Origin: an uncultured Candidatus Saccharibacteria bacterium
GTDB lineage: Bacteria; Patescibacteriota; Minisyncoccia; Phycocordibacterales; CAIRYW01
NCBI GenBank assembly: GCA_964446625.1
Contig: CAYUPH010000005.1
Coordinates: 1,432-65,431, forward strand
Reading direction: 5' to 3'
DNA length: 64,000 nt
In this document: positions 1 through 64,000 of the stretch, in pieces
How positions within the stretch are numbered: the first letter of the stretch is position 1
Layout of the letters: every line of letters begins with the position of its first letter
Position numbers and translations under genes: made by a program
Notes under the pieces: generated by a model
Told to the model about the DNA's origin: nothing
The model's input: the letters and a program-made list of their open reading frames with translations, nothing else
Database searches by the model: none

Positions 1-498
1 ATCGCATTCGGAAGCATGGTTTACAATGTGACTGATCCAGAAAAGTTGTTAGAAGAAATAAAAAAGATTGATCCAGAAACACTCTTTGGAAAATCAACTG
101 CAGACATTTCACTTGATAAGAAAATCCAAGATATTGAAACAGTAGACACGACTGAAAATCCTGAAGATACAAAAGAGGAAACCGAGGAAGAAACCAATAA
201 TGAAACAGAAGCTGTTGATGAAAGTGGTGGAGAAGCAGAGGTCCCAGCTACTGATCCTGTTTTACCCGAAGAAACTTCTAGTAGCACGGATCCGATTTCC
301 TCTCCACTAACACCTGAAGAAACATCAAGTAGTACTGAGCCATTTTCAACACCTGTTACACCTGAGGAGACTTCTAGTAGTACAAGTCCTACTCCTGTTA
401 TCGAAACAGTCCCAGAGGAGACTCCGACTCTTTCTCCAGAGACGCCGACTGAGACACCTGTTCCAGAAACAGAATCTCAAAGTGTATTAACTGAGTAA
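1..498 (+). CDS. C-terminal part of an acidic Thr/Ser/Pro/Glu-rich low-complexity protein; the reading frame is open to the window edge, so the gene is 5'-partial
   Basis: The frame runs from nt 1 with no stop. It contains three imperfect 16-aa repeats (PEETSSST[DE]P...) at nt 265-410. Composition looks like a secreted or surface protein, with no recognisable catalytic motif. Confidence 0.4.
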   Translation: MAFGSMVYNVTDPEKLLEEIKKIDPETLFGKSTADISLDKKIQDIETVDTTENPEDTKEETEEETNNETEAVDESGGEAEVPATDPVLPEETSSSTDPISSPLTPEETSSSTEPFSTPVTPEETSSSTSPTPVIETVPEETPTLSPETPTETPVPETESQSVLTE

Positions 499-502
499 AA
501 AT

Positions 503-685
503 ATGGCACTAAGTGACATTGTTGGAGCGACTGGAGATTCACAAGATTTTATCGTCGAGCTTCCTGCGGGAAATGGAAGTTATGTTCCTGCAGATATTCT
601 TATAGGAAGCGATGAAGCAATACTTTGTGTTGAAGTTCCTGAACAGACAGGAGGGGGAGGAAATATCTTTATTATGTCCGAATAA
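503..685 (+). CDS. small hypothetical protein (60 aa)
   Basis: ORF sits exactly between its neighbours, ends with a GGGG-rich tail, and has no recognisable domain. Confidence 0.3.
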   Translation: MALSDIVGATGDSQDFIVELPAGNGSYVPADILIGSDEAILCVEVPEQTGGGGNIFIMSE

Positions 686-687
686 AA

Positions 688-1410
688 ATGAAGTCTTTTT
701 TTGAAAAGCTTGAAGTATATTTACCGTACCTAGAGGATTTGCAGAGTAGACTTTTTGGGACAACAATTATCTTTTCAGTTTTTTTTGTTCTCGGTTTTTT
801 TAGTGCGGGTATTATTCTTCGGGGGTTTGTTTCTTTTTTTAAAATTGATGGAGTTGTACTTGCTGCATCTTCACCATTTCAGTTTGCGAACCTTGCAATG
901 GATATTGCCTTTTTTGTTTCGCTCCTCGTTTGCCTTCCTGTAATTATTTACCACCTTTTTTCATTTACCGCGTCCGCCCTTACAAAAAAAGAAAAGAAAG
1001 TGGTTTACTTTCTTATTCCTGTGAGCCTTTTTCTATTTCTGTTTGGTTTCGCGTATAGTTTTATGGTTTTATATTACTCATTTGAGCTTTTGGCGAGCTT
1101 AAACGAAAGTCTCGGAATAAAAAATATTTGGGACATAGGCGCCTTTTTATCCCAGATTTTTATGACATCAATTCTACTTGGGATTTTATTTGAGTTTCCA
1201 ATTATTCTCACCCTCCTTATACGAATTGGTTTTATGAAGGTAAAGTTTCTTCAGGAAAAAAGGCGAATTGCTGTCTTTACAGTGTTCATTTTGGCATCTT
1301 TACTTCCCCCTACAGATGGTCTATCATTATTAGCAATGGTTGTGCCTCTGATTTTCCTTTATGAGGCAACTATATTTATTAACATAAACAAAACAAAATG
1401 TTTGGATTAG
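688..1410 (+). CDS. tatC: Sec-independent (twin-arginine) protein translocase subunit TatC
   Basis: 240-aa polytopic membrane protein. TatC-like N-terminal LQSRLF (cf. LRxRL), about 6 TM segments, C-terminal LPPTDG (cf. TPPD motif). Immediately followed by tatA. Confidence 0.8.
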   Translation: MKSFFEKLEVYLPYLEDLQSRLFGTTIIFSVFFVLGFFSAGIILRGFVSFFKIDGVVLAASSPFQFANLAMDIAFFVSLLVCLPVIIYHLFSFTASALTKKEKKVVYFLIPVSLFLFLFGFAYSFMVLYYSFELLASLNESLGIKNIWDIGAFLSQIFMTSILLGILFEFPIILTLLIRIGFMKVKFLQEKRRIAVFTVFILASLLPPTDGLSLLAMVVPLIFLYEATIFININKTKCLD

Positions 1411-1571
1411 GATACCGAGAGTTAATCATCATCGCCATCATTGCAATTTTGCTTTTTGGATCAAAGAAGATCCCAGAACTTGCAAAAAGTGTTGTAGATG
1501 CAATTCGACATTTCCGAAGTGCATTTAAGGATGTTGATGAAAACGGAAATGTAGTCAGCAAAAAGAAATAA
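1398..1571 (+). CDS. tatA: Sec-independent translocase subunit TatA/E (57 aa; absent from the ORF track because it is under 60 aa)
   Basis: ATG at 1398 overlaps the tatC stop. Translation is MFGLGYRELIIIAIIAILLFGSKKIPELAKSVVDAIRHFRSAFKDVDENGNVVSKKK. Single N-terminal TM helix, conserved FG(S)KK-IPEL hinge and amphipathic helix typical of TatA. Confidence 0.75.
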   Translation: MFGLGYRELIIIAIIAILLFGSKKIPELAKSVVDAIRHFRSAFKDVDENGNVVSKKK

Positions 1572-1590
1572 TTTTTGCATCTCCTTTTTT

Positions 1591-1620
1591 AAAAGCGGCC
1601 GTTTGGCCGCTTTTTGTTTT
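1591..1620 (+). terminator. rho-independent terminator after tatA
   Basis: GCGGCC-gttt-GGCCGC hairpin followed by a T-run (aaaagcggccgtttggccgcttttt). Confidence 0.6.
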
Positions 1621-1622
1621 TC

Positions 1623-1650
1623 TTGACAATATGATTTTTTCTGTTATTAT
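1623..1650 (+). promoter_or_regulatory. sigma70-like promoter (TTGACA-N16-TATTAT) upstream of the DEAD-box helicase gene
   Basis: TTGACA at about 1623-1628 and TATTAT at about 1645-1650. About 135-nt leader before the ATG at 1786, containing a long-range inverted repeat (aaaagcctc ... gaggctttt). Confidence 0.45.
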
Positions 1651-1785
1651 GGAGTAGTAACTTATTCTCTTGATTTTTTGGCGAAAAGGGAAGAGGTAAA
1701 AAGCCTCCCCATTAAAAACTCACGAGACATGCTAGCAATTATTCTAACAAGCTAGAGGTTATGTGAGGCTTTTTGCCTAAAAAAT

Positions 1786-2997
1786 ATGTATAAAAACAAC
1801 AAATTCTCCGGAGGAGGATCTTCTTCTGGATTTTCCCCGAAAAGGGGAGGACGGCCTTTTTTTCGAAGGGGTCCTAGCCGAAGAGGCGGAAGAACAGAAA
1901 ATATTAGCCATAGTCGCTTTATAAATAAAGCGGAGGCTGTAGAACAAAAAGAGTACGAAGCAACAAATAGCTTTGAGTCTTTTCCAATTAGTCAGGGTCT
2001 TAAGAAAAGTATCTCTGAAAAGGGATTTTCTGCTCCAACACCGATTCAAGACCAGTCAATTCCTCATATTCTAGAAGGAAAAGATATGGTTGGTATTGCA
2101 AACACAGGTACAGGAAAGACTGCATCTTTTCTCATTCCTCTTATTCATAAAATGGAAAATAAAAGGAGTGAAAAAGCTCTCATCATTGTTCCCACTCGTG
2201 AACTTGCAATTCAAATTGATGAAGAGTTTAAGGCTCTTTCGAAAGGGCTTTCTATGTTCTCTGTTTGTACAGTGGGAGGGCTTCCTATTGGAAAACAAAT
2301 TGTAGATCTTCGAAGAATATACAACGTTGTGATTGGAACTCCAGGGCGCCTCAAAGACCTTATTGAAAGAAAATGTATAAAACTTTCGGATTTTAATTCT
2401 GTTGTACTCGACGAGGCAGACCGAATGCTCGACATGGGATTTATTGGAGATATGCGATTTGTAATGGCTGGAATGCCAAAAGACAGACAAACGCTTTTCT
2501 TTTCTGCGACGCTTTCACCGGATATTCAAAAAATTATTACAGAGTTTTTGACTGATCCTGTTCATGTGTCTGTAAAGACAAGGGATACTTCAAAGGCAGT
2601 TGACCAAGATATTGTTAAAGTGCCAGAAGGACAGGATAAGATTGAGGTTTTGCATAAACTTCTTCAAGGAGAAGAGTTTAATAAGGTTCTTATTTTCGGA
2701 GAAACGAAGTTTGGAGTTGAAAGACTTTCTAAAAAACTAAATCAAAGAGGACTTCTCTCTGCTTCAATTCACGGAAATAAAAATCATGCGCAAAGACAAA
2801 GAGCTCTCGCACTCTTTAAAGACCACAAAGTACAGATTCTTGTTGCAACCGATGTGGCGGCGCGAGGACTAGATATTCCAAATGTAAGCCATGTTATAAA
2901 CTACGACATACCAAAGACTCACGACGACTATGTTCACCGAATTGGTCGAACAGGAAGAGGAGGTAAAACGGGAAAGGCACTTACTTTCGTAAACTAG
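1786..2997 (+). CDS. DEAD-box ATP-dependent RNA helicase with an N-terminal RGG/Gly-Arg-rich extension
   Basis: Q motif FSAPTPIQ, Walker A ANTGTGKT, PTRELA, DEAD (VLDEADRML), SAT, HRIGRTGRGG. N-terminal GGGSSSGFSPKRGGRPFFRRGPSRRGGR. Confidence 0.9.
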   Translation: MYKNNKFSGGGSSSGFSPKRGGRPFFRRGPSRRGGRTENISHSRFINKAEAVEQKEYEATNSFESFPISQGLKKSISEKGFSAPTPIQDQSIPHILEGKDMVGIANTGTGKTASFLIPLIHKMENKRSEKALIIVPTRELAIQIDEEFKALSKGLSMFSVCTVGGLPIGKQIVDLRRIYNVVIGTPGRLKDLIERKCIKLSDFNSVVLDEADRMLDMGFIGDMRFVMAGMPKDRQTLFFSATLSPDIQKIITEFLTDPVHVSVKTRDTSKAVDQDIVKVPEGQDKIEVLHKLLQGEEFNKVLIFGETKFGVERLSKKLNQRGLLSASIHGNKNHAQRQRALALFKDHKVQILVATDVAARGLDIPNVSHVINYDIPKTHDDYVHRIGRTGRGGKTGKALTFVN

Positions 2998-3004
2998 TAA
3001 AAAA

Positions 3005-3033
3005 CAAAAGGGGCATTATTTGCCCCTTTTGTT
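3005..3033 (+). terminator. rho-independent terminator after the helicase gene
   Basis: aaaaggggc-attattt-gcccctttt hairpin plus T-run. Confidence 0.55.
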
Positions 3034-3052
3034 TATAGTGTATAATGCTTGT

Positions 3053-3754
3053 ATGGAAAAAAAGCATAATTACATTACACCTGAAGAGGTAAAACAAGGT
3101 TGTAGGGTTTTAAACCCGGAAGACAGAGATGCACAAAGAATCTGTGTCATCAATGAAGAGTTTAAACAAGGTTTTGAAATTATTGAAAGTCAAAAAAGTT
3201 ATAAAAAGTCAGTTTCTTTTTTTGGATCTGCGCGTTTTAAAGAAGATCATCCTTACTATGAAAAAGCACGAAGCTTAGCAAAGAGAATTGGAACTGAACT
3301 TGGCTATGCAATCACTTCAGGAGGAGGTGGAGGAATTATGGAGGCTGCAAACAGAGGTGGATTTGAAGCGGGTGTCCCGTCACTTGGAATTACAATTAAA
3401 CTTCCTCACGAACAAGCTACAAATCCATATGTGACTCAAGAGATTCCATTTTACTTTTTCTTTTCTAGGAAAGTGATTATGACATTTTCAGCAGAAGCTT
3501 ATATTTTCTTTCCAGGAGGTTTCGGAACAATGGATGAGTTTTTTGAAATTGTAACACTCATTCAGACAAAAAAAATTGTTCCCGTTCCTGTTATTTTATT
3601 TGGTAGCGACTTTTGGACAAAAATAAAAGACTGCACAGACGAACTATTTATAAGACAGTTTCAAACAGTAGACGAAGGAGAAGTGCAGTTTATGATTACA
3701 GACAGTGAGGAGGATGTGCTAAAGATTGTGAAAGAAGCACCACTTCGAAAATAA
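3053..3754 (+). CDS. LOG family protein (cytokinin riboside 5'-monophosphate phosphoribohydrolase / TIGR00730-like nucleotide hydrolase)
   Basis: Motifs SGGGGGIMEAANRG and PGGFGTMDE (canonical PGGxGTxxE). The ORF track starts at a TTG at 3020 inside the upstream terminator. The ATG at 3053 follows a TGTATAAT box (3039-3046) and is preferred. Confidence 0.75.
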   Translation: MEKKHNYITPEEVKQGCRVLNPEDRDAQRICVINEEFKQGFEIIESQKSYKKSVSFFGSARFKEDHPYYEKARSLAKRIGTELGYAITSGGGGGIMEAANRGGFEAGVPSLGITIKLPHEQATNPYVTQEIPFYFFFSRKVIMTFSAEAYIFFPGGFGTMDEFFEIVTLIQTKKIVPVPVILFGSDFWTKIKDCTDELFIRQFQTVDEGEVQFMITDSEEDVLKIVKEAPLRK

Positions 3755-3755
3755 C

Positions 3756-5003
3756 CTACGCGTTTTCTCCAGCAACAGCTCCAGTAGTCCAACATAATTG
3801 GAGGCTATACCCTCCACTCGGCCTATCAATATCGAGAACATCACCTACCAAAAATAGGTTTGGGTAGAGGCGAGATTTCATGGTCTTAAAATCTACTTCC
3901 TTCAAGTCGACACCACCACTTGTGATAATTGCTTTATCTGTTCCAAGAAGTCCGGTAATATTTACTTCTAGTTTTTTTAAGAGTTTTCCGAGAGCAAGAC
4001 GATCCTCTTTTTTTAAACTATTGCAAGGGGTGTCTTCATCTATGTTGAGAAGCGATAGAAGAGTATGAGCAAATGCTGTGGGAACAATAGGAAGAAGAGA
4101 GTTTTTGATTTTTTTATTCTGGTTTTCCGTAAGAACGCTTTGAATCTTTCTATCTAGTGTTCCATGATCAAGGGTCGGAAAAATATCGAGCACAACTTTT
4201 ACACTATTGTAACGCAGTCCATCACGGATTTCTTTGCTTAAGTTTAGTATTGTAGGGCCACTGAGTCCAAAGTGAGTGAACAAAACTTTTCCTTTCACTT
4301 TTTTAACAAGGTTGTCACCTTCAAAGACGCTAAGACCAATATCAGAAAAAGAGATTCCTTGGAGCTTCTTTACCCAAGGAGTATCCGAGGTAAGGGGAAC
4401 AAGCGACGCCTCAGGCTCGGTCACACTGTGACCGATTTCTTTTAACCACATAAAGCCTTCTCCAGTAGAGCCAGTTTCGGGGTGTGACTTCCCGCCAGTA
4501 GCAAGAACGATTGCACTACTTTCTAAAACCTCGCCGCGCTTTGTTTTTACACCAATAATTTTTTTATCTTCTAGAACAAAACCTGTTACCTCTGAATTTT
4601 TTTGAATTTTTACTTTTTGTTTATGGAGCTCTTTTGTAAGCACCTCCCACACTGATTTAGCACTATTGCTTACAGGAAAAACTCTTCCTAAAGCTTCAGT
4701 TTTTGTCTCCATACCTCGCGAGTGAAAGAAATCGAGTGTTGATTTTACATCCCAGTGAGAAAAGGTAGAAAAAAGAAACTTTGAGTCGTCTTTAAATTTT
4801 GAAAGAAGCTTTCTTGTGTCGTACTCCTCATTAGTGAGATTACATCGTCCACCTCCTGTTATAAGGAGTTTTTTACCTAAAAAGTCATTTTTCTCAAGAA
4901 GAAGAACTTTCTTGCCTCTCTTTGCAGCCGTAAGAGCAGCCATCATTCCAGATGGTCCTCCTCCTATTACTATTACATCTGGTTTTTCGCTTTTTGTAAT
5001 CAT
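3756..5003 (-). CDS. HI0933-like (YhiN/aminoacetone oxidase family) FAD-dependent oxidoreductase
   Basis: N-terminal Rossmann VIVIGGGPSGMMAALTAAKRGKKVLLLEKNDFLGKKLLITGGGRCNLTN, typical of the HI0933 flavoprotein family. 415 aa. Confidence 0.75.
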   Translation of the reverse strand: MITKSEKPDVIVIGGGPSGMMAALTAAKRGKKVLLLEKNDFLGKKLLITGGGRCNLTNEEYDTRKLLSKFKDDSKFLFSTFSHWDVKSTLDFFHSRGMETKTEALGRVFPVSNSAKSVWEVLTKELHKQKVKIQKNSEVTGFVLEDKKIIGVKTKRGEVLESSAIVLATGGKSHPETGSTGEGFMWLKEIGHSVTEPEASLVPLTSDTPWVKKLQGISFSDIGLSVFEGDNLVKKVKGKVLFTHFGLSGPTILNLSKEIRDGLRYNSVKVVLDIFPTLDHGTLDRKIQSVLTENQNKKIKNSLLPIVPTAFAHTLLSLLNIDEDTPCNSLKKEDRLALGKLLKKLEVNITGLLGTDKAIITSGGVDLKEVDFKTMKSRLYPNLFLVGDVLDIDRPSGGYSLQLCWTTGAVAGENA

Positions 5004-5066
5004 TAGTGCATTCTAGCAGAGTTTTAATTTTTTTGTAGGAAATGAAGAGTGCGGTAAAATATATGT

Positions 5067-6020
5067 ATGAGTCACTTAAAAATAAGCAAAATTCTCTCGT
5101 TTTTTGTCATTTTTCTTGTCTGTACTGCACTTGCCCTTTTTGCTTGGCTTTTCTTTCATCAAAAGTCTGTGTTTGCAAAAGAAAAAGCAGATTCACTTCA
5201 AAGTACAAACCACGAAAGAGAAAGAAAAGTATATACAGATAATCAAAACGGTTTCTCTCTTTTGGTTCCAGAAGGGTGGCGAGGTGAAAATTGTAAAGAA
5301 ATTGATTGTCTTATACTGTTCCATCATTACGAAGGTCTTTTTGAAAACTTAAAGATTTCGGTCAGACCTATACAGCCAACTTATAATGCCGAAAAAGCTT
5401 TTTTTGAGACTCTCTCTCCAAAAGGAAAAGCGGAAAATGCGGGCAAACTTCAAACTGAAGAAGGTCAAACACTTTTTCATAGTAGGGAGGAAGTAGGTGA
5501 CAAGGCGCTCCATACGTTTTTTGTTGATACAAAAAGAGGAAAAACCCTGAGGGTCGCGCTTTTGGGAAATCGAGAGACAGAAAAAGAGTTTTTGAAGGAA
5601 GCAGAAGCTTCATTAAAGACACTTCGTATTTATCCAGGAAAAGGTGCTTTAAAGCTAAATGTTTTTCTTACCAAACTTGAAAAGGGACAAATGTGCGATT
5701 CTGTTTTTGTTCCAATGAATCTTACAGTAGAAAAAGGAGACAGTGAAGAGCTTGTTGCACTCGATACACTCCTTTCCCTAAAAGATTTGGAAACTACCGA
5801 TCCTTACAATGCGCTCTCGTATTCTTCTCTTCGAGTTCAAGATCTTCAGATAAAAGATGAAAAAGCGACAGTAAATTTGGAGGGGTCACTTGTTGCAGGA
5901 GGAGAATGTGATTTGTATCGTATCACTCAACAAATCAAAAATACTCTTATGCAGTTCGGAAAAGTAAAAGAAGTGACTTCTCTCTATAAAGGGAAAGCTC
6001 TTCATGAATATTTTAAATAG
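5067..6020 (+). CDS. hypothetical protein, N-terminal membrane anchor, C-terminal GerMN-like region
   Basis: One hydrophobic helix (ILSFFVIFLVCTALALFAWLFF) followed by a soluble domain. TAAAAT -10 box 6 nt upstream of the ATG. Domain assignment is tentative. Confidence 0.5.
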   Translation: MSHLKISKILSFFVIFLVCTALALFAWLFFHQKSVFAKEKADSLQSTNHERERKVYTDNQNGFSLLVPEGWRGENCKEIDCLILFHHYEGLFENLKISVRPIQPTYNAEKAFFETLSPKGKAENAGKLQTEEGQTLFHSREEVGDKALHTFFVDTKRGKTLRVALLGNRETEKEFLKEAEASLKTLRIYPGKGALKLNVFLTKLEKGQMCDSVFVPMNLTVEKGDSEELVALDTLLSLKDLETTDPYNALSYSSLRVQDLQIKDEKATVNLEGSLVAGGECDLYRITQQIKNTLMQFGKVKEVTSLYKGKALHEYFK

Positions 6021-6303
6021 TATGAAAGCGAAGAGTATAGAAAAAGCAGAAAAGCTAATTGATATCCCAAATGTTGGTCCAAGAATTGCTGCGGACTTAG
6101 TTTTTCTTGGTTATAAAAAACCAAAGGACTTGGTGGGAGCAGATGGATTCAAGTTATATGAAACGCTCTGTAAGAAAACAGGTGTGCGACATGACCCCTG
6201 TGTTTTAGACACTTTTCTTGCAATTGCTGATTTTGTAGCTGGGGGTCCACCTAGAAAATGGTTCAAGTTTACAGCTCTTCGAAAGAAGAAATACAAAATA
6301 TGA
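6004..6303 (+). CDS. helix-hairpin-helix DNA-binding domain protein (Cdd1/'pathogenicity locus'-like)
   Basis: IDIPNVGPRIAADLVFLGYKKPKDL matches an HhH motif (hhxxhGxxhAxxhh). 99 aa, stop TGA overlaps the next start. Confidence 0.45.
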   Translation: MNILNSMKAKSIEKAEKLIDIPNVGPRIAADLVFLGYKKPKDLVGADGFKLYETLCKKTGVRHDPCVLDTFLAIADFVAGGPPRKWFKFTALRKKKYKI

Positions 6304-6689
6304 TTAAAATCGTTGCATTCGATATTTTTGGTGTTTTTTATAAACCCTCATTTCTACTACTTGGTAGCTACGACAAAGAAATGATTCAAATTGTAGAAGA
6401 ATTAAAAAAGAAAAATATAAGAGTAATTGCAATAACAAATAGTACTCAAAATTTTTCTGGGCTCACCAATGTGTTCCAAAAGAGGTATGTAGGAAGCGAG
6501 CTTGGTATGTATAAACCTGAAAAAAATATGTTCGCTCATGTACTAACGGAAGAAAAAGTAGCTCCAGGAGAAGTTCTGTTTTTTGATGACGGAGCGGAGA
6601 ACGTCGGTGTGGCAAAAGAAATGGGAATCAATGCTTTTCTATTTGAATCACCCGAAGAGACAAAAAAGATTTTAGAGAGGTTTTTTTGA
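6300..6689 (+). CDS. small HAD-superfamily hydrolase-like protein
   Basis: MIKIVAFDIFGVF (motif I-like) ... FFDDGAENVGVAKEMGINAFLF (motif IV-like DD). ATG at 6300 overlaps the upstream TGA (ATGA). The ORF track's earlier start at 6258 overlaps the previous gene. Confidence 0.5.
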   Translation: MIKIVAFDIFGVFYKPSFLLLGSYDKEMIQIVEELKKKNIRVIAITNSTQNFSGLTNVFQKRYVGSELGMYKPEKNMFAHVLTEEKVAPGEVLFFDDGAENVGVAKEMGINAFLFESPEETKKILERFF

Positions 6690-7373
6690 GGGTGTACCGG
6701 GAAGCCGAGGAAAGTCGCTCGGGGTTGGTTTTAGTTTTCGGACCAGTACAAAAACTCTTTCACCGCTCCCTGTCTTTTGAATGGATTCGATTTTACCCCC
6801 GAGTGTTTCTAGTGCATTTTCGGCTTCTTTAAAATCTTCTTTTGAAGAGTCTTTTTGTGCAATGAGGAGCCCTCCTGTCTTCAAAAGAGGAAGTGCATAT
6901 TCGAGAAGAACCGGAAGAGCTGCAACGGCTCTCCCAGTTGCGACGTCGAATTTCTCGCGCATATCTTGGTGTCTGCCTGCTTCTTCTGCTCGTGCAGAAA
7001 CGACCTCAACATTTTGAAGTCCTAAAGTAGATACAATGTGTTCCAAAAAGGTACACTTTTTATTTGTCGCCTCGAGAAGAGTAACCTTTGTTTTCGGAAG
7101 TGCAATTCCTAGGGGAATACCCGGAAAGCCAGCGCCGGAGCCAATATCGATGAGTGTATGAGCGTCTTCTGGAAGCACGGAAATAAGTGAAAGTGAGTCT
7201 TCAAAATGTTTCTCGTCTATATCGCTTTCATTTGTGATTGCTGTTAGGTTAAATTTTTCATTCCAAAGGAGGAGCTCCCTTTTGTATGTGCTAAAAGCGT
7301 CTTGGTTCTCCTTAAGCATGTCTTTTGGTGTTTTCATATTGAACAGAATATACTTAAGTTGTGAAAGTGACAA
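6672..7373 (-). CDS. rsmG: 16S rRNA (guanine527-N7)-methyltransferase RsmG (GidB)
   Basis: IDIGSGAGFPGIPLGIA SAM-binding motif and overall GidB architecture. The true start may be the internal Met (MKTPKD..., about 7337). Confidence 0.8.
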   Translation of the reverse strand: MSLSQLKYILFNMKTPKDMLKENQDAFSTYKRELLLWNEKFNLTAITNESDIDEKHFEDSLSLISVLPEDAHTLIDIGSGAGFPGIPLGIALPKTKVTLLEATNKKCTFLEHIVSTLGLQNVEVVSARAEEAGRHQDMREKFDVATGRAVAALPVLLEYALPLLKTGGLLIAQKDSSKEDFKEAENALETLGGKIESIQKTGSGERVFVLVRKLKPTPSDFPRLPGTPSKKPL

Positions 7374-8068
7374 ATGCAGAGGAGGTAATCCGTAAAGTCA
7401 AAGCGAAAGCTTCAAAAGAAAAAAGTCTCGTCCTCAGACGATTTTTTAAGTGTGGAGTAGGAGAATATGGAGAGGGAGATGTGTTTCTTGGAGTGACTGT
7501 ACCCGAGCTTCGAAGGATTTCAAAAGAAGCCGGCCTTCTTCCGCTCTCACAGATACGAATTCTCATGCAAAATCAAATACACGAAATTAGGCTTATTGGA
7601 CTGTATTTTCTTGTTGCTCTTTATAACGCGTCAGAGACAAAAGAAAAAGTTATCGAATTTTATTTGAAGGAAAAGAAGGCAGTAAACAACTGGGATTTAG
7701 TAGATTCGTCTGCTTCGTATATTTTAGGAGATTTTTTGCTTACACATAAAAAAGAACAAAAGGTTTTAAGTAAACTTATAGAATCAAAAAATTTATGGGA
7801 CAGAAGAATTGGGATTCTTGCGACGTTTTCATTTATTAAAAAAGGAAATTTAGATTTACCGATTTCACTTTATCAAAATCTTCTTTCTGACAAAGAGCCA
7901 CTCATTCAGAAAGCGATTGGATGGATGCTTAGGGAAGTAGGTAAAAAGTCAGAGAAGACGCTCACTGACTTTCTTGAAAACAATATTTCAAGCATTTCAC
8001 GCACGTCGCTTCGCTATGCGATTGAAAGGCTGAGTAATAAACAGAAGGACTATTTTTTGAAAAAGTAA
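7361..8068 (+). CDS. DNA alkylation repair protein (AlkD/AlkC-like HEAT-repeat glycosylase family)
   Basis: 235-aa all-helical protein. Pattern GEGDVFLGVTVPELRRISKE ... NNWDLVDSSA ... GWMLREVGKK is typical of PF08713. GTG start is uncertain. Confidence 0.6.
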   Translation: MKVTNAEEVIRKVKAKASKEKSLVLRRFFKCGVGEYGEGDVFLGVTVPELRRISKEAGLLPLSQIRILMQNQIHEIRLIGLYFLVALYNASETKEKVIEFYLKEKKAVNNWDLVDSSASYILGDFLLTHKKEQKVLSKLIESKNLWDRRIGILATFSFIKKGNLDLPISLYQNLLSDKEPLIQKAIGWMLREVGKKSEKTLTDFLENNISSISRTSLRYAIERLSNKQKDYFLKK

Positions 8069-8071
8069 GTA

Positions 8072-8080
8072 TGGTATAAT
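8072..8080 (+). promoter_or_regulatory. extended -10 box TGGTATAAT, 7 nt upstream of the ATG at 8088 (leaderless transcript predicted)
   Basis: Exact TGnTATAAT consensus. No room for a Shine-Dalgarno sequence. Confidence 0.45.
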
Positions 8081-8087
8081 TTTTTAT

Positions 8088-10694
8088 ATGCCAAAGACTA
8101 TAAAAGAGTATATTGAAGGGCTACGGCAGTATAACCCTGGAATAACTGATACTGAGATTACAGAGTATCTTATTTCAATTGGAAAAAATGCTGAAGAAGT
8201 AAAAAACTCATTAGTCCCAAAAGTAGAAGACGCACTTCCTGCTGCTCTGCCAGAAGTAGTACTTCCGCCTAGAGTAGAATCAAGTACACCTCTACCTTTG
8301 GAGGGGAAAGTACCACAGGAAATTTTGATAGACAAACCTCTTGTTGAAGCACCTAAAGAAGAGATAAAAAAACCAAGCGACTTTTCAGTTGATAAACTCC
8401 TTCAAAACGCTTCATTTCACACAGACTTTTCTCCAAAAATAACAGAGACAGTTGTAGCACCCGAAGTGCCCAAGGCACCGCTTGTTCCAAACAGTGTTAC
8501 TGCTCCAGCTTCTCCAAACTCAGAATCAGAAAACACAGGTTTCGTATCAGGAGAAGCTCCAAAAGAATTTACATACCCGGCAAAGGCTCCTGCTTCACCT
8601 GAAGAAAAGTACAGCGAAGCTCGTTTTGTAAGTGAGACGGTTATTGGTCCGGCTAAGCCAATGTCTACTCCATTCCAAGGTTCAAACAATAATCCAGTAA
8701 GTGGAGGTGGAGCTCCTGTCCCTCAGCAAATGGCTAAAGAAGGTAAAACACTAAAAGTGTTAATTGTAATTGTAGTCATCCTTCTTGTTTGCGCTCTTGG
8801 AGGACTTGGGTATATTTATCGCGATAAAATAAGTAGCCTTTTCTCAGGAGGAGAGATTCTTACAAATGAAAATCTTACTTCTAAACTATTTGACGGTTTT
8901 TCTAAGCTAAAAAACGGAAAAGAAACTGGTTTTGTTGAAATGAGTGTAGAAAATAAAAAGGAGGGGATAAAAACATTTGAAGAAGCCTATTCAAATAGTG
9001 GAGCTCTTGTTTCGTTTAAAAAAGATGTCCAAAAGTTTAAAGAAATAAAAGGTGTTCTTGGGAGTTTAAATACTTATTTTTATCGTAACAAAAAATATCC
9101 ATTAAATGCAGAGGATGCGGGAATAGTAATAAAGGATGAATTGGGCCTCGTTTACAAATCCTCTGCTGATCAGAAGGATTTTTTGCTTGAGACGTCTTTT
9201 GAGTCACTAGATATGATCCATACTTTAAAAAATTACCAAAGTACAGAAGACAAAACAAAGATTCAAATAACAAGCAAAGATTTCTACACTTTCTCCAATT
9301 TGAATTTCGATGAGATAGATCCGTTTATGATTTCAGGGACAGCTTCCTTTTTTGCCTCAAGCGCGTCAGGGTCAAGTGGAATGAAAGCTCGCTTAGATTT
9401 TGATGCTACAAGTGGTGAAAGTGACGGAATGCCTCTTTTTGATGTGTTTACAAAGTTTGCTTTTTCGGGAGATGAGTATGATTTCAAGCTCGCCGGATCG
9501 GCGCGTTATGTAAAAGAAGGATTGTTTTTAAAACTTTCTGAGAGCCCCTCTTTTTTTGGTGACTTTTCAAAGATAAAAGATACATGGATATATCTTGATC
9601 CAAAGGAAGAGTTTGATCCCTTTGGAAAAGGTTCAAACTTTTTTGAAAATTTAAGTAGTGAGAAAATCAAAGAGACGATTTCAAAAACAAAAGATGAAAA
9701 GACAGAAAAAATACTTCGCATTTTTGATGAGGAGTCCTTCATACAAATTGAAGGTGAGCCAGTTAAAATAAAAACTGCGGATGGTAAAGATGCATATGAA
9801 TACACACTTAAAATGCATATGGAAAAACTTCCTCAAATATACCCTAAAATTGCACAGGAGCTAAAACTTCCCGAATCATTTCTTGAGGAAAAGCTGTCCC
9901 TTCCACTTTCTGTTCTTTATCTCAAGTATCTTTCTGATAACCAGACCTTTAAAGTTGCTTTACTCAAAAACGGAACGGTTGTAAAAACTGATTATGATTT
10001 TATTCTTTTGCCGTCTCAAACCGGGGGAGTTCAAAACAAACAAGTTCGTTTTTCATACAGGAGCGAACACACATTACCCGAGGGAGGAGTAAATATTCAA
10101 AAACCAGATCTTTATATTACTCAAACAGATGCATACTTAAAAATTGCTGGGCTCACTCTTACAGAGTTTAAGTATCAAAGGCAAAGAGCAGCGATTTCGC
10201 AAATTATTCTTTCTCTCAAAACATATAAATCCTTTACGGGCGCATTTCCAAAACAGCTTTCTGATTTACTTACTCCAGTTAATATGAAAAACGGAAGCTC
10301 AACTATTAAGGGCGAAGCGTTACTTAGATCACTCCCAAAAAATGTGTATGAAGGTAAGGAGATAGTTTATAAAACAGATGAGAAAGGAAGTTTTTCCTTG
10401 AGTTACTACATTGAAATACCAAACAAGGAAGAAGCTTCTCGTAATGTTCCTTTTTATACAGCCCGTCCTAAAAACATCACTGCACTTGCAACGGTTCCGG
10501 GTATCAATACTGCCACAGAAACAGTTTTCTCTTTAGAAGCTGAAGCGGAAGCTTTGGTAGATACAGATAAAGATCTTCTCTCTGACTCACTCGAAGAGTT
10601 TATGGGAACAAACAAGCTCATGAAAGACACAGATGCCGATGGGCTTTCTGACTACTCTGAATTTATAAGTGGTGGGGACCCTCTAAAGAAATAA
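8088..10694 (+). CDS. hypothetical bitopic membrane protein (868 aa): Ser/Pro-rich cytoplasmic N-terminus, single TM, large extracytoplasmic domain with C-terminal acidic DxDxDG-like motifs
   Basis: TM helix LKVLIVIVVILLVCALGGLGYIY at about aa 222-245. C-terminus DTDKDLLSDSLEEFMGTNKLMKDTDADGLSDYSEF resembles Ca-binding repeats. Confidence 0.6.
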   Translation: MPKTIKEYIEGLRQYNPGITDTEITEYLISIGKNAEEVKNSLVPKVEDALPAALPEVVLPPRVESSTPLPLEGKVPQEILIDKPLVEAPKEEIKKPSDFSVDKLLQNASFHTDFSPKITETVVAPEVPKAPLVPNSVTAPASPNSESENTGFVSGEAPKEFTYPAKAPASPEEKYSEARFVSETVIGPAKPMSTPFQGSNNNPVSGGGAPVPQQMAKEGKTLKVLIVIVVILLVCALGGLGYIYRDKISSLFSGGEILTNENLTSKLFDGFSKLKNGKETGFVEMSVENKKEGIKTFEEAYSNSGALVSFKKDVQKFKEIKGVLGSLNTYFYRNKKYPLNAEDAGIVIKDELGLVYKSSADQKDFLLETSFESLDMIHTLKNYQSTEDKTKIQITSKDFYTFSNLNFDEIDPFMISGTASFFASSASGSSGMKARLDFDATSGESDGMPLFDVFTKFAFSGDEYDFKLAGSARYVKEGLFLKLSESPSFFGDFSKIKDTWIYLDPKEEFDPFGKGSNFFENLSSEKIKETISKTKDEKTEKILRIFDEESFIQIEGEPVKIKTADGKDAYEYTLKMHMEKLPQIYPKIAQELKLPESFLEEKLSLPLSVLYLKYLSDNQTFKVALLKNGTVVKTDYDFILLPSQTGGVQNKQVRFSYRSEHTLPEGGVNIQKPDLYITQTDAYLKIAGLTLTEFKYQRQRAAISQIILSLKTYKSFTGAFPKQLSDLLTPVNMKNGSSTIKGEALLRSLPKNVYEGKEIVYKTDEKGSFSLSYYIEIPNKEEASRNVPFYTARPKNITALATVPGINTATETVFSLEAEAEALVDTDKDLLSDSLEEFMGTNKLMKDTDADGLSDYSEFISGGDPLKK

Positions 10695-10701
10695 ATATTT
10701 T

Positions 10702-10734
10702 TTGATTTGACTTTTGTTTTCACTTTGATAAAAT
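10702..10734 (+). promoter_or_regulatory. promoter TTGACT-N16-TAAAAT with TG extension, 8 nt upstream of the giant-gene ATG
   Basis: ttgatTTGACTtttgttttcactttgaTAAAATaaaaagacATG. Confidence 0.5.
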
Positions 10735-10742
10735 AAAAAGAC

Positions 10743-13700
10743 ATGTATAGGAGAAAGAAAGTAGTACTTTTATTTTTTATTTTGTTTTCGCTTTTTACAC
10801 ATACACCACGCGTTTATGGAGTTGATGCATGGTGGGATGCTTCGTGGCAAAAAAGAATAAAAATCACATTTGCAAACGCAGGAAGAGCAGAGAACCTTAC
10901 AAACTTTCCTGTTCTCGTTTCTCTCTCCTCATCTCGTATCGATTTTTCAGATGTTAACTCAAACGGAAGTGATCTTCGTTTTGTGGATGCAGATGGTACT
11001 ACGGTACTAGATTACGAAATTGAAAAATGGAACCCCTCTGGTACCAGTAGTGTCTGGGTTCGTGTTCCTCAAATCGACGCTTCTTCAGATACAGACTATA
11101 TTTATCTCTATTATAAAAATGCAGGAGCAAGCAGTGGTGCAAATCCTTCTGGTGTTTGGGATAGTAGTTATTTGTCGGTACTTCACATGGGGGACAACCC
11201 TACCTCAAGTGGTCCTCAGCAAGATTCTACAGCAAACAATAGTGATGCGACGTCGATTGCATTAAGTGCAACAACAACAGGTGCTATTGGGGATGCGCTC
11301 GATTTAAACGGAACAACTCAATATGTTCAGTATGCAAGCACTACTTTACCCACTCCGCTTAACGCTGGAACGGTGGAGGTAATTTATAATCCTGATACAT
11401 TTGCATCCGATGTAAACGGAAGGTATTTATTTACAAAAGATAAGTCAGGAACTTATATGGGGGAGTGGCGACTCATGCTTGGTAGTGAGTCTGCTGCGCC
11501 GGCTCAAAGCAATAAACTTGCTTTTCGAATTGAGTGTCCGACTTCGCTTGGAGGAAACGGAAATGCGTGGGCAGTTGTTTCTGATATTGCACCACAGCTT
11601 GCAGGTGGCTGGTATTCTGCAACAGCGGTTTGGAACAAAGCAGGGGGGGCGGGAAACATGAAGCTCTATTGGAACGGAACAGCAACAGGAACCCCTTACC
11701 TTAACACTACTGCTGTTGCCACAGCTGATCCAACCTGTGCAATGGAAGTAAGTGGTGAAAAACCAGAAATTGGAAGAAATAACGGTAAAACAACCCAGGA
11801 CGGATATTTTGATGGTCAAATGGATGAATTTCGAATTTCAAATGTTGTAAGAAGTGCTAACTGGATTAATGCAACCTATGCTTCTAGTTTTGATACTTTA
11901 AACACATATGCTTCAGCGGAGACTCCTCCCGACACCACCCCTCCCGTAATCTCAAGCGTTGCCTCTACAACCGCAGTAACAACAGCAACTGTTACGTGGA
12001 CAACTGATGAATCATCAGACTCTGCGGTATGGTACGGCACTCTCTCTGGTAGCTACACAACCTCAACAACAAGCGCATCCCTCGTTACAAGCCACAGTCT
12101 AGGTCTCACAGGACTCTCTGCAGAATCAACATACTACTTTGTTGTTGTATCTAAAGACGCTTCAAACAACACTTCAACTTCATCTGAATACACTCTTCTT
12201 ACTACCGCAGCTCCCGATACAACAGCCCCTGTTATCTCTTCTGTTGCGACAAGTACCACATCTACAACCGCAACAATTACATGGAGTACAAATGAAAATG
12301 CAACATCAACTGTAAATTACGGTACAACTTCAAGTTATGGATCTGCGTCAACATCTGCATCCTTTACCACTTCACACTCAATTACACTCACCGGACTCTC
12401 TCCACTTACAACTTACCACTTCCAAGTATCTTCTGGAGATTCTTCTTACAACTACGCAACAACAAGTGACTATACAGTGGTGACGGGGGCGTCGACACCT
12501 TCTGCTCCAACGAGTCTTGTTGCAACTGGTTATGATGGTAAGGTAAATGTAAAGTGGACTAATCCTGGAGGAACAATTACCGACTATGCTGTGGAGTACA
12601 AACTTTCTTCAGACTCTGTTTGGTCAATGTTTAGTGACGGCGTTTCAACCGCTACAAGTTCAATTGTCACAGGTCTTACAAACAACTCAGCATATGACTT
12701 TCGTGTAACTACTATAAACAGTGGAAGTTACAGTGCATCTTCTTCTCCTGTTTCCGCAACTCCTCAAGTGGTAATTTCTTTTATAAGCCCAACAATTACA
12801 GGAGGAACATCGACTACCTCTACATCTATAACAGGATATGCTTCTTCTACAATAGCGACGCCAAGTTATATGACTTTCCGTCTTGAAACGAATGGAGGAA
12901 CCCTTGTGTCAGAGGCTACAACCACAACAAGATATGGTGACTACAATATTTCTAATTTAGCTACGACAACAAATAAACAGGATCTATCTATTACCGGAGA
13001 TCTATCCGGAGTCGCGTATGTTCCAACTACAGATACACTTTTTACAATTCACAATAATCAAAATGTTATCCACGAAGTAACAAGGGCGGGAGTAAATGTA
13101 AGGACAATAACATGTTCAAGTTGTAACGATGCGGAAGATATTACACTTGTTTCAAGTGTTGCCTCAACAACTGTTGGCGGGTATGATCACACATTTCTCA
13201 TTTCAACAGAAGATGTAGACACAACTAACCACCAGGTTTTTCGCGTCGTTATTCATTCAACAGGAGCAGCGACTGTAAACCGAACTACTTACTATTCAAC
13301 AGGTATAAGTAGCTCACCTTACACAAACAACGGCTTGGAGGGAGTCGCATACAATTCAAATACAGGTCACTTTTATGCAGCGCTCGAAGGTCAGCAAAAC
13401 GATACAGGAGAACCGAAATTATATGAAGTTACACCAGGAAACATTGCGACACATAGTGCGACAAATCAAAGGATTTGTACTAATTTAAATTTTAGAGATT
13501 ACACAACAACTGATGCTACTCGTTTTCCAGCAAGTCCGGGTTATGCTGATATTTCCGGTTTGTATTATGAGGCAACAAACAATCATCTGTATGTTCTCTC
13601 TCATATGGGAGACAAAATGCTTGAGCTCGATATTTCCGACACTTCAAACTGTGTAGTTTTGAGACAAAAAGGAGTGGTAACACGAGCAGATAGTGGATCA

Positions 13701-16232
13701 AACTTTCTGTTTGAAATGCCCGAAGGAATTTCATGGGACTCAACAGGAGAGTATTTATATGTAGGAACCGAATCCGACTATTGGTCTGTGTGGCGCACAA
13801 CTTCCTATGGAATGAGAAATACATTTTCAGGTCTCTCAGACGGTTCATATAATCTGTATGCAAGTGTCACAGATACAGATGGTATCACTTCAACAACAAC
13901 TGCTCGTTCATTTACAGTGGGTAGTGATGTAACTGCACCTTCAATTTCTAGCGTTGCTTCTTCTACGGATGCTACATCTGCAACAATTACATGGAGCACA
14001 AACGAAGCAGCATCTTCATCGGTACGTTTCGGTCTTTCTACTGCTTACTCTTCTGGTGTTTCTACATCAAGCGGTTCAACAAGTCATTCGGTCAACCTTT
14101 CAGGACTTAATTCAGGTACGCTATATCACTTTGCTGTTTATGCTGCCGACGCTTCAGGGAATAGCGCAACAACAACTGATTATACTTTTACAACAACTTC
14201 AGCACTCGACACCACCCCTCCCGTAATCTCAAGCGTTGCCTCTACAACCACAGTAACAACAGCAACTGTTACGTGGACAACTGATGAATCATCAGACTCT
14301 ACGGTATGGTACGGCACTCTCTCTGGTAGCTACACAACCTCAACAACAAGCGCATCCCTCGTTACAAGCCACAGTCTAGGTCTCACAGGACTCTCTGCAG
14401 AATCAACATACTACTTTGTTGTTGTATCTAAAGACGCTTCAAACAACACTTCAACTTCATCTGAATACACTCTTCTTACTACCGCAGCTCCCGATACAAC
14501 AGCCCCTGTTATCTCTTCTGTTGCGACAAGTACCACATCTACAACCGCAACAATTACATGGAGTACAAATGAAAATGCAACATCAACTGTAAATTACGGT
14601 ACAACTTCAAGTTATGGATCTGCGTCAACATCTGCATCCTTTACCACTTCACACTCAATTACACTCACCGGACTCTCTCCACTTACAACTTACCACTTCC
14701 AAGTATCTTCTGGAGATTCTTCTTACAACTACGCAACAACAAGTGACTATACAGTGGTGACGGGGGCGGATACGACAGGTCCTACAATTTCTAATATTTC
14801 AGTGAGTGAAACTTCGAGTGGAGGAACTATTTCATGGACTACTGATGAACTTGCTTCTTCACTTGTAGCGTATGGACCAGGAACTACTTTTGGAGCAACA
14901 ACTACCGAAACCGATACTTCTCCACGAGTACTGTCTCATTCTGTAGTCTTTTCTGATCTTTTAGCTTGTTCAAGGTACTTCTTTAGAATTGCATCTGAAG
15001 ATGCTGCGGGAAATAGATCATATTCATCAGAAAGCGCTTTTTCAACAACTGGTTGTACAGGGTCAGCTAGTATTGAAGAAGTAGAAGTTGAAAATCTAGA
15101 CGTTTCAACAGGAGGTGCACTTTCAGTTGGGGGAAGCGGTCAACAGATAACTTTAGACATACCAGCAGATGCGACTGCTACATCTTCATCTCTTACATTC
15201 CAACTAAAAATTATTTCTGATAGTAGCGTTATTGATTCTATTAGTACTCCTGCAGACAAATCGGTTGCAGAGGGACATATATATGATTTGAAGGCATTCA
15301 TAAATGCCACAACTACACTTTCAACTTTTGATGAGCCTCTCACTATCACACTCTCGTATGATGATAGTGATGTGCGAGGAGTGTCTGAGTCGTCACTTTT
15401 AATTTATCGATATGATAGCGGTTCTTGGACACCTTTGTCTAACTGTTCCGTAAATACTTCGGCAAACACTATAACTTGTGAGACAGATCATTTCTCAGTT
15501 TTTGGTCTCTTTGGAACTACCCAAAGAAGTAGTAGCGGTGGCGGAAAAAAAGGAGGGAGTTCAAATAAACCAAAAAACACAGATAATACTGTCGCTACTT
15601 CTACTCCAGCGCTAAATAATCCGGTAGTAAATATTTCTGTGTTTACTAAACTACTTGTACTCGGCACTGTTGATACAGAAGTTCTTACGCTTCAGAGGTT
15701 TTTAAACCGTGATCCATTAACTCGAGTTGCAACAACTGGTGTCGGGTCTCCCGGATTTGAGACTTCCAGATTTGGAGAACTTACAAAAGAGGCGGTTATA
15801 AAATTTCAGATTAAAAATGGTATTATTGCTTCTAGGGAAAGTGTTTCTGCCGGAGTTGTCGGACCTCAAACTCGCCTCAAACTAAATTCACTTATTACTG
15901 ACACTTCTACAAGCCCAGTTGTAACAACTCCGAGCGGTCCCGTTGCTCTGGTGCCTTCAAACCAGGTTCTCACAGAGAACTTAGTGCTTGGAACTATAAG
16001 TCCACAAGTTAAAATACTACAACAATTTTTAAACCAGGATTTATCGACTCAGATCGCTCAAAGTGGACCAGGTTCAAATGGGCAAGAGACAGAAAAATTC
16101 GGTTCTCTTACTAAGGAGGCAGTTATTAAATTCCAAATAAAATACGGAATTATAAAAGATAGAACAGACCAATTTGCAGGAACAGTAGGCCCAAATACAC
16201 GTGAGAAGATAAATCTTCTTTTAAAAAAATAA
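10743..16232 (+). CDS. giant secreted cell-surface protein (1829 aa): signal peptide, DUF2341/LamG-like lectin region, multiple Fn3-like modules, C-terminal two peptidoglycan-binding (PG_binding_1) domains
   Basis: Signal peptide MYRRKKVVLLFFILFSLFTHTPRVYG. WWDASWQKRIKITF (DUF2341-like start). Repeated TxAPxISSVAxxTTxTxATITWxTNE Fn3-like modules. C-terminal LVLGTVDTEVLTLQRFLNRD...KFQIKNGI and LVLGTISPQVKILQQFLNQD...KFQIKYGI (PG_binding_1-like, x2). Confidence 0.8.
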   Translation: MYRRKKVVLLFFILFSLFTHTPRVYGVDAWWDASWQKRIKITFANAGRAENLTNFPVLVSLSSSRIDFSDVNSNGSDLRFVDADGTTVLDYEIEKWNPSGTSSVWVRVPQIDASSDTDYIYLYYKNAGASSGANPSGVWDSSYLSVLHMGDNPTSSGPQQDSTANNSDATSIALSATTTGAIGDALDLNGTTQYVQYASTTLPTPLNAGTVEVIYNPDTFASDVNGRYLFTKDKSGTYMGEWRLMLGSESAAPAQSNKLAFRIECPTSLGGNGNAWAVVSDIAPQLAGGWYSATAVWNKAGGAGNMKLYWNGTATGTPYLNTTAVATADPTCAMEVSGEKPEIGRNNGKTTQDGYFDGQMDEFRISNVVRSANWINATYASSFDTLNTYASAETPPDTTPPVISSVASTTAVTTATVTWTTDESSDSAVWYGTLSGSYTTSTTSASLVTSHSLGLTGLSAESTYYFVVVSKDASNNTSTSSEYTLLTTAAPDTTAPVISSVATSTTSTTATITWSTNENATSTVNYGTTSSYGSASTSASFTTSHSITLTGLSPLTTYHFQVSSGDSSYNYATTSDYTVVTGASTPSAPTSLVATGYDGKVNVKWTNPGGTITDYAVEYKLSSDSVWSMFSDGVSTATSSIVTGLTNNSAYDFRVTTINSGSYSASSSPVSATPQVVISFISPTITGGTSTTSTSITGYASSTIATPSYMTFRLETNGGTLVSEATTTTRYGDYNISNLATTTNKQDLSITGDLSGVAYVPTTDTLFTIHNNQNVIHEVTRAGVNVRTITCSSCNDAEDITLVSSVASTTVGGYDHTFLISTEDVDTTNHQVFRVVIHSTGAATVNRTTYYSTGISSSPYTNNGLEGVAYNSNTGHFYAALEGQQNDTGEPKLYEVTPGNIATHSATNQRICTNLNFRDYTTTDATRFPASPGYADISGLYYEATNNHLYVLSHMGDKMLELDISDTSNCVVLRQKGVVTRADSGSNFLFEMPEGISWDSTGEYLYVGTESDYWSVWRTTSYGMRNTFSGLSDGSYNLYASVTDTDGITSTTTARSFTVGSDVTAPSISSVASSTDATSATITWSTNEAASSSVRFGLSTAYSSGVSTSSGSTSHSVNLSGLNSGTLYHFAVYAADASGNSATTTDYTFTTTSALDTTPPVISSVASTTTVTTATVTWTTDESSDSTVWYGTLSGSYTTSTTSASLVTSHSLGLTGLSAESTYYFVVVSKDASNNTSTSSEYTLLTTAAPDTTAPVISSVATSTTSTTATITWSTNENATSTVNYGTTSSYGSASTSASFTTSHSITLTGLSPLTTYHFQVSSGDSSYNYATTSDYTVVTGADTTGPTISNISVSETSSGGTISWTTDELASSLVAYGPGTTFGATTTETDTSPRVLSHSVVFSDLLACSRYFFRIASEDAAGNRSYSSESAFSTTGCTGSASIEEVEVENLDVSTGGALSVGGSGQQITLDIPADATATSSSLTFQLKIISDSSVIDSISTPADKSVAEGHIYDLKAFINATTTLSTFDEPLTITLSYDDSDVRGVSESSLLIYRYDSGSWTPLSNCSVNTSANTITCETDHFSVFGLFGTTQRSSSGGGKKGGSSNKPKNTDNTVATSTPALNNPVVNISVFTKLLVLGTVDTEVLTLQRFLNRDPLTRVATTGVGSPGFETSRFGELTKEAVIKFQIKNGIIASRESVSAGVVGPQTRLKLNSLITDTSTSPVVTTPSGPVALVPSNQVLTENLVLGTISPQVKILQQFLNQDLSTQIAQSGPGSNGQETEKFGSLTKEAVIKFQIKYGIIKDRTDQFAGTVGPNTREKINLLLKK
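11931..12491 (+). repeat. copy 1 of a 561-bp intragenic direct repeat (two Fn3-like modules)
   Basis: Nearly identical to 14208-14768. Only about 2 mismatches seen (ccgcagta/ccacagta, tctgcggt/tctacggt). Confidence 0.85.
14208..14768 (+). repeat. copy 2 of the 561-bp intragenic direct repeat
   Basis: See copy 1. Spacing between copies is 2277 nt, in frame in both. Confidence 0.85.
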
Positions 16233-16241
16233 ATTAAAACT

Positions 16242-16610
16242 ATGTCTCTTGGAAATATAAATGTAAACTTGCGGAATTCCTCAGGGAGCCTCTATGCAAT
16301 GCAAAAAGATAGGATTATGCGCGAAGCAAAAGAACGCCAAAAGACCCTTGTACAAAGAGAGGTAGACAACTTAAAACGTTCTGTGTCAACAGATCAGTTT
16401 AAACATGGACAACTAACGAGTGAAATTGCTATAGTGAGGCGGCAACTCCTTGATTTAAATAGGAAACGCTCTGACCCATCTGCTATGCGGGAAATTCGCA
16501 TGAAAGAAGAGAGGATTCGTACTCTTGAGGCAGAACAAAGACGCCTCTATGATGACATAAACAGAGCTTCTACAAAAATACGAGACGAGGAGTACAAGAT
16601 GAGAAACTAA
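16242..16610 (+). CDS. hypothetical coiled-coil protein (122 aa), translationally coupled to zwf
   Basis: Charged and helical (EAKERQKTLVQREVDNLKR...). Stop at 16610, zwf ATG at 16612. Confidence 0.5.
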   Translation: MSLGNINVNLRNSSGSLYAMQKDRIMREAKERQKTLVQREVDNLKRSVSTDQFKHGQLTSEIAIVRRQLLDLNRKRSDPSAMREIRMKEERIRTLEAEQRRLYDDINRASTKIRDEEYKMRN

Positions 16611-16611
16611 A

Positions 16612-17964
16612 ATGGACCACACAACACTTACAATCTTTGGTGCAACTGGAGATTTGTTTAAAAAGAAACTCGCTCCAGCGCTCTTTGATTTGTATGTGAG
16701 AGGGTCCCTTCCAAACCGATTTACAATACTTGGACTTTCTCGAAAACCACTATCCCACAATGAGTTTAGAAACCTAGCCACCCTTGGTATAGAAAAACAT
16801 GAAGCGTTTACGGAAAAAGGGGAAGGTTTCCTAAGAAGACTTTTCTATTACAGTCTTGATGCTACTGACAGCAATTCTTTTGATCAACTTCGCGAGATTA
16901 TCGATAGAAACGATGCGGAGTTTGCAAGTTGCTCAAATAAACTTTTTTATCTTGCAACTGTTCCTGAGCTCTACGCCCACATATTCACAGGTCTTTCAAA
17001 GGTTGGTTTTTCTGTTCCTTGTGTTCCTCCACTTAGAAAGACAGAAAACTGGTCGCGAATTCTTGTAGAAAAGCCGTTTGGGTATGATGCAAAAAATGCA
17101 GAATTTCTTGAAGAACTTTTGTCAGAGTCTTTTGATGAAAGCCAAATTTTCCGAATTGATCACTATCTTGCAAAAGAGACAGTGCAAAACATACTCGCCT
17201 TTCGATTTAAGAATGCACTTTTTGAGCCTCTTTGGAGTAGAAAATATATTGAGCGAGTGGAGCTAAAAGTATATGAGACAGCAGATATAACAGGAAGAGA
17301 ATCTTTTTATGATTCGATTGGGGCGCTTAAAGACTTTGGTCAAAACCATCTTTTGCAAATGTTAGCCCTCCTTGGTATGGAAGAACCAGAAGACTTTTCT
17401 GGAGAAAAAGTAAGAAGTGCTCGTGCTCGGATTTTAAGTGAGACGAAATCGAGTGAAAATGTCACACTTGGTCAGTACGAGGGGTACGCAAGAGGATCCC
17501 TTATAGGGTCTACAACAGAAACTTATTTTAAAGCGGAGCTTCGAGTGGAGAATGAAAGATGGAAGGGAGTTCCTTTTGTTTTAGAACATGGAAAAGCGCT
17601 CAGTGATAACTTTTCAGGAATTATTGTTTATTTTAAACAAAACCCAGAGACAAAAACACCTAACAATATAAGATTTAAAATTCAGCCAGAGCCAGAAATT
17701 TGCGTTTCTTTAAATGTGTTAGAAACCAATATTGGTTCGAACACAGAAGAGCAGAATATGCTTTGTTTTCCACTGCGAGCAAAGGAGAGTAGCGCTGTGT
17801 ATCCGTATGAAAAGCTATTGTCCGATGCTCTCCTTGGAGATCAGACATTATTTGTTTCAAGCAAGGAAGTAAAGGAAGAGTGGAGGATTGCAGACGAGAT
17901 AAAACAATCTGCTAAAGATACAGAACTTCTTATCTACAAAAAAGGAGAAATCTTTGGGTTATAA
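16612..17964 (+). CDS. zwf: glucose-6-phosphate 1-dehydrogenase
   Basis: NADP-binding FGATGDLFKKKLAPALF and the G6PD active-site signature RIDHYLAKE. 450 aa. Confidence 0.85.
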   Translation: MDHTTLTIFGATGDLFKKKLAPALFDLYVRGSLPNRFTILGLSRKPLSHNEFRNLATLGIEKHEAFTEKGEGFLRRLFYYSLDATDSNSFDQLREIIDRNDAEFASCSNKLFYLATVPELYAHIFTGLSKVGFSVPCVPPLRKTENWSRILVEKPFGYDAKNAEFLEELLSESFDESQIFRIDHYLAKETVQNILAFRFKNALFEPLWSRKYIERVELKVYETADITGRESFYDSIGALKDFGQNHLLQMLALLGMEEPEDFSGEKVRSARARILSETKSSENVTLGQYEGYARGSLIGSTTETYFKAELRVENERWKGVPFVLEHGKALSDNFSGIIVYFKQNPETKTPNNIRFKIQPEPEICVSLNVLETNIGSNTEEQNMLCFPLRAKESSAVYPYEKLLSDALLGDQTLFVSSKEVKEEWRIADEIKQSAKDTELLIYKKGEIFGL

Positions 17965-17971
17965 TAATCTT

Positions 17972-18871
17972 ATGCAAATTTTATATATTGGTCTTGGAAA
18001 AATGGGAAAAGGAATGGCTCTCCTTATGGGAGAAAAAGGTCACAATGTCTTTTGTTATAACCGAAGTGAACTTGGAAGAGCTGAGGCCGTAGAAGCAAGA
18101 CTCAAAGTGTATAGTACAATTCCTTCTCTTTTTGCTGCAGTTCCAGGAAAGAAAATTGTTTTTATTATGGTAAGTCACTCTGGTGTCGATGAAGTTCTTG
18201 CCGAGGTAGTGCCTTTACTTGTGCCAGGCGATATTGTAATCGATGGGGGAAATTGTTTTTATAAAGACAGTCAAAGAAGAGGTGAAATGCTCTTAGAGAA
18301 AAAAATCCACTTTTTGGATGTCGGAGTTTCAGGTGGTCCGGGAGGAGCAAGGAATGGTGCATGTCTTATGATTGGAGGACAGAAAGAAGTTTTTGAAGAA
18401 TTAGAGCCACTCTTTAAAGATATTTCGGATGGAGGAGTCGCGTACTCTTACCTAGGTTCAGTTGGGGCGGGACACTTCGCAAAAATGGTTCACAATGGTA
18501 TTGAGTACGGTATGATGCAGTCAATTGCAGAAGGGTTTAACATACTAAAAAACAGCGGGTTTGAGTACTCTCTTTCTGAGCTCGCAGACCTTTATCAAAA
18601 GAAAAGTGTGATTGAATCACGCCTTGTTGAGTGGCTTCGCGATGGTTTCAAAAAATACGGAGAGGACTTAGAAGGAATTTCTGGAGAAGTTTCGGCAAGT
18701 GGAGAAGGAGAGTGGACAGTTCAGACAGCTAAAGAAAAAAACCTACTCGCAGAGTCTATTGAGCTAGCTCTCAATTTTAGAACAAAAAGCAAAGGTAATC
18801 CTTCATTTGTTGGAAAACTTCTCTCAACAATGCGAACAATGTTTGGGGGTCACGATGTCAAAGAAAAATAA
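17972..18871 (+). CDS. gnd: 6-phosphogluconate dehydrogenase (decarboxylating), short about-300-aa form
   Basis: NAD(P)-binding IGLGKMGKGMA, catalytic-region motifs GVSGGPGGARNG and HFAKMVHNGIEYGMMQ. ATG at 17972 preferred over the track's TTG at 17954. Confidence 0.75.
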   Translation: MQILYIGLGKMGKGMALLMGEKGHNVFCYNRSELGRAEAVEARLKVYSTIPSLFAAVPGKKIVFIMVSHSGVDEVLAEVVPLLVPGDIVIDGGNCFYKDSQRRGEMLLEKKIHFLDVGVSGGPGGARNGACLMIGGQKEVFEELEPLFKDISDGGVAYSYLGSVGAGHFAKMVHNGIEYGMMQSIAEGFNILKNSGFEYSLSELADLYQKKSVIESRLVEWLRDGFKKYGEDLEGISGEVSASGEGEWTVQTAKEKNLLAESIELALNFRTKSKGNPSFVGKLLSTMRTMFGGHDVKEK

Positions 18872-19817
18872 TATGAAATATATTTATACTTTCAAAGAGC
18901 TTACAAAAAAAGATGCGCACATTGCTGGTGGAAAGGGTGCGTCTCTTGGAGAAATGACAAATGCAAAAATTCCTGTCCCAGGAGGTTTTGTGATTACGAG
19001 CGAGTCTTTTGAGTTTTTCTTGGCACAAAATGATCTGACACAAGAAATCGAATCTATTTTAAAAAAGGTAAACCACAAAGAAATGGAGTCGGTAGAGAGA
19101 GCAAGTGAGAGTATTAAGGAGCTGATTTTAAAAGCGTCTCTTCCAAAGGAAATGCAAAAGTCTATAAAAATAAACTTTAGTAAACTAAAAGCAAAGTTTG
19201 TTGCAGTGCGAAGTAGTGCCACTGCCGAAGATGGTGCTGAGCATGCGTGGGCAGGACAGCTCGATAGTTTTCTCAATACCACAAGTAAAAAGTTAGAAGA
19301 AAATATAAAGAGGTGTTTCGCGTCTCTTTTTACACCGAGGGCAATTTTTTATCGATTTGAAAAAGGTCTTGATAAATCGCACATATCGGTTGCCGTGGTT
19401 GTGCAAAAAATGATTCAAAGCGAAAAATCAGGAATTGCTTTTAGTGTACATCCAGTAACAGAAGACAGAAATCAAATGATTATCGAAGGTTCGTGGGGGC
19501 TCGGTGAAGCAATTGTATCGGGGCAGATTACTCCAGATTCGTATGTGGTTGAGAAAGATACAAACACAATTATTGATACAAATACCGCCGAAAAGTCCAA
19601 AGGACTTTTCGGCGACGGTAAAGGAAAAAATGTTTGGAAAACAATTCCAGGCAAAAAGGCAAACACAGAGTGTCTCTCGGGCAAAGAAGTGATTGCTCTA
19701 GGGGAAATCATAAAACAAATAGAAAAGCATTACGGATTTCCTTGTGATATCGAGTGGGCTTTTGAAAAGAAAAATTTTTTTATTACACAAAGTCGACCGA
19801 TTACGACGTTGAAGTAA
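18855..19817 (+). CDS. stand-alone PPDK_N-type ATP-grasp nucleotide-binding domain protein (PEP synthase / rifampin phosphotransferase N-terminal domain homolog)
   Basis: FKELTKKDAHIAGGKGASLGEMTNAKIPVPGGFVITSESF matches the PEP synthase/PPDK N-terminal ATP-binding domain. Ends after the ATP-grasp domain, with no swivel or TIM-barrel domain. Alternative start at ATG 18873 directly after the gnd stop. Confidence 0.7.
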   Translation: MSKKNNMKYIYTFKELTKKDAHIAGGKGASLGEMTNAKIPVPGGFVITSESFEFFLAQNDLTQEIESILKKVNHKEMESVERASESIKELILKASLPKEMQKSIKINFSKLKAKFVAVRSSATAEDGAEHAWAGQLDSFLNTTSKKLEENIKRCFASLFTPRAIFYRFEKGLDKSHISVAVVVQKMIQSEKSGIAFSVHPVTEDRNQMIIEGSWGLGEAIVSGQITPDSYVVEKDTNTIIDTNTAEKSKGLFGDGKGKNVWKTIPGKKANTECLSGKEVIALGEIIKQIEKHYGFPCDIEWAFEKKNFFITQSRPITTLK

Positions 19818-19872
19818 TTATTAGAGATGAAAAACTTATTTACGAACATTATTAATTCATAGAATACAAAAA

Positions 19873-20643
19873 ATGGAAGAATTTAATTTTGTAAGACATG
19901 GCTCAAAAATGAAAGCAGATGAAGTAAGGGTTCCAATTAAAGAATCTGGACTCAGTTCTTCACAACAAGAAAAGTGGAAGGAGGCGGTAGAGAGGCTTAA
20001 ACTTGAGGATCCAGAAATCAATTATGACTCTTTGGTGAAAATTGAAGCCCTCGCGCAAGATATATGTAGTCAATTACCAGAGAAGGCTTTACTCATATTT
20101 AACTCTACCAATACTCCTCGAACTAAATTAACCGCTGACTTTTTGTCCACTTCAGTTTTTGAAGAATCCAAAAAGCTAGGTAAAGATATTAGGGTGGCTT
20201 ATATATGGGAACCAAGTTTGAGGGCTAAAGAAGATGGTGCTCTTATGAGAACTTCAGAGAGTATTGGTATACCACTTATGTTAAGACTTATGGAGGAGGT
20301 GGAAGAAAATGATGATAAAAGTTTGCATATGTATTTAACTTCAGGTAAAGGTGCTTTTGCTCACCCGAAAGAGGATGAATTGGTAATGAAAGCTGTGAAC
20401 AGAGATTTGGCAAGCGAACCCTCATTTTTCAAAAACAGAGCAGCAGTGTTGAAAGGTCAAATGGATCGTATTAGAGAATCGTTTCCTGATAAAGATTTAC
20501 CACTTTATTTCTACGGGATAGGTCATCATGGAAGTCTAATAGCTCTAGATGTCGCATTTAATGGAAGAGAGAAGTATAGTTCTGTTGATGAGATACCACA
20601 ACCTCTTAGTGTATGGGGGGTAAACTTAAAAAATGAAAACTAA
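19873..20643 (+). CDS. histidine phosphatase superfamily (phosphoglycerate-mutase-like branch) protein
   Basis: N-terminal catalytic RHG motif (FNFVRHGSKM) and C-terminal GIGHHGSLIALD (second conserved His region). 256 aa. Confidence 0.5.
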   Translation: MEEFNFVRHGSKMKADEVRVPIKESGLSSSQQEKWKEAVERLKLEDPEINYDSLVKIEALAQDICSQLPEKALLIFNSTNTPRTKLTADFLSTSVFEESKKLGKDIRVAYIWEPSLRAKEDGALMRTSESIGIPLMLRLMEEVEENDDKSLHMYLTSGKGAFAHPKEDELVMKAVNRDLASEPSFFKNRAAVLKGQMDRIRESFPDKDLPLYFYGIGHHGSLIALDVAFNGREKYSSVDEIPQPLSVWGVNLKNEN

Positions 20644-21658
20644 GCTTATAAAATCATTCACTAGAGAATTTCCATTGATACATGTTCAAATGTGGGGCAA
20701 AAGATACGCTACAGAATTTTTTGGAGAAAAACTTCCGCATACTCCTATTTATGTTTATCTCTTAAAAGATGGGCTTGTTACTGCATACAGAAATCCTGCA
20801 GGGCAAGCTAGCATTGTAAATCCAATTATTAGGGCAAAACTCGATAGTGATCCGGATTATATTAAAAAGTTTGTAGATCAGAAATCTGAAGTCTTGGAGC
20901 GCTTGATTAAAATAAATGAAGCGAGTGAAGTGTCTCTTGAAGAATTTAAAAGTTACCTAAAAGATCTATTTGATTATTGGCAGATACATTATATTTCTCA
21001 ATTTTTACCATTAGATGAAGGAAGATTTACCAAGGAAGAACGAGATCATGCTCTTGCTCTTCGTAAAACTATAGATCAAGTTATCCATAACTCTTGGAAT
21101 TCAATAACCCCGATATTAAAAAGACTTTACCCAGACTTAGGTGAACTTGTTGCTTATATTGCATGGGATGAGCTTTTTGATTCAAAGATACCAAATATAT
21201 TAGAGTTGATGAAAAGAGAGGTTGAAGGTGTTCTTATTTATAATGGTGATATTGTGACTAAAGAAGAATTAAATGAATGGGAGGAGAAAGATAATTTTGA
21301 AGTCGAATGGGATAATGAAATTGTTGAAGAAAAAGAAATTGCTGGTCAGATTGCTTGCTCTGGTAAAGTGACCGGCAATGTAAGAATCATTTTAAAAAAA
21401 GACGACATGGTTAATTTTAAACATGGAGAAATTCTCATTTCGTATATGACAATGCCTGCTTTTATGCCTGCTATACTTAAAGCTACTGCCTTTATTACTG
21501 ACGAAGGAGGAATCACCTGTCACGCTGCAATAGTTGCCCGTGAGCTCAAAAAACCCTGTATAATTGGCACCAAAATCGCCACAAAGGTGCTGAAGGACGG
21601 GGATTTGGTAGAGGTAGATGCTGAGAAGGGAATTGTGAGAATAATTGAAAGGAAATGA
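20633..21658 (+). CDS. protein with unknown N-terminal domain (about 230 aa) and C-terminal PEP-utilising-enzyme mobile (phospho-His swivel) domain
   Basis: C-terminal [48 protein letters not shown] is the PEP-utilizers swivel-His signature (catalytic His in CHAAIVARE). Confidence 0.65.
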
Positions 21659-22761
21659 AAAAAAGCTTAGGCAAAGAAATATTCAATCCATACCAAGTTT
21701 CAATGACGGAATGGTATGCATCGCTTGGAAAGCAGAAAAAAGCTGAAGTGATTCGCTATGAAGACAATACAAAAGATGAGCGCCTAGAAGTGCTCTTTCA
21801 AACAATTGGACTAGAGTACGAAAGGCCAACAGATTTTGAAGCAACAGCGCTTCTCTCAAAGGATAAAGAGTTCGTTGCTTTTCTAAAGTCGAAAAAAAAC
21901 GAACTCTGTGCACTGAGACTTATTCCAAAAGAAAAGAACTTGCCAAAACTTCGTAGTCGGGGATTATCTGTAAATGATGTCTTTACAAAGTGGTTTCCAA
22001 AACAAAAGATAGATGCAAAAAAGTACATTGCTTCTTTTAGACCGCACGCGGGAACTTACCCACTTTCGATTATCTTGGTTGTAAATAAAAAAGGGATTTT
22101 TGGCCAGACAGTTGTGGGGCAACACGCACAGCTTTCTCAAGGTGAGACAAAAAGACAGACAACTGAGTTTGTCTACAAATTCGGTAAGTGGGAGTGGAGA
22201 AACAAAACAACAAAATCAGAGCGGGTAATAAAAGACATTGTAAAGAGTATTCAAGTTTTAGATTTGAGAAAACGACAAACTCTCTCAAAAAAAATAAACG
22301 CAAAATTTACTCACAATTTTCTGGAGGGGTACTACGAAGCTATTTTGTGGAAAGATGGGGTGATTCGATTTTCAGATTTTAATAGACTTTTGTATAAAGA
22401 TATTTCTCTGCCAAATTTAGATGAAAGAAAAGGATTAAGTGGAGTGTCAGTCTATAAAGGTAAGATAAAGGGAAGAGTGGGTATTATTTCCTCTCAAAAT
22501 ATACTTAAAAAAGCTTTTCAAAAAGGTTCTGTTTTGGTAACACAAAACACTGATGTTCGCTTCCTGCCTCTTATGAAAATCGCGAGTGCAATTTTGACAG
22601 ATAAAGGAGGACTCCTCTCCCACGCCGCAATCGTTGCCCGTGAGCTCAAAAAGCCATGTATAATTGGCACCAAAATCGCCACAAAGGTGCTGAAGGATGG
22701 GGATTTGGTAGAGGTGGATGCGGAGAAGGGGGTGGTGCGGGTTTTAAAAAGGAAGGAATAA
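21655..22761 (+). CDS. paralogous protein with a different N-terminal domain (about 260 aa) and the same C-terminal phospho-His swivel domain
   Basis: C-terminal [48 protein letters not shown]. The last ~110 nt are about 94% identical to the 3' end of the upstream gene. Confidence 0.65.
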
Positions 22762-22765
22762 ATTG

Positions 22766-22774
22766 TGCTAAAAT
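22766..22774 (+). promoter_or_regulatory. extended -10 box TGCTAAAAT, 6 nt upstream of the helicase ATG
   Basis: ttgTGCTAAAATagcaccATG. Confidence 0.4.
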
Positions 22775-22780
22775 AGCACC

Positions 22781-24427
22781 ATGACGCAGGAAACCGCACT
22801 TAAAATCCTCAAAATGGGAGCAAATGTTTTCCTTACGGGAGAACCAGGAAGTGGAAAAACGTACACGATAAACAAATATATTTCTTATCTCAAAAAGCAT
22901 GGAGTCACTCCTTCTGTTACAGCTTCAACAGGGATTGCCGCGACACATATTGGCGGAATGACTATTCATTCGTGGAGTGGACTTGGAATAAAAAAAACTA
23001 TTGATGAGTACGAACTTGATGCGATATCCACAAAAAAGTATGTAAGCGATAGACTCCTTTCCGCAAAGGTTTTAATCATTGATGAGGTTTCAATGCTCTC
23101 TCCTGAAACACTTGAGTCTGTTCAGAAGATTGTTCAAGAAGTAAGAAAAAATTACAAACCTTTTGGAGGACTTCAAGTGATTTTGGTTGGAGACTTTTTT
23201 CAATTACCTCCTGTTTCAAAAGAAGGGGAAAGTCGATTTTTATTTGAGTCCGATGTGTGGAAAGAACTCGAGCTCGTGCCGTGCTACATAGAAGAACAAC
23301 ACAGACAGGATGATGATACTTTTCTAAATATTTTGAAAGGGATTAGAGGAGGCAAAATTCTAAAAAGCCATATTGAAAAACTAAAGGAGAGAATGGAGGA
23401 TGCTGAAGCTGAATTTCAAACAACTCGTCTTTTTACTCATAACGCAGATGTGGATCATGTAAATAGGGTGGAAATTAGAAAACTTGAAGCGGAACCTTTT
23501 ATTTTTCAAATGAAGAGTAAAGGAAAGGAGTCTTATGTAGAAGCATTAAAAAAAGGGTGCCTTTCGCCAGAGTCACTTGAATTAAAAGAAGGGGCGCTTG
23601 TTATGTTTACAAAAAATAATCCGGAAAAAGGTTTTCAAAATGGAACTCTTGGAGAGGTGGTGGGGTTTGAAGAAGAAACAGGTTTTCCTATTATAAAAGT
23701 AAAAGGAGGGCAAAGAATTGTTGCAGAGCCACACGATTGGTCAATTGAAGATGACTCAAAGATAAAGGCGACAATTAGCCAGGTGCCACTCCGCTTAGCG
23801 TGGGCAATTACAGTTCACAAAAGCCAGGGAATGACGTTTGATAGCGCCTATATGGACCTTTCCGGAGTGTTTGAATATGGTCAAGGGTATGTTGCTCTTT
23901 CTAGAGTACGCACCTTAAACGGACTTTTTCTTGGTGGAATGAATAAAAGAGTTTTTGAAGTTCATCCAAGCGTTTTTGCGAAAGACAAATACTTTAAAAG
24001 TGAGTCAGGAAAGGCGGAAGAAGAGATTTTGAAGATTCCAGAAGGTGAGATGAGAAAGATACACGAAAATTTTATTGTGTACCTTGGAGGCACAAAAGAA
24101 GAAGGGGAAGAAAAGAAAGAGTTTAGTACAGAAGAAAAAAGCCTTCAGCTTTTGAGACAAAACTTCTCTGTATCTAAAACAGCAAAGGAAAGAGGACTCA
24201 AAGTAGAGACAATTATTACCCATCTTGAAAAACTAAAAGAAAATGGAAAACTTGCTGATTTCCCAAAAGAGAAACTTTTGTCTGGAGCACTTCTTAAAAT
24301 AAAACAAAAAGTAAAGAAGGAGTTTGAAAAAAGTGGAGGTAGTCTTAAACCAGTTTTTGTAGCACTTGATGAAAAGGTCTCTTACGCAGACCTTAGGCTG
24401 ATTCGATTTGTTACTTGTGACGAATAA
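22781..24427 (+). CDS. Pif1/RecD-family ATP-dependent DNA helicase (AAA_30 + UvrD_C_2-like, C-terminal HTH)
   Basis: Walker A GEPGSGKTYTI, Walker B IIDEVSM, motif VHKSQGMTFD (SF1B). C-terminal FSVSKTAKERGLKVETIITHL helix-turn-helix. Confidence 0.7.
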   Translation: MTQETALKILKMGANVFLTGEPGSGKTYTINKYISYLKKHGVTPSVTASTGIAATHIGGMTIHSWSGLGIKKTIDEYELDAISTKKYVSDRLLSAKVLIIDEVSMLSPETLESVQKIVQEVRKNYKPFGGLQVILVGDFFQLPPVSKEGESRFLFESDVWKELELVPCYIEEQHRQDDDTFLNILKGIRGGKILKSHIEKLKERMEDAEAEFQTTRLFTHNADVDHVNRVEIRKLEAEPFIFQMKSKGKESYVEALKKGCLSPESLELKEGALVMFTKNNPEKGFQNGTLGEVVGFEEETGFPIIKVKGGQRIVAEPHDWSIEDDSKIKATISQVPLRLAWAITVHKSQGMTFDSAYMDLSGVFEYGQGYVALSRVRTLNGLFLGGMNKRVFEVHPSVFAKDKYFKSESGKAEEEILKIPEGEMRKIHENFIVYLGGTKEEGEEKKEFSTEEKSLQLLRQNFSVSKTAKERGLKVETIITHLEKLKENGKLADFPKEKLLSGALLKIKQKVKKEFEKSGGSLKPVFVALDEKVSYADLRLIRFVTCDE

Positions 24428-25439
24428 ATCTAAGAATTTTGTAAAGAAAGTAAGAGGCTTTTTTTAGAACAATATCGACGTTTCCCACGTATTCTTTTTC
24501 TGTGCCTCCGAATTGTTTTTTGAAGTATGTAAGGCTGTCCCACCTTTTTTCATCAATCCCTCCAATATCATAGACCTCAAACCCCAGCTCTTTTGCCCTA
24601 AGAATTGCTTTGTAGTGTATGAAAGCTGATGTTTTATGGCGCAGATACTGACTGTCAGATGCTCCGTAGATATATGTTGCTGTGTTTCCAAGGTAAAGCA
24701 CCATAACTACAGATACAAGCTTCTCCTCTACATAAGCAAACAAGTACTCAATAGAGAGGTTATCCTTCGAATGAAAGGATGAAAAAGAGGCCGTCATTGT
24801 CTCGAAGTAGTCACGAGGAGGGTATGCATTTTTCCCACCATTTCTCTCCATCGTATCAAGTGCCATTTTATAGAAAGCGTCACGTTCTTCCGTAGTAATT
24901 GTCGAACTTATCTTTGTTGTAACCCCCAATTTTTCTGCCTTCCGAATGTTTGCGCGGTTTGTTGGGTGGAAAGAAGACAAAATCTCTTCTTCGCTTCGTG
25001 TTAAATCTATACAAAGGTTTTTGCGCGGTTGAACATAGCGTTTTAAAATTTTAAACTTTTTGTCTATGCGTATATCTGGAGGGATTGGAGGCTCAGTGCG
25101 AAGGAAAATAACTTTTTTATTTGTCTTTTCAATCCAAAGTTTGAGGAGATGAAATACTTGGTGTACAGAGCTTTGGGTTTGGAGAACATCTTTTCGTAGT
25201 GCTGGTGTTCTTGGGCAATAAGCATATGAAAACCCAAGAGGAATTTCATAAAAGACGACAGTGACGAGGGCCACCACTTTCTTTTTTTCACTTATGACAA
25301 ACCTTTCGTAGTTTCTTCCGAGGTTTTTTTGAAACTCACCCCATTCATAACTTGCCATAAAGTTTCCTACTTCAGGATAGTTTTCAATAATAAAACTATT
25401 CCACTCGTCTTTTGAAAGGGTAGAAGGGGTAAGTTTCAT
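24411..25439 (-). CDS. FemAB-family (lipid II peptidyltransferase-like, GNAT fold) protein
   Basis: 342 aa. N-terminal WNSFI..NYPEVGNFMASYEWGEFQ and SFHPTNRANIRKAEK resemble PF02388. Assignment is from pattern, not searched. Confidence 0.55.
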   Translation of the reverse strand: MKLTPSTLSKDEWNSFIIENYPEVGNFMASYEWGEFQKNLGRNYERFVISEKKKVVALVTVVFYEIPLGFSYAYCPRTPALRKDVLQTQSSVHQVFHLLKLWIEKTNKKVIFLRTEPPIPPDIRIDKKFKILKRYVQPRKNLCIDLTRSEEEILSSFHPTNRANIRKAEKLGVTTKISSTITTEERDAFYKMALDTMERNGGKNAYPPRDYFETMTASFSSFHSKDNLSIEYLFAYVEEKLVSVVMVLYLGNTATYIYGASDSQYLRHKTSAFIHYKAILRAKELGFEVYDIGGIDEKRWDSLTYFKKQFGGTEKEYVGNVDIVLKKASYFLYKILRFIRHK

Positions 25440-25442
25440 GAG

Positions 25443-25997
25443 TTAAGGAAGTTTAGGAAGGGTCACAATACTTCCTTTTTTTATGTTGTGTGCGTCGGCA
25501 AAACCCTCATTAACTTCAAGGACAAATTGGGCAGGCGAAGATGGTTTATAGAGAACAGGATTTTTTCTATCAAATTCTTTTGAGGCACTCTTTGTTACAT
25601 CAACAACTTTTCCATCGTTTATCCAAATAATATCTATATTGAAATGCATGTCCGGCATCCAGAATTGATAGCGGGCGCTATGATCAAAAACAAAAAGCAT
25701 CCCTTTGTCTGCGTCTAAACTTTCGCGACCCGACAGTCCCCGTTTGATTTCTTCCATGTCGTCTTCAATTTCAACAGGAATAACAGTGCTTCCTACTTTC
25801 ATTTCAAAGAGGGGTGCCTCTGGGATTTCTTTTTCCTCCACTCCGCCCTGGACAGTTTTTGCTACCGCTTTTTCATTTTCTGGAGTTTTGTTACCAAAGT
25901 AGTTTTTTACCTCGTAGGCAATAGTGCCTACTCCCAGAAAAAAGACGCCAAAAGCAATGATTTTTAGAAAACTTTTGATTTTTGTATGTGTATCCAT
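25443..25997 (-). CDS. DUF192 (COG1430) domain protein with N-terminal membrane anchor
   Basis: GMLFVFD...ARYQFWMPDMHFNIDIIWINDGKVVD resembles the DUF192 core. Single N-terminal TM. Confidence 0.6.
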   Translation of the reverse strand: MDTHTKIKSFLKIIAFGVFFLGVGTIAYEVKNYFGNKTPENEKAVAKTVQGGVEEKEIPEAPLFEMKVGSTVIPVEIEDDMEEIKRGLSGRESLDADKGMLFVFDHSARYQFWMPDMHFNIDIIWINDGKVVDVTKSASKEFDRKNPVLYKPSSPAQFVLEVNEGFADAHNIKKGSIVTLPKLP

Positions 25998-26068
25998 TTC
26001 AGAATTATAACATTTTACAGGGCTTAAGTCAGAAGTGCTAACTGTGAAAAAAGGCGTATAATGAAAGG

Positions 26069-26710
26069 GTGGAAAACAAGAAAATTATTGATATTTCTCT
26101 TCCTGTAAAAACAGGGATGACAATTTACCCGGGGAATGCGCCGGTTTTAATTTCTTCTTGGCATTCGATACAAAAGGGAGATTCAAGCAATCTTTCACTC
26201 CTTTCTCTTGGGAGCCACACAGGTACGCACATAGACGCTCCGTTCCATGGGCATATGGAAGGGAAAACTCTGGGACAGATTCCACTTTCTGTCTTTGTAG
26301 GAAAATGTAAAGTTTTTGATTTTGAATCGTCTAAGGAGGCGGTGACACTTGAGGATATTAAGTCAAGACAAATTGAGAAAGGGGACAGAATACTTCTCCG
26401 GACTTCAAACTCAGTAAGAGGAATGGATACATTTTATGATGACTATGTTTATCTCTCAGGAGAGGCAGCGGAGTATTTGGCAGAGAAAGAAGTTGTACTT
26501 GTTGGAATTGACAGTTTGTCTATAAAGCAAAGAGGAAGCAAAGACAATAGGCCACACAGTGCTCTTTTGTCGAAGGATATTCCGATTATTGAGGGTTTAA
26601 ATCTAAAAGACGTTTCCTCTGGAGAATATGAACTGTACTGTCTTCCACTTTCAGTTGATATCGATGGAGCTCCTGCGAGAGTGGTGTTAATTGATAATAA
26701 TCTTAGATAG
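26069..26710 (+). CDS. cyclase family protein (kynurenine formamidase-like, PF04199)
   Basis: HTGTHIDAPFH matches HxGTHxDxPxH. GTG start 6 nt after a TATAAT box (leaderless). Confidence 0.65.
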   Translation: MENKKIIDISLPVKTGMTIYPGNAPVLISSWHSIQKGDSSNLSLLSLGSHTGTHIDAPFHGHMEGKTLGQIPLSVFVGKCKVFDFESSKEAVTLEDIKSRQIEKGDRILLRTSNSVRGMDTFYDDYVYLSGEAAEYLAEKEVVLVGIDSLSIKQRGSKDNRPHSALLSKDIPIIEGLNLKDVSSGEYELYCLPLSVDIDGAPARVVLIDNNLR

Positions 26711-26722
26711 TAGTCTACTTGA

Positions 26723-28480
26723 ATGCAGAAAAACAAAAAACAATTAGGTGTTTTTGGCCATTACTATAAATCTTTAGGTAAGAGGTTTGTTGCTGTTTTT
26801 GCACTTGAATTTGTTGTCTTAGGTGGAAGTATATTTATTTCGAATATCCTTCTTCCTAACTACTATAAAAACATTATTGATGCTATTACGACAGGAGAAA
26901 CCTATACGTATATTATAAAAATTATTACATCAGTATTATTTTTGGGGTTAATAGAAGTTTTACTAGATCGTACGTTTGAGATTATTGATTCAAGAGTTAT
27001 TTCACGAGCATTTGTTAGAAATGGTGATTATGCTCTAAGAGAATTAACTAGTCATTCCTATCAGTTTTTTGCCAATAATTTTGCTGGTTCTTTAGTAACA
27101 AAGTTAAAAAGGTTTGTTACTTCTATTGATCAGCTTGTAGGAATCATCATTCGCGACTTTTTGTATGCAATTATAAGTGTTGTAGGAGTTATCGTTGTTC
27201 TTTTTTTAAACAATAAATTACTTGGGATTACCGCCCTTCTTTGTTTTAGTGTGTTTTTTGTTGTAATGGTCTTGTTTACAAAAAAACGTATCCCGTTAGA
27301 AAGAGAAAAAAGTAAAATGGAATCAAAAGTTACAGGAGTCGTATCCGACATAATAACCAACATCTTGAACCTTAAACTATTCTCTTCGCAGAAAAAAGAA
27401 ATGGAAAATTTCAATATCCTTCAAGAGGAAGATCACCGTATTCGAATTAAGACTTGGAGTTGGGCGAATAGTGCATACACTGTGCAAGCGATAATAAGCA
27501 TGTTTTCAAAAGTTTTACTTATTTATCTTAGTGTGTACTTGTGGAGTATAGGAGAAATTACAAGTGGAACAATTGTATTAGTAATTTCTTACAGTACCAT
27601 TCTATTTAATAGACTAGGATCGCTTGGTAGTGCGATAAGGCGTTTTACGGATGCATATACAACCGCGAAAGAATTTACTGATGTTTTAAACCAAGAAATA
27701 GAAATAAAGGATTCTTTGTCGCCACTCAAGAGTTCTGTAAAGAAAGGGGAGATAATATTTAATAACGTCTTATTTTCTTACAAGGATGGGGCACCAATAT
27801 TTAAAAACTTTTATCTAAAAATAAACCCAGGGGAAAAAGTTGGGATTGTTGGAACAAGCGGTGCGGGTAAAACTACTATTACGAAATTGTTGCTTAGATT
27901 TGCGGATGTGACAGAGGGAGAAATTTTAGTCGATGGAACTGATATTCGTAATGTAACACAAGATGATTTAAGATCTGTGATATCATACGTTCCTCAAGAT
28001 CCCATTTTATTTCATAGAACACTCAGAGAAAATATTGCATACGGGAAACCTGATGCAAGTCCAGATGAAATTGAGAGTGCTTCTAAGGAAGCTCATGCAC
28101 ACGAGTTTATTTCTGGTCTTAGTATGGGATATGACACACTTGTAGGAGAACGTGGGATTAAATTGTCGGGTGGTGAAAGGCAAAGAGTGGCTATTGCGAG
28201 AGCGATACTTAAAAATGCTCCCATTCTTTTACTTGATGAAGCAACTAGTGCTCTAGATTCCGTTTCAGAAATGCATATAAAAGAAGCTTTAAATAGGCTT
28301 ATGGAGGGAAGAACAACTATTGTAATTGCTCATCGTTTATCAACAATAGAAAAAATGGATAGAATTATTGTTCTCGAAAAAGGGGTAATAGTGGAAGAAG
28401 GAAGTCATAAACATCTTCTATCAAAAAAAGGGATATATTTTAATTTTTGGAGTCACCAAAACGGTGGGTTTATTGAATAA
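26723..28480 (+). CDS. ABC transporter, fused permease/ATP-binding protein (type I exporter)
   Basis: Six TM helices N-terminally. Walker A GTSGAGKTT, signature LSGGERQRVAIARA, Walker B LLLDEATSALD, H-loop IAHRLSTI. Confidence 0.85.
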   Translation: MQKNKKQLGVFGHYYKSLGKRFVAVFALEFVVLGGSIFISNILLPNYYKNIIDAITTGETYTYIIKIITSVLFLGLIEVLLDRTFEIIDSRVISRAFVRNGDYALRELTSHSYQFFANNFAGSLVTKLKRFVTSIDQLVGIIIRDFLYAIISVVGVIVVLFLNNKLLGITALLCFSVFFVVMVLFTKKRIPLEREKSKMESKVTGVVSDIITNILNLKLFSSQKKEMENFNILQEEDHRIRIKTWSWANSAYTVQAIISMFSKVLLIYLSVYLWSIGEITSGTIVLVISYSTILFNRLGSLGSAIRRFTDAYTTAKEFTDVLNQEIEIKDSLSPLKSSVKKGEIIFNNVLFSYKDGAPIFKNFYLKINPGEKVGIVGTSGAGKTTITKLLLRFADVTEGEILVDGTDIRNVTQDDLRSVISYVPQDPILFHRTLRENIAYGKPDASPDEIESASKEAHAHEFISGLSMGYDTLVGERGIKLSGGERQRVAIARAILKNAPILLLDEATSALDSVSEMHIKEALNRLMEGRTTIVIAHRLSTIEKMDRIIVLEKGVIVEEGSHKHLLSKKGIYFNFWSHQNGGFIE

Positions 28481-28503
28481 CAGTTTTTTGCTAATATTTA
28501 AGT

Positions 28504-29049
28504 ATGAAAATTACAATCTTTGGAATGGCAGGTACAGGAACAAGTAGTACAGGAAAGCTCCTTGCAGAGAGACTTGGGTACCCGTTTGTGTCGGGAGGAG
28601 ACATGGGGCGCCTTACTGCAAAAGAGCTCGGTGTTAGCTTAAATGAGCTCGAGGATCTTTCTAAAAAAGACAAAAAATATGATTTGCTACGTGACGAACA
28701 TCTAAAGAAGTTTGGTATGGAAAACGAGGATGCTGTCATCGAGGCAAGGCTTGGTTGGTACTCAGTTCCTGATTCGATAAAAATAAAACTCACATGTCCA
28801 GATGATGTTAGATTAAAAAGAATTGCGGATAGAGAAAACAAAGATCTTGCGCAAGTTGAAGCAGAAACAGTACATAGAGAAAAAGCAATAAAAGAGAGGT
28901 TTAAGGAGTACTATAATATGGATTTTGATAGAGATACTGCAGATGACAGGTTTGACCTTGTTTTGGATACTTCACTCGCAGACCTGGAAGGGATAGTGCT
29001 CGGGATAATAAACTTTTTAAAAGTAAAAGGTTTGGAAAAGGAAATCTAA
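28504..29049 (+). CDS. cytidylate kinase-like (archaeal-type CMP kinase / AAA_17) nucleotide kinase
   Basis: P-loop IFGMAGTGTSSTGKLLAERLGYPFVSGGDMGR. 181 aa. Extended -10 TGCTAATAT 5 nt upstream. Confidence 0.55.
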   Translation: MKITIFGMAGTGTSSTGKLLAERLGYPFVSGGDMGRLTAKELGVSLNELEDLSKKDKKYDLLRDEHLKKFGMENEDAVIEARLGWYSVPDSIKIKLTCPDDVRLKRIADRENKDLAQVEAETVHREKAIKERFKEYYNMDFDRDTADDRFDLVLDTSLADLEGIVLGIINFLKVKGLEKEI

Positions 29050-29050
29050 A

Positions 29051-29425
29051 ATGGTAAAAAAAGTCGCAATAATTTTAGGAAGCCTCTTTTTTGCATTAGG
29101 ACTATTTTCTCTTACGCCAAATATTCTGATGGGGGAAAATGGTTTGTTTTTTACTAACACCCCGCTTTCGCTTTTTTATATTTTGGTAGGTACATACATT
29201 TTATTTTCAGTGACTAAAAGCGATAGGGCAATTTTAAAGAGTCTTCAAAATACAAGTGTCGTTCTTTTTGCTTTCGTAGCGATCGCCATCGCAACAAAAG
29301 GGTTTGAGGCAGAGTACCTTTTTGGGATATTTTCAATAAATATTTTTAATTATTTTCTTCAAGGCGCACTCGCTACCCTAATAGTTTACTTAGCTGGGTA
29401 CGCTGTTCGCAAAAATTCACACTAA
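29051..29425 (+). CDS. hypothetical membrane protein (124 aa, about 4 TM)
   Basis: Hydrophobic segments only, no motif. Confidence 0.45.
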   Translation: MVKKVAIILGSLFFALGLFSLTPNILMGENGLFFTNTPLSLFYILVGTYILFSVTKSDRAILKSLQNTSVVLFAFVAIAIATKGFEAEYLFGIFSINIFNYFLQGALATLIVYLAGYAVRKNSH

Positions 29426-29537
29426 GATGAAGCATGTAAAATAAATCGGCACATGGATTGTCTACTTACTCCTACTTTGTTCTTTTGTTTTTCTTTGTTT
29501 TGAACTAACGAAAGATTTTATTTTAAAACAGGAACAT

Positions 29538-29903
29538 TTGGAGGGACTCTTTAGTGGAAAATTTCTTCCCAAGATAGAGGTAGAAAAACCTTTCCAAAAT
29601 GAAAAAATCAAAAGCCCTCTTTTTGTAGCAGGTGTGGCTGGATCTACATGGTTTAACAAGGAAGAGACTTTTGAAATTGAGCTACTTGATGAAAGTGGAG
29701 GGCGTGTTGCTACTGGAAAAGTCTTTAAAACTGATGAAAGGGGTGAAGGGGACAAGCCTGAAATGTTCCATTTTAAAGGCGCAATTACCTTTAGAACTCC
29801 AAAGAGTAAAACAGGGACACTCCAGTTTTACCGCTCTAAGGGGGAAAACTACGACAGCTCTTACCCTGACACTTTTAGTGTCCCAGTGCTTTTTGAAAAG
29901 TAG
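29538..29903 (+). CDS. hypothetical protein with a Gmad2/GerMN-like Ig-like fold region
   Basis: TTG start in the track. Beta-rich sequence GVAGSTWFNKEETFEIELLDESGGRVATGKVF...GAITFRTP. Tentative. Confidence 0.4.
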   Translation: MEGLFSGKFLPKIEVEKPFQNEKIKSPLFVAGVAGSTWFNKEETFEIELLDESGGRVATGKVFKTDERGEGDKPEMFHFKGAITFRTPKSKTGTLQFYRSKGENYDSSYPDTFSVPVLFEK

Positions 29904-29921
29904 CTATGATATAATGGATAT

Positions 29922-30185
29922 ATGGAAGGAGTAATGAAATCAGACATATTCTTCTTTATTACAACGGTATGCGTCGTCGTTCTTTCCCTTGGAGGACTTT
30001 TTCTCCTTCTTTATGTTCTCAGAATTGCACATGATGTCCAGAAGATTGTGGGCAGAGTGCGAACTGAGGGTGAAGAAATCATGTCTGACCTCAAGGAAGC
30101 AAGACTTCTAGTAAAGGAGAGAGGCGTGTCGCTTATTAACATAATTGCTTCGTTTTTTGGAATGAAGCAGAAACGCAAAAAATAA
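29922..30185 (+). CDS. small membrane protein (87 aa; possibly starting at ATG 29934)
   Basis: TGATATAAT box at about 29907-29915. One TM helix followed by a charged C-terminus. Confidence 0.4.
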   Translation: MEGVMKSDIFFFITTVCVVVLSLGGLFLLLYVLRIAHDVQKIVGRVRTEGEEIMSDLKEARLLVKERGVSLINIIASFFGMKQKRKK

Positions 30186-30186
30186 A

Positions 30187-30576
30187 ATGGCAAAAAAGAA
30201 AGCTGAAAAAGGAAATGGAAAAGCAATCGGTGCTGCAATTGCAGTAGCAGGAGCGGCTCTTGGAGCGTATTTTCTATATGGGACAAAAGAAGGATCTAAA
30301 CAGCGAAAAAAGATTTCTGGATGGGTTCTGAAAGCAAAAGGCGAGGTTCTTGAAAAGATTGAAGGTGTAAAAAACCTCGATGAGTCGTCTTATCGAAAGG
30401 TGGTTGATACCGTGATGGCTAAGTATAACAAAGTGAAAGCTGAGCACGCACCTGAGCTCGAGGCGGTGTCAAAAGAGCTACATGGGTACTGGAATACTCT
30501 AAAGAAAAATCTTAAAAAAGAATTTGTAGCAAAAAAGAAACCTGCACGAAAAGTAGCAACTAAAAAAACTGCATAA
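30187..30576 (+). CDS. YtxH-like Lys-rich small protein
   Basis: AIGAAIAVAGAALGAYFLYGTKEGSKQRKKI and a KK-rich tail. Tentative family call. Confidence 0.4.
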   Translation: MAKKKAEKGNGKAIGAAIAVAGAALGAYFLYGTKEGSKQRKKISGWVLKAKGEVLEKIEGVKNLDESSYRKVVDTVMAKYNKVKAEHAPELEAVSKELHGYWNTLKKNLKKEFVAKKKPARKVATKKTA

Positions 30577-30582
30577 GACACA

Positions 30583-31431
30583 ATGAAGAGCATTTTCAAA
30601 TTTGTTTTTGGAATTGCTTTTCTTTTAGTTCTATTTGGTTTTTTGGCAAAAGACCTCACTCACTTTCAGGGTGGGGTTCTTTCCTTTTTGAAGGAGCATA
30701 CTCCGACAGAATTAAAGGATTCGTTAAAAGAAATTCAAACAAGCCTTCCTGATCTACCAAATCCGCTCGTTCAAAAAGGAGAAAATGAAGGATTTCTCGA
30801 GAGTTCAAAAATCATTTTGCATACAAATAGTGAGAGAACAAAAGAGGGAAAGAAGGAACTTAAAAAGAGTGCCCTCCTCACACAAATTGCTTCAAAAAAA
30901 GCAGAGGACATGTTTAAAAATGGATATTTTGAACACGTGTCTCCAGAAGGAAAAGGTCCCGCCGAACTTGCAAAGGAAAACCGTTACGAATATATTTCGA
31001 TAGGAGAAAACTTGGCACTCGGAATTTTTAAGGACGAAGCGGATCTTGTGAAGGCGTGGATGGACAGTCCGGGCCACAGAGAAAATATTTTATCTGACAA
31101 ATATACAGAGATTGGTGTTGTTGCAAGAAAAGGAATTTATAAGGGGGAGAGTGTTTGGATATCTGTCCAAGAATTTGGCAGACCACTATCGGATTGTGGG
31201 AGCGTATCAGAAACAGAAAGGGAAAGGATTAAAAGCGAGTCTGAAGCACTTGCGCGTCTATCCTTAGAACTTGAAAAACTAAAGAAGGAAGCGGATTCTG
31301 GAGATTCAGGAAAGGTCAGTGAATATAATATGAAGGCTGAGGAGTACAATCAAAGACTTCGCCTCCTAAAAGCGTCTATTAAAGCGTTCAATAAAACAGT
31401 TGATTCTTTCAACGAGTGTACTGAAGAGTAG
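30583..31431 (+). CDS. secreted CAP (SCP/PR1/YkwD-like) domain protein with C-terminal coiled coil
   Basis: Signal/TM at N-terminus. SPGHRENILSDKYTEIGVVAR matches the CAP motif. C-terminal coiled coil ERERIKSESEALARLSLELEKLKKEA. Confidence 0.6.
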   Translation: MKSIFKFVFGIAFLLVLFGFLAKDLTHFQGGVLSFLKEHTPTELKDSLKEIQTSLPDLPNPLVQKGENEGFLESSKIILHTNSERTKEGKKELKKSALLTQIASKKAEDMFKNGYFEHVSPEGKGPAELAKENRYEYISIGENLALGIFKDEADLVKAWMDSPGHRENILSDKYTEIGVVARKGIYKGESVWISVQEFGRPLSDCGSVSETERERIKSESEALARLSLELEKLKKEADSGDSGKVSEYNMKAEEYNQRLRLLKASIKAFNKTVDSFNECTEE

Positions 31432-31433
31432 GT

Positions 31434-32612
31434 CTATTTTGTATCTTCGATTTCAAAAAGTGGGTAGACTCCGATAAGAAGAAGGATTCCCAGAAGTGGG
31501 AACATGTACTCCATCGAAACATATTTAAGAGCAACACTACCTACAAGAGGCCCCAGTATGTAAGCGGTGGGGCTTCCAAGACTAAAGATACTTATAAGTT
31601 CATCACGCCCTTTACTTTTCTTGTAGAAATATCCTTCAACAGAAGTTTCAACAATACTTGCTCCTACACGAACCATGAATATAATTGTAGTCCAAAGAGC
31701 AAAACTGCCGCTTTTAATGAAAGGGAAAAGACAGAGGGCGAGGGCGCTAATTATAAAACCACTTATTAGAAATTCTTTCTCACCTGTTTTTCTATCTGCT
31801 ATTTCGCCAACTGGAATTTCAAGAAGAAGAAAAGGGAGAAGGGTAATGCTAATAAGAAGGCCAATATCACCCCAAGACAAGCCTACGTATTTTTGAAGGA
31901 ATATGGGCACAAAAATGATAAGCCATGAGAACAAGAATTGAAGCATAAAGCCAGCAAGACCAATCTTCCTGATATTCTTGTCAGCCATAAATTCACCAAA
32001 CTCTTTAGGAATATCAATTTCCTTGTACTCTCCATTTGGGATTTTTTTAAACGTTTTCCATATACTTATGAAAAACAAGAACATAAAGAATGCTGAGAAA
32101 ATATAGATTGAGCGAATACTTTCTCCTCCAGCAATAATTGATCCAACAAGGAGAGGGCAGACTACTGCAGCGGAAGAAAGGAGTGTGAGAAAAGATGCGC
32201 GCATTCGTCCAAGTTTTTCTGGCTTAGTTTGGTCTTCAATTGTTACATTTAGGCACAGGAGAGCAAGAGGTGTGATTGCGTGATGAAGTATATAGGTAAC
32301 AAGGATAAGAGTTTTTGATACCGCAAATGCAAGAATGAGTAGAAAAATAATTTCAACAACAGAAATAAAAAGCAAAGTGTCATACAGAGAAAAACGCTTT
32401 GTGATTTTCGGCATACGCAAGACAATCAGAATATTGATGACCGCGCCTGCTGAGTAAAGGAGTCCTACTAGGCTCCCTGGAACAAAGCCACTTAAAAACG
32501 TTGAGTTTATATACGTTATGAGGTAGTAGTGAAAAGACAAGAAAAGAGCCGATGTAAAAATGTGGACGTATTTTTTTTCGTCTTTTCCTATCTTTATAAC
32601 CTCTTTGTACAT
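31434..32612 (-). CDS. MFS-type transporter
   Basis: About 12 predicted TM helices with two-half symmetry. 392 aa. Confidence 0.7.
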   Translation of the reverse strand: MYKEVIKIGKDEKKYVHIFTSALFLSFHYYLITYINSTFLSGFVPGSLVGLLYSAGAVINILIVLRMPKITKRFSLYDTLLFISVVEIIFLLILAFAVSKTLILVTYILHHAITPLALLCLNVTIEDQTKPEKLGRMRASFLTLLSSAAVVCPLLVGSIIAGGESIRSIYIFSAFFMFLFFISIWKTFKKIPNGEYKEIDIPKEFGEFMADKNIRKIGLAGFMLQFLFSWLIIFVPIFLQKYVGLSWGDIGLLISITLLPFLLLEIPVGEIADRKTGEKEFLISGFIISALALCLFPFIKSGSFALWTTIIFMVRVGASIVETSVEGYFYKKSKGRDELISIFSLGSPTAYILGPLVGSVALKYVSMEYMFPLLGILLLIGVYPLFEIEDTK

Positions 32613-32646
32613 ATTTTATAATTATAAGTCTAAGGAGAAGAAATAA

Positions 32647-32681
32647 CAAAAGGCCGGAAAGCGAAGCTTTCCGGCCTTTTG
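32647..32681. terminator. symmetric rho-independent terminator downstream of the RNase J gene
   Basis: aaaaGGCCGGAAAGCgaaGCTTTCCGGCCtttt perfect hairpin flanked by A/T runs on both sides. Confidence 0.55.
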
Positions 32682-32690
32682 AAGAGGCTC

Positions 32691-34706
32691 TTAAATTCCA
32701 AGTACAACCGGAATTACGATCGGTCTCTTTGCTGTCTTTTGAAACAGAAAACGAGAAAGGTTATCTGTGACTGCTGATTTTACAAACTCAAAGTTAATTG
32801 GGTGCATTCCAGCTGTGTTATCCTCAATTGTCTTTTTTATAATGATTCGTGCTTGCCTGAGAAGTTCTTGGTTTTCTCTAAGGTATACGAAACCTCGAGA
32901 AATAATGTCAGGAGATTTTTTTAGTTTTCCTGTATCAGAGTTTACTGTAGCGATAATAACAAACATACCATCTTGTGAGAGCATTTGTCTGTCACGAATA
33001 ACAACTTCCTGCATGTCTCCAATAGCAAACCCATCTACCATAACTGGCCCTCCGGGTGCTTTTTCTTTTCGTTCAGTAATCTTTTCACCATCGGCAGAGA
33101 TTTCGATAAGTGAACCATTGTCTGGAATTACAATATTTTCTTTTGGAGTACCGAGGTTTTCTGCAAGTTCGCCGTGGAGTCTAAGCATGTAATGGTTTCC
33201 GTGAATTGGCACAAAGAATTTTGGCCGGAGCTTTCGGTGGAGCCATTCGATTTCTCCTCTGTTTCCATGTCCTGTTGAATGGATAAAAACTTCAGAAGTT
33301 CTGTAGTGTACTATTCGAACCCCGTGACGCGCAAGGTTGTCCTTTAGTTTTTGTACCGCTCGCTCGTTTCCAGGAATGATTGAAGCAGAGAGTACAACAG
33401 TATCGTTTTTGGTGATCTGAATGTACTTATAATTCTTGTTGGCCATTCGAGAAAGAGCAGAGAATTCTTCTCCTTGTCCTCCTGTTGCAAGCACAACAAT
33501 TCGGTCCGGTGGGTAGTTAGGAATTTCAGAAGCGGGAATGATGGTATCTTTTTTGACTTCCATAAGTCGTGCTTCCTTACAAATATCGATGTTGTTTTTC
33601 ATGCTTCGGCCTTCAACAACTATTTTTTTGTTGTAGCTTTCTGCGGCTTGAATCACTTTTACAACTCGAGAAATATGTGAGGCAAACATCGCAAGAATAA
33701 GACGTCCTTTTGTAGTTCGAATAATCTCAGCAAGGTTTTCGTGCACTAAAGCTTCCGGAGTTGAAAAACCTGGGTTCTCAATGTTTGTTGAGTCAGTCAT
33801 AAGAAGAAGAGTTTTCTCTTTTCCAAGGTCTCCGTACACCTTTTCTTCGTATGCTTCGGGTACTCCGTCTTTGTGATCCAGCTTGTAGTCTCCTGGGTTT
33901 ACAATATTTCCATGTGGTGTGCGGATTGCAATTCCCATACAGTCAGGAATAGAGTGAGTTACTCCAAAAAACTTTACTTTCATTTTTCCAAGGGTAACTT
34001 CCTCGTCCTTCTCTACAATTTTGTAGTCAATTGGTGGAACATGAGGAAACTCAGATTGTCTTTTTTTAATCATAAGACCAGTAAGGTTTCGAGTATAAAG
34101 TGGCGGGTTTCCAATTCGTGGCATGATATAAGGAATACCTCCAATGTGATCAAGGTGCCCGTGAGTTATACAGATAGCTCTGATTTTGTCTTTTCTATCC
34201 TCAAGATATTTTGTATTAGGAAGAATATAGTCAATTCCTGGCGTATCTTCGTCCTGAAAAGCAAAACCTGCATCGATAACAAGAATATCGTTATCGATTT
34301 CGATCGCTGTCATGTTTTTTCCGATTTCTTCAACGCCTCCTAGTGGAATGATTCGGATTATTCCAGGAGCAGGAGGAGCAATTACGGGCTCTCTCTTTTC
34401 TTTTCGTCTTTCTTCTCCTTCTCCTCCATGATCGGCGTGATTGTGAGAGTGTGAATGCATATGCGAGTGAGAATGAGAGTGGGGTTTTGCATGTGAAGGT
34501 CCACCTCTGCGCGGAGCAGAGTGTTTCTTTTCTTTTGCCTCATCAAAAACCTCTTTAGGTGAAAAAGGTTCTCTTCGAATGCGTGGCGCGTCCTTTGCAG
34601 GAGTTGCTGAACCGGCATCCTTCACTTCTTTGTGAATAGCCCGTGTATCCGCTTCTTTTATTGGGTTTCTCCGATTTCGGAAAATTGTTTTCTTTCTGTG
34701 TTCCAT
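32691..34706 (-). CDS. rnj: ribonuclease J (beta-CASP metallo-beta-lactamase RNase) with His-rich N-terminal extension
   Basis: ITHGHLDHIGGIPYI (HxHxDH), beta-CASP region. N-terminal HSAPRRGGPSHAKPHSHSHSHMHSHSHNHADHGG. Confidence 0.85.
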   Translation of the reverse strand: MEHRKKTIFRNRRNPIKEADTRAIHKEVKDAGSATPAKDAPRIRREPFSPKEVFDEAKEKKHSAPRRGGPSHAKPHSHSHSHMHSHSHNHADHGGEGEERRKEKREPVIAPPAPGIIRIIPLGGVEEIGKNMTAIEIDNDILVIDAGFAFQDEDTPGIDYILPNTKYLEDRKDKIRAICITHGHLDHIGGIPYIMPRIGNPPLYTRNLTGLMIKKRQSEFPHVPPIDYKIVEKDEEVTLGKMKVKFFGVTHSIPDCMGIAIRTPHGNIVNPGDYKLDHKDGVPEAYEEKVYGDLGKEKTLLLMTDSTNIENPGFSTPEALVHENLAEIIRTTKGRLILAMFASHISRVVKVIQAAESYNKKIVVEGRSMKNNIDICKEARLMEVKKDTIIPASEIPNYPPDRIVVLATGGQGEEFSALSRMANKNYKYIQITKNDTVVLSASIIPGNERAVQKLKDNLARHGVRIVHYRTSEVFIHSTGHGNRGEIEWLHRKLRPKFFVPIHGNHYMLRLHGELAENLGTPKENIVIPDNGSLIEISADGEKITERKEKAPGGPVMVDGFAIGDMQEVVIRDRQMLSQDGMFVIIATVNSDTGKLKKSPDIISRGFVYLRENQELLRQARIIIKKTIEDNTAGMHPINFEFVKSAVTDNLSRFLFQKTAKRPIVIPVVLGI

Positions 34707-34725
34707 TATTTATTAATTTTAATTA

Positions 34726-36450
34726 TTAGTCTTTGATAAAAAATTTCCATACTTTTTCTGTTTCTATATACCACTTGTTTACTTCAAGAAATCTCTCAGA
34801 GGAAGATGTGATACCGTCTAGGTTTACTCCTTTTACATCATCAGGAAGGATATAGACACTTCTCGGAGAGAAAAGGAAAACTGCTGGAGTATCCTTTATG
34901 ATTTCTGTCTCAAATGATTTATAAAGCTCGATTTTTTTTGCAGTAGAAGTTTCTTGTCTTGCTTTGGTAAGAATGTCGTCTACTTTACTGTTGGTGTACA
35001 TGGCGATATTGAGTCCAGGATCATTCCTCTCTGATGAATGCCAAAAAGCATACAAATCCAAATCTCGTCCAATTACTTCTCCAAAGAGAAGTGCTTCGTA
35101 TCGACGAGGTCTGATTACATTCTGATTAAGGTCTGAAAGGTCAAAAATTTTGAGGGACACATCAGCTCCGAGTTTTTGCCATGAGGCCTGGAGGAGTTCA
35201 GCAGTTTTTTTGAGATCGGGCGCATTTGTCGTTGAAATAGAAAACTGAAGAGTTTTCTTTCCTGTTTTTTCTGTCTTTTCGTAAATTCCTTTTTCATTTT
35301 TCTTGAACCCAGCATTTTCTAAAATCTCTGTGGCTTTCTCCAAATTAAAATCTCTAGGTGGAATTGAAGAAATTACTGTTGGAAGGGGGCCGTACGCCGG
35401 AGCACCAAAGCCAAGAAGAGCGGTATCAATAATTTCTTGTCGGTTTACTGCAAGGTCGAGTGCTTTTCTGACATTAGCATCTGCGAGAACAGAAGAGGTG
35501 TTTTCGTTGAAAAAGACCCCATAAATTCGTGGAAGGGGAGAATTGATTTCTTCTGAGTCTTCAGCAACTTTCTTAACTTCGTTAAGGGCAGAAGAGCTAA
35601 TATTTCCAACAGCATTGATTTCTCCTTTTTTGAATGCCTCCACTAGTTTTCCTTCAGTTGGATAAACGTGAAGGAAAATCCTTTTAATAAAAGGTGCGCC
35701 TCCGGTATATTTATTGAAGCTTTCAAGTTCGTAGTATTCAGGAAGTCCCGCAGAGTTCGTTGAAACATTTGCGATTCTGTACGGACCAGATCCGATTGGC
35801 TCAAAATTTACTTTGCTATACACAAATGCATCGCTTCCTAGTTCTCCCCAAATATGTTTCGGCAAGATTCCAAGAGTAAGATTTTCAACAAAGGGTGCAT
35901 ACGGTTTCTTTAGATGGAATTCAATATTTTTTTCATCTATTACCTCAACTTCAACACCTTGCCATGCGGGTGCTTTGTTGCTTTTAAGAACCGGGTCGAT
36001 TGCTTTCCTGATTGTAAAATCAACATCTTCGGCTGTTACTTTCTCTCCATCATGAAAATATGCATCATCTCTAATTTTTACGGAGTAGGTAAGTCCGTCT
36101 TCAGACACAATATAGCTTTCTGCGATGTCGTTTACAAACTCACCGTCAGGTGTAGCTTTGAGGAGACCAGAGTACACGAGCCGGGTCAGATCCCTCCCTG
36201 AATCCGTAACAGATAAAAGAGGGTTAATAAAAAGTGGGTATCCAACCACACCTTCCTTGAGCTCTCCTCCAGGAGCAGGAACTTCAACAATAAACTCATC
36301 GTTTGCTTTGCTCAGTAGCCATAGGCTTGAAGCAGCAAAAAGCCCGACGAACGCATAAAACATAATCTTTTCTGCGAGAGAAAAAGATTCTATTGTGTGG
36401 AGTATTTTTGCGCGAAAAGAACGATTTTTTTCAGAGGAGAAAATTGACAT
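34726..36450 (-). CDS. ABC transporter substrate-binding protein, family 5 (peptide/nickel OppA/DppA-like)
   Basis: 574 aa. N-terminal anchor. Overall SBP_bac_5 pattern (…YRIANVSTNS…, …FNENTSSVLADANVRKALDLAVNRQEII…). Confidence 0.65.
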   Translation of the reverse strand: MSIFSSEKNRSFRAKILHTIESFSLAEKIMFYAFVGLFAASSLWLLSKANDEFIVEVPAPGGELKEGVVGYPLFINPLLSVTDSGRDLTRLVYSGLLKATPDGEFVNDIAESYIVSEDGLTYSVKIRDDAYFHDGEKVTAEDVDFTIRKAIDPVLKSNKAPAWQGVEVEVIDEKNIEFHLKKPYAPFVENLTLGILPKHIWGELGSDAFVYSKVNFEPIGSGPYRIANVSTNSAGLPEYYELESFNKYTGGAPFIKRIFLHVYPTEGKLVEAFKKGEINAVGNISSSALNEVKKVAEDSEEINSPLPRIYGVFFNENTSSVLADANVRKALDLAVNRQEIIDTALLGFGAPAYGPLPTVISSIPPRDFNLEKATEILENAGFKKNEKGIYEKTEKTGKKTLQFSISTTNAPDLKKTAELLQASWQKLGADVSLKIFDLSDLNQNVIRPRRYEALLFGEVIGRDLDLYAFWHSSERNDPGLNIAMYTNSKVDDILTKARQETSTAKKIELYKSFETEIIKDTPAVFLFSPRSVYILPDDVKGVNLDGITSSSERFLEVNKWYIETEKVWKFFIKD

Positions 36451-36484
36451 TGATAGAACAAATTTACTTTTTAATTAAGTTTTT

Positions 36485-36700
36485 TTACTTAATGATAAGA
36501 GCGGCAACTGCGCTCGCTACAAAAAGGAGTGTTACAACAATTGTTGTGTAGAAGACGATTTTTTCAGGTCCTCGTCTTGTTCGAATTCCAGAGGTAATAT
36601 CTCCACCACCAAAAGCGCTTCCAGCACCAGCTTCTGAATATTGCATTAAAACGAGCCCAACCAGAATCACTGAAAGGATAATTTGAATATAAGGTAACAT
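36485..36700 (-). CDS. secG: preprotein translocase subunit SecG
   Basis: 71 aa, two TM helices with central Gly-rich loop SEAGAGSAFGGGD. Confidence 0.7.
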   Translation of the reverse strand: MLPYIQIILSVILVGLVLMQYSEAGAGSAFGGGDITSGIRTRRGPEKIVFYTTIVVTLLFVASAVAALIIK

Positions 36701-36842
36701 AGGTTTTAACTAAATGATTATATGTTAAGAGGCAACTTTCAACCGCTTTAGTAAGAGAGGAGAGAGTTACATTTATAAGGAGTCTAGCATAGATTCGGAA
36801 AAAGGCAATAGGCTGCATTTATCCACAAGTAAAAATAAAGTA

Positions 36843-36851
36843 TGGTATAAT
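36843..36851 (+). promoter_or_regulatory. extended -10 box TGGTATAAT upstream of lemA (31-nt leader without an obvious Shine-Dalgarno)
   Basis: taTGGTATAATtaag... Confidence 0.4.
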
Positions 36852-36882
36852 TAAGACTCATTAATAAAGTAAATTTTTTAAT

Positions 36883-37440
36883 ATGTCTACACTCACAATT
36901 CTCATTGCTGTCCTAGTCCTTGTGGTCCTTTTTGGGATTGTATACTTCAACAAGTTCGTTCGACTCTCGAATCAAGCAAAAGAGGCTTGGTCTGATATAG
37001 AAGTCCAACTTCGAAGACGTTACGATCTTATTCCTAACCTGGTTAGTGCAGTAAAGGGATATATGACTCACGAAGCAGGGACTTTTGAAAAGATTACAGA
37101 AGCGCGAAGTAGAGCAATGCAGGCAGAGAACCCTCATGAAAAAGGGGAAGCGGAAAATATGCTAAGTGGAGCCCTTAAGTCTCTTTTTGCTGTCGCAGAA
37201 AATTATCCAGATTTAAAAGCGAATACAAACTTTCTTGAACTTCAAAGAGAGCTATCAGACACAGAAAACAAAATTCAATCATCAAGGCGTTTCTACAATA
37301 CAACAGTAAGAGACCTAAATATTGCTGTTGAATCTTTCCCTGGAAATGTTCTTGCCAATATCTTTGGGTACAAAAAAATGGATCTCTTTGATTTGCCAGA
37401 CGGAGATGTTGCGCAGAATGTTCCTGAAGTAAAGTTCTAA
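36883..37440 (+). CDS. lemA: LemA family membrane protein
   Basis: N-terminal TM plus FNKFVRLSNQAKEAWSDIEVQLRRRYDLIPNLV, the LemA signature. Confidence 0.8.
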   Translation: MSTLTILIAVLVLVVLFGIVYFNKFVRLSNQAKEAWSDIEVQLRRRYDLIPNLVSAVKGYMTHEAGTFEKITEARSRAMQAENPHEKGEAENMLSGALKSLFAVAENYPDLKANTNFLELQRELSDTENKIQSSRRFYNTTVRDLNIAVESFPGNVLANIFGYKKMDLFDLPDGDVAQNVPEVKF

Positions 37441-37449
37441 AAGAAAAGT

Positions 37450-39240
37450 ATGGATGCAGTTTCTACTAGTGTATTAGAAACAGATTCTAAAGAAGAAATG
37501 GCTCCGAAGCTTCCGCTTCGGGGCTATTTTTTCTCGGTATCAAATATTGTATTTTGGAGTCTGTTTTTTCTTGGCTTTTTAGGAATCTCCCTTTATGAGG
37601 TACATCGATTTTTTGTTTTTGCTACCACAAAGAGAGTTTACGACGAGGTGTTTGAAATCGAAAAAGATACGCATGGCTGGAATAATCTACTTATCTTTTT
37701 TGAAAAAGGGCTTAGTGAATTTTCATGGTTACCACTCCTTCTTGTTTTTCTTTTCCTTTTGGTTGCTTTTAATGTTTTTTCTGTTCTATTTTTTATTTTA
37801 AACAGAAAAAGAATTGAAGTAAGAAGGAGTGTTGTTTTTGTTCTCATAAACACACTATCATTTTTTATCCTCTCGGGAACTATATCTTCCGCAACAATTA
37901 TTTTGAGTGTTAGTAGAGTAGTAAATTACGAAAAAAGCAATGAAGATAATTTCCTTTTACTTAGGGGTACAGCAATAACTGAAAAGGAAAGTATAAAAAA
38001 GGTACTCGAAGAATCACAGACGCCCATTCATGCATCGAAAGATATTTTTGATATTGAGGGAAGGGAAGATGAGCTTACTTTTGCAGAAAGTTTTGCTATT
38101 CCTTTCTTAAACAAAGAGAAGAGTAGTCAAAATTATTTTCCAAATAACGAGCCCTATGTGTATTTTCCTGGAAAGGGAATATTGGTTCATGACACAGAAA
38201 CTTTTTTAGAAGATTTAGGCTACGAAACAGCAGAGAAATATCTTGCTCAAACTTTTCCTGAATATAAAGCACCGAGAGTCCCATCTTTTGAAGTTGTGAG
38301 TGATGAAGTGTACGAAAAACGTTTTAAGGAAGAAGAAATAAAAAGAATAAAAAAAGTTATTTTTGATCTCCAGAAAGCTTATAGAGAGAATTTAGAAGCA
38401 ATTTCAGAAGCTAAAGAAATTATTGCAAATACACCAGCTAGAATAGCAGAAGAGGATGCTCAATATGCTGAGTATGTTACTAAAGCAGAAAAGGTGTACG
38501 GAGTGTGGTGTGGAAATGGAGAAGTGCGTGATTACTGTACAAAATGGAGTAAGAGTATATCCGAAAATAAAGCTATCGTCGCAGAGAACAGAAGAATTAT
38601 TGCTGAGGATAAAGCAGCCAGTGAGGAGTTAATTCGTCTAGGATCGAGTTACAACAGTCAAATAAAAGAAAATGAAGCTGCATTTAAAAAGGAGCTTTCA
38701 TCACTTGAGACAGGTGGAAGTGGTGATGGTGTGGTTGCTAGTCAAATCAAGAATGCCGTCGGAAACTTTTTTCCTCCCGGTACACTTCTTGTAAGAATCT
38801 TGCCTGAGGATGAAGCAATTTTTAGTGATTATCTCGAAGTTGTAAATCATGAAATTCTTCACTACTACGCATCTCGTTCAAGGCAAGAGGAGACAATGCC
38901 TACTTTTCTAGATGAAGGTCTCACAGAGGCTTTCTCTGATGAGTCACTCGGTTATCCTATTGGAAATTTTAGTCACAGTGCGTATGAAGCTGAGGTTCGT
39001 ATTGTTGCGCTTCTAGCTCAAAAAATGGATCCAGAAACTCTAAAGAATTTATACTTTTCAGGAAACATGACAACTTTTGAAAAAGAATTTAAAAAAGCTT
39101 TTCCCGGAGTCTCTTGGGATGCTTTTCTTCTCTTAGGAGAGAAAATCAATAGTGACACATGGCTTAAAGAAAACAATGATATAGAAAGTTATAGTGAGCT
39201 TGAGAGAATGGAAGAACTACTTCTTAAAGAAGATAGGTAG
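37450..39240 (+). CDS. hypothetical polytopic membrane protein (596 aa) with C-terminal HExxH zincin-like motif
   Basis: At least 4 TM helices in the first 170 aa. C-terminal EVVNHEILHYYAS...FLDEGLTEAFSDE (HEILH plus downstream Glu). Sits where a TPM/YgcG-type LemA partner usually lies. Confidence 0.55.
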   Translation: MDAVSTSVLETDSKEEMAPKLPLRGYFFSVSNIVFWSLFFLGFLGISLYEVHRFFVFATTKRVYDEVFEIEKDTHGWNNLLIFFEKGLSEFSWLPLLLVFLFLLVAFNVFSVLFFILNRKRIEVRRSVVFVLINTLSFFILSGTISSATIILSVSRVVNYEKSNEDNFLLLRGTAITEKESIKKVLEESQTPIHASKDIFDIEGREDELTFAESFAIPFLNKEKSSQNYFPNNEPYVYFPGKGILVHDTETFLEDLGYETAEKYLAQTFPEYKAPRVPSFEVVSDEVYEKRFKEEEIKRIKKVIFDLQKAYRENLEAISEAKEIIANTPARIAEEDAQYAEYVTKAEKVYGVWCGNGEVRDYCTKWSKSISENKAIVAENRRIIAEDKAASEELIRLGSSYNSQIKENEAAFKKELSSLETGGSGDGVVASQIKNAVGNFFPPGTLLVRILPEDEAIFSDYLEVVNHEILHYYASRSRQEETMPTFLDEGLTEAFSDESLGYPIGNFSHSAYEAEVRIVALLAQKMDPETLKNLYFSGNMTTFEKEFKKAFPGVSWDAFLLLGEKINSDTWLKENNDIESYSELERMEELLLKEDR

Positions 39241-39290
39241 CAGAAGAAGCCTCGTTTTGGTATAATTTGGTTCTAAAAAAGTCATATTAT

Positions 39291-40202
39291 ATGAAAAGCC
39301 TCTACACTCACCAAAGCGAAAACAACTTTAAAACACTTCTCCTTATGGGACTATTCCTTAGTTTTTTTGTTTTGCTCGGATACACTGCAAGCTATAAAAC
39401 TGGCGACCCAGCGCTCCTTTACGGTGCAATAATTTTTAGTGTCATTATGAATATTGGTAGTTACTGGTTTTCGGACAAAGTAGCACTTGCGATAAATGGG
39501 GCAAAAGAAGCAGATAGTAAAGAGTATCTTGAACTCCATCGAATAGTTGAGAATCTAGCTATAACAGCAGGTCTTCCAAAACCAAGGGTTTATATTATTA
39601 ATGATCCAGCTCCTAACGCGTTTGCAACGGGAAGAAATAAAGAGCACGCAGCTGTAGCGTTTACAACTGGAATTTTAAAAATCCTAGATCGCAGTGAACT
39701 TGAAGGAGTGGTTGCTCACGAACTATCGCATATTGGAAACAAAGATATTCTTCTTCAGAGTATTGTAGCAGTTTTGGTAGGGTCGGTTGCAATTCTCTCA
39801 GATTGGTTTATTCGCATTTCTTTTCATAAAGGAGACAATGATAACAAAAATCCTATTCTTCTCCTTCTAGGAACAGCACTCCTTATTCTTTCACCGTTTA
39901 TTGCAACACTTATCCAGCTCGCAATTTCAAGAAAAAGAGAATTTCTTGCAGATGCCACAGGTGCACTCCTTACACGATACCCCGAAGGCCTTGCGGGCGC
40001 ACTCCACAAAATTTCTGATTATAGCGCCCCAATGCAGAAAACAAATAAGGCAACGGCGCATATGTTTATTGCAACTCCGCTTGGGGGAGATGCGAATAAT
40101 GACGGTGTTCCAGATAAGACTCAAAAAGTGTCTTTCTTTACAAAAATCTTTATGACGCATCCTCCAATTGACGAGAGGATTAATGCGCTCCTCGGAAAAT
40201 AA
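39291..40202 (+). CDS. htpX: M48 zinc metalloprotease HtpX
   Basis: HELSHIGNKD (HExxH) and four TM helices. ATG at 39291 is downstream of a TGGTATAAT box (39258-39266), so the track's earlier start at 39267 is not used. Confidence 0.8.
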   Translation: MKSLYTHQSENNFKTLLLMGLFLSFFVLLGYTASYKTGDPALLYGAIIFSVIMNIGSYWFSDKVALAINGAKEADSKEYLELHRIVENLAITAGLPKPRVYIINDPAPNAFATGRNKEHAAVAFTTGILKILDRSELEGVVAHELSHIGNKDILLQSIVAVLVGSVAILSDWFIRISFHKGDNDNKNPILLLLGTALLILSPFIATLIQLAISRKREFLADATGALLTRYPEGLAGALHKISDYSAPMQKTNKATAHMFIATPLGGDANNDGVPDKTQKVSFFTKIFMTHPPIDERINALLGK

Positions 40203-40205
40203 TAT

Positions 40206-40796
40206 ATGTCACCGAAACATATTCCACTAGAAGACTTAAAAAAAGATATAAGTTTTAAAGCTACTCTTCTGGGTGAAAATTTATCTTTTAAAACAACCTG
40301 GGGACTTTTTTCTCCAGAGAAAATTGATGAAGGAACTTATGCGCTCCTTAGCGCGCTCGACATAGAAGGCTTTGAAGACATTTTAGATCTAGGATGTGGA
40401 TACGGTCCTATTGGTATTGCACTTGCTAAAAAAACCAAAGGTCAGGTCCATATGGTGGACAAAGACTTTGTTGCAGTAGAGTATGCAGAAAAGAATGCTG
40501 AAGAAAATAATGCAATGAATGCTCGTAGTTATCTTTCAAATGGTTTGTCTCATGTACCAAAAGATATGAAGTTTGATCTCATTGTCTCAAACCTGCCTGC
40601 AAAAGTTTCAAAAGAATTTTTTTGGATACTTTTTGGGGATATGAAAAACCATTTAAAATCAGGAGGAAAGATTGTTGTTGTCACGATTGCAGGACTAGAG
40701 TTCTTTGTAAAGAAAAATTTTGAGTCGATTTTTGGTAATTATAAGCTTATTAAAAGCACACATGGTTATTTTGTTGCTCTAGCAGAAAACAGATAA
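40206..40796 (+). CDS. class I SAM-dependent methyltransferase (small MTS-domain, RsmC/RlmG-like)
   Basis: Motif I ILDLGCGYGPIG, acidic VHMVDKD, LIVSNLP. Confidence 0.6.
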   Translation: MSPKHIPLEDLKKDISFKATLLGENLSFKTTWGLFSPEKIDEGTYALLSALDIEGFEDILDLGCGYGPIGIALAKKTKGQVHMVDKDFVAVEYAEKNAEENNAMNARSYLSNGLSHVPKDMKFDLIVSNLPAKVSKEFFWILFGDMKNHLKSGGKIVVVTIAGLEFFVKKNFESIFGNYKLIKSTHGYFVALAENR

Positions 40797-40800
40797 GCCC

Positions 40801-40809
40801 TGGTATAAT
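40801..40809 (+). promoter_or_regulatory. extended -10 box TGGTATAAT, 6 nt upstream of the ATG at 40816 (leaderless)
   Basis: cccTGGTATAATatttatATG. Confidence 0.45.
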
Positions 40810-40815
40810 ATTTAT

Positions 40816-41634
40816 ATGATAATTTCAAAAACACAAAAAATATGGGCGAGTGTTTTCTTTGGTGTTGTCTACCTTGGAATGTCCCTTACTCTTTTTATTC
40901 AAAGTGCGTGGAAACCAAGCGCCGAAAATCTCCTCATGTTTCATTTTATTTTCGTTCTTTTCATTGGTTACCTTGCAGGAATGTGGATTGCTTTCTATAC
41001 AATCCCACAAACAACACTGCAAAGTAAAGTAGGAAAATCACTTCTTTTTCTTGGGCTGGGAAATCTTACAATGGGAGCGGGGTTCATTGCATGGTTTATT
41101 ATGGAGATTTTTATGGGAATTGAAGATCTTTATCCTTCGATTGCAGATGTCTTTTATGTTCTTTTTGTACCCTTTGTTATTATTGGTCTCATTTATCTCC
41201 TTCGCATCTATTCTTTGGACATTACCCCGAGAAAAATTGTCCGTGCAGCGGTTACAACAATCGTGGCTTGTGCGCTTACTTATCTCTTTGCGCACGTTAC
41301 GATTCCTGCATTTCAAAGTGCTGAAAATTTCGGAAAATATGTTTTCGACTTTTTTTACGCAATCACTGATATGGTCTTTGTTGGTATGATCGTGTTTGTT
41401 ATTTCTCTTTCAGGTGGGCGAATTTACAAAGGGCTTTGGGTTTACCTTGCAGGACTAGTCCTCAGTATTATCGCAGATTTTCTTTTCTTTTACAGAGAAG
41501 ACTTGGGAGTGCATCATATTGCCGATGTAGCAGATGACTTTTATCTTCTGTCGGGTTGCGCTCTTACCCTTGGTATTTGGTATATTGCACAAAGTTTCTC
41601 TCAAAATATAACTGACAAGTCAGATGTTTCTTAA
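40816..41634 (+). CDS. polytopic membrane protein (about 7-8 TM), putative sensor module of the downstream histidine kinase
   Basis: 272 aa, entirely hydrophobic helices. Its 3' end overlaps the kinase ATG by 11 nt in a different frame. Confidence 0.55.
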   Translation: MIISKTQKIWASVFFGVVYLGMSLTLFIQSAWKPSAENLLMFHFIFVLFIGYLAGMWIAFYTIPQTTLQSKVGKSLLFLGLGNLTMGAGFIAWFIMEIFMGIEDLYPSIADVFYVLFVPFVIIGLIYLLRIYSLDITPRKIVRAAVTTIVACALTYLFAHVTIPAFQSAENFGKYVFDFFYAITDMVFVGMIVFVISLSGGRIYKGLWVYLAGLVLSIIADFLFFYREDLGVHHIADVADDFYLLSGCALTLGIWYIAQSFSQNITDKSDVS

Positions 41635-43183
41635 CCGTTTTTTTGATTTAGTTATAGGTAAAAAACAAAGTTTTGATGAAGAAGTTTTAAAACTTTTTAC
41701 CGCTCTTGCATCCCTTACTCAAGAGAAGGGGGTTCGTGAAGATTTCCTTTATAAGCAAAAAAGTGCAGGATATACAAAAGATCCGCTCGGTAGCGCAGTT
41801 CGGCTTTACCTAGACTGGGAAGGATACTTGCAAGACAAGCGAGACTCGGTTTTAAGTACAGAGGATAGTGAAAAAAAATCAATCAGAAGTGAAATAGAAA
41901 AACAGATTGATATCCAAAAGCTTCCTATCGAATTTCAAAGCATTTTTAGAGACAGAGATTTGCAAAAGTTCTACCTCGCAGAAGTTTTCCTAAAATCTGT
42001 TTTTATATATGTCTCTGAAAATCTTGGACTTGTGACAACTCGCTCGATACTAAACTCGATACTAGAGGGGACATCAACACCGATTACTGTTTCAGAAACC
42101 GGGTTCGACTTCTCGAAATTAAACGAAGAACTTCTTTCAAGCGGAACAAGCTATTCGCTTGAAAAACATTTTTCTACTTTTAAAGTTTTTCTTGAGGTTA
42201 TTTCAGAGGAGCTTGAAACCTCGCTTGGAAAAGATATTACAAAAGAGCTTTTTAGTCGTATCTACATTTCGATGCAGAAAATGTACGATGTGGAACTAGT
42301 TTCAAAAATCCTACCTTTTCTTCCAGACAGGCTCCTCAGTATGGATGAATGGCTTTCAATGCTTTCAAAAACTGAACTTGAAAACAGAGTAAGGGAAAAA
42401 ACCAAAGAACTGGAAGGTCTCAACAAAGAATTGGAACAAAGGGTAGCTGAACGAACCGAAGAACTAAAAAAAGCTTTCGAGGATTTGCAGGAACTAGACC
42501 GACGAAAATCTGAATTTATCTTTTTGGTGGGACACCAAATGCGAACTCCAATTGTTGCTGTAAAATGGGCGCTTAGAACCCTTCGAGATGGTGATGCCGG
42601 AGAGCTTCCGGCAAAAGCTCTTTCTATCATTACAGAAGCATACAGAGCTAATGAGTCAATGAATAGAACAGTGAATGAGATTCTTCTTGCAGACGACATA
42701 ATAAACAACAAAATTAAGTTTGAAATCGAAAAAACCGCCATAAATGATATAATCGAAAGAGTTATTGAGGAGAGTAAGGATGAAATTGCGGCTCGAGAGG
42801 TAATGGTGAACTTTACTGCAAAAGACAAGGTTTTCGTTCAAATCGACAAGGTGAAAGCTCCTGTTGTTTTTGCTGCTCTACTCGATAATGCGATTCGTTA
42901 TTCTTCTCCGCAGTCGATTATTACAATTTCTCTCAAGGAAGAAAAAGATATAGTCACAGTCTATATAGAAGACAAAGGTATTGGAATTCCAAAAGAAGTA
43001 TTTGAAAGAATTGGGGAAAGATTCTTTAGGGCAGATAATGCGCTCCGTCAAAATACTTACGGATCTGGGCTTGGAATTTATATCACAAAAAAAGTAATAG
43101 AAGGGGTATCGGGAACACTTCAGATTCAAAGCGAAGAAGGAAAAGGAACAAAAGTAATTATTACTCTAAAAAAAGCACAATGA
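41624..43183 (+). CDS. sensor histidine kinase (cytoplasmic; HisKA + HATPase_c), no TM segment
   Basis: Coiled-coil linker. H-box FIFLVGHQMRTPI, N-box LLDNAIRYS, G-boxes DKGIGIPKE and GSGLGIYITKKVIE. Confidence 0.85.
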   Translation: MFLNRFFDLVIGKKQSFDEEVLKLFTALASLTQEKGVREDFLYKQKSAGYTKDPLGSAVRLYLDWEGYLQDKRDSVLSTEDSEKKSIRSEIEKQIDIQKLPIEFQSIFRDRDLQKFYLAEVFLKSVFIYVSENLGLVTTRSILNSILEGTSTPITVSETGFDFSKLNEELLSSGTSYSLEKHFSTFKVFLEVISEELETSLGKDITKELFSRIYISMQKMYDVELVSKILPFLPDRLLSMDEWLSMLSKTELENRVREKTKELEGLNKELEQRVAERTEELKKAFEDLQELDRRKSEFIFLVGHQMRTPIVAVKWALRTLRDGDAGELPAKALSIITEAYRANESMNRTVNEILLADDIINNKIKFEIEKTAINDIIERVIEESKDEIAAREVMVNFTAKDKVFVQIDKVKAPVVFAALLDNAIRYSSPQSIITISLKEEKDIVTVYIEDKGIGIPKEVFERIGERFFRADNALRQNTYGSGLGIYITKKVIEGVSGTLQIQSEEGKGTKVIITLKKAQ

Positions 43184-43791
43184 AGACACTTATAGTAACA
43201 GCGCATCCATCAAGCCAAGGTTTTACACACGCGATTGCAGGAGTTATAAAAGAGGAAAGAGAAAAAAAAAGTGGGGAAGTAGAGATTCTCGACTTGTACA
43301 AGACAGAACATAAACAAGATTTTCTGCGGTTTGAAAATATAAAGGAACTTCCAAAAGATCCAGTGCGCGATGCAATTCAAGCAAAAATTTCTGGATCTGA
43401 TGAAATCATTTTTATTCACCCAGTATGGTGGATTTCAATGCCAGCGATTATGAAAAACTTTCTTGATCAAAACCTCACTTCACATTTTGCATATCAGTAT
43501 ATAAACGGAAAACGCCATGGACTTCTTCGAGGAAAGACGACAAGGGTATATGTAACTTGTGATATGCCACTCTGGCTTTATGCTCTTTTAGGATTTCCAT
43601 TTGTTCCGACATGGGTGGTTGGAGTGCTTATTTATTGTGGTCTTGAGGTAAAGAATTTTTCTATCTTTCGTATGATGAATCATCGAACTCCAGAGGGGCT
43701 AAAAGCTCACTTGGATAGAGTAAGGCGAGATATTGATAAAGAACCACTTTGGCTAAAATTTGTAAACTTTTGGGGAAGTAGAGTTCAATAG
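43180..43791 (+). CDS. flavodoxin-like fold NAD(P)H-dependent oxidoreductase (Flavodoxin_2 / NQO-azoreductase-like)
   Basis: MKTLIVTAHPSSQGFTHAIA...IIFIHPVWWISMPAIMKNFLDQ pattern. Confidence 0.6.
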   Translation: MKTLIVTAHPSSQGFTHAIAGVIKEEREKKSGEVEILDLYKTEHKQDFLRFENIKELPKDPVRDAIQAKISGSDEIIFIHPVWWISMPAIMKNFLDQNLTSHFAYQYINGKRHGLLRGKTTRVYVTCDMPLWLYALLGFPFVPTWVVGVLIYCGLEVKNFSIFRMMNHRTPEGLKAHLDRVRRDIDKEPLWLKFVNFWGSRVQ

Positions 43792-43792
43792 T

Positions 43793-44179
43793 ATGAAAAG
43801 CGATGATGAACTAAAAAAAGAAAATCCGGAGCTTTTTAAGGTTGCAAGAGGCGGAGGAACTGAGGCGCCTTTTAGTGGAAAGCTACTTCATTCAAACGAG
43901 AAGGGTACGTATAATTGCGCTGTGTGCGGAAATCCACTTTTCAAAAGTACAGCAAAATTTGATTCTGGAACAGGATGGCCATCTTTTGATGAAGCTCTTC
44001 CGGGTGCGGTAAAAGAAGAGCTAGACAATAGTTATGGAATGGTTCGTACAGAAACGCTTTGCGCAAAATGTGGAGCACACCTCGGGCACTTATTTCCAGA
44101 TGGTCCCACAAAAACGGGAATGCGTTATTGTATGAATTCTGTATGCCTCGATTTAGAAAAAGATGGTAACGAAAACTAA
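43793..44179 (+). CDS. msrB: peptide-methionine (R)-S-oxide reductase MsrB
   Basis: Zn-binding CxxC pairs (CAVCGNPLF / CAKCGAHLGHLF), GWPSF and RYCMNSVCL active site. Confidence 0.85.
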   Translation: MKSDDELKKENPELFKVARGGGTEAPFSGKLLHSNEKGTYNCAVCGNPLFKSTAKFDSGTGWPSFDEALPGAVKEELDNSYGMVRTETLCAKCGAHLGHLFPDGPTKTGMRYCMNSVCLDLEKDGNEN

Positions 44180-44987
44180 AGGAAAAATTGGAGTTTTTGA
44201 TTCAGGTTTTGGGGGGCTCGCAATTCTAAAAGAAATTGTGAAGGAATTACCTTCTTATGATTTTATTTACCTAGGGGACAGTGCGCGAGCTCCGTACGGT
44301 GGCAGAGGAGAAAAAACAATTTATAATTTTACAAAAAAAGGAGTCGAGTTTCTTTTTAGAGAAGGAGCCTCTCTTGTTATCCTTGCCTGTAACACAGCTT
44401 CGAGCGAAGCGCTCCGTAAGATTCAAGCTGATCTAAAAAAAGATAAAGTCACAGACAAAAACGTCCTCGGAGTTGTGATACCTGGAGCAGAAGAAGCTGC
44501 GAGTAAAACAAAAACAGGTGCAATAGGTGTACTGGCAACAGAGGCAACTGTCCGCTCAAAAGCTTTTGAAAGAGAGATCAAAAAAATTTTCCCAAGTGCA
44601 AAAGTTATTCAAAAGAAAGCACCTCTTCTTGTGCCACTTATTGAAGCAGGCGAAGATAAAAGTCAGAGCGCTAATCTTCTTACAGAAAAATATGTAAAAA
44701 GCGTTCTGCAAAAAAAAGTAGATACTCTTATTTTAGGGTGCACTCACTACGGGCTTATTGAAAATATGATAAAGAAGTATACAGCGGGCGTTACTGTAAT
44801 TTCTGAAGGGAAAATTGTTGCGAAGAAACTCGCTGGTTACTTAAAAAGACACAGTGAGTACAGAGCGCTTTTGTCCCAAGGTGGTAAAAGAGAATTTTTC
44901 ACAACAGACGATTCTGCAGACTTTGATTTACACGGAAGCAGGTTCTATGGAAAAAAAATAAAATCAAAGAAAGTCTCTCTAGACTAG
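44163..44987 (+). CDS. murI: glutamate racemase
   Basis: IGVFDSGFGGL, catalytic Cys motifs ILACNTAS and ILGCTHY. Confidence 0.85.
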   Translation: MVTKTKGKIGVFDSGFGGLAILKEIVKELPSYDFIYLGDSARAPYGGRGEKTIYNFTKKGVEFLFREGASLVILACNTASSEALRKIQADLKKDKVTDKNVLGVVIPGAEEAASKTKTGAIGVLATEATVRSKAFEREIKKIFPSAKVIQKKAPLLVPLIEAGEDKSQSANLLTEKYVKSVLQKKVDTLILGCTHYGLIENMIKKYTAGVTVISEGKIVAKKLAGYLKRHSEYRALLSQGGKREFFTTDDSADFDLHGSRFYGKKIKSKKVSLD

Positions 44988-45011
44988 GCTTTTTATATGT
45001 GGTAAAATGTG

Positions 45012-45342
45012 TGGGTACACAGATAGTCGCGCAAAGCATTGCTTTGTGAGGAAAGTCCGAACACATAGCCTTTTAAGTAAGGCAAGGTAGCGGGTAACTC
45101 CCGCCTGGAGTAATCTTAGAGGTGCGAACAGAGACGCTTTCTTTTGAAAAGAAGGAAGCACCCGTAAGGGTGAGCTTTTGTGGAAACACAAGAGGTGCAA
45201 CGGCTAAATCCTTACCCATGTGCAAGGCCGTGTCCGCCATGTGCGGAAGTGCCGCTAGAGGTGTTTGGCAACAAGCATCCCAGATAAATGACTATCGTCC
45301 ACTTTGTGGATACAGAATTCGGCTTATCGTGTGCAATATCGA
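45012..45342 (+). ncRNA. rnpB: RNase P RNA (bacterial type A), rnpB
   Basis: Conserved blocks GAGGAAAGTCCGAACAC (P4 5' strand, cf. AGGAAAGUCCGGGC), GGGTAACTCCCGCCTGGAGTAA, and ACAGAATTCGGCTTATCG (P4 3' strand, cf. ACAGAACCCGGCUUA). Preceded by a TAAAAT -10 and followed by a terminator. Boundaries approximate (+/-10 nt). Confidence 0.8.
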
Positions 45343-45343
45343 A

Positions 45344-45372
45344 GACACCGGGAAACCCCCGGTGTTTTTGTG
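45344..45372 (+). terminator. rho-independent terminator after rnpB
   Basis: ACACCGGG-aaac-CCCGGTGT hairpin followed by tttttg. Confidence 0.55.
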
Positions 45373-45431
45373 CCTCTAGGACGTAAAAAGTGTATAATTT
45401 AAGAGTGGAAGCAAAAAAGTTTTTGAGAAAC

Positions 45432-47687
45432 ATGGACAGACATTTTTTGATGCGGAGCGGCGCGGTTTTTTTTGCACTTTTGCCTCTTGTTTTTATACCA
45501 GGACACCTTGAACTTTTGTCTGATTTTAAATTATTTTTCCTTTCCCTTTCTGTTTCTGTATTAGTTATTTTATATTCATGTACGGCGTTTTTTCAAAAAA
45601 AGAAAGTGGAGATTCCTTTTTCGTTTGGTATCTTAAGTCTAAGCTTACTTTTACCCCTTTATCTCATTTCAACTTTTTATAGTTTAGAAAGACCTGTTTC
45701 TCTTTTTGGTTTTGGGGGCGACACACTGTCGATCTTTAGTTTTCTTATTTTTGGAGGAACTTTCTTTTCTGTTTTTCTTCTTTTTAAATCAAAAAGGGAT
45801 CACAACCTTCTTATTACTTTTTTAGTTGCTACTCTTTTTGGGTGTACACTTTTTCAAATAGCAAAAATATTTTTTCCCTCTCTTTTATCTCTGTATACTT
45901 TTTTTGGAGCGACAGTCGGAATTATGGGAAGCTTCGTTGATTTTGGTGTTATTTGTTTTCTTCTTTTTGGAATTTTTTATATTGTCCTATCAAGAGTTGA
46001 GCTTTCTGTAAGTTCGAGTATCTTTTTCTACGGAGCTTTAATACTTAGCTTTTTTGGTGGCCACATATCAGGAATTACACTTGATGCAATTCAATATAAG
46101 GTACCACTTAGTTTACTGTTACCTATCTTTCTTATTTTGGTAGATGTGTTTCATGTTGGACTAGATGCAGTAAAGAAAAGAGTTGGAAGTAGAATCTTTA
46201 ATCCAGTACCTCTTCTTGTTTTAGCATTTCTTTTTTCTGTAAGCTTATTGTTTGGAAAGGGTATTCAGAATTATTTTGAAAACGAATATTTGGTGCAAAG
46301 CGAAGCTTCTTTGCCTCCTACATCTCTTTCGGTGGGAATTTTAGTAAGATCAGTTTCTGCCCACCCGTTTGTTGGCTTTGGTCCAGGAACCTACGAAAAT
46401 GTAAAAAACGGTTTCGGAACAGTTATTGGAAACCTTTCGACAGACACAGGTGGAAGTAGTAGTGAAGTAAGTCGCCTTCTTTCGGAGACTAGTTCTGTTG
46501 GAGTTATTGCCGGAAGCATGTGGCTACTCTTTCTTCTCTCGGTATTTTTTGTTTCTCTTAAAATACTTATTCGAAATCCTGAAAAACATAGTGTTAAAAG
46601 AAAGGTGACTGCATTTGGTGCAGGTTTTTTGGTTATTTGTTTTATAACATTTCCAATTGGTGTTTTACCCCTTTCGCTACTCTTTATTTTTTCTGGACTT
46701 TTGTACGCGATTAGAGAAAGAGAAGGAAAACTGCGTTCGATTTGCCTTGGCGGGGGGTTGTCTTCTTACACTTATATAAAAACAATTGTTTTCTTTTCAC
46801 TTGTTATTTTGGTTTCCATGTATGTTTTTGGAAGTGCACTCCTTGGAAGTGTTATTGGGCAAAAAATAGAAAAAGGGGAGTATGTAAATGCTGAAGCACT
46901 GCTTTCTAAAACAAAAAGGTTTTCACTTGATAAAAATATATACATGCTTTCTGCGCAAAATTCACTCGGCCGTTTGTTTCAAAAAATCCAAAATAGTAGT
47001 GGAGAGGAAAGTGGTGAAGACCTTCTCTTTGTACTCAAAAATATTCTTGCTGATGTAGATGTGCTCGATGTGCTAGCTCCAAATAATTACGGTGTAAAAA
47101 TATTTGAGTCCGAGCTCTATGGTGAAATTGCTAGGCTTGGTTTAACTGATTTCTATTTAAAATCTCTACAAAAGACAAAGGATGCAGAGATGCTTTCACC
47201 TTCTGCACCGCTTTCAGCGCTCCTTCAGGCAAAAATTTATACGAATTTGGGAGAAGAGGAGAAAGCAAAAGAGGCGCTCGCAAGAGCGATTAGTCTGAAG
47301 CCAAATTACACTGAGGGTTATATTTTCCTTGCAAAAATATCAGCAGAGGGAACAGATGGCGAAACACAAAAACAACTTGTGGGTCAGGCAGAGAAAATCA
47401 ATCCACTAGATGTTGATCTGACTTTTCAAAAAGCAATCCTTAGTATCCAGGTAGGAAATTATAGTGTTGCACTAGCGAACCTCTCGGCGGTTATAAAAGT
47501 TCACCCTGGTTTAGTGGCTCCAAGGTACTATGAGGCTGTTGCTCTCTATATGCTGGGACAAAAAGAGGAGGGAATAAAGAAAATGAAAAGACTAAGAGGT
47601 CTTAGTGCGGATGGAGGAAGTGTGAATCAAGCACTCTCTCTTATGTTAGAGAATCGCTTGGAAGAAAAATTTCCTGTAGTAAAATAG
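45432..47687 (+). CDS. large polytopic membrane protein with C-terminal TPR repeats (O-antigen-ligase/Wzy-like architecture), upstream of murJ
   Basis: About 12 TM helices in the first about 480 aa, then TPR-like helical repeats (…AKEALARAISLKPNYTEGYIFLAKI…YYEAVALYMLGQKEEGIKK). The track's start at 45390 lies on a TGTATAAT box. ATG 45432 or a leaderless GTG 45406 are more likely starts. Confidence 0.55.
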   Translation: MDRHFLMRSGAVFFALLPLVFIPGHLELLSDFKLFFLSLSVSVLVILYSCTAFFQKKKVEIPFSFGILSLSLLLPLYLISTFYSLERPVSLFGFGGDTLSIFSFLIFGGTFFSVFLLFKSKRDHNLLITFLVATLFGCTLFQIAKIFFPSLLSLYTFFGATVGIMGSFVDFGVICFLLFGIFYIVLSRVELSVSSSIFFYGALILSFFGGHISGITLDAIQYKVPLSLLLPIFLILVDVFHVGLDAVKKRVGSRIFNPVPLLVLAFLFSVSLLFGKGIQNYFENEYLVQSEASLPPTSLSVGILVRSVSAHPFVGFGPGTYENVKNGFGTVIGNLSTDTGGSSSEVSRLLSETSSVGVIAGSMWLLFLLSVFFVSLKILIRNPEKHSVKRKVTAFGAGFLVICFITFPIGVLPLSLLFIFSGLLYAIREREGKLRSICLGGGLSSYTYIKTIVFFSLVILVSMYVFGSALLGSVIGQKIEKGEYVNAEALLSKTKRFSLDKNIYMLSAQNSLGRLFQKIQNSSGEESGEDLLFVLKNILADVDVLDVLAPNNYGVKIFESELYGEIARLGLTDFYLKSLQKTKDAEMLSPSAPLSALLQAKIYTNLGEEEKAKEALARAISLKPNYTEGYIFLAKISAEGTDGETQKQLVGQAEKINPLDVDLTFQKAILSIQVGNYSVALANLSAVIKVHPGLVAPRYYEAVALYMLGQKEEGIKKMKRLRGLSADGGSVNQALSLMLENRLEEKFPVVK

Positions 47688-47692
47688 TTTAA

Positions 47693-49369
47693 ATGGTCAA
47701 AAGACTTATTAAGTTCGTAGGGAGAGAGGTTTCAGACATTCACGATGCAGCATATGTGCTTGCGATTTTTACTTTTCTAGCTCAACTTGTTGCCCTTGCG
47801 AGGGACAGACTTCTTGCATCACACTTCGGAGCGGGGCAGACCCTAGATGTTTACTATGCCTCTTTTCGAATTCCAGACCTGATTTTTGTGTCCCTTGCAT
47901 CCTTTGTGTCTGTTTCTGTAATGATTCCTTTTATTCAAGAGAAGGTAGGAAAAGGAGAGAAAGAAAGCAAAGAGTTTATTGCAAATGTCTTTACCTGTTT
48001 CTTTGGTGCTATTTTAATTACAGCTGCAGTCGCATTTTTCCTTATGCCCTATATTATCTCAAAAGCGTACAGTGGTTTTACGCCGGAAGCGCAGGAACAG
48101 GTTGTTCTCTTGTCTCGAATACTTCTGCTCTCACCAATTCTTATGGGAGTGTCAAACCTCTTTGCGAGTATTACACAAGCGTTTCGCCGTTTTGCAGTCT
48201 ATGCTCTTTGTCCGGTTATTTATAACCTTGCAACAGTTTTCGGTATCCTCGTTCTTTATCCAAAATACGGACTACAAGGAATTATCTACGGAGTTTTAAT
48301 TGGTGCCTTTCTTCACATGGCGCTTCAGCTTCCTTTTGTTCAAAGCCTTGGACTTATGCCGACACTGCGTTTTGGAATCTCGTGGAAGGAAATAAAAAAG
48401 ATTATTTCTATTTCGATTTCTCGTACTCTCGCGCTCTCTATTCTAAACTTAGCTGTCTTTGCCCTTCTCTCACTTGCTTCTCACATGAACGAAGGATCAA
48501 TTACAATTTTTAATCTTGCATTCAATCTTGAGTCTGTACCGATGTCTCTTATCGGAATTAGTTATTCTATGGCAGCCTTTCCTCTTCTCTCACAACTTTT
48601 TATTGATGGAAAAAAAGAAAAGTTTATCGAGGAAATCGGTGCTGCTATGAGGCATGTCATCTTTCTCTCGGTACCAATTGTAATGCTTTTTATAGTTCTT
48701 CGCGCACAAATTGTTAGGGTAGCTCTTGGAGCAGGAAACTTTAGTTGGCATGATACAAGGCTTACTGCAGCGTGTCTTGCTATCTTTTCAATTGCAGCAA
48801 TTGCACAAAGTGTGTCACTTCTTTTTGTAAGAGCATATTACGCGGCAGGAAATTCAAGGAGACCTCTTCTTGTAAATATTTTCTCCACAGTTTTTATTGT
48901 TATCTTTCCGCTTTTCTTTTTAAAGCTTATGCAAAGCACGCCAGAGTTTACACTCTTTCTTGAAAGTATGCTTCGAATCGAGGGAGTAAGCGGAACTGAA
49001 GTACTCACTCTGCCACTTGGTTTTACGCTCGGCTCGATTTTAAATTCCGCAATATTTTTTGTCCTTTTCAAAAAAGACTTTGGAAGCATTTGGGAAAAGA
49101 TAAGACGAACCCTTTTTCAGAGTGTTTCTTCTGCCATTATTGGAGGAGCTGCGGTGTACGTCTTCCTCAACATCTTTGATGGAATCTTTAGTAAAACGAC
49201 AGTAAAAGGAATTTTTGCACAAGGTTTTCTTTCAGGAATAGGTGGACTTCTTGTTTCTGTTTTTATTTTAAAACTAATGCAAAGTAAGGAACTCACAGAA
49301 GTGATGGATATTCTACGCAGAAAAATCCAAAAGCCCGTTGTAGTGGTTCCAGAGCAAACCGATCTGTAG
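47693..49369 (+). CDS. murJ: lipid II flippase MurJ (MviN)
   Basis: 558 aa, 14-TM MOP-family pattern. N-terminal SHFGAGQTLDVYYASFRIPDLIF typical of MurJ. Confidence 0.8.
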   Translation: MVKRLIKFVGREVSDIHDAAYVLAIFTFLAQLVALARDRLLASHFGAGQTLDVYYASFRIPDLIFVSLASFVSVSVMIPFIQEKVGKGEKESKEFIANVFTCFFGAILITAAVAFFLMPYIISKAYSGFTPEAQEQVVLLSRILLLSPILMGVSNLFASITQAFRRFAVYALCPVIYNLATVFGILVLYPKYGLQGIIYGVLIGAFLHMALQLPFVQSLGLMPTLRFGISWKEIKKIISISISRTLALSILNLAVFALLSLASHMNEGSITIFNLAFNLESVPMSLIGISYSMAAFPLLSQLFIDGKKEKFIEEIGAAMRHVIFLSVPIVMLFIVLRAQIVRVALGAGNFSWHDTRLTAACLAIFSIAAIAQSVSLLFVRAYYAAGNSRRPLLVNIFSTVFIVIFPLFFLKLMQSTPEFTLFLESMLRIEGVSGTEVLTLPLGFTLGSILNSAIFFVLFKKDFGSIWEKIRRTLFQSVSSAIIGGAAVYVFLNIFDGIFSKTTVKGIFAQGFLSGIGGLLVSVFILKLMQSKELTEVMDILRRKIQKPVVVVPEQTDL

Positions 49370-49438
49370 CCCGGCCCAAAGTACTAAAAGACGCTTTTCT
49401 GGTATCTCTCTCTTAATTTTGTTATAGTGTCTTTGTTT

Positions 49439-51229
49439 ATGAAACATATACGAAATTTCACCATCATTGCGCACATCGACCACGGAAAGTCGACTCTTGC
49501 AGACCGAATGCTTGAAAAAACAGCAACTATTGAGGCGCGCAAAATGAAAGATCAAGTTTTGGATGATATGGAACTTGAAAGGGAAAAAGGCATTACAATC
49601 AAAATGCGGCCTGTTCGTATGCTCTATAAAAAAGGTGGGAGCGACTATATTTTAAACCTTATCGACACACCAGGGCATATCGACTTTTCTTATGAAGTAT
49701 CTCGCGCTCTCAAAGCTGTTGAGGGGTCAATTTTGCTTGTTGATGCCACACAAGGTGTGCAGGCTCAGACCATGACAACACTCCGAATGGCAAAGGAAGC
49801 AGGTCTTACTATTATTCCAGTTCTGAGCAAAATCGATTCTCCGATTGCGCGAATTCCTGAAGTAAAGTCAGAAATGGCGAGGCTTCTCGGGTGTAGTGAA
49901 GATGAGATTTTGCTTACTTCTGGAAAAACAGGAGAGGGAGTTGAAGAACTCCTCAGTGAAATAGTGGATAGAATTCCACCACCGAAAGAAGAAGCTAAAC
50001 TTGATCGCTTACAGGCTCTTGTGTTTGATTTTCAATATTCAAATCATAAAGGAGTAATTGTATATGTTCGAATTATGGGTGGGAAAGTAAAAAAAGGAGA
50101 TGAGCTCCTTTTTAGTATTGCAAGAGAAAAATTTCACGCACTTGATGTAGGAATCTTTGTGCCAGAAGAAAAATCTACTTCTTCGATTGAGGAAGGAGAG
50201 ATTGGCTACATTGTGACAGGTATCAAACGTCCGGGAATCGCATCGGTAGGAGACACAATTACTCTTTTTCGAAGTCCTGCACCTGAGCTTATGGGATATG
50301 AAAAACCAGCACCTGTTGTGTGGGCGTCAATTTACCCCGAGGACGCCGACGACTTCGAGCTTCTAAAACAAGCCCTCGGAAGGCTTAGGCTTTCGGATTC
50401 TGCATTTTCTTATGAAGAAGAAACATCAGGTTCTCTTGGGCGAGGTTTCCGAACAGGTTTTCTTGGGCTTCTTCACCTTGAGATCATTACCGAAAGACTC
50501 CGAAGAGAATTTAATCTAAATCTAGTTATTGCAACTCCTACCATTACCTACGAAATAACAGAGAAAAGCGGAAAAGTGTACACAGTATACTCGCCATCAC
50601 TTTTTCCTGAACACGGACAAATCATAAAAATCCGCGAGCCATGGGTGTCTGTCAATGTAATTACGCCAGGTGATTACACCGGTGCAATCACAAAACTTTT
50701 GTATGAGCACGAAGCGGAAATGATTGATGCAGAAGTGTGGAATGACGGGAGAACATCGCTTATTATCCTCATGCCACTTCGAGAACTCATGAGAAACTTT
50801 TTTGATGAGTTAAAGAGTGTGTCTTCAGGTTACGCTTCGCTTTCATACGAATTTGACTCTATGCGAGAAGCGGACGTTACAAGGCTTGATGTTTTGGTTG
50901 CAGACGAGCCAGTTGAGGCGTTTACAAAAGTTGTTTCTCAAAGAAGAGTGGAAGAGGAATCAGAAAAAGTAGTAGAAAGACTCTACCATGTTTTGCCAAG
51001 ACAAATGTTTGTTACAAAGATTCAAGCAAAGGCAAACGGACGAATTATTTCTTCAAAGACACTATCAGCTCTTCGAAAAGATGTGACAGGATACCTGTAC
51101 GGAGGGGACATTACCCGAAAGAAGAAACTTCTCGAAAAGCAAAAGAAAGGAAAGAAGAAAATGAAAGAGAGAGGAAGTGTTGAAATTCCCCACGATGTAT
51201 TCCTCAAGATGATGAAAAGTGGAAACTAG
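49439..51229 (+). CDS. lepA: translation elongation factor 4 (LepA)
   Basis: G1 IRNFTIIAHIDHGKSTLADR, G3 DTPGH, G4 SKID. 597 aa from ATG 49439. Confidence 0.9.
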   Translation: MKHIRNFTIIAHIDHGKSTLADRMLEKTATIEARKMKDQVLDDMELEREKGITIKMRPVRMLYKKGGSDYILNLIDTPGHIDFSYEVSRALKAVEGSILLVDATQGVQAQTMTTLRMAKEAGLTIIPVLSKIDSPIARIPEVKSEMARLLGCSEDEILLTSGKTGEGVEELLSEIVDRIPPPKEEAKLDRLQALVFDFQYSNHKGVIVYVRIMGGKVKKGDELLFSIAREKFHALDVGIFVPEEKSTSSIEEGEIGYIVTGIKRPGIASVGDTITLFRSPAPELMGYEKPAPVVWASIYPEDADDFELLKQALGRLRLSDSAFSYEEETSGSLGRGFRTGFLGLLHLEIITERLRREFNLNLVIATPTITYEITEKSGKVYTVYSPSLFPEHGQIIKIREPWVSVNVITPGDYTGAITKLLYEHEAEMIDAEVWNDGRTSLIILMPLRELMRNFFDELKSVSSGYASLSYEFDSMREADVTRLDVLVADEPVEAFTKVVSQRRVEEESEKVVERLYHVLPRQMFVTKIQAKANGRIISSKTLSALRKDVTGYLYGGDITRKKKLLEKQKKGKKKMKERGSVEIPHDVFLKMMKSGN

Positions 51230-51394
51230 TATCTAACAGCCGGGAAGTAGAGAATCACGAGGCTGAGGATGACAAGAAGGCAAATAATTGAGAAAATTAT
51301 TTTGATAGCCTTTTGAGTTTTGTGTCCGAATAGAAACATATATGTGTATTAATTAATATTAGAGCTATACTACCAAAATTCTCTAATTTTTCAA

Positions 51395-51763
51395 ATGAAA
51401 AAGTTCCAAGAAAAACAAATCATAAAGTCCCGCCTGTATTCGCCTATCACGATTATTTTTCTTTTTATAGTGCTTCTTTTTGCGGTCAACGGCTCAAAAA
51501 ACATCTGGCTCAAGTACTTTGAGAGTAAAGAAAATGCAACACAAACCTACCGAAAGCTAGAAGAGCTAGAAGCAAGAAAAAAAGGGCTCGAAGAGCAAAC
51601 AGAAAGACTAAAAAGCGAAGAGGGAATTGAAGAGGAAGTAAGAGAGAAGTTTAATGTTCTTCGCCCAGGCGAAAAAGTTCTTGTTATAAAAGAAGAAGAA
51701 TCAGAGCAGGAGGAAGAGGAGACATTTTGGCAGAAGTTTAAAGCTAAATTTGGTTTTGAATAG
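51395..51763 (+). CDS. septum formation initiator family protein (FtsB/DivIC-like)
   Basis: N-terminal TM then coiled coil (YRKLEELEARKKGLEEQTERLKSE) and VLRPGEKVLVI box, characteristic of FtsB/DivIC. Confidence 0.6.
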   Translation: MKKFQEKQIIKSRLYSPITIIFLFIVLLFAVNGSKNIWLKYFESKENATQTYRKLEELEARKKGLEEQTERLKSEEGIEEEVREKFNVLRPGEKVLVIKEEESEQEEEETFWQKFKAKFGFE

Positions 51764-51826
51764 CTTTTTGGCCTCCTTCGCGGTATAATTGAAATGTCGG
51801 TTTTAGAAGCTAATTTTCCTAAAAAC

Positions 51827-52060
51827 ATGAAGAAAGTAACAATTTATTCAACTCCAACCTGTACTTACTGCAATCTTGCAAAAGCGTACTTTAAAGAAAA
51901 TAGCGTAGACTATTCAGAATTTGATGTTGCTGCAGATGCAGATAAACGAAAAGAAATGGTAGAAAAAAGCGGTCAAATGGGAGTTCCTGTTATTGATATC
52001 GAAGGAGATATTGTTGTCGGTTTTGACAAAGAAACTATAGAACACCTTCTCCACGCATAA
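51827..52060 (+). CDS. glutaredoxin-like protein (NrdH/YruB type)
   Basis: KVTIYSTPTCTYCNLAKAYF (CxxC), GVPVIDIEGDIVVGFD. GGTATAAT box at 51781-51789 favours the ATG at 51827 over the track's 51794. Confidence 0.7.
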   Translation: MKKVTIYSTPTCTYCNLAKAYFKENSVDYSEFDVAADADKRKEMVEKSGQMGVPVIDIEGDIVVGFDKETIEHLLHA

Positions 52061-52062
52061 AA

Positions 52063-52095
52063 CAAAAAACTCGCCCTAGGGCGAGTTTTTTGTTA
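52063..52095 (+). terminator. rho-independent terminator after the glutaredoxin gene
   Basis: aaaaaaCTCGCCCtagGGCGAGtttttt. Confidence 0.55.
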
Positions 52096-52098
52096 TAT

Positions 52099-52170
52099 TT
52101 GCTTAGTAGCCCCCGTAGTTAAATGGATATAACAGTCCCGTCCTAAGGGATAGTTGTAGGTTCGATTCCT
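52099..52170 (+). tRNA. tRNA-Arg (anticodon CCU), CCA not encoded
   Basis: Hand fold: acceptor GCCCCCG/CGAGGGC (one C-A mismatch at 5:68), D arm GTTA/TAAC with AATGGATA loop, anticodon stem GTCCC/GGGAT with loop gtCCTaa, T arm GTAGG-TTCGATT-CCTGC. Confidence 0.55.
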
Positions 52171-52289
52171 GCCGAGGGCACAAAAAAGCGAAGTGTATTT
52201 TGTGGCTCCGAGTAAATAAGCTATTTATCCTTTGTGGAAAATCAGAAGTTTTTAAATGATAAAAGTAAAATAAAAAAACCACTTTACCT

Positions 52290-52556
52290 CTAAATAGTAG
52301 GAAAAAGTGGGTCAGGACCAAGGTCTCTTTTGTGCGCCTTATCACGCCTATCAACGAGATTTTGCATGTAAGCATCACGCTGCTCAGGTGAAAGGGTAAA
52401 GAGGTAGACTGGGTCATTATCGTAGCATGGGTGGAACTCATCTTGGCGAAGCCAAAGCCTTCTCCAAAATGTTCTCATGGGTCCTGGCAGACAAATGCAT
52501 AATTTTCGATCTACTTTGTCCCGTATTGTGGCGAAGAGATTAAGGTTTAGTTTCAT
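52290..52556 (-). CDS. hypothetical protein (88 aa)
   Basis: Non-repetitive composition with Trp/Cys content atypical of spurious AT-rich ORFs. AAGGAG lies only about 1 nt from the ATG, so the start is uncertain. Confidence 0.35.
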   Translation of the reverse strand: MKLNLNLFATIRDKVDRKLCICLPGPMRTFWRRLWLRQDEFHPCYDNDPVYLFTLSPEQRDAYMQNLVDRRDKAHKRDLGPDPLFPTI

Positions 52557-52639
52557 ACTCCTTTAATTTTAACTTAAATCTATTAAATTTAAAAGCATAT
52601 TTTTAATCTCCTTATTTTGTAGTATAGTAAGAAAACTAT

Positions 52640-53503
52640 ATGAAAATCGAAAAAGTTAAAGCTGAGCCAGAGTACGAACTTCTCGACAGTGGAGAAGGTG
52701 AAAAACTAGAACGGTTTGGAGAATTCACACTGCGCCGCCCTGATCCGGGTGCTCTATGGTGGAAGGCTCTTCCAGAAGAGAGCTGGAAAAACGCAGAGGG
52801 TTACTTTAAACGATCGGGGACAAAAGGGAACTGGATCCTTTCTCCAAAAATGACAAAAAGCTGGCAGATTTCTTTTGGTGGCCTTACTCTTAAAATTGTT
52901 CCAAGTCCATTTAAACACACAGGACTTTTTCCAGAGCAACTTGCAAACTGGCAGTGGATGGAAGAGAAAATAAAAAAAGCAGGAAGGCCTATAAAAGTTC
53001 TAAACCTTTTTGGATACACAGGCGGAGCTACGCTTGCACTTGCAAAAGCTGGAGCTGAAGTAACACACATAGACGCATCAAAAAGCGCAATTACATGGGG
53101 AAGAGAAAATGCGAAACTTTCAAACCTTGAAAACTCACCAATAAGGTGGATTTTGGAAGACGCAAAAATGTTCGTCAAAAGGGAGCTTAAAAGGGGAAAT
53201 AAGTATGACGGGATTCTGCTTGATCCGCCGGCTTTTGGGCATGGTCCAAATGGTGAGACATGGAAGATTGAGGAGGACCTACTCCCACTAATTGAAGACA
53301 CAAAAGCTCTTCTTTCTGAAAACCCACTTTTTTACCTCATAAACGGCTACTCCGCAGGGTATTCGGCAATTGCCTATGGAAACACGATAAATGACCTTAA
53401 AACACGTTTTGGAGGCGATATAGAAGAAGGTGAACTCTGTCTTGAGGAAAAGGGAGGCAGGCTCCTTCCTGCGGGTATCTTTGCAAGGTGGTCAAATTTG
53501 TAA
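52640..53503 (+). CDS. class I SAM-dependent rRNA methyltransferase, RlmI/RlmK-like (Methyltrans_SAM)
   Basis: LNLFGYTGGATLALAKAGAEVTHID (motif I) and ILLDPPAFG (motif IV DPP). Confidence 0.7.
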   Translation: MKIEKVKAEPEYELLDSGEGEKLERFGEFTLRRPDPGALWWKALPEESWKNAEGYFKRSGTKGNWILSPKMTKSWQISFGGLTLKIVPSPFKHTGLFPEQLANWQWMEEKIKKAGRPIKVLNLFGYTGGATLALAKAGAEVTHIDASKSAITWGRENAKLSNLENSPIRWILEDAKMFVKRELKRGNKYDGILLDPPAFGHGPNGETWKIEEDLLPLIEDTKALLSENPLFYLINGYSAGYSAIAYGNTINDLKTRFGGDIEEGELCLEEKGGRLLPAGIFARWSNL

Positions 53504-53546
53504 AAAGAGGGCCTATTTGCTAGAATAAACGCGTACTTTAAAGAAC

Positions 53547-53852
53547 ATGATGTTAGACGAGGAACAGACATTAGAAGAAATTCGGGAAATGACCGAAGAG
53601 AATAATAAGATGCTCCGATCACTCCGCCGAACTGCGCGAGTAGGTGCCTTTTTTAAATTCTTCTACTGGATGGTGATTTTGGGCGCTGGAATTGGTGCTT
53701 TCTACTACATTCAGCCGTACTTAGAAGAGCTTCAAAAAGTGTACTCAAACATTCTTGATGCCCAGAAGAAGGTTCAAGAAATTCCTAAGTCTTTCTCTGA
53801 CTTCTTTAAAGGAAACAAAGAGGAAACAAAAGAAGTAAAAGAGGTTAAGTAG
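53547..53852 (+). CDS. hypothetical small membrane protein (101 aa)
   Basis: One TM (FFKFFYWMVILGAGIGAFYYI) flanked by charged helices. Confidence 0.45.
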   Translation: MMLDEEQTLEEIREMTEENNKMLRSLRRTARVGAFFKFFYWMVILGAGIGAFYYIQPYLEELQKVYSNILDAQKKVQEIPKSFSDFFKGNKEETKEVKEVK

Positions 53853-53887
53853 GGAGCCGGTTCAGGCGAGAGAAAAAATAAATATAT

Positions 53888-53963
53888 GCCAAGGTAGCTC
53901 AGTTGGTAGAGCATGTCCCTGAAGAGGATGGGGTCGCCGGTTCGAGCCCGGCCCTTGGCACCA
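53888..53963 (+). tRNA. tRNA-Phe (anticodon GAA), CCA encoded
   Basis: GCCAAGG-TA-GCTC-AGTTGGTA-GAGC-A-TGTCC-CTGAAGA-GGATG-GGGTC-GCCGG-TTCGAGC-CCGGC-CCTTGGC-A-CCA. All stems pair. Confidence 0.85.
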
Positions 53964-54310
53964 CAAATAAACCGCCTGAGGGCGCTTTTTGTGTGACAAG
54001 GGAGGAAGTGAACTGCCTTAGCCTTATTTGCGTCAGTATATTGACACTTTAAAAATTAGTGATATGGTTTTTATGTGAAGAAAAAAATCCTGATCTTTAC
54101 AGTGGCGGCCTCATGCTTTTGCCCCTGTTTGATTTTGCTTCACGAGGTTGGGATGTGCGAACGAACACTGAAAGGAGAGTTGGTGTTCGTGAACATAGGT
54201 CTGTGCGAGTTTGCAGTCTTTTGGCTGCTATTTGCCGGATTGACTTGTTTTCTCCTCAACCGATTCGTGAGGAATTGATAATTAGCCCGCCTCGAAAGAG
54301 CGCGGGTTTT

Positions 54311-54763
54311 TTAAATAGATTTTACTCGAAGCTTTGTTTGCTTTCCTTTGTCTATCTTTGGAAGTTTGATTGTGAGCATACCTTGGTTTTCAGTTGCCTC
54401 TGCATGGTCAATATCAATCTCTTGGGGAAGGAGTACGGTTCTTGCAAATGAGCCCCAGTAGAGCTCTCGGTGAAAATAGTTTTCCTCTGGCACGCTGTCG
54501 TCGATTTCGCGCTTTCCTTTTATTGTAATCATGTCCCTAGAGAGGATTATGTCGAGGTGTTCTTTTCGAACGCCTGCAACAATTGTTTTTACAACAAGGT
54601 GGCCTCCTGTTTCAAATACATCAACAGTGAGTTGTCCGTGTGGGTCTTCTGCTTCGGTCCAAGTCTCTGCGCCCTCTCTACTTTCTGACTCATCTAAAAA
54701 TTCTTCGCCCTCATCGTCGGGAGCAATTGCTTTTGTGAACTTGCTAAAAAAAGACTTCTTCAT
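54311..54763 (-). CDS. Hsp20/alpha-crystallin family small heat-shock protein
   Basis: Alpha-crystallin domain pattern (LTVDVFETGGHLVVKTIVAGVRKEHLDIILS...GMLTIKLPKI). 150 aa. Confidence 0.75.
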   Translation of the reverse strand: MKKSFFSKFTKAIAPDDEGEEFLDESESREGAETWTEAEDPHGQLTVDVFETGGHLVVKTIVAGVRKEHLDIILSRDMITIKGKREIDDSVPEENYFHRELYWGSFARTVLLPQEIDIDHAEATENQGMLTIKLPKIDKGKQTKLRVKSI

Positions 54764-54764
54764 G

Positions 54765-55454
54765 CTATATGTTTTTTATTTTTTTAATTTTTTCGAGAAC
54801 AAGGATTGTTGCTATGACGCCAACCCACACGCCTGTAAAAATGATTAGAGGATGCACCCTCTCTGCAATTATAAAACTGTTAAAGAGTGCATGCAATAGG
54901 ACAGCGAGGATAACTCCAGTTGCGATTATGAATTTTCGGAGATTTCCTTTTTTATAAAACACATATCCATAGAAAATTCCGATAAGTGCTGAACAGACTA
55001 CATGGAGGAGTGTTGGTCCGATGAAGCGTAGGTTTGCTGTCACAAAACTATTCATATATTCGTTCTTGTAGAGCGAACCTAAGACAAAAATAAAGTTTTC
55101 AAATGCTGCAAAACCAAGCGCGGTTGAGATAAGGTAGATTGCTGGGTCAATTGGTTCGTCGGTAAATCGCGTGTGAATTGCAGCAATATATGCACCAGCA
55201 AATTTCAAAATTTCTTCTACTGCAGCCCAAATCACAACTATAAGTGGACCCGATTCTCCGAAGAGTCTGCCTGAGAGGTCTTCAAAAAAGAGCGCGACAA
55301 TTGTAATAACCATACCCATTACAAAAGCGCGGAGAATAAGACTTCTTGGTTCTCCGTGTGCGTCCTCTTTTAGCCAAAATTTGAGCCAAAAAAAAGCGGG
55401 TACAATACCACCTACCAGTGCAAAGACAACTCCTATTTGATCAATACCTTCCAC
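54765..55454 (-). CDS. PrsW-like intramembrane protease family membrane protein
   Basis: 7-8 TM helices with conserved acidic pair in AAVEEILKFAGA and FENF motifs. Family call is tentative. Confidence 0.5.
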   Translation of the reverse strand: MEGIDQIGVVFALVGGIVPAFFWLKFWLKEDAHGEPRSLILRAFVMGMVITIVALFFEDLSGRLFGESGPLIVVIWAAVEEILKFAGAYIAAIHTRFTDEPIDPAIYLISTALGFAAFENFIFVLGSLYKNEYMNSFVTANLRFIGPTLLHVVCSALIGIFYGYVFYKKGNLRKFIIATGVILAVLLHALFNSFIIAERVHPLIIFTGVWVGVIATILVLEKIKKIKNI

Positions 55455-55490
55455 GAGTTTATTATACCTCGTTTTTTAAAGCTTCGAAAA

Positions 55491-57650
55491 TTATTTTATC
55501 GGCCACTTTTCAACCATGAGAAGAGAAGTGTGTCCCATGAGCCCCCAAATTTCTTCTGTGACAAATGGCATGAATGGGTGAAGAGTCTTTAGTAATTTAT
55601 CTAAAGTGTGAAGAAGGAATTGCTTTCGAGATTTCTTTTCCTCATCGCTTCCTTCTGCAAAAATCTTTTTACTGTCCTCGATTATTTTATCTGCGAACTC
55701 GTACCAAACATAACTGTAAATTTTTTCTGAAGCTATATGGAACATGTAGGCGTCCATTTCTTTTGTAATTTCTACAAGAAGATTGTGTCGAATACTTCGA
55801 AGCTCAAGGTCTTTTTCGGTATAACTTTCAAAATCCGCTATTAGAGTTTCGTCTTTTGTATTTTCAAGTACAAACCGAGTAATGTTCCAGAGTTTGTTAG
55901 CAAAGTGTTTATAGCCTTTGATTTTGTCCTCTGAAATCTTGCTGTCCGTTCCGGGAGCCGTTCCATAGATAAGAGCCATACGAGCTGCGTCAGCGCCGTA
56001 TTTTTTTGAAATTTCGAGTGGGTCCAGTGCGTTTCCGAGTGACTTACTCATTTTTTCTCCTTTACCGTCTCGTACCATGCCGTGGAGGTATACTTCTTTA
56101 AATGGAACTTCTCCTAGGACATATGTCGACATAAGAATCATACGAGCAACCCAGAAGAACAAAATGTCGTATCCTGTCTCGAGTACGCTTGTGGGGTGGT
56201 ATGTTTTTAAATCTTCTGTTTTTTCTGGCCAACCAAGGGTAGAAAAAGTCCAAAGTCCAGATGAAAACCAAGTGTCTAGTGTGTCGGGGTCTTGCTCGGC
56301 TTCTAATCCTTCCGTCTTTTCTCCAACTGCTACAATTTCTCCGTCTTTGTACCATACGGGAATCCTATGTCCATACCAAATTTGTCTCGAAATACACCAG
56401 TCGCGCAGATTTTCAATCCAATGGAAGTATGTTTTTCCAAAGTATTCGGGAATAATTTTTATGTCCCCAGAAGAAACGGCTTCCTGCATTAGTTCCTTTA
56501 GACTTTTGCCACGAGACTGGATTTTTTTGTTTACAGCAATAAACCATTGAAGTTTTGGAAGCGGTTCGATCACTCCGCCAGTTCGCTCGGCGGTTGAAAC
56601 GTTTTGAGTGATTTCTTTTTCTTCTATCATGAGACCTTTTTCTCGAAGGAACTCTGCAACAACTTCCCTTGCTTCCGTGGTTTTTTTGCCAATGATGCTT
56701 TCATTTCCAATCATCATTTTTGCATATTCGTTTATAACCTGAATAGATGGGAGGCCATGAGTTTCTGCCATTTCTGCGTCAACCATGCTGTGTGCTGGAG
56801 TCACACCAAGTGCACCGGTTCCAAATTCCATTTCTACTTTCTTGTCGGCGATAATTTTAATACAGAGGTCGACTCCACAAAAATCTTTTACTTCAAAGGT
56901 TTTTCCTACGAATTCCTTGTAGCGAGGATCATCAGGGTGTACAGCAACAGCAGTGTCCCCAAGCTTTGTTTCAAGTCTAGTTGTTGCAACGGGGATAGGG
57001 AAGTCCGCAGAGTATTTAAATGTGTAGAGTTTTGCTTTTCGTTCCTCGTATACGATTTCATCATCTGAAATTGTTGTTTGTCCTTTAGGATCCCAGTTAA
57101 CAACTCTGTTCTTTCGGTAAATGAGTCCATCGTTATACATCAATTTAAAAACAGCGTTTACTGCTTTGTTTCGTGCAGTGTCTAGTGTAAAAGCTTCGCG
57201 CGACCAATCACAACTTGCTCCCATTGCTTTGACTTGAGAAACAATCGTATCATGACTGCTTTGTGCAAATTCGCCAACTCTCTTTAAAAGTTCTTCTCGC
57301 CCAAGGTCGTGTCTCGAGAGTCCTTCTTTTTTTGAAATTTCTTTTTCTACTTTTGACTGAGTTGCAATCGCAGCATGGTCAGTTCCAGGTAGCCACAAAG
57401 TTTTAAAGCCTCGCATTCGCTTGTAGCGAATCATAAGATCTTCTGTTGCCAGCATAAGTGCGTGTCCCATGTGGAGGATTCCAGTCACATTCGGTGGGGG
57501 AAGGATAATAGAGAAAGGTTTGGCGTCCTCTGCTGTCACTCCCTTTTCTATACACTGGTCTGGGTTAAAAAAACCGCTTTCTTCCCATTTTTGGTAGATT
57601 CGAGGTTCAGTCTCTTCTGGATTGTAGGGCTTTAAAAACTTGTCATTCAT
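55491..57650 (-). CDS. valS: valine--tRNA ligase (short form lacking C-terminal coiled-coil)
   Basis: PPPNVTGILHMGHA (HIGH region, ValRS signature) and KMSKSLGN. 719 aa. Confidence 0.85.
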   Translation of the reverse strand: MNDKFLKPYNPEETEPRIYQKWEESGFFNPDQCIEKGVTAEDAKPFSIILPPPNVTGILHMGHALMLATEDLMIRYKRMRGFKTLWLPGTDHAAIATQSKVEKEISKKEGLSRHDLGREELLKRVGEFAQSSHDTIVSQVKAMGASCDWSREAFTLDTARNKAVNAVFKLMYNDGLIYRKNRVVNWDPKGQTTISDDEIVYEERKAKLYTFKYSADFPIPVATTRLETKLGDTAVAVHPDDPRYKEFVGKTFEVKDFCGVDLCIKIIADKKVEMEFGTGALGVTPAHSMVDAEMAETHGLPSIQVINEYAKMMIGNESIIGKKTTEAREVVAEFLREKGLMIEEKEITQNVSTAERTGGVIEPLPKLQWFIAVNKKIQSRGKSLKELMQEAVSSGDIKIIPEYFGKTYFHWIENLRDWCISRQIWYGHRIPVWYKDGEIVAVGEKTEGLEAEQDPDTLDTWFSSGLWTFSTLGWPEKTEDLKTYHPTSVLETGYDILFFWVARMILMSTYVLGEVPFKEVYLHGMVRDGKGEKMSKSLGNALDPLEISKKYGADAARMALIYGTAPGTDSKISEDKIKGYKHFANKLWNITRFVLENTKDETLIADFESYTEKDLELRSIRHNLLVEITKEMDAYMFHIASEKIYSYVWYEFADKIIEDSKKIFAEGSDEEKKSRKQFLLHTLDKLLKTLHPFMPFVTEEIWGLMGHTSLLMVEKWPIK

Positions 57651-58069
57651 AGGGAAAATATAGCATTTTCCTTGTCTTTTTTCAAAAATGGCATTTCACA
57701 CTAAATATTGTACGATGTATGTATGACAACTGCTCCTTTAATAATGCCGGGCATTTTCGTGCGTTTCACTTCAGAGGGTGCAAGATATTTTGACCATACT
57801 TGTTCATATAGCGTTAATCATTCCTTTAGGACTGATTTGGTTATGGAAGTGCAACATATCATGCCAGGTGGATTTATTCTGCTTAGGTATCAAAAAGGTT
57901 TACCTCACTTAAAAGAGCGAAGAACTCTCTCGCCTGTACTTCTAAAAAGGGCAGGTAAAAGATTTCAAAAGAAAAAAAAGTGTCCTAAAGCAAAACTGAG
58001 AAAAAAGTAAACTCTCAGTTTTTTTTATTTATTATTCTTAAATCTTAATTCCTAAATCTTCATTCAGTA

Positions 58070-59197
58070 TTATATCCTTAAATTTCCCTCCGCTTTGATT
58101 TTTGAGAGAGGTTTTGGCTTTGCAAAAAAACCAGCAACTCCAATCATTACCGCGTTGTCTGTCGCAAGATTTTTAGATGAGAGAACAAAGTCTATACCGT
58201 ATGCTTTTGCCAAGTTCTTCAGATTTTTTGCAATGTATTTGTTTGCAGAAACTCCTCCTCCGACAACTAGGCTTTTTACTTTTTTGTTTTTGAGTGCGTT
58301 CTCTGTTTTCCTTACCAAAACATCTTTAACCGCTTCTTCAAACTCGCTTGCGATCTCCCGTTTCTTTTCGTCGTCTAAATGTGTAATTTTTTGTGTCAGA
58401 TAAAGGACGGCGGTTTTTAGTCCTGAAAAAGAAAAATTTAAATCTTTTGAATTTATCATAGGTCGTGGCAGAACAACCTCTTTTGTTACCTCACCTTTTT
58501 TGTGTAGGATTCGAAATTCTTCTGCATTTTTTGCAACAAGTGGGCCGCCTGGGTACGCGAGTCCAAGGATTCTTGCAACTTTGTCATACGCTTCTCCAGC
58601 CGCATCATCTACTGTTTGTCCGAGAGTGGTATAGGAAAGAGGACTTTTTGCTAAAACAATCTCGGTGTGTCCTCCAGAGATGAGGAGCCCTAGAGCAGGG
58701 AATTCGATTTTTTCTCCCTCTGCAAGGGGTGCAAGAAAATGTCCCTTCATGTGATTGACTGGAACAACTGGTACTCCCCACAAAATAGAAAGTGCTTTTG
58801 CAAAATTTATTCCCACCCAAAGTGTTGGTTCAAGTCCGGGCCCGTTTGTAACAGCAATTCGATCAATTTTTGGCTTTCTTAGAGTGTAAACATATTTCTC
58901 AAAAAGCTGAAGAAGCTCGGGTTCGCGTACGAGAGTTTCTTTTATCTTCTTTTGAATATTTTGTGGAACTGGCGTTTTTGTCTTTTCGGTACAGATTTTT
59001 AGGAGAAGGGGAATTAGTTTTTTTTGGTGTTCTTTTTTTGCAACATTCGGAAACACTCCTCCAAACTCTGCGTGGATACTTGCCTGGGAGAAAAGAGTGT
59101 TTTTGAGAACTTTAAATTTTGGATTTTTACCTGCGCTAACGGAAAGAAGGCAAATACCCGTTTCGTCGCATGAAGTTTCGATTGCTAAAATTTTCAT
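58070..59197 (-). CDS. tsaD: tRNA N6-adenosine threonylcarbamoyltransferase TsaD (Kae1/YgjD family)
   Basis: MKILAIETSCDETGICLL N-terminus and metal-binding VNHMKGHFLA. 375 aa with a short insertion. Confidence 0.85.
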   Translation of the reverse strand: MKILAIETSCDETGICLLSVSAGKNPKFKVLKNTLFSQASIHAEFGGVFPNVAKKEHQKKLIPLLLKICTEKTKTPVPQNIQKKIKETLVREPELLQLFEKYVYTLRKPKIDRIAVTNGPGLEPTLWVGINFAKALSILWGVPVVPVNHMKGHFLAPLAEGEKIEFPALGLLISGGHTEIVLAKSPLSYTTLGQTVDDAAGEAYDKVARILGLAYPGGPLVAKNAEEFRILHKKGEVTKEVVLPRPMINSKDLNFSFSGLKTAVLYLTQKITHLDDEKKREIASEFEEAVKDVLVRKTENALKNKKVKSLVVGGGVSANKYIAKNLKNLAKAYGIDFVLSSKNLATDNAVMIGVAGFFAKPKPLSKIKAEGNLRI

Positions 59198-59372
59198 GCG
59201 GTTAATATAGCAGAAAAGTAGAAAATGGGGTAGGAGCCTTGTTTTAGGATGATTTTTAGATAATCCACAGAAGCAAATTTTAGTGTATTAAAAAAGTATT
59301 AATTCTGTGTTAAAATCGAAAGAAAATGTTGCACAAATCTTTTATTCAAAATTTTTACCTTCTTTTTTACTA

Positions 59373-62300
59373 ATGAAGAAAGAGAGGAAAAAAACAAGGA
59401 GAATATTTGCAATTATTGCACCGTTATTCTTTGAAAGAGAGAAAGGGATTAGTTTCACAAAAGTGAAAGAAGCTTCTTTTCTTGCCTGCATTTTTGCTTG
59501 TTTTCTGTTTCCATTTGCTTATGCAGGAGATATGCCAAGTGTGCCAAACTCGGATATGTGGGTGACAAACGGTACGGTGTATGCAGTACAAACAGATGGT
59601 TCGACAACATATATTGGTGGAAGCTTCACATATGTGGGGCCAAGGACGGGAAATGGTGCCCCAATCAATATTTCTTCTGGTACAGTTACTTCAGGGTATG
59701 AGAATATAAATGGCGTTGTGAGAGCTGTTGTTTCAGATGGATCAGGAGGTTGGTATATTGGAGGGGATTTTACACGAGTTGGGAGTTTTACAAGAAATAG
59801 AGTTGCTCATATTTTATCAGATGGTTCTGTGGATTCGAGCTTTAATCCGAACTCTGGAGGAGCAGTGTATGCACTGGCTTACGATGCTGGAAATTCATTG
59901 CTCTATATTGGTGGAAATTTTATCACTATGAGTGGCTCGACGAGAAATTATATTGCAGCTGTAAATAGTTCCAATGGATCATTATCATCATGGAACCCAA
60001 ATGCAGGCGGTGCGGTTCTTTCTTTAAGTCTAGATTCAGCAAATTCTCAAATATATGTAGGTGGAAGCTTCACGACAATTGGTGGACAATCTCGAAGTCG
60101 AATCGCAGCTTTGAGTACATCTGCCGGAACAGCAACAGCGTGGAACCCGGGCGCGAATAACTCTGTAAACTCTATTGTTGTTGATTCAAGTAATTCTCTA
60201 ATTTATATTGGTGGGGATTTCACTACTGCGGGAGGGCAAACACGAAATTACATTGCAGCCCTTAATTCTTCGGACGGCACAGCAACATCGTGGAATCCTG
60301 CCAGTGGCAGTACTGTTAATTCTCTTGCATTAGATTCAGCTAATTCTCTTATATATGTGGGAGGAGCGTTTACAACTATTGGTGGTCAAACCCGAAACCG
60401 TATTGCCGCCTTAAGTACGGCAGACGGCACAGCAACTGCGTGGAATCCAAACTCTGGGAGTGCTGTGTATCGTGTTGTTCTAGACTCAACAAACTCTCTT
60501 GTTTATGCGGGTGGAAACTTTACTTCTATTGGTGGTCAGACTAGAAACTATGTCGCTGCACTAAGCACTTCCTCAGGTTCTGCTACTTCGTGGAATCCTA
60601 GCCCGGTTAATACCGTTCGTTCCCTTACACTTGATTTGGCTAACTCACAGATATATGTTGGAGGTGACTTTAGTACAATTGGTGGTTCTACAAGAAATAA
60701 CATTGCAGCACTCAATGCCTCGACTGGTTCTCTTACTTCTTGGAATCCAAATGCTGGTAGTACTGTATATGTTCTTACTTTGGATTCAGCAAATTCTCTT
60801 CTCTACGCTGGTGGTGATTTTACAACTATCGGAGGACAAACACGAAACAGAATCGCAGCATTGAGTACTTCCGCAGGAACAGCAACCGCCTGGAATCCTA
60901 ATGCGGGTAGTACAGTGTATGCGTTCAGTTTAGATAATTCAAATTCACTCATATATGTGGGAGGAAACTTCACAACTATCGGAGGACAAACACGAAACAG
61001 AATCGCAGCATTGAGTACTTCCGCAGGAACAGCAACCGCCTGGAATCCTAATGCAGGTAGTACGGTGTATTCGCTTAGTTTAGATAGATTGAATTCACTC
61101 ATGTATGTTGGAGGAAACTTCACTACTATCGGAGGACAAACACGAAACAGAATCGCTGCCCTTAATACTTCAGATGGAACAGCAACAGCATGGGATGCAA
61201 ATGCGGGAGGCACTGTGTATGCAGTAGCGCTCGATACAGACAATGCAGTCGTGTATGCTGGAGGAGCATTCACAACTATCGGAGGGCAAACTCGAAATCG
61301 ACTTGCTGCTTTGAGTCCTTCAGGGGGGACAGCAACGGCGTGGAATCCGAATGCAAATAGTACAGTATACGTATTGCTTCTTGACTCAAACAATACCGTA
61401 CTCTATGTAGGAGGTGATTTTAGTACGATTGGAGTCCAGACCAGAAATAAGGCTGTAGCATTTAAAACTTCCGATGGAAGTACGAACACATGGGATCCAA
61501 ATATTAATAATACAGTGAGAGCGTTTGGGCTTGATCCAACGAATTCGATTCTGGGCGTAGGAGGAGCGTATACTTCTATGGGAGGTAGTAGTCAGCTTTA
61601 TTTTGCCTCATTTGTAAATACTTTTACGATCACAGCTTCTGCTAGTGCGCATGGTACAATTACTCCCCTCGGTGATACTGTTTTAAATGGTGGAGATGAT
61701 CAATCTTATACTATAACGCCCGAAGCACATTATCACGTGGAAGATGTGCTGGTTGATGGTGTGTCTGTTGGTGCAGTTTCAACATATACATTTAGTAACG
61801 TATCAGCGGACCATACGATTTCTGTAAGTTTTTCAATCGATCAACAAACACTAAGTTATAGTGCGGGTGCCCACGGTTCTATCTCAGGAGATATATCGCA
61901 AACAATTGATTATGGGACCAACGGAACTGCGGTTGAGGCAGTAGCTGACTCAGGCTATCATTTTTCAGATTGGTCTGATTCATCGACTGCCAACCCGAGA
62001 ACTGATACAGGTGTAACCGACGATATATCTGTTACTGCCAATTTTGTAATTGACGCCGACATAATTCCGCCAACGGTTTCAATCACTTCGCCTTCTGATT
62101 CAGGTGTTGTCTCGGGGGTGGTGGCATTTTCGGCCGACGCTTCTGACAATATTTCTATTGAAGGGGTAAAGTTTTATTCGAATTCTGCTCTTATTGAAGA
62201 TGATACATCGTATCCTTATTCAGTATCTCTTGATACAGGCTTGATGAGTGATGGAAATTATACTCTAAGTGCAGTTGCAAGAGATACATCAGGCAACTAT

Positions 62301-63785
62301 GCAACTTCAACGAGTGTATTAATAACAGTAGATAGTACTAGTCCAAATATTTCTTCAATTTCCGTCACTGCATCTGAAACAACTGCTGATATTTCTTGGA
62401 CGACAGATGAACCAGCCGACTCACTTATTGATTTTTCTCCTGTTTCTACTTTTATTGCATCTTCTACACCTGACACGAATTTGGTAACAACACATTCAAT
62501 TAGTCTTTTAGAACTTAACTCATGTACAACTTATTATTATCGTGTGAAATCTGTAGACGAAAACAATAATGTTTCTTTTTCTCCTTCGTCAACATTTACT
62601 ACGACAGGGTGTACAGGAAATGCTGAAATCCTTGATGAGACTAATGGTGCAATCACATCACCCGGCGGGTCTTTGTCTTTGCTTGAGGCTGGCACTGGAG
62701 TATCGCTTACAGTTCCTTCAGCGTTCAAATCCGGAGTTTCTACCGCCTACTTTCAGATTAAACAGTTAGAAAGCCTGGATTTCTTAGCTGTTGTTTCTAC
62801 TCCACCTAATGTATCGCTTGTGTCAGGTTATATATATAACCTTGTATCTTTGCCAACAGCAACATCTTCTCTTACTTTATTTGATAATCCGTTAACAGTA
62901 AGTATAGTGTACGATGATGCTGATGTTGAGTCGTTGGATGAGTCTACGTTTACTATATATCGTTATGATGAGGGTGTATGGACACTGCTTTCTAACTGCT
63001 CTGCACATGAGGACACAAACACTGTGACATGTGAGACGTCTCACTTTTCAGAATTTGGACTTTTTGGTCAAGCTCAGTCAATTGATGTAACACCAGGTTC
63101 TTCTTCTGGCACTATAAGTGAAGGAATTCATTATGGTTGCAAAGACTCTAGTGCTTTGAATTATAATTTCTTTTCAAGGCACAAGCAGGATCTTTGCAAG
63201 TACGCAAATAAGGAGATTTCACAGAGTAAGTATAGTTTCAACAGAGATCTGGAATTAGGCATGGTAGGAGATGATGTGCTTGCACTTCAAAAAGTGTTAA
63301 ACTCTCTCGGATTTATTGTCGCACATTCAGGACCAGGATCACCGGGCAATGAGACAAACCTATTTGGTTCCGCAACAAAGTCTGCGCTTATGAGATATCA
63401 AGCATCCATGAATATTTTTCCTTCTAGAGGCTATTTTGGGCCAATGACACGCACAAGAATACAAGAATCGGCTGTTCAGGATGTGATCCAAGCTACTTTG
63501 AGCACTACCCCAGAATCTTCTGTAGAAACAAGCATAAAATTAAAATCATTTTCAAGAGATCTTTCAATTGGTATGACAGGAGAAGATGTAAGGATGCTTC
63601 AAGTTTTTCTTAATTCGAATGGGTATTTAGTGTCTTTGGCAGGAGTTGGATCGCAAGGACATGAAACAAATTATTTTGGAGAAAATACCAAAAAAGCATT
63701 AATACGATTCCAAACCGCTAGTAGCATTACTCCTGCGTTGGGATATTTTGGAAAAGTGACACGAGATTTTGTTAATTCTAAATAA
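59373..63785 (+). CDS. giant secreted cell-surface protein (about 1470 aa): signal peptide, about 14 tandem about-50-aa beta-propeller-type repeats, InlB-B-repeat-like and bacterial Ig-like domains, Fn3, C-terminal two PG_binding_1 domains
   Basis: Start at ATG 59373 (MKKERKK..., signal ...FLFPFAYAG) downstream of a TGTTAAAAT box that overlaps the track's TTG start at 59307. Repeats GGxFTTIGGQTRNRIAALSTSxGTATAWNPNAGSTVYxLxLDxxNSLxYV. C-terminal LELGMVGDDVLALQKVLNSLGF and LSIGMTGEDVRMLQVFLNSNGY (PG_binding_1-like). Confidence 0.8.
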   Translation: MKKERKKTRRIFAIIAPLFFEREKGISFTKVKEASFLACIFACFLFPFAYAGDMPSVPNSDMWVTNGTVYAVQTDGSTTYIGGSFTYVGPRTGNGAPINISSGTVTSGYENINGVVRAVVSDGSGGWYIGGDFTRVGSFTRNRVAHILSDGSVDSSFNPNSGGAVYALAYDAGNSLLYIGGNFITMSGSTRNYIAAVNSSNGSLSSWNPNAGGAVLSLSLDSANSQIYVGGSFTTIGGQSRSRIAALSTSAGTATAWNPGANNSVNSIVVDSSNSLIYIGGDFTTAGGQTRNYIAALNSSDGTATSWNPASGSTVNSLALDSANSLIYVGGAFTTIGGQTRNRIAALSTADGTATAWNPNSGSAVYRVVLDSTNSLVYAGGNFTSIGGQTRNYVAALSTSSGSATSWNPSPVNTVRSLTLDLANSQIYVGGDFSTIGGSTRNNIAALNASTGSLTSWNPNAGSTVYVLTLDSANSLLYAGGDFTTIGGQTRNRIAALSTSAGTATAWNPNAGSTVYAFSLDNSNSLIYVGGNFTTIGGQTRNRIAALSTSAGTATAWNPNAGSTVYSLSLDRLNSLMYVGGNFTTIGGQTRNRIAALNTSDGTATAWDANAGGTVYAVALDTDNAVVYAGGAFTTIGGQTRNRLAALSPSGGTATAWNPNANSTVYVLLLDSNNTVLYVGGDFSTIGVQTRNKAVAFKTSDGSTNTWDPNINNTVRAFGLDPTNSILGVGGAYTSMGGSSQLYFASFVNTFTITASASAHGTITPLGDTVLNGGDDQSYTITPEAHYHVEDVLVDGVSVGAVSTYTFSNVSADHTISVSFSIDQQTLSYSAGAHGSISGDISQTIDYGTNGTAVEAVADSGYHFSDWSDSSTANPRTDTGVTDDISVTANFVIDADIIPPTVSITSPSDSGVVSGVVAFSADASDNISIEGVKFYSNSALIEDDTSYPYSVSLDTGLMSDGNYTLSAVARDTSGNYATSTSVLITVDSTSPNISSISVTASETTADISWTTDEPADSLIDFSPVSTFIASSTPDTNLVTTHSISLLELNSCTTYYYRVKSVDENNNVSFSPSSTFTTTGCTGNAEILDETNGAITSPGGSLSLLEAGTGVSLTVPSAFKSGVSTAYFQIKQLESLDFLAVVSTPPNVSLVSGYIYNLVSLPTATSSLTLFDNPLTVSIVYDDADVESLDESTFTIYRYDEGVWTLLSNCSAHEDTNTVTCETSHFSEFGLFGQAQSIDVTPGSSSGTISEGIHYGCKDSSALNYNFFSRHKQDLCKYANKEISQSKYSFNRDLELGMVGDDVLALQKVLNSLGFIVAHSGPGSPGNETNLFGSATKSALMRYQASMNIFPSRGYFGPMTRTRIQESAVQDVIQATLSTTPESSVETSIKLKSFSRDLSIGMTGEDVRMLQVFLNSNGYLVSLAGVGSQGHETNYFGENTKKALIRFQTASSITPALGYFGKVTRDFVNSK
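59620..61590 (+). repeat. about 13-14 tandem 150-nt coding repeats; adjacent units 60826-60908 and 60976-61058 are identical over about 80 nt
   Basis: Periodicity of exactly 150 nt (50 aa). Produces a long spurious antisense ORF (60803..61393). Confidence 0.8.
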
Positions 63786-63854
63786 GAAGAAAAAGGGTAG
63801 GGAAGATGTGTTTTGAAAGAGATTTTAAGGATGGACCTTGGGTAGGGCCTTTGA

Positions 63855-64000
63855 TTACAGGTTAAAATGCTCTTTTATTTGTTGAGCAGCTTCGCTTGCT
63901 GAAATTTCTGTATTGTTTATTCGCAGGTAATTTGGCTCTTTTACTTCGCCTGGATCAGAATTGACTCTGTGTGTGGTGGTAGATTTTTTTATCTCGTTTT
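63855..64000 (-). CDS. 3' end of a minus-strand gene continuing beyond the window (C-terminus ...SEAAQQIKEHFNL*)
   Basis: Open frame on the reverse strand from the window edge to a TAA at about 63855-63857. Nothing else to identify it. Confidence 0.3.
   Translation of the reverse strand, partial: NEIKKSTTTHRVNSDPGEVKEPNYLRINNTEISASEAAQQIKEHFNL

Follow-up and report, generated by a model that had tools for sequence, protein, structure and literature searches.

The longest open reading frame in the window (the whole 64,000-nt stretch of DNA that was analysed) encodes a giant surface protein of 1829 residues whose tail, directly ahead of the wall anchor, is modeled as a β-sandwich that looks like a MAIN (microbial GAIN-like) domain. 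The protein is most likely a member of the recently described MAIN kind, from a phylum outside the sampling of the survey that described it. Taken together, the analysis makes it fairly probable that this domain acts as a self-cleaving tether, with the ectodomain docked non-covalently on a wall-bound stub from which force could release it. This alters the picture of the tether: fibre and anchor are probably linked by a self-cleaved, non-covalent and releasable joint.

Little is known of how ultra-small, host-dependent CPR bacteria grip and release a host, and most of the giant surface proteins in this group lack annotation. A GAIN-like joint beside the wall anchor makes two "hypothetical giant proteins", and hundreds of relatives sharing the same cassette, directly testable. 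It also widens the MAIN family, adding a phylum and a kind of anchor (PG_binding_1) barely sampled by the RefSeq-based survey, and both formerly unassigned regions of the protein, the propeller and the tail domain, can now be named.

Architecture of the giant surface protein

The reading frame (10743..16232, plus strand, ATG start) encodes a polypeptide of about 189-190 kDa and is the longest in the ORF list of the window, as the original prediction had stated. A Pfam scan matched DUF2341, Laminin_G_3, fn3-type and PG_binding_1 domains above their cut-offs. HMM and structure tests upheld the proposed secretion, DUF2341/LamG lectin-type head, richness in Fn3 and pair of PG_binding_1 modules. 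The NCBIfam scan returned no informative family for this protein, for the second giant protein of the window or for the upstream ORF. The product would be Sec-exported and modular, and would sit on the surface of a Patescibacteria (CPR) bacterium. Its predicted order from the N to the C terminus is signal peptide, DUF2341/LamG head, two Fn3 modules, a classical Fn3, a YjiK-type β-propeller (probably nested in an Ig-like domain), four Fn3 modules, the MAIN domain, a flexible linker and two PG_binding_1 modules. Adhesin or carbohydrate-binding fibre is a reasonable putative label for such a protein. The features are the following.

10707..10734, plus strand: promoter-like site, TTGACT-16 nt-TAAAAT with TG before the second hexamer (consensus scan only)
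10743..10820, plus strand: putative signal peptide, aa 1-26 (MYRRKKVVLLFFILFSLFTHTPRVYG / VDAWW; inspection by eye)
10821..11930, plus strand: DUF2341 (aa 74-139) and Laminin_G_3/concanavalin-A-like module (aa 189-375) (Pfam)
11931..12491, plus strand: Fn3-like modules F1 and F2, aa 397-583, recent duplicate of F5-F6 (563-nt repeat)
12492..12764, plus strand: classical fibronectin type III module F3, aa 584-674 (Pfam fn3, aa 587-672)
12765..13928, plus strand: central region, aa 675-1062, YjiK/SdiA-regulated β-propeller with its flanks (PF06977, AF2)
13929..15053, plus strand: Fn3-like modules F4-F7, aa 1063-1437 (Pur_ac_phosph_N stretches and module alignment)
15054..15515, plus strand: MAIN/GAIN-B/ZU5-like β-sandwich, aa 1438-1591, with C1438, C1568 and C1579 (AF2, Foldseek)
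15489..15497, plus strand: H1583-F1584-S1585, predicted autoproteolysis site, F/S cut (DSSP on the model)
15516..15629, plus strand: Gly/Ser/Lys-rich flexible linker, aa 1592-1629 (sequence; low pLDDT at the end of the model)
15675..15875, plus strand: PG_binding_1 module 1, aa 1645-1711 (Pfam, 25.0 bits against a cut-off of 23)
16002..16208, plus strand: PG_binding_1 module 2, aa 1754-1822 (Pfam, 27.3 bits against 23)
62331..63776, plus strand: C-terminal cassette of the second giant gene, with a Cys-containing Fn3, TGCTG, a MAIN-like domain ending CETSHFSEFGLFG, linker and two PG_binding_1 modules

The promoter-like site ends 8 nt before the ATG, and sites of this type are not more numerous in the region than expected from shuffled sequence. 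Given this spacing, and with no Shine-Dalgarno sequence visible before the ATG, the mRNA may be leaderless or very short-leadered. A functional operon with the upstream gene for an 868-aa membrane protein was rejected, as that gene is absent at the syntenic P0004 locus, where the giant gene lies directly 3' of a DNA-alkylation-repair gene. The putative signal peptide, assigned by eye, comprises an RRKK n-region, a 12-residue hydrophobic core and a VYG/VD cleavage junction, and orthologues carry AxA sites immediately ahead of the conserved (V)DAWW.

At the N terminus DUF2341 (55.8 bits, cut-off 23.4) is followed by Laminin_G_3 (50.9 bits, cut-off 27.6), the order that marks the head of giant archaeal/CPR surface proteins. 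The same unit is present one to three times in other giant Patescibacteria proteins (for example P0049, P0053, P0058 and P0080). Judged from sequence, it is the putative ligand-binding head. A search of PDB sequences with the N-terminal region gave zero matches, and no established biochemical function was found for DUF2341 in the literature.

The Fn3-like modules, of which at least six had been expected, are indeed abundant, but their number was underestimated, since the alignment shows seven. Pfam recognises Pur_ac_phosph_N, which has an Fn3-like fold, in six stretches of the protein, and the PDB sequence matches of F3 are Fn3 domains of titin, PTPRF and DCC. The modules would form a spacer stalk. 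Two of them are duplicated in a direct repeat of 563 nt (11930-12492 and 14207-14769), whose copies lie 2277 nt (759 codons) apart and are 99.6% identical, with 2 mismatches; the parental copy is F5-F6 (aa 1156-1342; nt 14207-14769). Such a repeat within one gene of a short-read style assembly raises the question of a chimeric ORF made by the repeats, the outcome that the original prediction had named as fatal to it. This is extremely improbable. The upstream, extra copy joins its neighbours in frame and through unique sequence at both ends, and the two differences between the copies both fall at non-synonymous sites. The syntenic orthologue P0004 lacks the upstream copy only and is otherwise collinear, as are at least 10 other homologues outside the repeat, and an Fn3 module is likewise found at the insertion site in P0005 and P0006. 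An identical protein is also recorded on a 53.6-kb ENA contig and a 66.5-kb NCBI contig; the ENA contig equals the window sequence over 11,490 nt, so the assemblies may not be independent. A real, recent in-frame duplication is thus much more likely than a mis-assembly. Of the two outcomes that the original prediction had named as refuting it, a lack of HMM matches and a chimeric ORF, neither was found. As the copies lie in frame on either side of the propeller, recombination between them could conceivably delete the head, as one way of varying the cell surface.

The central region, previously described as about 450 residues of unknown fold, is shorter and can be assigned: its roughly 390 residues (675-1062) contain a YjiK/SdiA-regulated β-propeller according to Pfam, the AF2 model and Foldseek. 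The SdiA-regulated family PF06977 was matched with 77.9 bits (cut-off 21), and the model (pLDDT 87.3, pTM 0.86) finds its best PDB match in the C-terminal domain of E. coli YjiK (3QQZ; E 3.5e-13, TM 0.81 on the target, 19% identity). Membership of the PF06977/YjiK family is therefore seen both in an HMM score above the gathering cut-off and in a 3QQZ-like fold. The propeller spans about residues 739-1019 and is flanked by strands at residues 678-727 and 1022-1059; joined together, these flanks gave weak Big_13, Y_Y_Y and Gmad2 matches only, and they probably form a single Ig-like domain split by the propeller. The propeller is shared with E. coli YjiK and P. aeruginosa CarP, which are small Gram-negative proteins, whereas here it is one module inside a giant protein of many domains and apparently interrupts an Ig-like domain.

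CarP has been linked to Ca2+ homeostasis, and this tie of a PF06977 protein is one of several observations that would fit an ectodomain devoted mainly to enzyme display. The propeller would then be a YjiK/phytase-like hydrolase (of esterase, lactonase or phosphatase type) scavenging nutrients, targeted by the LamG module and released through the MAIN domain for action at a distance. A Phytase-like match overlaps the propeller close to threshold (26.5 bits against a cut-off of 27.6), the cassettes of relatives bear true enzymes (metallophosphoesterase, GDSL lipase, SASA), and hydrolases are the most enriched MAIN partners in the preprint survey discussed below. However, no catalytic motif was identified in the giant protein, the literature gave neither an established biochemical function nor a catalytic activity for any PF06977 member, and a LamG module, seven Fn3 and an Ig-like domain are typical of binding proteins. 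We consider this function unlikely.

The tail domain and its HFS turn

The original prediction had noticed a domain ending DHFSVFGLFG and left it unnamed; the domain is present, and its approximately 155 residues (1438-1591) can now be described from the AF2 model and Foldseek as GAIN-B/ZU5-like. The model (pLDDT 87.6) contains only two short helices. Its top PDB matches are the GAIN domain of BAI3 (4DLO) and the ZU5 domains of ZO-1, ankyrin and UNC5b, followed by the FIIND of NLRP1 and the GAIN domains of GPR110 and latrophilin. All eight PDB matches at E<=1e-3 are GAIN or ZU5 domains, with moderate scores (E 1e-4, TM 0.5-0.57 on the query); self-cleaving domains belong to this class of folds. 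The HFS motif is placed by DSSP in the turn between the last two strands of the model (residues 1576-1583 and 1586-1593).

Sequence comparisons point in the same direction with lower scores. A 46-column profile run against 177,635 PDB sequences gave a single match, the GPS motif of ADGRF1 (E about 1), with HFS aligned on HL/T, and the search of PDB sequences with the whole tail profile gave nothing significant. Pfam GPS (PF01825) matches the HFS site weakly (11.9-12.4 bits against a cut-off of 22.5); of 24 family members, five matched GPS and one matched ZU5, all below significance (E 0.08-1). By tblastn, CETDHFSVFGLFG of the giant protein was paired with ETDHFTDFIAG of a SpvB/TcaC toxin-type protein. 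The sequence link to validated MAIN domains would be an indirect one, through the SpvB/TcaC ZU5-type domain.

The MAIN kind was described by Brogan & Rudner in a preprint of May 2026 that is not peer reviewed (bioRxiv 10.64898/2026.05.12.724683) and that provides all the experimental support for the family. There, Edman degradation placed the cut in the MAIN domain of YfkN between F and S of HFS, replacement of S by A abolished cleavage, and the fragments stayed associated. The surveyed proteins have a mean mass of 158 kDa and the order signal peptide, adhesion or enzyme domains, MAIN, wall anchor. The giant protein, at about 190 kDa, belongs to the same size class. It shares the order of parts with B. 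subtilis YfkN and the S. agalactiae IgA-Fc receptor, and with them the position of HFS in the last β-turn of the sandwich. Its DUF2341, SdiA-regulated, fn3, Pur_ac_phosph_N and PG_binding_1 domains are all among the MAIN partners of the survey. Thus, the marks of the kind found here are a GAIN-B/ZU5 sandwich, H-x-S/T in its last turn and the overall architecture, with the signal peptide assigned by eye. The giant protein also differs from them: the phylum is Patescibacteria, two non-covalent PG_binding_1 modules replace the sortase or SLH anchor, and the subfamily has a conserved Cys pair apparently stapling the preceding Fn3 and has mostly lost the His at position -2. The survey drew on RefSeq Select and counted PG_binding_1 only 3 times in about 15,000 proteins, and no CPR names were found in its text and supplements (bioRxiv 10.64898/2026.05.12.724683).

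Two older groups of domains are close in fold. Bacterial ZU5 autopeptidases were predicted in 2012 in a SpvB/TcaC toxin-type context, and ZU5 was also noted alongside adhesion modules and hydrolases in large surface proteins (Zhang et al., PMC3482391). The toxin ZU5 lies near the N terminus of RHS proteins, where filament release was proposed (Zhang et al. 2012, PMC3482391); in contrast, the tail domain is C-terminal, directly before a wall anchor, and is not accompanied by a toxin domain. With the eukaryotic GAIN domains of adhesion GPCRs and polycystin-1 (Arac et al. 2012, PMC3321182; PDB 4DLQ, 4DLO, 8HC0) the tail domain shares the sandwich of subdomain B, an H-hydrophobic-S/T motif in the turn before the last strand, and a position between an adhesive ectodomain and a surface anchor. 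Eukaryotic GAIN fragments are retained non-covalently, as is proposed here. Of the four GPS cysteines of eukaryotic GAIN, two (C1568 and C1579) are present. Membership of the eukaryotic type was nevertheless rejected: the helical subdomain A is missing, an Fn3 module preceding the sandwich directly, the GPS score is below the cut-off, and there is no 7TM or 11TM region. Without a 7TM receptor downstream, tethered-agonist signalling is not expected.

In an alignment of 24 tails (35-61% identity), F and S of the motif are among only 12 invariant columns, and xFS is found in 164 of 176 domain instances. The His at -2 is kept in 36 of the 176, with N, A, G and Q frequent in its place. This loss bears on whether MAIN-type domains always cleave, and it means that self-cleavage may not be the conserved role of the domain. 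In 152 of 165 family instances the last Fn3 has one cysteine and the tail domain has another at its start, and this conserved pair seems, from the sequence, to staple F7 (which contains C1409) to the tail domain.

These observations bear on a second, less probable reading, in which the GAIN-B/ZU5-like domain stays uncleaved, serving structurally as a stalk or adaptor, and a single chain is held by PG_binding_1 only, much as the original prediction had pictured it. The His is lost in about 80% of the subfamily with the fold and FS kept, which suggests selection on structure and not on catalysis, and the seeming Cys staple between the last Fn3 and the tail domain fits a rigid stalk. The best structural match, BAI3, has Arg at -2 and was uncleaved in the crystal, and the cleavage-deficient GAIN domains of some adhesion GPCRs provide a precedent. 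Against it, both copies in the window retain the full H-F-S, the motif that is cut in YfkN, the invariant Ser of the turn is not required structurally, and nearly all MAIN domains tested in the preprint cleaved. Where the His is replaced by N, A, G or Q, catalysis may be arranged differently, or there may be a switch between tethers that can be cleaved and tethers that are permanent.

Wall anchor and proposed release

The Gly/Ser/Lys linker expected before the anchor is present (residues 1592-1629) and is followed by two PG_binding_1 modules, each above the Pfam cut-off when scanned alone (PF01471); module 2 is 58% identical to module 1. Anchoring by sortase was rejected, as the C terminus (GPNTREKINLLLKK) contains neither LPXTG nor a hydrophobic segment and the ORF ends at K1829. 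MurJ is encoded in the window, so the organism makes peptidoglycan.

In the self-cleaving tether, the fairly probable reading, the protein would first be exported and lose its signal peptide, as its sequence suggests. The PG_binding_1 pair, whose identity as such domains was established by Pfam, would then hold the cell's own peptidoglycan non-covalently. By analogy to YfkN and GAIN, the MAIN domain would fold and cut itself between F1584 and S1585 through an N-O acyl shift, with S1585 as the nucleophile and H1583 as the base. The last strand (S1585-T1593) would remain hydrogen-bonded in the sandwich, so that an acidic ectodomain of 163 kDa (aa 27-1584, pI 4.3) would stay docked on a basic, wall-bound stub of 26 kDa (aa 1585-1829, pI 9.95). 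Once the head, either LamG or propeller, had bound its ligand (candidates being a host-cell surface, a glycan or matrix) and the joint was loaded, the fragments would part and the ectodomain would be freed. A non-covalent PG_binding_1 anchor can itself let go, which makes a second breakable joint less obviously needed.

The same concept of self-cleavage at a β-turn, non-covalent association and force-dependent separation is known from SEA domains and from the SEAL domains of RsgI anti-sigma factors (PMC10556640). Their fold is unrelated to that of the tail domain, and SEAL feeds intramembrane proteolysis and sigma-factor signalling, a link not seen here.

The anchor could also be read the other way round, with the N-terminal hydrophobic segment as an uncleaved membrane anchor of an epibiont, the PG_binding_1 pair binding the wall of the host and the MAIN domain as a quick-release device. 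Cultured Saccharibacteria live attached to walled hosts, the closest relatives are labelled Saccharibacteria or Patescibacteria, and the signal peptide was judged by eye, all of which would suit this topology. It is made very improbable by the AxA signal-peptidase sites of orthologues, right ahead of the mature start DAWW, and by the C-terminal element, which anchors to the producing cell in all surveyed MAIN proteins. Moreover, in some relatives a hydrophobic C-terminal tail, a self-anchor, takes the place of the PG-binding modules.

The second giant gene and the cassette family

The second giant gene (59307-63785) also ends in two PG_binding_1 modules, so that the giant protein is one of two in the window with the same anchor, as had been proposed. 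The likeness extends beyond the anchor: a collinear C-terminal cassette of about 490 residues is common to both (38% identity, E 1e-92 by BLASTP). A motif scan located HFS of the second protein at 63042-63050, and both giant proteins of the window thus retain it.

An exhaustive search of representatives found 7578 clusters of the tail-domain family at E<=1e-3, and the tail-domain profile retrieved at least 652 clusters (50% identity) at E<=1e-30; a homologue search with the tail alignment gave 3 short fragments only. The heads upstream of the cassette vary among the relatives and include metallophosphoesterase, GDSL lipase and SASA domains. Tentatively, and as an idea we regard as doubtful at present, the unit of Cys-stapled Fn3, MAIN domain, linker and PG_binding_1 may be a large, lineage-specific "display and release" cassette of Patescibacteria. 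It would carry many heads, both adhesins and hydrolases, and serve as a force-sensitive breakaway joint in attachment to and detachment from hosts or in the shedding of enzymes.

The cassette appears to precede an anchor throughout the family. One or two PG_binding_1 modules follow it in 108 of 168 relatives; ten of the remaining 60 were read, of which nine have an Fn3-like module bounded by Cys, and a hydrophobic C-terminal tail closes most of them.

Domain organisation of the giant protein

The open reading frame at 10743..16232 (+) begins with ATG and encodes 1829 amino acids; no other in the window is longer, as the original prediction had stated. Its G+C content (0.41–0.42) is slightly higher than that of its surroundings (0.37–0.39). 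The identical protein is recorded twice, on a 53.6-kb ENA contig and on a 66.5-kb NCBI contig, and a comparison of 11,490 nt of the ENA contig with the window showed complete identity.

Domains of the giant protein (residue numbers)
aa 1–26: signal peptide, by inspection only (RRKK, hydrophobic core, putative cut between VYG and VD)
aa 27–396: DUF2341 (55.8 bits) and Laminin_G_3 (50.9 bits), Pfam
aa 397–674: three Fn3-like modules (F1–F3), the third a classical fn3
aa 675–1062: central region, YjiK-type propeller and flanking strands
aa 1063–1437: four further Fn3-like modules (F4–F7)
aa 1438–1591: tail domain, ending DHFSVFGLFG, GAIN-B/ZU5-type by model
aa 1592–1629: Gly/Ser/Lys linker
aa 1645–1711: PG_binding_1 module 1, Pfam, 25.0 bits (cut-off 23)
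aa 1754–1822: PG_binding_1 module 2, Pfam, 27.3 bits (cut-off 23)

Pfam matches were obtained for PG_binding_1, Fn3 and LamG alike, the three families named beforehand for the HMM search, and the predicted DUF2341/LamG-like N-terminal region, Gly/Ser/Lys linker and two C-terminal peptidoglycan-binding modules (58% identical to each other) were all recovered. At least six Fn3-like modules had been expected, and their alignment sets the count at seven, not six. Neither an LPXTG motif nor a C-terminal hydrophobic segment is present in the 1829-aa protein. The signal peptide would probably be cleaved, judging from the sequence; in orthologues an AxA lies immediately N-terminal to a conserved DAWW.

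The fold of the central region, first listed as unknown, can be assigned. Residues 747–1010 match PF06977 (SdiA-regulated / YjiK, 77.9 bits), with a near-threshold Phytase-like match overlapping this segment. The AlphaFold2 model of aa 673–1066, built from 16 homologues (alignment A1), is confident (pLDDT 87.3, pTM 0.86), and among PDB entries it most closely resembles 3QQZ, the C-terminal domain of YjiK from E. coli (E 3.5e-13, TM 0.81 on target), with generic propellers coming next. Since the propeller is flanked by confidently modelled strands, five before (aa 678–727) and four after (aa 1022–1059), and the joined flanks give weak Ig-like matches across the junction (Big_13 E 0.0014, Y_Y_Y, Gmad2), it is probably nested within an Ig-like domain. 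The literature on PF06977 yielded only YjiK, LEE rOrf1 and the Ca2+-related CarP, and no established biochemical function. The most conserved stretch of the region lies in the first blades, where an invariant C-x-x-C (aa 791–794, window 13113–13124) is followed by D-x-E-x-I-T-L (TCSSCNDAEDITL), a candidate ligand or metal site; two more conserved cysteines, C912 and C970, come after it.

The gene contains an internal repeat of 563 nt (11930–12492 and 14207–14769), with only two mismatches, both non-synonymous (A411/T1170, A428/T1187), by which modules F5–F6 are duplicated as F1–F2. The offset of 2277 nt is exactly 759 codons and both copies share one reading frame. Between LamG and the classical fn3, the syntenic orthologue P0004 and the relative P0002 have no Fn3 module and the relatives P0005 and P0006 have one; the upstream copy was thus inserted in frame and recently, at a site that tolerates such modules. 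Two observations make a chimeric ORF, named beforehand as what would overturn the prediction, unlikely: the extra copy has unique sequence at both of its junctions, and the rest of the gene keeps the order seen in many collinear homologues. Were the two copies to undergo homologous recombination, the classical fn3, the YjiK propeller and F4 would be lost with the frame preserved, and the surface might conceivably be varied in this way.

Fold and HFS site of the tail domain

In the tail domain Pfam gave only a sub-threshold match to GPS, the GPCR proteolysis site (...SNCSVNTSANTITCETDHFSVFG, E 0.23). The model of aa 1432–1600, built from 24 homologous tails (alignment A2), is confident (pLDDT 87.6) and contains, besides two short helices, 11 strands of at least three residues. 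In a Foldseek comparison with the PDB it gave significant matches to the GAIN domain of BAI3 (4DLO, E 1.2e-4) and the ZU5 domains of ZO-1, ankyrin and UNC5b, with the NLRP1 FIIND and the GAIN domains of GPR110 and latrophilin just under them. By its model the domain belongs to the fold class of eukaryotic self-cleaving domains. Both gene regions first seen as unassigned now have an assignment.

In this model H1583-F1584-S1585 forms the turn joining the last two strands; A2 has only twelve invariant columns, and this F and this S are among them. When the C-terminal part was made into a profile of 46 columns (A3), it retrieved just two of 177,635 PDB sequences, both the ADGRF1 GPS motif, with W..C.VN....VTC.T-HFS-.F aligned on WNDAGCHLVNETQDIVTCQC-THLT-SF and HFS falling on the HL|T cleavage site; with E about 1, this match lends support only when taken together with the fold. 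A relative at the sequence level, found by tblastn against plasmids, is an Aliiroseovarius SpvB/TcaC protein ending ...KAETDHFTDFIAG. Haloarchaeal surface proteins also carry a recognisable relative (match L021, Natronosalvus amylolyticus plasmid NZ_CP101160.1, 202792–204192), with a degenerate site (...RFETTNPGVFGIFATEDSD) and then a long Asp/Pro/Glu repeat, which looks like a non-cleaving archaeal form.

ZU5, GPS and Nup98 were joined in one autopeptidase superfamily by Zhang et al. 2012 (PMC3482391). MAIN, the microbial GAIN-like autoproteolysis-inducing domain, was described by Brogan and Rudner (bioRxiv 10.64898/2026.05.12.724683): B. subtilis YfkN is cut between F and S of HFS, as determined by Edman degradation, cleavage being blocked by S-to-A and restored by S-to-T; the fragments remain together, cells can be stripped of the ectodomain, and shear-triggered release was proposed. 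That preprint describes about 15,000 RefSeq proteins with, in this order, a signal peptide, adhesion or enzyme domains, MAIN and a wall anchor (mean 158 kDa), a description that the giant protein fits point by point. This kind of protein, predicted in 2012 and demonstrated in a 2026 preprint, is already known, and ours is a further example. It differs in phylum, in anchor and in some subfamily peculiarities: the survey sampled RefSeq Select, only 3 of its proteins were counted with PG_binding_1, 6 with DUF2341 and 2 with SdiA-regulated, and the names Patescibacteria, Saccharibacteria and Parcubacteria were not found in the parts of its text and supplements consulted. MAIN would thereby be carried into a phylum that, as far as these names show, the survey did not sample, with a rare anchor type.

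Family, second giant protein and possible release

Full-length relatives (among them P0002, P0004–P0010, P0012–P0014 and P0031) share the succession DUF2341, LamG, fn3, YjiK propeller, Fn3 repeats and PG_binding_1, the tail domain preceding PG_binding_1 in some of them and missing from others; the closest genomic loci are labelled uncultured Candidatus Saccharibacteria bacterium, Candidatus Parcubacteria or Patescibacteria group. The tail domain is far more widely spread than this architecture (exhaustive HMM search, 50%-identity clusters: 7578 at E<=1e-3, 652 at E<=1e-30), and the heads upstream of it vary (metallophosphoesterase, GDSL lipase, SASA). One or two PG_binding_1 modules follow it in 108 of the 168 relatives examined. 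Ten of the 60 lacking them were read: nine have a Cys-bounded Fn3-like module, and most have a hydrophobic C-terminal tail. A Ser/Gly linker with this module replaces PG_binding_1 in P0194, P0160, P0169, P0207, P0143, P0199, P0124, P0239 and P0162 and, mostly with the short hydrophobic tail, looks like an alternative anchor in many relatives. A Cys of the preceding Fn3 is paired with one at the start of the tail domain in 152 of 165 instances, suggesting a disulfide-stapled Fn3-MAIN unit.

59307–63785 (+): second giant gene, 1492 aa from a GTG start

This gene had been placed at 59373–63785; it stands, with its start corrected to 59307. Its head, unlike that of the first protein, is a long run of propeller repeats of the DUF5122 type with Flg_new_2 and Big_7, followed by an Fn3 with Cys, TGCTG, a MAIN-like domain ending CETSHFSEFGLFG, a linker and two PG_binding_1 modules. 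The predicted sharing of an anchor holds and is wider, covering the entire C-terminal cassette (38% identity over about 490 aa, E 1e-92); the shared element would therefore be a release-and-anchor cassette and not an anchor alone. The second linker has extra Cys residues (YGCKD...DLCKY).

HFS is intact in both giant proteins. Across 176 instances of the Patescibacteria-centred subfamily xFS is kept in 164. At the -2 position N is the most common residue (49), ahead of His with only 36 (about 20%), A (25), G (19) and Q (13). That the tail domain is an uncleaved structural stalk we regard as rather improbable. A cleavable tether is the somewhat probable reading: the protein would be exported and its signal peptide removed, the PG_binding_1 pair would hold the cell's own peptidoglycan, and self-cleavage between F1584 and S1585 would yield an acidic fragment (163 kDa, pI 4.3) that stays docked on a basic stub (26 kDa, pI 9.95), from which the ectodomain could be released under load. 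A view of the head as enzyme display overlaps with both readings. For CPR biology, such a protein opens surface attachment and release to concrete tests.

Locus and neighbouring genes

Neighbours of the giant gene
5': GidB
5': DNA-alkylation-repair protein gene
5', 8088–10694 (+): 868-aa membrane protein ORF, no Pfam match
3': 122-aa coiled-coil-like ORF
directly 3', 16612–18871 (+): genes for G6PD and 6PGD, of the oxidative branch of the pentose-phosphate pathway
3': PPDK-like gene

The locus is chromosomal and not a mobile element, its flanks being housekeeping genes. The P0004 locus is syntenic (GidB ... DNA-alkylation-repair gene, giant gene ... G6PD, 6PGD), G6PD and 6PGD being kept in synteny. 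The 868-aa ORF is absent there, which makes an obligate partnership with the giant gene improbable. That protein has an N-terminal part rich in Pro/Ala/Glu, one transmembrane segment (LKVLIVIVVILLVCALGGLGYIY) and a big extracytoplasmic part with Asp-rich, thrombospondin-type-3-like terminal repeats (DTDKDLLSD...DTDADGLSDYSE).

A strong promoter-like site (TTGACT-16-TG-TAAAAT, within 10707–10742) ends 8 nt 5' of the giant-gene ATG, with no Shine-Dalgarno sequence in between, which suggests a leaderless or near-leaderless transcript. The window also holds a bacterial class A RNase P RNA (45011–45340 (+), 133.6 bits) and the gene for the lipid II flippase MurJ (47693–49369 (+)), the latter consistent with a peptidoglycan wall.

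Follow-up and report, generated by a model that had tools for sequence, protein, structure and literature searches.

In Patescibacteria, attachment to host cells is believed to depend on surface proteins. Fn3 domains have reportedly spread and been shuffled among bacterial extracellular enzymes, as Bork and Doolittle in 1992 and Little, Bork and Doolittle in 1994 are said to have described. The locus presented here resembles those cases in that whole modules occupy new positions in a bacterial extracellular protein without introns; those cases, however, are old and were inferred from diverged sequences, whereas here donor and copy are both present, at 99.6% identity, with junctions that can still be read.

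Several described groups of surface proteins share features with the protein encoded at this locus. For periscope proteins (SasG, Aap, Rib and the Sgo_0707 SHIRT arrays), it has been proposed that the high DNA identity of module repeats permits recombination within the gene and changes in length (Whelan et al. 2021, PMC8201768). Fibrillar adhesin-like multidomain proteins (Monzon et al. 2021, PMC8286594) have in common with it the stalk Fn3 domains, the putative binding domains (DUF2341, LamG and propeller) and the wall anchor. The DUF2341/Fn3 giant proteins of Patescibacteria match it in lineage and domain vocabulary, and large proteins of this group are thought to mediate adhesion or host interaction, although at 1829 aa the present protein is well below the >4000-aa proteins discussed for Patescibacterium (PMC11809585).

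The host gene and its domains

The window, meaning the whole 64-kb stretch of DNA analysed, contains a gene whose product carries, in order, a putative signal peptide, DUF2341, a LamG-like domain, fn3, a YjiK-type beta-propeller, an Fn3 array and two C-terminal peptidoglycan-binding domains. The earlier note had called this gene giant, but at 5.49 kb it is better described as large. The source is a Saccharibacteria-like (Patescibacteria) bacterium, and relatives of the protein were found in metagenome-assembled genomes (MAGs) of uncultured Saccharibacteria. The features of the gene are as follows.

10743-16232, + strand: host gene of a secreted wall-anchored multidomain surface protein, 1829 aa (ORF, translation, Pfam, identical protein on a second contig, syntenic orthologues P0004 and P0002)
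10743-10820, + strand: putative Sec-type signal peptide, MYRRKK-hydrophobic stretch-VYG/VD (read by eye from the translation)
10962-11156, + strand: DUF2341 domain, aa 74-138 (PF10102, 59.4 bits, cut-off 23.4)
11307-11867, + strand: LamG/concanavalin-like domain, aa 189-375 (PF13385 Laminin_G_3, 52.2 bits, cut-off 27.6)
11931-12491, + strand: copy A of the two-Fn3 cassette, derived/inserted, with modules A1 (11931-12212) and A2 (12213-12491) (repeat, PF16656, AF2, PDB matches, empty site in P0004 and P0002)
12492-12499, + strand: 8-mer TCGACACC adjoining the end of copy A (the same 8 nt span the left edge of copy B, 14206-14213)
12501-12758, + strand: canonical fn3 domain, aa 587-672 (PF00041, 45 bits, cut-off 25)
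12984-13772, + strand: SdiA-regulated/YjiK-type (phytase-like) beta-propeller, aa 748-1010 (PF06977, 79 bits, cut-off 21; PF13449, 29.7 bits)
13926-14207, + strand: Fn3 module Fx, aa 1062-1155, which opens the C-terminal array (PF16656, 35.2 bits; module and three-way alignments)
14208-14768, + strand: copy B, the ancestral/source cassette, with modules B1 (14208-14489) and B2 (14490-14768) (positional orthology to the 187-aa cassette of P0004)
14769-15059, + strand: Fn3 module Fy, aa 1343-1439 (PF16656, 32.7 bits; orthologues in P0004 and P0002)
15675-15875, + strand: first PG_binding_1 domain (PF01471, 25.1 bits, cut-off 23)
16002-16208, + strand: second PG_binding_1 domain (PF01471, 27.3 bits; missing from P0004 and P0002 in the alignment)

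The other ORFs of the region are short ones that overlap within the host gene, and an Rfam scan of the region returned zero RNA families. Like periscope proteins, the host protein is wall-anchored and has its head at the distal N-terminal end, on a stalk made up of folded modules: it combines a signal-peptide-like N-terminus, N-terminal DUF2341 and LamG domains and two C-terminal PG_binding_1 domains. Its predicted anchor is non-covalent, unlike that of LPXTG proteins. It also differs from periscope proteins in that the gene has only two identical copies, which are non-adjacent (offset 759 aa) and have the propeller between them; Tandem Repeats Finder detected no array in the gene, which thereby lacks the tandem organisation of that group.

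The duplicated two-Fn3 cassette

The ungapped diagonal scan at offset 2277, a repeat search and blastn agree on one single 562-nt direct repeat, 11930-12491 and 14207-14768, that is 99.64% identical with two mismatches. Its first base, a C, lies outside the codon-defined cassette (11931-12491 and 14208-14768; 561 nt, 187 codons). The offset of 2277 nt equals 759 x 3, or 759 codons, and both copies are in frame in the one ORF at 10743-16232 (+). Both mismatches are G/A differences at the first codon position within the first 94 nt, the first at 11973/14250 (GCA, Ala, in copy A vs ACA, Thr, in copy B) and the second at 12024/14301 (GCG, Ala, vs ACG, Thr), and are followed by 467 nt of perfect identity (12025-12491). 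On either side, identity falls to background within one base in the diagonal scan. The copies are direct repeats on the same replicon, separated by a spacer of 1715 nt that encodes the propeller and other domains. No other long near-identical repeat is present in the 64-kb window, and the runner-up similarity within the gene is 77% over 62 nt (blastn). Chance is not a candidate explanation for the repeat. These comparisons, which include the self-comparison that the earlier note had proposed, uphold its description of a 561-bp direct repeat more than 99% identical (less than 1% divergent) with both copies in frame, and the peptide it quoted, with its A/T difference, is found in the translation.

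The cassette consists of exactly two Fn3 modules. It begins at the conserved module start D-T-T-x-P-x-I-S and finishes at a module end in the module alignment, and A1 and A2 score 31.1 and 38.1 bits, respectively, against a gathering cut-off of 30 for PF16656 (Pfam). The AF2 model of aa 393-589 (pLDDT 96.8) comprises two all-beta beta-sandwiches and conforms to the FnIII fold, a seven-stranded beta-sandwich of about 90-100 residues. The top 50 Foldseek matches in the PDB are all tandem FnIII pairs, with probability 1.00 and E-values down to 7.5e-10. The remaining Fn3 modules of the protein are 40-59% identical in the module alignment. The module boundaries, PF16656 scores, predicted model and structural matches all agree with the two-module Fn3 cassette that had been claimed earlier.

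The direction of copying can be read from the positional orthologues P0004 and P0002, which are 80% and 72% identical, respectively, to the host protein over the fn3-propeller region. A DNA_alkylation gene lies immediately or just upstream in each, and in P0004 the downstream G6PD and 6PGD genes are conserved too. Both carry the cassette at the downstream position (site B), and in both the linker at the upstream position (site A) is uninterrupted; Fx is missing from P0004 in the three-way alignment. Copy B and the P0004 cassette align without gaps over 187 aa, with 77% amino acid and 68.8% nucleotide identity, and the module tree places A1/B1 as sister to the first B-site module of P0004 and A2/B2 as sister to the second, at 77% amino acid identity each. 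Because the two closest orthologues carry the cassette downstream only, copy B is the source, and copy A was newly inserted with module-precise edges; on this comparison of sequences, the syntenic orthologues show that copying ran from B to A. At fourfold-degenerate sites, 0 of 135 differ between A and B, whereas 56 of 95 differ between copy B and the P0004 cassette. The duplication had been called recent, and this holds in view of the syntenic orthologues without an upstream copy and the zero synonymous divergence between A and B; as dated from these sequences, 'recent' is bounded solely by the split from orthologues that are saturated at synonymous sites.

A very recent intragenic segmental duplication, in which the 561-nt two-Fn3 segment was copied in frame from site B to site A, 2.3 kb upstream, is the probable origin of this repeat, with its module-precise edges, Fn3 fold, B-to-A direction and zero synonymous divergence. 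At this locus bacterial domain shuffling can be seen with unusual clarity: donor and copy are both present, the edges are precise, the direction is known and the junctions are unblurred by mutation. The locus also illustrates how quickly Patescibacteria surface proteins are remodelled. Relatives differ at site A, where 0, 1 or 2 Fn3 modules or a different domain may be found, and Fn3 module number varies across species. Proteins of this class in general gain and lose Fn3 modules rapidly, and the duplication is in keeping with that. Internal Fn3 repeats that are nearly identical are also common among them: in an ungapped off-diagonal scan, 33 of 120 homologues had internal repeats with at least 90% identity across 70 aa or more. 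The duplication is real, explained and ordinary, and leaves current understanding unchanged.

Gene conversion and assembly as alternative explanations

The two copies could instead derive from an older duplication and be held near-identical by ongoing intragenic gene conversion (concerted evolution), a reading that we consider improbable. Both differences are confined to the first 94 nt, with the other 467 nt perfect. Conversion can give such a pattern, because its tracts even out the interior of a repeat more than the ends, and the upper age bound comes from distant orthologues alone, whose overall identity in the best local BLASTP alignment is 58-69%. This clustering is weak at n = 2, however, with (94/561)^2 being about 0.03, or about 0.06 allowing either end; none of seven orthologous genes has an internal repeat above 82% at the DNA level, giving no sign of concerted evolution in the group, and no relative has a B1-type module at site A in the module tree. 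Conversion might also have acted without any new insertion, a tract from site B overwriting one or two earlier, diverged Fn3 modules at site A. Homology for such an event could have existed, as the A-site modules of several more distant relatives group near the B2-type clade, and one Fn3 is present at site A in P0009/L007, P0012/L009, L011, P0005 and P0006 and two in P0010. Overwriting is nevertheless very improbable: at both module boundaries, and precisely there, identity goes from 100% down to background; the flanks hold no residual Fn3-like sequence, and as linkers they can be aligned directly to the uninterrupted site A linkers of the two closest orthologues; and B1-type modules are elsewhere confined to site B in the module tree. 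A recent copy of the cassette from site B to site A remains the preferred reading.

Short-read assembly is a further concern, rightly raised in the earlier note, since repeat mis-traversal or a strain chimera in a short-read de Bruijn graph could have produced the two-copy structure. The contig naming points to SPAdes, all of the sequence evidence consists of short-read metagenome contigs that possibly share reads, and the related MAGs derive from co-assemblies. The perfect 467-nt stretch exceeds k-mer and read length, and the sequence is in no independent data set among the collections searched, where an exact 24-mer from the cassette end gave 0 matches in the genome contigs and 0 in the metagenome contigs, and where neither strain-level relatives or fragments nor length variants were seen; the databases hold no near-identical protein that is shorter or longer. 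A 251-aa query across both copy A junctions had a best match of 58% identity, in a candidate list that consisted of short proteins only and did not include the parent protein. Against an artefact, the structure has four distinct junctions (linker/R, R/fn3, Fx/R and R/Fy, with R the repeat) whose flanking sequences have no more than 8 nt in common, much less than any k. It follows that reads must contain each of the junctions, and the simplest genome with all four is R-X-R, with X the block between the copies. Both junctions of the insert are in frame and at domain boundaries, two copy-specific SNPs separate the copies, and two contigs with different ends agree: the second (ENA NODE_210, 53.6 kb) is identical over 25.5 kb, with the same two copies and the same two SNPs. 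An assembly artefact is unlikely, and we would give it very little weight beside a genuine duplication. How many times the 2277-nt unit occurs (2 or more) cannot be fixed by short reads and rests on graph logic and read pairs; at this locus, short-read assemblies may give a wrong copy number.

Possible routes of copying and predicted recombination between the copies

The insertion would have gone into a short, Pro/Thr-rich linker that joins the DUF2341-LamG 'head' to the fn3-beta-propeller, and its presumed effect is a spacer between head and propeller longer by two Fn3 units. Two routes may have produced the copy: illegitimate template switching during replication, or an in-frame tandem duplication of the 2277-nt unit with a subsequent internal deletion. 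The junctions have at most 1-2 nt of microhomology and bear no element hallmarks. A mobile-element origin was rejected, as the window lacks inverted repeats and the insertion has neither an associated recombinase or transposase nor a clean target-site duplication; the flanking heptamer CGACACC belongs to the copied sequence itself and does not have the phase that a simple insertion model requires. A foreign origin of the cassette was likewise rejected, its GC3 being 0.32 vs 0.27 for the whole gene and the cassette being vertically orthologous in relatives.

The direct 562-nt repeats (99.64% identical, 467 nt perfect) with their 1715-nt spacer also have the configuration of a deletion/amplification substrate. 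In-frame loss or gain of 2277 nt between the copies is a sound prediction from established biology: homologous recombination or single-strand annealing could delete the unit, leaving a predicted product of 1070 aa without fn3, propeller and Fx, and unequal exchange could add the same unit to give 2588 aa. Experimental repeat-mediated deletion substrates undergo deletion at about 1e-5 to 1e-3 per cell, and one mismatch cuts the rate about 5-fold (PMC4627823). The D. radiodurans tetA substrates, with 438-bp repeats 1479 bp apart and a deletion frequency of about 6.5e-4, have nearly the same geometry as the present locus, although they were engineered and selected (PMC4627823). Because recA mutants of D. 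radiodurans showed the same deletion frequency by single-strand annealing (PMC4627823), deletion need not be RecA-dependent, contrary to what the earlier note had supposed; zero RecA Walker-A motifs were found in the six frames of the 64-kb window. Since the 2277-nt unit bears fn3, the beta-propeller and another Fn3, contraction would remove a probable functional domain, not mere stalk, unlike the stalk shortening of periscope proteins. Such a deletion would be irreversible and therefore not a switch. There is a slim chance that the fn3-propeller-Fn3 block is excised or amplified in frame at appreciable frequency, giving a mixed population of propeller-bearing and propeller-less (or double-propeller) cells; if true, this would be contingency-like variation of host or surface interaction in an episymbiont-type bacterium, built from a non-tandem repeat.

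An unexpected feature of the junctions is the 8-mer TCGACACC, which stands directly after copy A and again across the left edge of copy B, and which fits none of the simple one-step models tried. It occurs only three times in the window, and an 8-mer match has a null frequency in the gene of about 0.4% per junction comparison. Microhomology models built on TCGACACC were rejected: a single template switch or unequal exchange between the two 8-mers predicts loss or duplication of block X rather than a copy of the cassette, and since the 8-mers are 1714 nt apart and in different reading frames, the product would be frameshifted. There is likewise a slim chance that this 8-nt head-to-tail signature is the mark of a particular template-switch route for copying and pasting whole modules in these genes. 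The hypothetical 'empty-site' junction was taken as GAGACTCCTCC joined directly to TTCTGCTCCA or to NTCGACACCTTCT. A 561-nt insert leaves a linker of 15 aa vs 12 aa in the orthologues; a hypothetical 570-nt insert (562 nt plus an 8-nt re-copy of the donor left edge), which would require a head-to-tail donor junction, would give the orthologous 12-aa linker exactly.

The duplicated cassette and its host gene

Comparison along the diagonal at an offset of 2277 nt gave unbroken identity between 11930-12491 and 14207-14768 except for mismatches at 11973 and 12024, and outside both ends the match frequency was at background at once. Repeat search and blastn agreed on a 562-nt pair of 99.64% identity, confirming the near-identical (>99%) direct repeat 2.3 kb apart that the earlier note had described and placing its divergence below about 1%. 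The two mismatches read G in copy A (upstream, 11931-12491) and A in copy B (downstream, 14208-14768), both at codon position 1 (GCA/ACA and GCG/ACG) and both nonsynonymous (Ala/Thr); the final 467 nt match without exception. At an offset of 759 codons, both copies keep the frame of one ORF (10743-16232). The earlier count of about two differences and the shared frame also hold. The repeat search returned no other long near-identical repeat in the 64-kb window, and the second-best blastn similarity within the gene was 77% over 62 nt.

This ORF encodes a single 1829-aa protein, whose N-terminus (MYRRKK, a hydrophobic stretch and VYG/VD in the translation) looks like a Sec signal peptide.

Domain order of the 1829-aa protein, from Pfam scans of the entire protein and of segments
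aa 74-138, DUF2341 (Pfam)
aa 189-375, Laminin_G_3 (Pfam)
aa 397-490 and 491-583, two PF16656-type Fn3 modules, copy A (Pfam)
aa 587-672, canonical fn3 (Pfam)
aa 748-1010, SdiA-regulated / YjiK beta-propeller (Pfam)
aa about 1027-1060, Ig-like remnant
aa 1062-1438, Fn3 modules Fx, B1, B2 (copy B) and Fy (Pfam)
aa about 1440-1600, stretch without assigned domain
C-terminus, two PG_binding_1 domains (Pfam)

When the six modules are aligned, both edges of the repeat coincide with module boundaries, the left one with the conserved opening motif D-T-T-x-P-x-I-S. AlphaFold2, given 32 homologous module pairs, modelled aa 393-589 as two all-beta domains (mean pLDDT 96.8), and a Foldseek search of the PDB with this model returned tandem FnIII pairs for each of the 50 best matches (probability 1.00). 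The reading of the repeat as a duplicated two-module Fn3 cassette is thereby upheld.

The relatives found among GTDB representative genomes all bear the title 'uncultured Candidatus Saccharibacteria bacterium', and other homologues carry the names Parcubacteria or Patescibacteria. By its domain order and these names, the 1829-aa protein belongs to a Patescibacteria lineage and is a surface protein that is secreted and bound to peptidoglycan. Large DUF2341/Fn3 proteins of this kind have a suggested role in adhesion or host interaction (PMC11809585), which would be the putative function here.

Direction, age and mechanism of the duplication

The closest homologues, P0004 and P0002, are 80% and 72% identical to the host protein over the block of canonical fn3 and beta-propeller; their best overall local alignments give 69% and 58%. 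The upstream DNA_alkylation gene adjoins P0004 and is one gene further off from P0002, and downstream of P0004 are G6PD and 6PGD; P0004 and P0002 are positional orthologues of the host gene. In each, the B1-B2 cassette follows the propeller (site B), and the LamG-to-fn3 linker, the site of copy A, is unbroken. In a tree of all modules, A1/B1 (the first modules of each copy) are sister to the first B-site module of P0004 and A2/B2 to the second, at 77% aa identity each, and all other relatives have B1-type modules at site B only. Because the orthologues carry the cassette only after the propeller, and given this placement, copy B is the donor and copy A has been newly added. In relatives further away, the linker contains none, one or two unrelated Fn3 modules or a different domain, and is therefore evidently a tolerated insertion point. 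P0004 has Ala at the first mismatch site (11973), as does copy A, pointing to a mutation in the donor, copy B, at this position.

Other gains are visible in the same comparison. The second C-terminal PG_binding_1 (16002-16208, the first being at 15675-15875), an older, diverged duplicate, was gained relative to P0004 and P0002, and Fx (13926-14207) relative to P0004, with a different Ig-like domain there in P0002; the gene is built up by several module additions, not by the cassette copy alone. Directly upstream lies an 868-aa ORF without a Pfam match (8088-10694, + strand). An 825-aa gene with a faint T2SSG (pseudopilin-like) match occupies the same position beside P0002 and is absent beside P0004, and the 868-aa ORF may be a functionally linked partner of the surface protein.

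Copy B aligns with the P0004 cassette without gaps over 187 aa, with DNA identity of just 68.8% and differences at 56 of 95 shared fourfold sites, near saturation, whereas copies A and B differ at none of 135. Since, in addition, seven orthologous genes read as DNA contain no internal repeat above 82% identity, the duplication is most probably recent, as the earlier note proposed, and lineage-specific. It may instead be an older duplicate homogenised by gene conversion; both mismatches fall within the first module, close to the 5' edge, but two sites are too small a sample for an argument. That the two-copy structure is an assembly artefact is very improbable, because the contig contains four distinct junctions with flanks sharing at most 8 nt, each of which a de Bruijn assembler needs reads to build, because cassette-block-cassette is the simplest genome with all four, and because the copies are told apart by two SNPs. 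The same structure is present on another contig (ENA NODE_210, 53.6 kb), whose ends differ and which is 100% identical over 25.5 kb; it may derive from the same source reads. The number of 2277-nt units, one or more, is beyond what short reads fix.

Copy A is bounded by ...GAG ACT CCT CC/C GAC ACC... on the left and ...GGG GCG/TCG ACA CCT TCT... on the right; identity extends past the cassette by one base only, and neither inverted repeats nor element genes were found. This pattern would fit either illegitimate, replication-based template switching or a two-step route in which the 2277-nt unit was duplicated in tandem, in frame, and then lost 1716 nt internally. The 8-mer directly after copy A (12492-12499), TCGACACC, equals the 8 nt across the left edge of copy B (14206-14213) and occurs only three times in the window; the chance of such a match is about 0.4% per comparison in this gene. 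The heptamer CGACACC occurs four times in the 64 kb, three of them at repeat boundaries (including 11930-11936). With the 8 nt counted in a 570-nt insert, the reconstructed ancestral linker is 12 aa, the length in both orthologues, against 15 aa in the 561-nt model. With these 8 nt included, copying would have had to re-start head to tail on the donor, which is not derivable from a simple one-step model.

Recombination potential and known systems

The spacing between head and propeller would now hold two additional Fn3 modules. The repeat is much longer than efficient repeat-mediated deletion requires: in D. radiodurans, engineered 438-bp repeats 1479 bp apart gave a median deletion of 6.5e-4, equal in recA mutants and about 5-fold lower in rate with one mismatch (PMC4627823). 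Recombination between the copies would drop 2277 nt in frame, giving a protein of 1070 aa without fn3, propeller and Fx, and unequal exchange would add a 2277-nt unit, giving 2588 aa. Contraction would be irreversible and cost a probable functional domain, which argues against simple stalk-length tuning. No length variants were observed, and the collections searched held no near-identical sequences.

Near-identical internal repeats (at least 70 aa, at least 90% identity) occur in 33 of 120 homologues, mostly within Fn3 arrays and frequently at a spacing of about 186 aa (two modules); a small number span other domains. In many homologues (P0023, P0018, P0033, P0037, P0020, P0044 and P0024) the offset is about 182-197 aa, equal to two Fn3 modules; such arrays thus seem often to be extended by pairs of modules rather than by single ones. 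The closest named concept, the Periscope Protein (PMC8201768), shares the anchoring and head-stalk logic, but its hallmark is a tandem array of highly identical repeats that the host protein lacks, and the locus should therefore not be classed with it. The duplication is real, explained and ordinary: a modular bacterial surface protein has freshly duplicated some of its modules. Its mode is already known, near-identical internal repeats being common among homologues. Its interest is modest: it captures domain shuffling cleanly and marks a site to verify with long reads.

Other features of the window

Another large surface protein (1492 aa; 59307-63785, + strand) shares the anchoring design of the 1829-aa protein. 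It contains ten 150-nt tandem units of 60-75% identity (59892-61522), which are DUF5122 beta-propeller blades, as well as Big_7, Flg_new_2, one PF16656-type Fn3 and two C-terminal PG_binding_1 domains. A 190-nt direct repeat of 79% identity (21465-21654 and 22565-22754), with a 127-nt core of 90.5% (21504-21630 and 22604-22730), joins two adjoining PEP-utilizers-domain genes (20633-21658 and 21655-22761), which resemble tandem paralogues sharing a patch that is conserved or has been converted. The RNA genes are ordinary housekeeping RNAs:

45011-45340, bacterial RNase P RNA class A (133.6 bits)
52109-52180, tRNA gene
53888-53960, tRNA gene

Follow-up and report, generated by a model that had tools for sequence, protein, structure and literature searches.

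Swivelling phospho-histidine dikinases are known so far as single enzymes (PEP synthase, PPDK, rifampin phosphotransferase (RPH) and glucan water dikinase) or as one-to-one pairs (PpsAB, HpeHI). In RPH one chain carries a single swivel, and its logic of ATP-grasp, acceptor domain and C-terminal swivel histidine is shared by PigC/RedH. Phenylphosphate synthase, PpsAB(C), includes a CBS protein, PpsC. Split RPH-like dikinases have already been characterised, namely PpsAB, CreHI and HpeHI (HpeHI is also AcvAB), and action in trans is biochemically proven for HpeHI and PpsAB (PMC12167813). In these systems a separate PPDK_N-type subunit acts in trans on a partner made of an acceptor domain and a C-terminal swivel histidine, with no TIM barrel. 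The single swivel subunit is ~600-700 aa long with an RPH-type substrate domain, and the systems handle phenolics when free-living Proteobacteria and Actinobacteria break down aromatic compounds. The Hpe pathway pairs its kinase with a dedicated phosphatase, HpeD (PMC9618137). A further relative, VadK (Rv1127c) of Mycobacterium tuberculosis, is PPDK minus the TIM barrel and autophosphorylates on histidine (PMC13400623).

We analysed a 64,000-nucleotide stretch of DNA (the window) from a candidate-phyla-radiation (CPR) bacterium that carries four genes at positions 18855-22761, all in one direction. We consider it probable that these genes specify an ATP-dependent dikinase, split and multi-module, that belongs to the PEP-synthase/rifampin-phosphotransferase mechanistic class. 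The features of the locus are as follows.

18855..19817, + strand: g1, stand-alone ATP-grasp nucleotide-binding subunit (PPDK_N only, 320 aa)
19873..20643, + strand: g2, probable divergent histidine-phosphatase-superfamily protein (256 aa; putative catalytic R8-H9 at 19894-19899)
20633..21658, + strand: g3, family-F1 N-domain, predicted helical (aa 1-~232), and C-terminal phospho-His swivel (341 aa)
21521-21523, + strand: catalytic His297 of g3, in the motif GGITCHAAI
21521..21634, + strand: tract of g3 comprising the catalytic His and 37 codons (114 nt), with its counterpart in g4 at 22621-22734
21655..22761, + strand: g4, family-F4 N-domain, predicted to be compact and ATP-grasp-like (aa ~8-255), and C-terminal swivel (368 aa)
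22621-22623, + strand: catalytic His323 of g4, in the motif GGLLSHAAI

The genes are coupled or overlapping, as the first-pass annotation had described, with overlaps of 11 nt between g2 and g3 and 4 nt (ATGA) between g3 and g4. The g1 ORF opens at 18807, and its ATG at 18855 is preceded by a GGGGG run. The same annotation had proposed RPH-like domain logic broken into separate polypeptides. The logic is supported, and the split is real and conserved; the split is not new in itself, because PpsAB, CreHI and HpeHI are already characterised.

g1 is a complete stand-alone PPDK_N ATP-grasp, as first annotated, and we propose it as the ATP-binding, charging component. Its one Pfam match is PF01326 (PPDK_N; E 3.3e-98), which it covers almost fully (profile positions 3-312 of 328). 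The N-terminal part of g1 matches the PEP synthase and RPH models of NCBIfam far under their full-length cut-offs (265 bits against a cut-off of 999 for the RPH model NF041857), and its best score among the models is to the N-terminus of those for PEP synthase. PEP synthase is also nearest in sequence to the swivel domains of the locus, and g3 shares with PEP synthase and PPDK the T-x-H motif with a regulatory-type Thr. Those enzymes, however, contain a PEP/pyruvate TIM barrel, and no PEP-binding domain of this kind was found in the window by tblastn or with an HMM from canonical PpsA C-termini (best E 0.41). Pfam PEP-utilizers_C likewise has no match on g1, g2, g3 or g4. The locus is thus neither a PEP synthase nor a PPDK, as was initially concluded.

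g3 and g4 each join an N-terminal domain to a C-terminal swivel. PF00391 matches g3 at residues 262-333 (E 9.9e-24) and g4 at residues 288-359 (E 1.4e-23), and both catalytic histidines lie within ~50 residues of the C-terminus. Against the RPH model only the last ~110 positions of either protein are matched. Every one of the 120 swivel domains surveyed has the catalytic His. The tract that begins at this residue is 100% identical in protein between g3 and g4 and 91% identical in DNA (104/114 nt; 29/38 third positions). It spans the strongly conserved C-terminal half of the swivel domain, in which identity over all modules and genomes is 68%, versus 41% in the N-terminal half. Such conservation fits the docking of all modules on one G1-type ATP-grasp.

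The N-terminal ~230 aa of g3 and ~260 aa of g4 have no sequence match in Pfam, NCBIfam or the PDB, including in searches with N-domain-only profiles. BLASTP and profile comparison found no relation between the two, in agreement with their first description as unrelated domains. The g3 N-domain is helical in the predicted model (pLDDT 72, with the N-terminal 56 aa below 50); comparison with RPH gave no significant match outside the swivel, a result limited by the moderate quality of this model. Profile searches of the PDB and NCBIfam detected no relationship of the variable N-domains to the rifampin-binding domain. Because F1 has neither a confident fold nor a link to the rifampin-binding domain, a small-molecule acceptor for g3 is an assumption. 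The N-domain of g4 had been taken for a further unrelated substrate domain, a view that structure comparison overturns. In Foldseek, the whole of g4 is collinear with the nucleotide-binding and swivel domains of PPDK (347 columns, E 4.7e-10), and the best ATP-grasp structural match of its N-domain is HpeI. The predicted fold is a compact ATP-grasp-like one, recognisable by structure only; hhalign gives a probability of 0.4% for F4 against the G1 family. Single-chain PPDK_N-F4-swivel proteins (P0127, P0136, P0137) are collinear with g1 and g4, at 59% and 40% identity respectively; the 59% relates full-length g1 to residues 6-319 of P0127.

The assignment of g2 is more remote. The first-pass annotation had named it a histidine phosphatase, and membership of the superfamily is supported by motifs and transitive profile matches, although g2 itself has no match to PF00300 and no direct match elsewhere in Pfam, NCBIfam or the PDB. 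In the g2 family alignment (A1), R8, H9, R83 and T87 are invariant and E113 and H219 nearly so. The family motif T79xxxR83xxxT87 has the spacing of S58-R62-T66 in GpmA, GpmB, CobC and SixA, whose reference sequences Pfam confirmed as His_Phos_1. By these residues g2 appears to carry a complete catalytic set (the RHG His, two Arg, a second His and an acidic proton donor), and it resembles branch 1 of the superfamily (dPGM, CobC, SixA, PhoE) in its RH(G), its [ST]xxxRxxxT, the acidic residue ~30 aa further on and the C-terminal His. It differs from branch 1 in having no significant direct match, in its large insertions and in family-specific invariant residues (K12, W35, W112, Y154, E167, E169, W248). 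His_Phos_1 (PF00300) matches 2 of 14 g2-family members (best E 3.6e-4). With hhalign, g2 against four known superfamily members scores 2.6% directly, the g2 family reaches the in-cluster accessory families at 93.3% and A7 plus known phosphatases at 90.6%, and the accessory families reach known members at 97-98%. Two of these accessory families, A7 and A4, pass the Pfam His_Phos_1 gathering threshold.

The window locus represents, in minimal form, a family apparently not yet described, which pairs one ATP-grasp with as many as seven carrier modules. The family occurs in Patescibacteria (CPR), with some relatives in DPANN archaea. Across ~40 non-canonical loci, one PPDK_N is followed by 1-7 modules, each a variable domain plus swivel, as separate genes or fused. 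L003 has 6 swivel modules and L018 and L065 have 7 each, and the longest fused chain, P0171, has 2648 aa and 6 swivels. In 11 loci (e.g. L022, L026, L030, L043) G1 and an F1-swivel module are joined directly in one chain. The fused orders G1-F1-swivel and PPDK_N-F4-swivel are the domain order of RPH, although against the NCBIfam RPH model the window proteins score far under the cut-off, and their acceptor domains are different. Of the four-gene arrangement, stand-alone G1 genes recur, as does the order of a g2-type gene followed by an overlapping F1-swivel gene (L001, L003, L065), while the module sets vary. His-phosphatase-like genes lie inside 16 of the ~40 loci, co-directional and packed tightly against swivel genes. 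No fusion of a His-phosphatase domain to a swivel module was found among the surveyed family proteins, so the functional link of g2-type genes rests on gene order only. The two-polypeptide split was already known; what stands out is the family, with its arrays of as many as 7 swivel modules for each ATP-grasp and its repeated association with His-phosphatase-like partners. Several modules per ATP-grasp set the family apart from the one-to-one PpsAB and HpeHI, as do its hosts and the size of the window swivel proteins (340-370 aa), in whose N-domains no resemblance to the RPH/HpeH substrate domain could be detected. The Hpe pathway resembles the locus in including a phosphatase; HpeD, however, is a HAD enzyme, whereas g2 probably has the His-phosphatase fold.

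Most likely, g1 uses ATP to charge g3 and g4 in trans, and each module then phosphorylates its own acceptor. By analogy with PpsAB, HpeHI and RPH, g1 would bind ATP, and the swivel His (His297 of g3 or His323 of g4) would dock on it and accept the beta-phosphate, with release of AMP and of the gamma-phosphate as Pi. The swivel would then swing back to its own N-domain and hand the phosphoryl group to the ligand bound there. For g3 the acceptor would be the ligand of the ~230-aa helical F1 domain, and for g4 that of the F4 ATP-grasp-like domain, most plausibly a nucleotide-like molecule. As for g2, whose gene is coupled in translation to g3, its most likely task is to hydrolyse or in some other way process a phosphorylated product or intermediate arising in the g3 branch. 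A bolder and rather speculative extension is that CPR and DPANN possess a PTS-like modular ATP-driven phosphorelay: one ATP-grasp would charge exchangeable swivel carriers, each wired to a different acceptor domain, with F4 catalysing nucleotide-to-nucleotide phosphoryl or pyrophosphoryl transfer (e.g. ATP + NMP -> AMP + NDP or NTP) and g2-type partners dedicated to single branches. Such a relay could replace conventional kinases in reduced genomes. The swivel of PTS EI is homologous, and the inferred functional analogy is of one energy-coupling component serving many substrate-specific ones; the PTS donor, however, is PEP rather than ATP, and the new family has no HPr/EII homologues or membrane components. 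The genomes of the hosts are reduced, and the cells are dependent on others. One ATP-grasp goes with many carrier-acceptor modules; these are reshuffled among close relatives and in some cases form a single chain of some 2,600 residues. If the modules phosphorylate different metabolites, CPR/DPANN metabolism would have an unrecognised part, with at least a dozen new acceptor-binding domains, and the family would offer a naturally occurring plug-in kinase architecture. Together with its fused counterpart, the g1-g4 pair makes a small system open to direct testing.

Other readings of the locus bear on individual genes or on the arrays as a whole. In L005 and in L008, a DPANN locus, F4-swivel genes occur with no G1 close by, so g4 might charge itself. 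It would then be a mini-dikinase independent of g1 that binds ATP in its own ATP-grasp-like domain and autophosphorylates His323, a regulatory or protein-directed histidine kinase like VadK (PMC13400623), which offers an architectural precedent in its ATP-grasp and swivel without a TIM barrel. The collinearity of the whole of g4 with PPDK and the protein P0112 (F4-F4-swivel, without PPDK_N) also suit this idea. We nevertheless hold it to be unlikely. VadK retains a recognisable PPDK_N, whereas the g4 N-domain can be recognised by structure only. g4-type modules usually accompany a separate canonical PPDK_N: a G1-type domain adjoins or is fused in 6 of 8 F4 loci, F4-swivel is an internal module of PPDK_N-initiated multi-swivel chains (L030, P0114, P0134, P0171), and the single-chain PPDK_N-F4-swivel proteins would carry two redundant ATP sites. 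A similarly low probability attaches to the idea that g2 and the accessory proteins are phospho- or pyrophospho-histidine phosphatases acting on the swivels, resetting or regulating these carriers in the way that SixA acts on NPr and ArcB. The His-phosphatase superfamily does include protein phospho-histidine phosphatases (SixA, PGAM5), and the tight packing in 16 loci and the conserved g2/g3 overlap also speak for it. Unregulated, however, it would create a futile ATP cycle; the accessory families show no fixed pairing with a module family or with swivels that keep the regulatory-type Thr, and a gene of this kind is present in no more than some 40% of loci.

Less probable still is that the arrays are RPH-like batteries inactivating xenobiotics or antibiotics in an episymbiotic CPR cell, one toxic compound per module. 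Rifampin phosphotransferase belongs to the same mechanistic class, CPR genomes have been scored as having rph-like genes (PMC8651080), ABC exporter genes adjoin many clusters, and close relatives can have wholly different module sets: zwf-gnd-G1 (84% identity) is common to the window and L010, which have no module family in common. Yet the variable domains lack detectable rifampin-binding-domain similarity, PADLOC gave no matches, and the neighbours and fusions of F4 point to nucleotide metabolism. Module families F1, F2, F3 and F4 recur across many genomes, which points to shared substrates more than to a rapid arms race. The split multi-module dikinase that we favour must finally be set against an ordinary PEP synthase or PPDK broken by frameshift or assembly error, or reduced to decaying fragments, which the data contradict and which we regard as very improbable. 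This reading could draw on the best score of g1 against PEP synthase N-termini, on the fusion of G1 to downstream modules in many relatives and on an assembly variant (L063) in which a 1-nt deletion splits g4. It fails on the TIM barrel missing from the window, and on the canonical PpsA proteins of CPR and DPANN, which are 40-43% identical to g1 and carry the swivel directly behind the ATP-grasp. Each ORF of the window locus is full length for its family, with catalytic residues conserved. The first-pass annotation had allowed that g1 might be a frameshifted fragment of a longer gene; stand-alone G1 genes of 314-335 aa are present in L001, L003, L010-L012, L024 and L065. The split layout recurs in independent genomes and assemblies, and the locus sequence itself was assembled independently from other ENA samples, identically in L064.

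Four open reading frames occupy the positions reported for them in the first-pass annotation, all on the forward strand.

18855-19817, + strand, ORF g1, a stand-alone PPDK_N ATP-grasp protein
19873-20643, + strand, ORF g2, a histidine-phosphatase-like protein
20633-21658, + strand, ORF g3, an N-terminal domain plus phospho-His swivel
21655-22761, + strand, ORF g4, a second N-terminal domain plus phospho-His swivel

The gene overlaps described there are borne out, with g2 and g3 sharing 11 nt and g3 and g4 sharing 4 nt (ATGA); the start of g1 also overlaps the 3' end of the upstream 6-phosphogluconate dehydrogenase gene. PPDK_N is the sole Pfam match to g1 (E 3.3e-98, profile positions 3-312 of 328), which upholds its description as that domain alone, and the C-termini of g3 and g4 both match the PEP-utilizers mobile domain, or swivel, as proposed (Pfam E about 1e-23 each). 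The claim that the two N-terminal domains are mutually unrelated stands in both sequence and profile comparisons. The first ~230 residues of g3 and ~260 of g4 have no match in Pfam, NCBIfam or PDB sequences by direct or profile search, and g2 has no significant match in the same searches. A PEP/pyruvate-binding TIM barrel had been said to be missing from the neighbourhood, and the canonical PpsA C-terminal domains indeed found no match in the whole 64-kb window.

The same DNA was assembled independently in other samples. In L063 (ENA ERZ17987007), the 7 kb that align around the four genes differ from the window by two indels only. A 1-nt deletion at 21892 breaks g4 into 86 and 273 aa and reflects either a strain in which g4 is inactivated or a fault of assembly; the second difference is an additional A at 24658, well downstream of the g4 gene. 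The G+C content of the window is about 38%, and the nearest relatives of its genes all belong to metagenome-assembled genomes of Patescibacteria (CPR). A scan for promoter and terminator signals did not exceed shuffles, and no riboswitch was found in the window. A reading as a defence system was dropped on zero PADLOC matches. Phage origin was dropped too: the g4 N-terminal domain family (F4) had no tblastn match in phage records, and an IMG/VR scan gave generic swivel domains only.

A search with g1 over one genome for each GTDB species returned 54 related loci, whose ORFs we annotated with our own HMMs for g1, g2, the g3 and g4 N-terminal domains and the swivel. Relatives at 40-43% identity, from CPR and DPANN, are canonical PpsA proteins of ~780 aa with the swivel placed right after the ATP-grasp domain. 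Relatives at 51% identity or more, all from Patescibacteria, instead have PPDK_N followed by one to seven modules, each made of a variable domain of 220-470 aa and a swivel. The modules may be separate co-directional genes (six in L003, five in L012, seven in L018, six in L019 and seven in L065) or may be fused in one reading frame, as in L029 (2098 aa, four swivels), L030 (1875 aa), L041 (1799 aa) and L033 (1805 aa). The variable domains form at least 12 recurrent BLAST families, the commonest being that of the g3 N-terminal domain (F1), with 29 modules in 24 loci. By hhalign, the families of 340-425 aa group into a single superfamily (98-99.7%), F1, F3 and F9 show a mutual relationship (95%) along with a weaker one to parts of the large families, and F4 is distinct from the remaining families. 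A profile of full-length swivel proteins of ~490 aa aligns with rifampin phosphotransferase (RPH) over 79-489 / 453-878. Because profiles of the N-terminal domains alone matched nothing in the PDB or NCBIfam, we do not claim that any variable domain is homologous to the domain that binds rifampin in RPH.

The arrangement fits that of the characterised dikinases PpsAB, CreHI and HpeHI, in which one subunit, an ATP-grasp protein, offers ATP to the swivel histidine of a second subunit; the histidine retains the beta-phosphate and hands it on to an acceptor bound by that second subunit, and the complex between the two is transient (PMC12167813). In the window, by the same scheme, g1 would act as the single charger and g3 and g4 as two carriers. 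Three features agree with this scheme: gene fusions, the ratio of one g1-type gene to many module genes, and the conservation of the half of the swivel that would dock. Direct fusions of the g1-type domain, F1 and a swivel occur in 11 loci. The catalytic histidine is present in 120/120 swivels, and the C-terminal half of the swivel, beginning at this histidine, has 68% identity over all modules and genomes, as compared with 41% for the other half. Over 114 nt of this conserved half, g3 and g4 encode the same protein sequence and have 91% DNA identity.

The AF2 model of g4 (pLDDT 93.7, pTM 0.88, 77 sequences) matches PPDK in Foldseek over 347 columns (E 4.7e-10), running through the nucleotide-binding and then the swivel domains in order, and also matches Ddl at about 1e-5. 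As modelled, g4 is thus an ATP-grasp-like domain followed by a swivel. F4 and PPDK_N give no signal at the sequence level (hhalign 0.4%), and by-eye motif parallels between them were dropped for want of statistical support. The family keeps R88, K98, R100, R102, E228 and D241, residues that would suit a phosphate/Mg site.

F4 is a small family, with 179 clusters at 50% identity among 1.84 billion representatives. Besides the ~365-aa F4-swivel form, it occurs in single PPDK_N-F4-swivel chains (P0127 of 699 aa, P0136, P0137 and P0110), in multi-swivel giants (P0114, P0134 and P0171, the last with PPDK_N and six swivels in 2648 aa), in P0112 as a tandem F4 pair with one swivel (F4-F4-swivel), and in P0124 fused with NTPase_I-T (DUF84), a SAM methyltransferase and a swivel. 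P0127 is collinear with g1 and then g4, at 59% identity over the whole of g1 and 40% over the whole of g4. From these fusions and this collinearity it follows that g1 and g4 together are the split form of a three-domain protein, which has the domain order of RPH with F4 in place of the RPH substrate domain. Neighbours of F4-swivel genes include NUDIX (L005, L007), HAD (L007) and dCMP deaminase (L008) genes, which, with the NTPase_I-T fusion, offer anecdotal agreement with a nucleotide-like ligand for the ATP-grasp-like domain.

The assignment of g2 to the histidine phosphatase superfamily is sustained by motif residues and by transitive profile matches. Among 15 homologues, 13 were aligned with the window protein (14 rows); R8, H9, K12, P82, R83 and T87 do not vary in this alignment, and T79, E113 and H219 hardly vary. 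The family pattern, RH(G) ... [ST]xxxRxxxT ... E ... H, is the branch 1 pattern, and its motif spacing is that of GpmA, GpmB, CobC and SixA, whose reference sequences Pfam places in His_Phos_1. PF00300 is matched by 2/14 family members (best E 3.6e-4), and direct hhalign comparison with these four enzymes was not significant (2.6%). Four more families with an N-terminal RHG or RHA (A4, A5, A7 and A17; 250-320 aa) were found inside related clusters. Two of them, at 40.9 and 28.2 bits, score above the Pfam threshold for His_Phos_1, these families match known phosphatases (hhalign probability 90-98%), and g2 matches the accessory families at 93.3% and A7 plus the known enzymes at 90.6% over 147 columns. 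Of the profile comparisons with known phosphatases, only this indirect route gave a match. We accept g2 as a putative divergent member of the superfamily, the assignment being transitive.

Genes of these five histidine-phosphatase-like families lie inside 16 of the ~40 non-canonical loci, where they run in the same direction as the modules and in most cases directly precede a swivel gene; no fusion to a swivel was found among these loci. In L001, L003 and L065, with identities as low as 49%, a g2 homologue is likewise followed by an F1-swivel gene that overlaps it. The accessory families are not bound to any single module family, and no association was seen between them and regulatory-type Thr swivels.

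Two parts of the charger-carrier scheme admit other readings. One is whether g4 can charge itself with its own predicted ATP-grasp-like domain, for which VadK of M. tuberculosis, an autokinase with ATP-grasp and swivel, provides a precedent (PMC13400623); the PPDK_N-F4-swivel chains place a g1-type domain beside F4 in one polypeptide. The other concerns g2. By analogy with HpeD, a HAD enzyme that serves as the phosphatase of the Hpe pathway (PMC9618137), g2 could be a product phosphatase; it could instead dephosphorylate the phospho-His of the carrier, or be a phospho-acceptor enzyme.

The module content of the loci appears to be fluid. In the window, at 16612-18871, and in L010, zwf and an NAD-type short 6-phosphogluconate dehydrogenase gene lie directly upstream of the g1-type gene, which is 84% identical between the two, and no module family is common to both. 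Modules therefore look as if they are replaced like cassettes. We rejected a functional link to zwf-gnd, as the adjacency is found elsewhere only in L010, with wholly different modules; other relatives have rpoD, dnaG or other genes beside the cluster, and the pentose-phosphate genes are probably mere neighbours.

Two-component dikinases, RPH and VadK are described in the literature, and a survey of CPR genomes counts rph-like genes and does no more than count them (PMC8651080). None of the papers found in the literature searched, which spans a subset of journals, describes multi-swivel arrays, either of the F1 and F4 domains, or the histidine phosphatase partners. In its chemistry the system most likely belongs to an established enzyme class and is therefore not categorically new. 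Worth testing as new are the pairing of one ATP-grasp with many modules, the presence of new acceptor domains, among them a second ATP-grasp, and a distribution restricted to CPR/DPANN. The window's own instance is small, with two modules.

ABC exporter genes flank many clusters. A fused example (ABC_membrane plus ABC_tran) lies near the g1-g4 cluster at 26723-28480 on the + strand, and such genes adjoin or sit a few kb from the clusters in L003, L005, L011, L012, L014, L021-L023 and L061; this nearness may reflect shared synteny or a functional link. A Cyclase-family gene, so labelled from reading its translation, lies near g2 in the window (26069-26710). Another, called by Pfam (PF04199), adjoins a distant g2 homologue in L066 (8842-9606), near which no swivel gene was detected. 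Within the six-swivel cluster of L003, just upstream of the g2 homologue, is a gene for a 204-aa transglutaminase-core-like protein (6623-7237, Pfam E 1.3e-5).

Elsewhere in the window are the following features.

10743-16232, + strand, 1829-aa surface-type protein
45011-45340, + strand, bacterial class A RNase P RNA (133.6 bits)
52109-52181, tRNA-Arg(CCT)
53888-53963, tRNA-Phe(GAA)

Within the surface-type protein, ~190 aa of fn3-like repeats are duplicated almost exactly, and the block 'PPDTTPPVISSVASTT...DYTVVTGA' is present twice.
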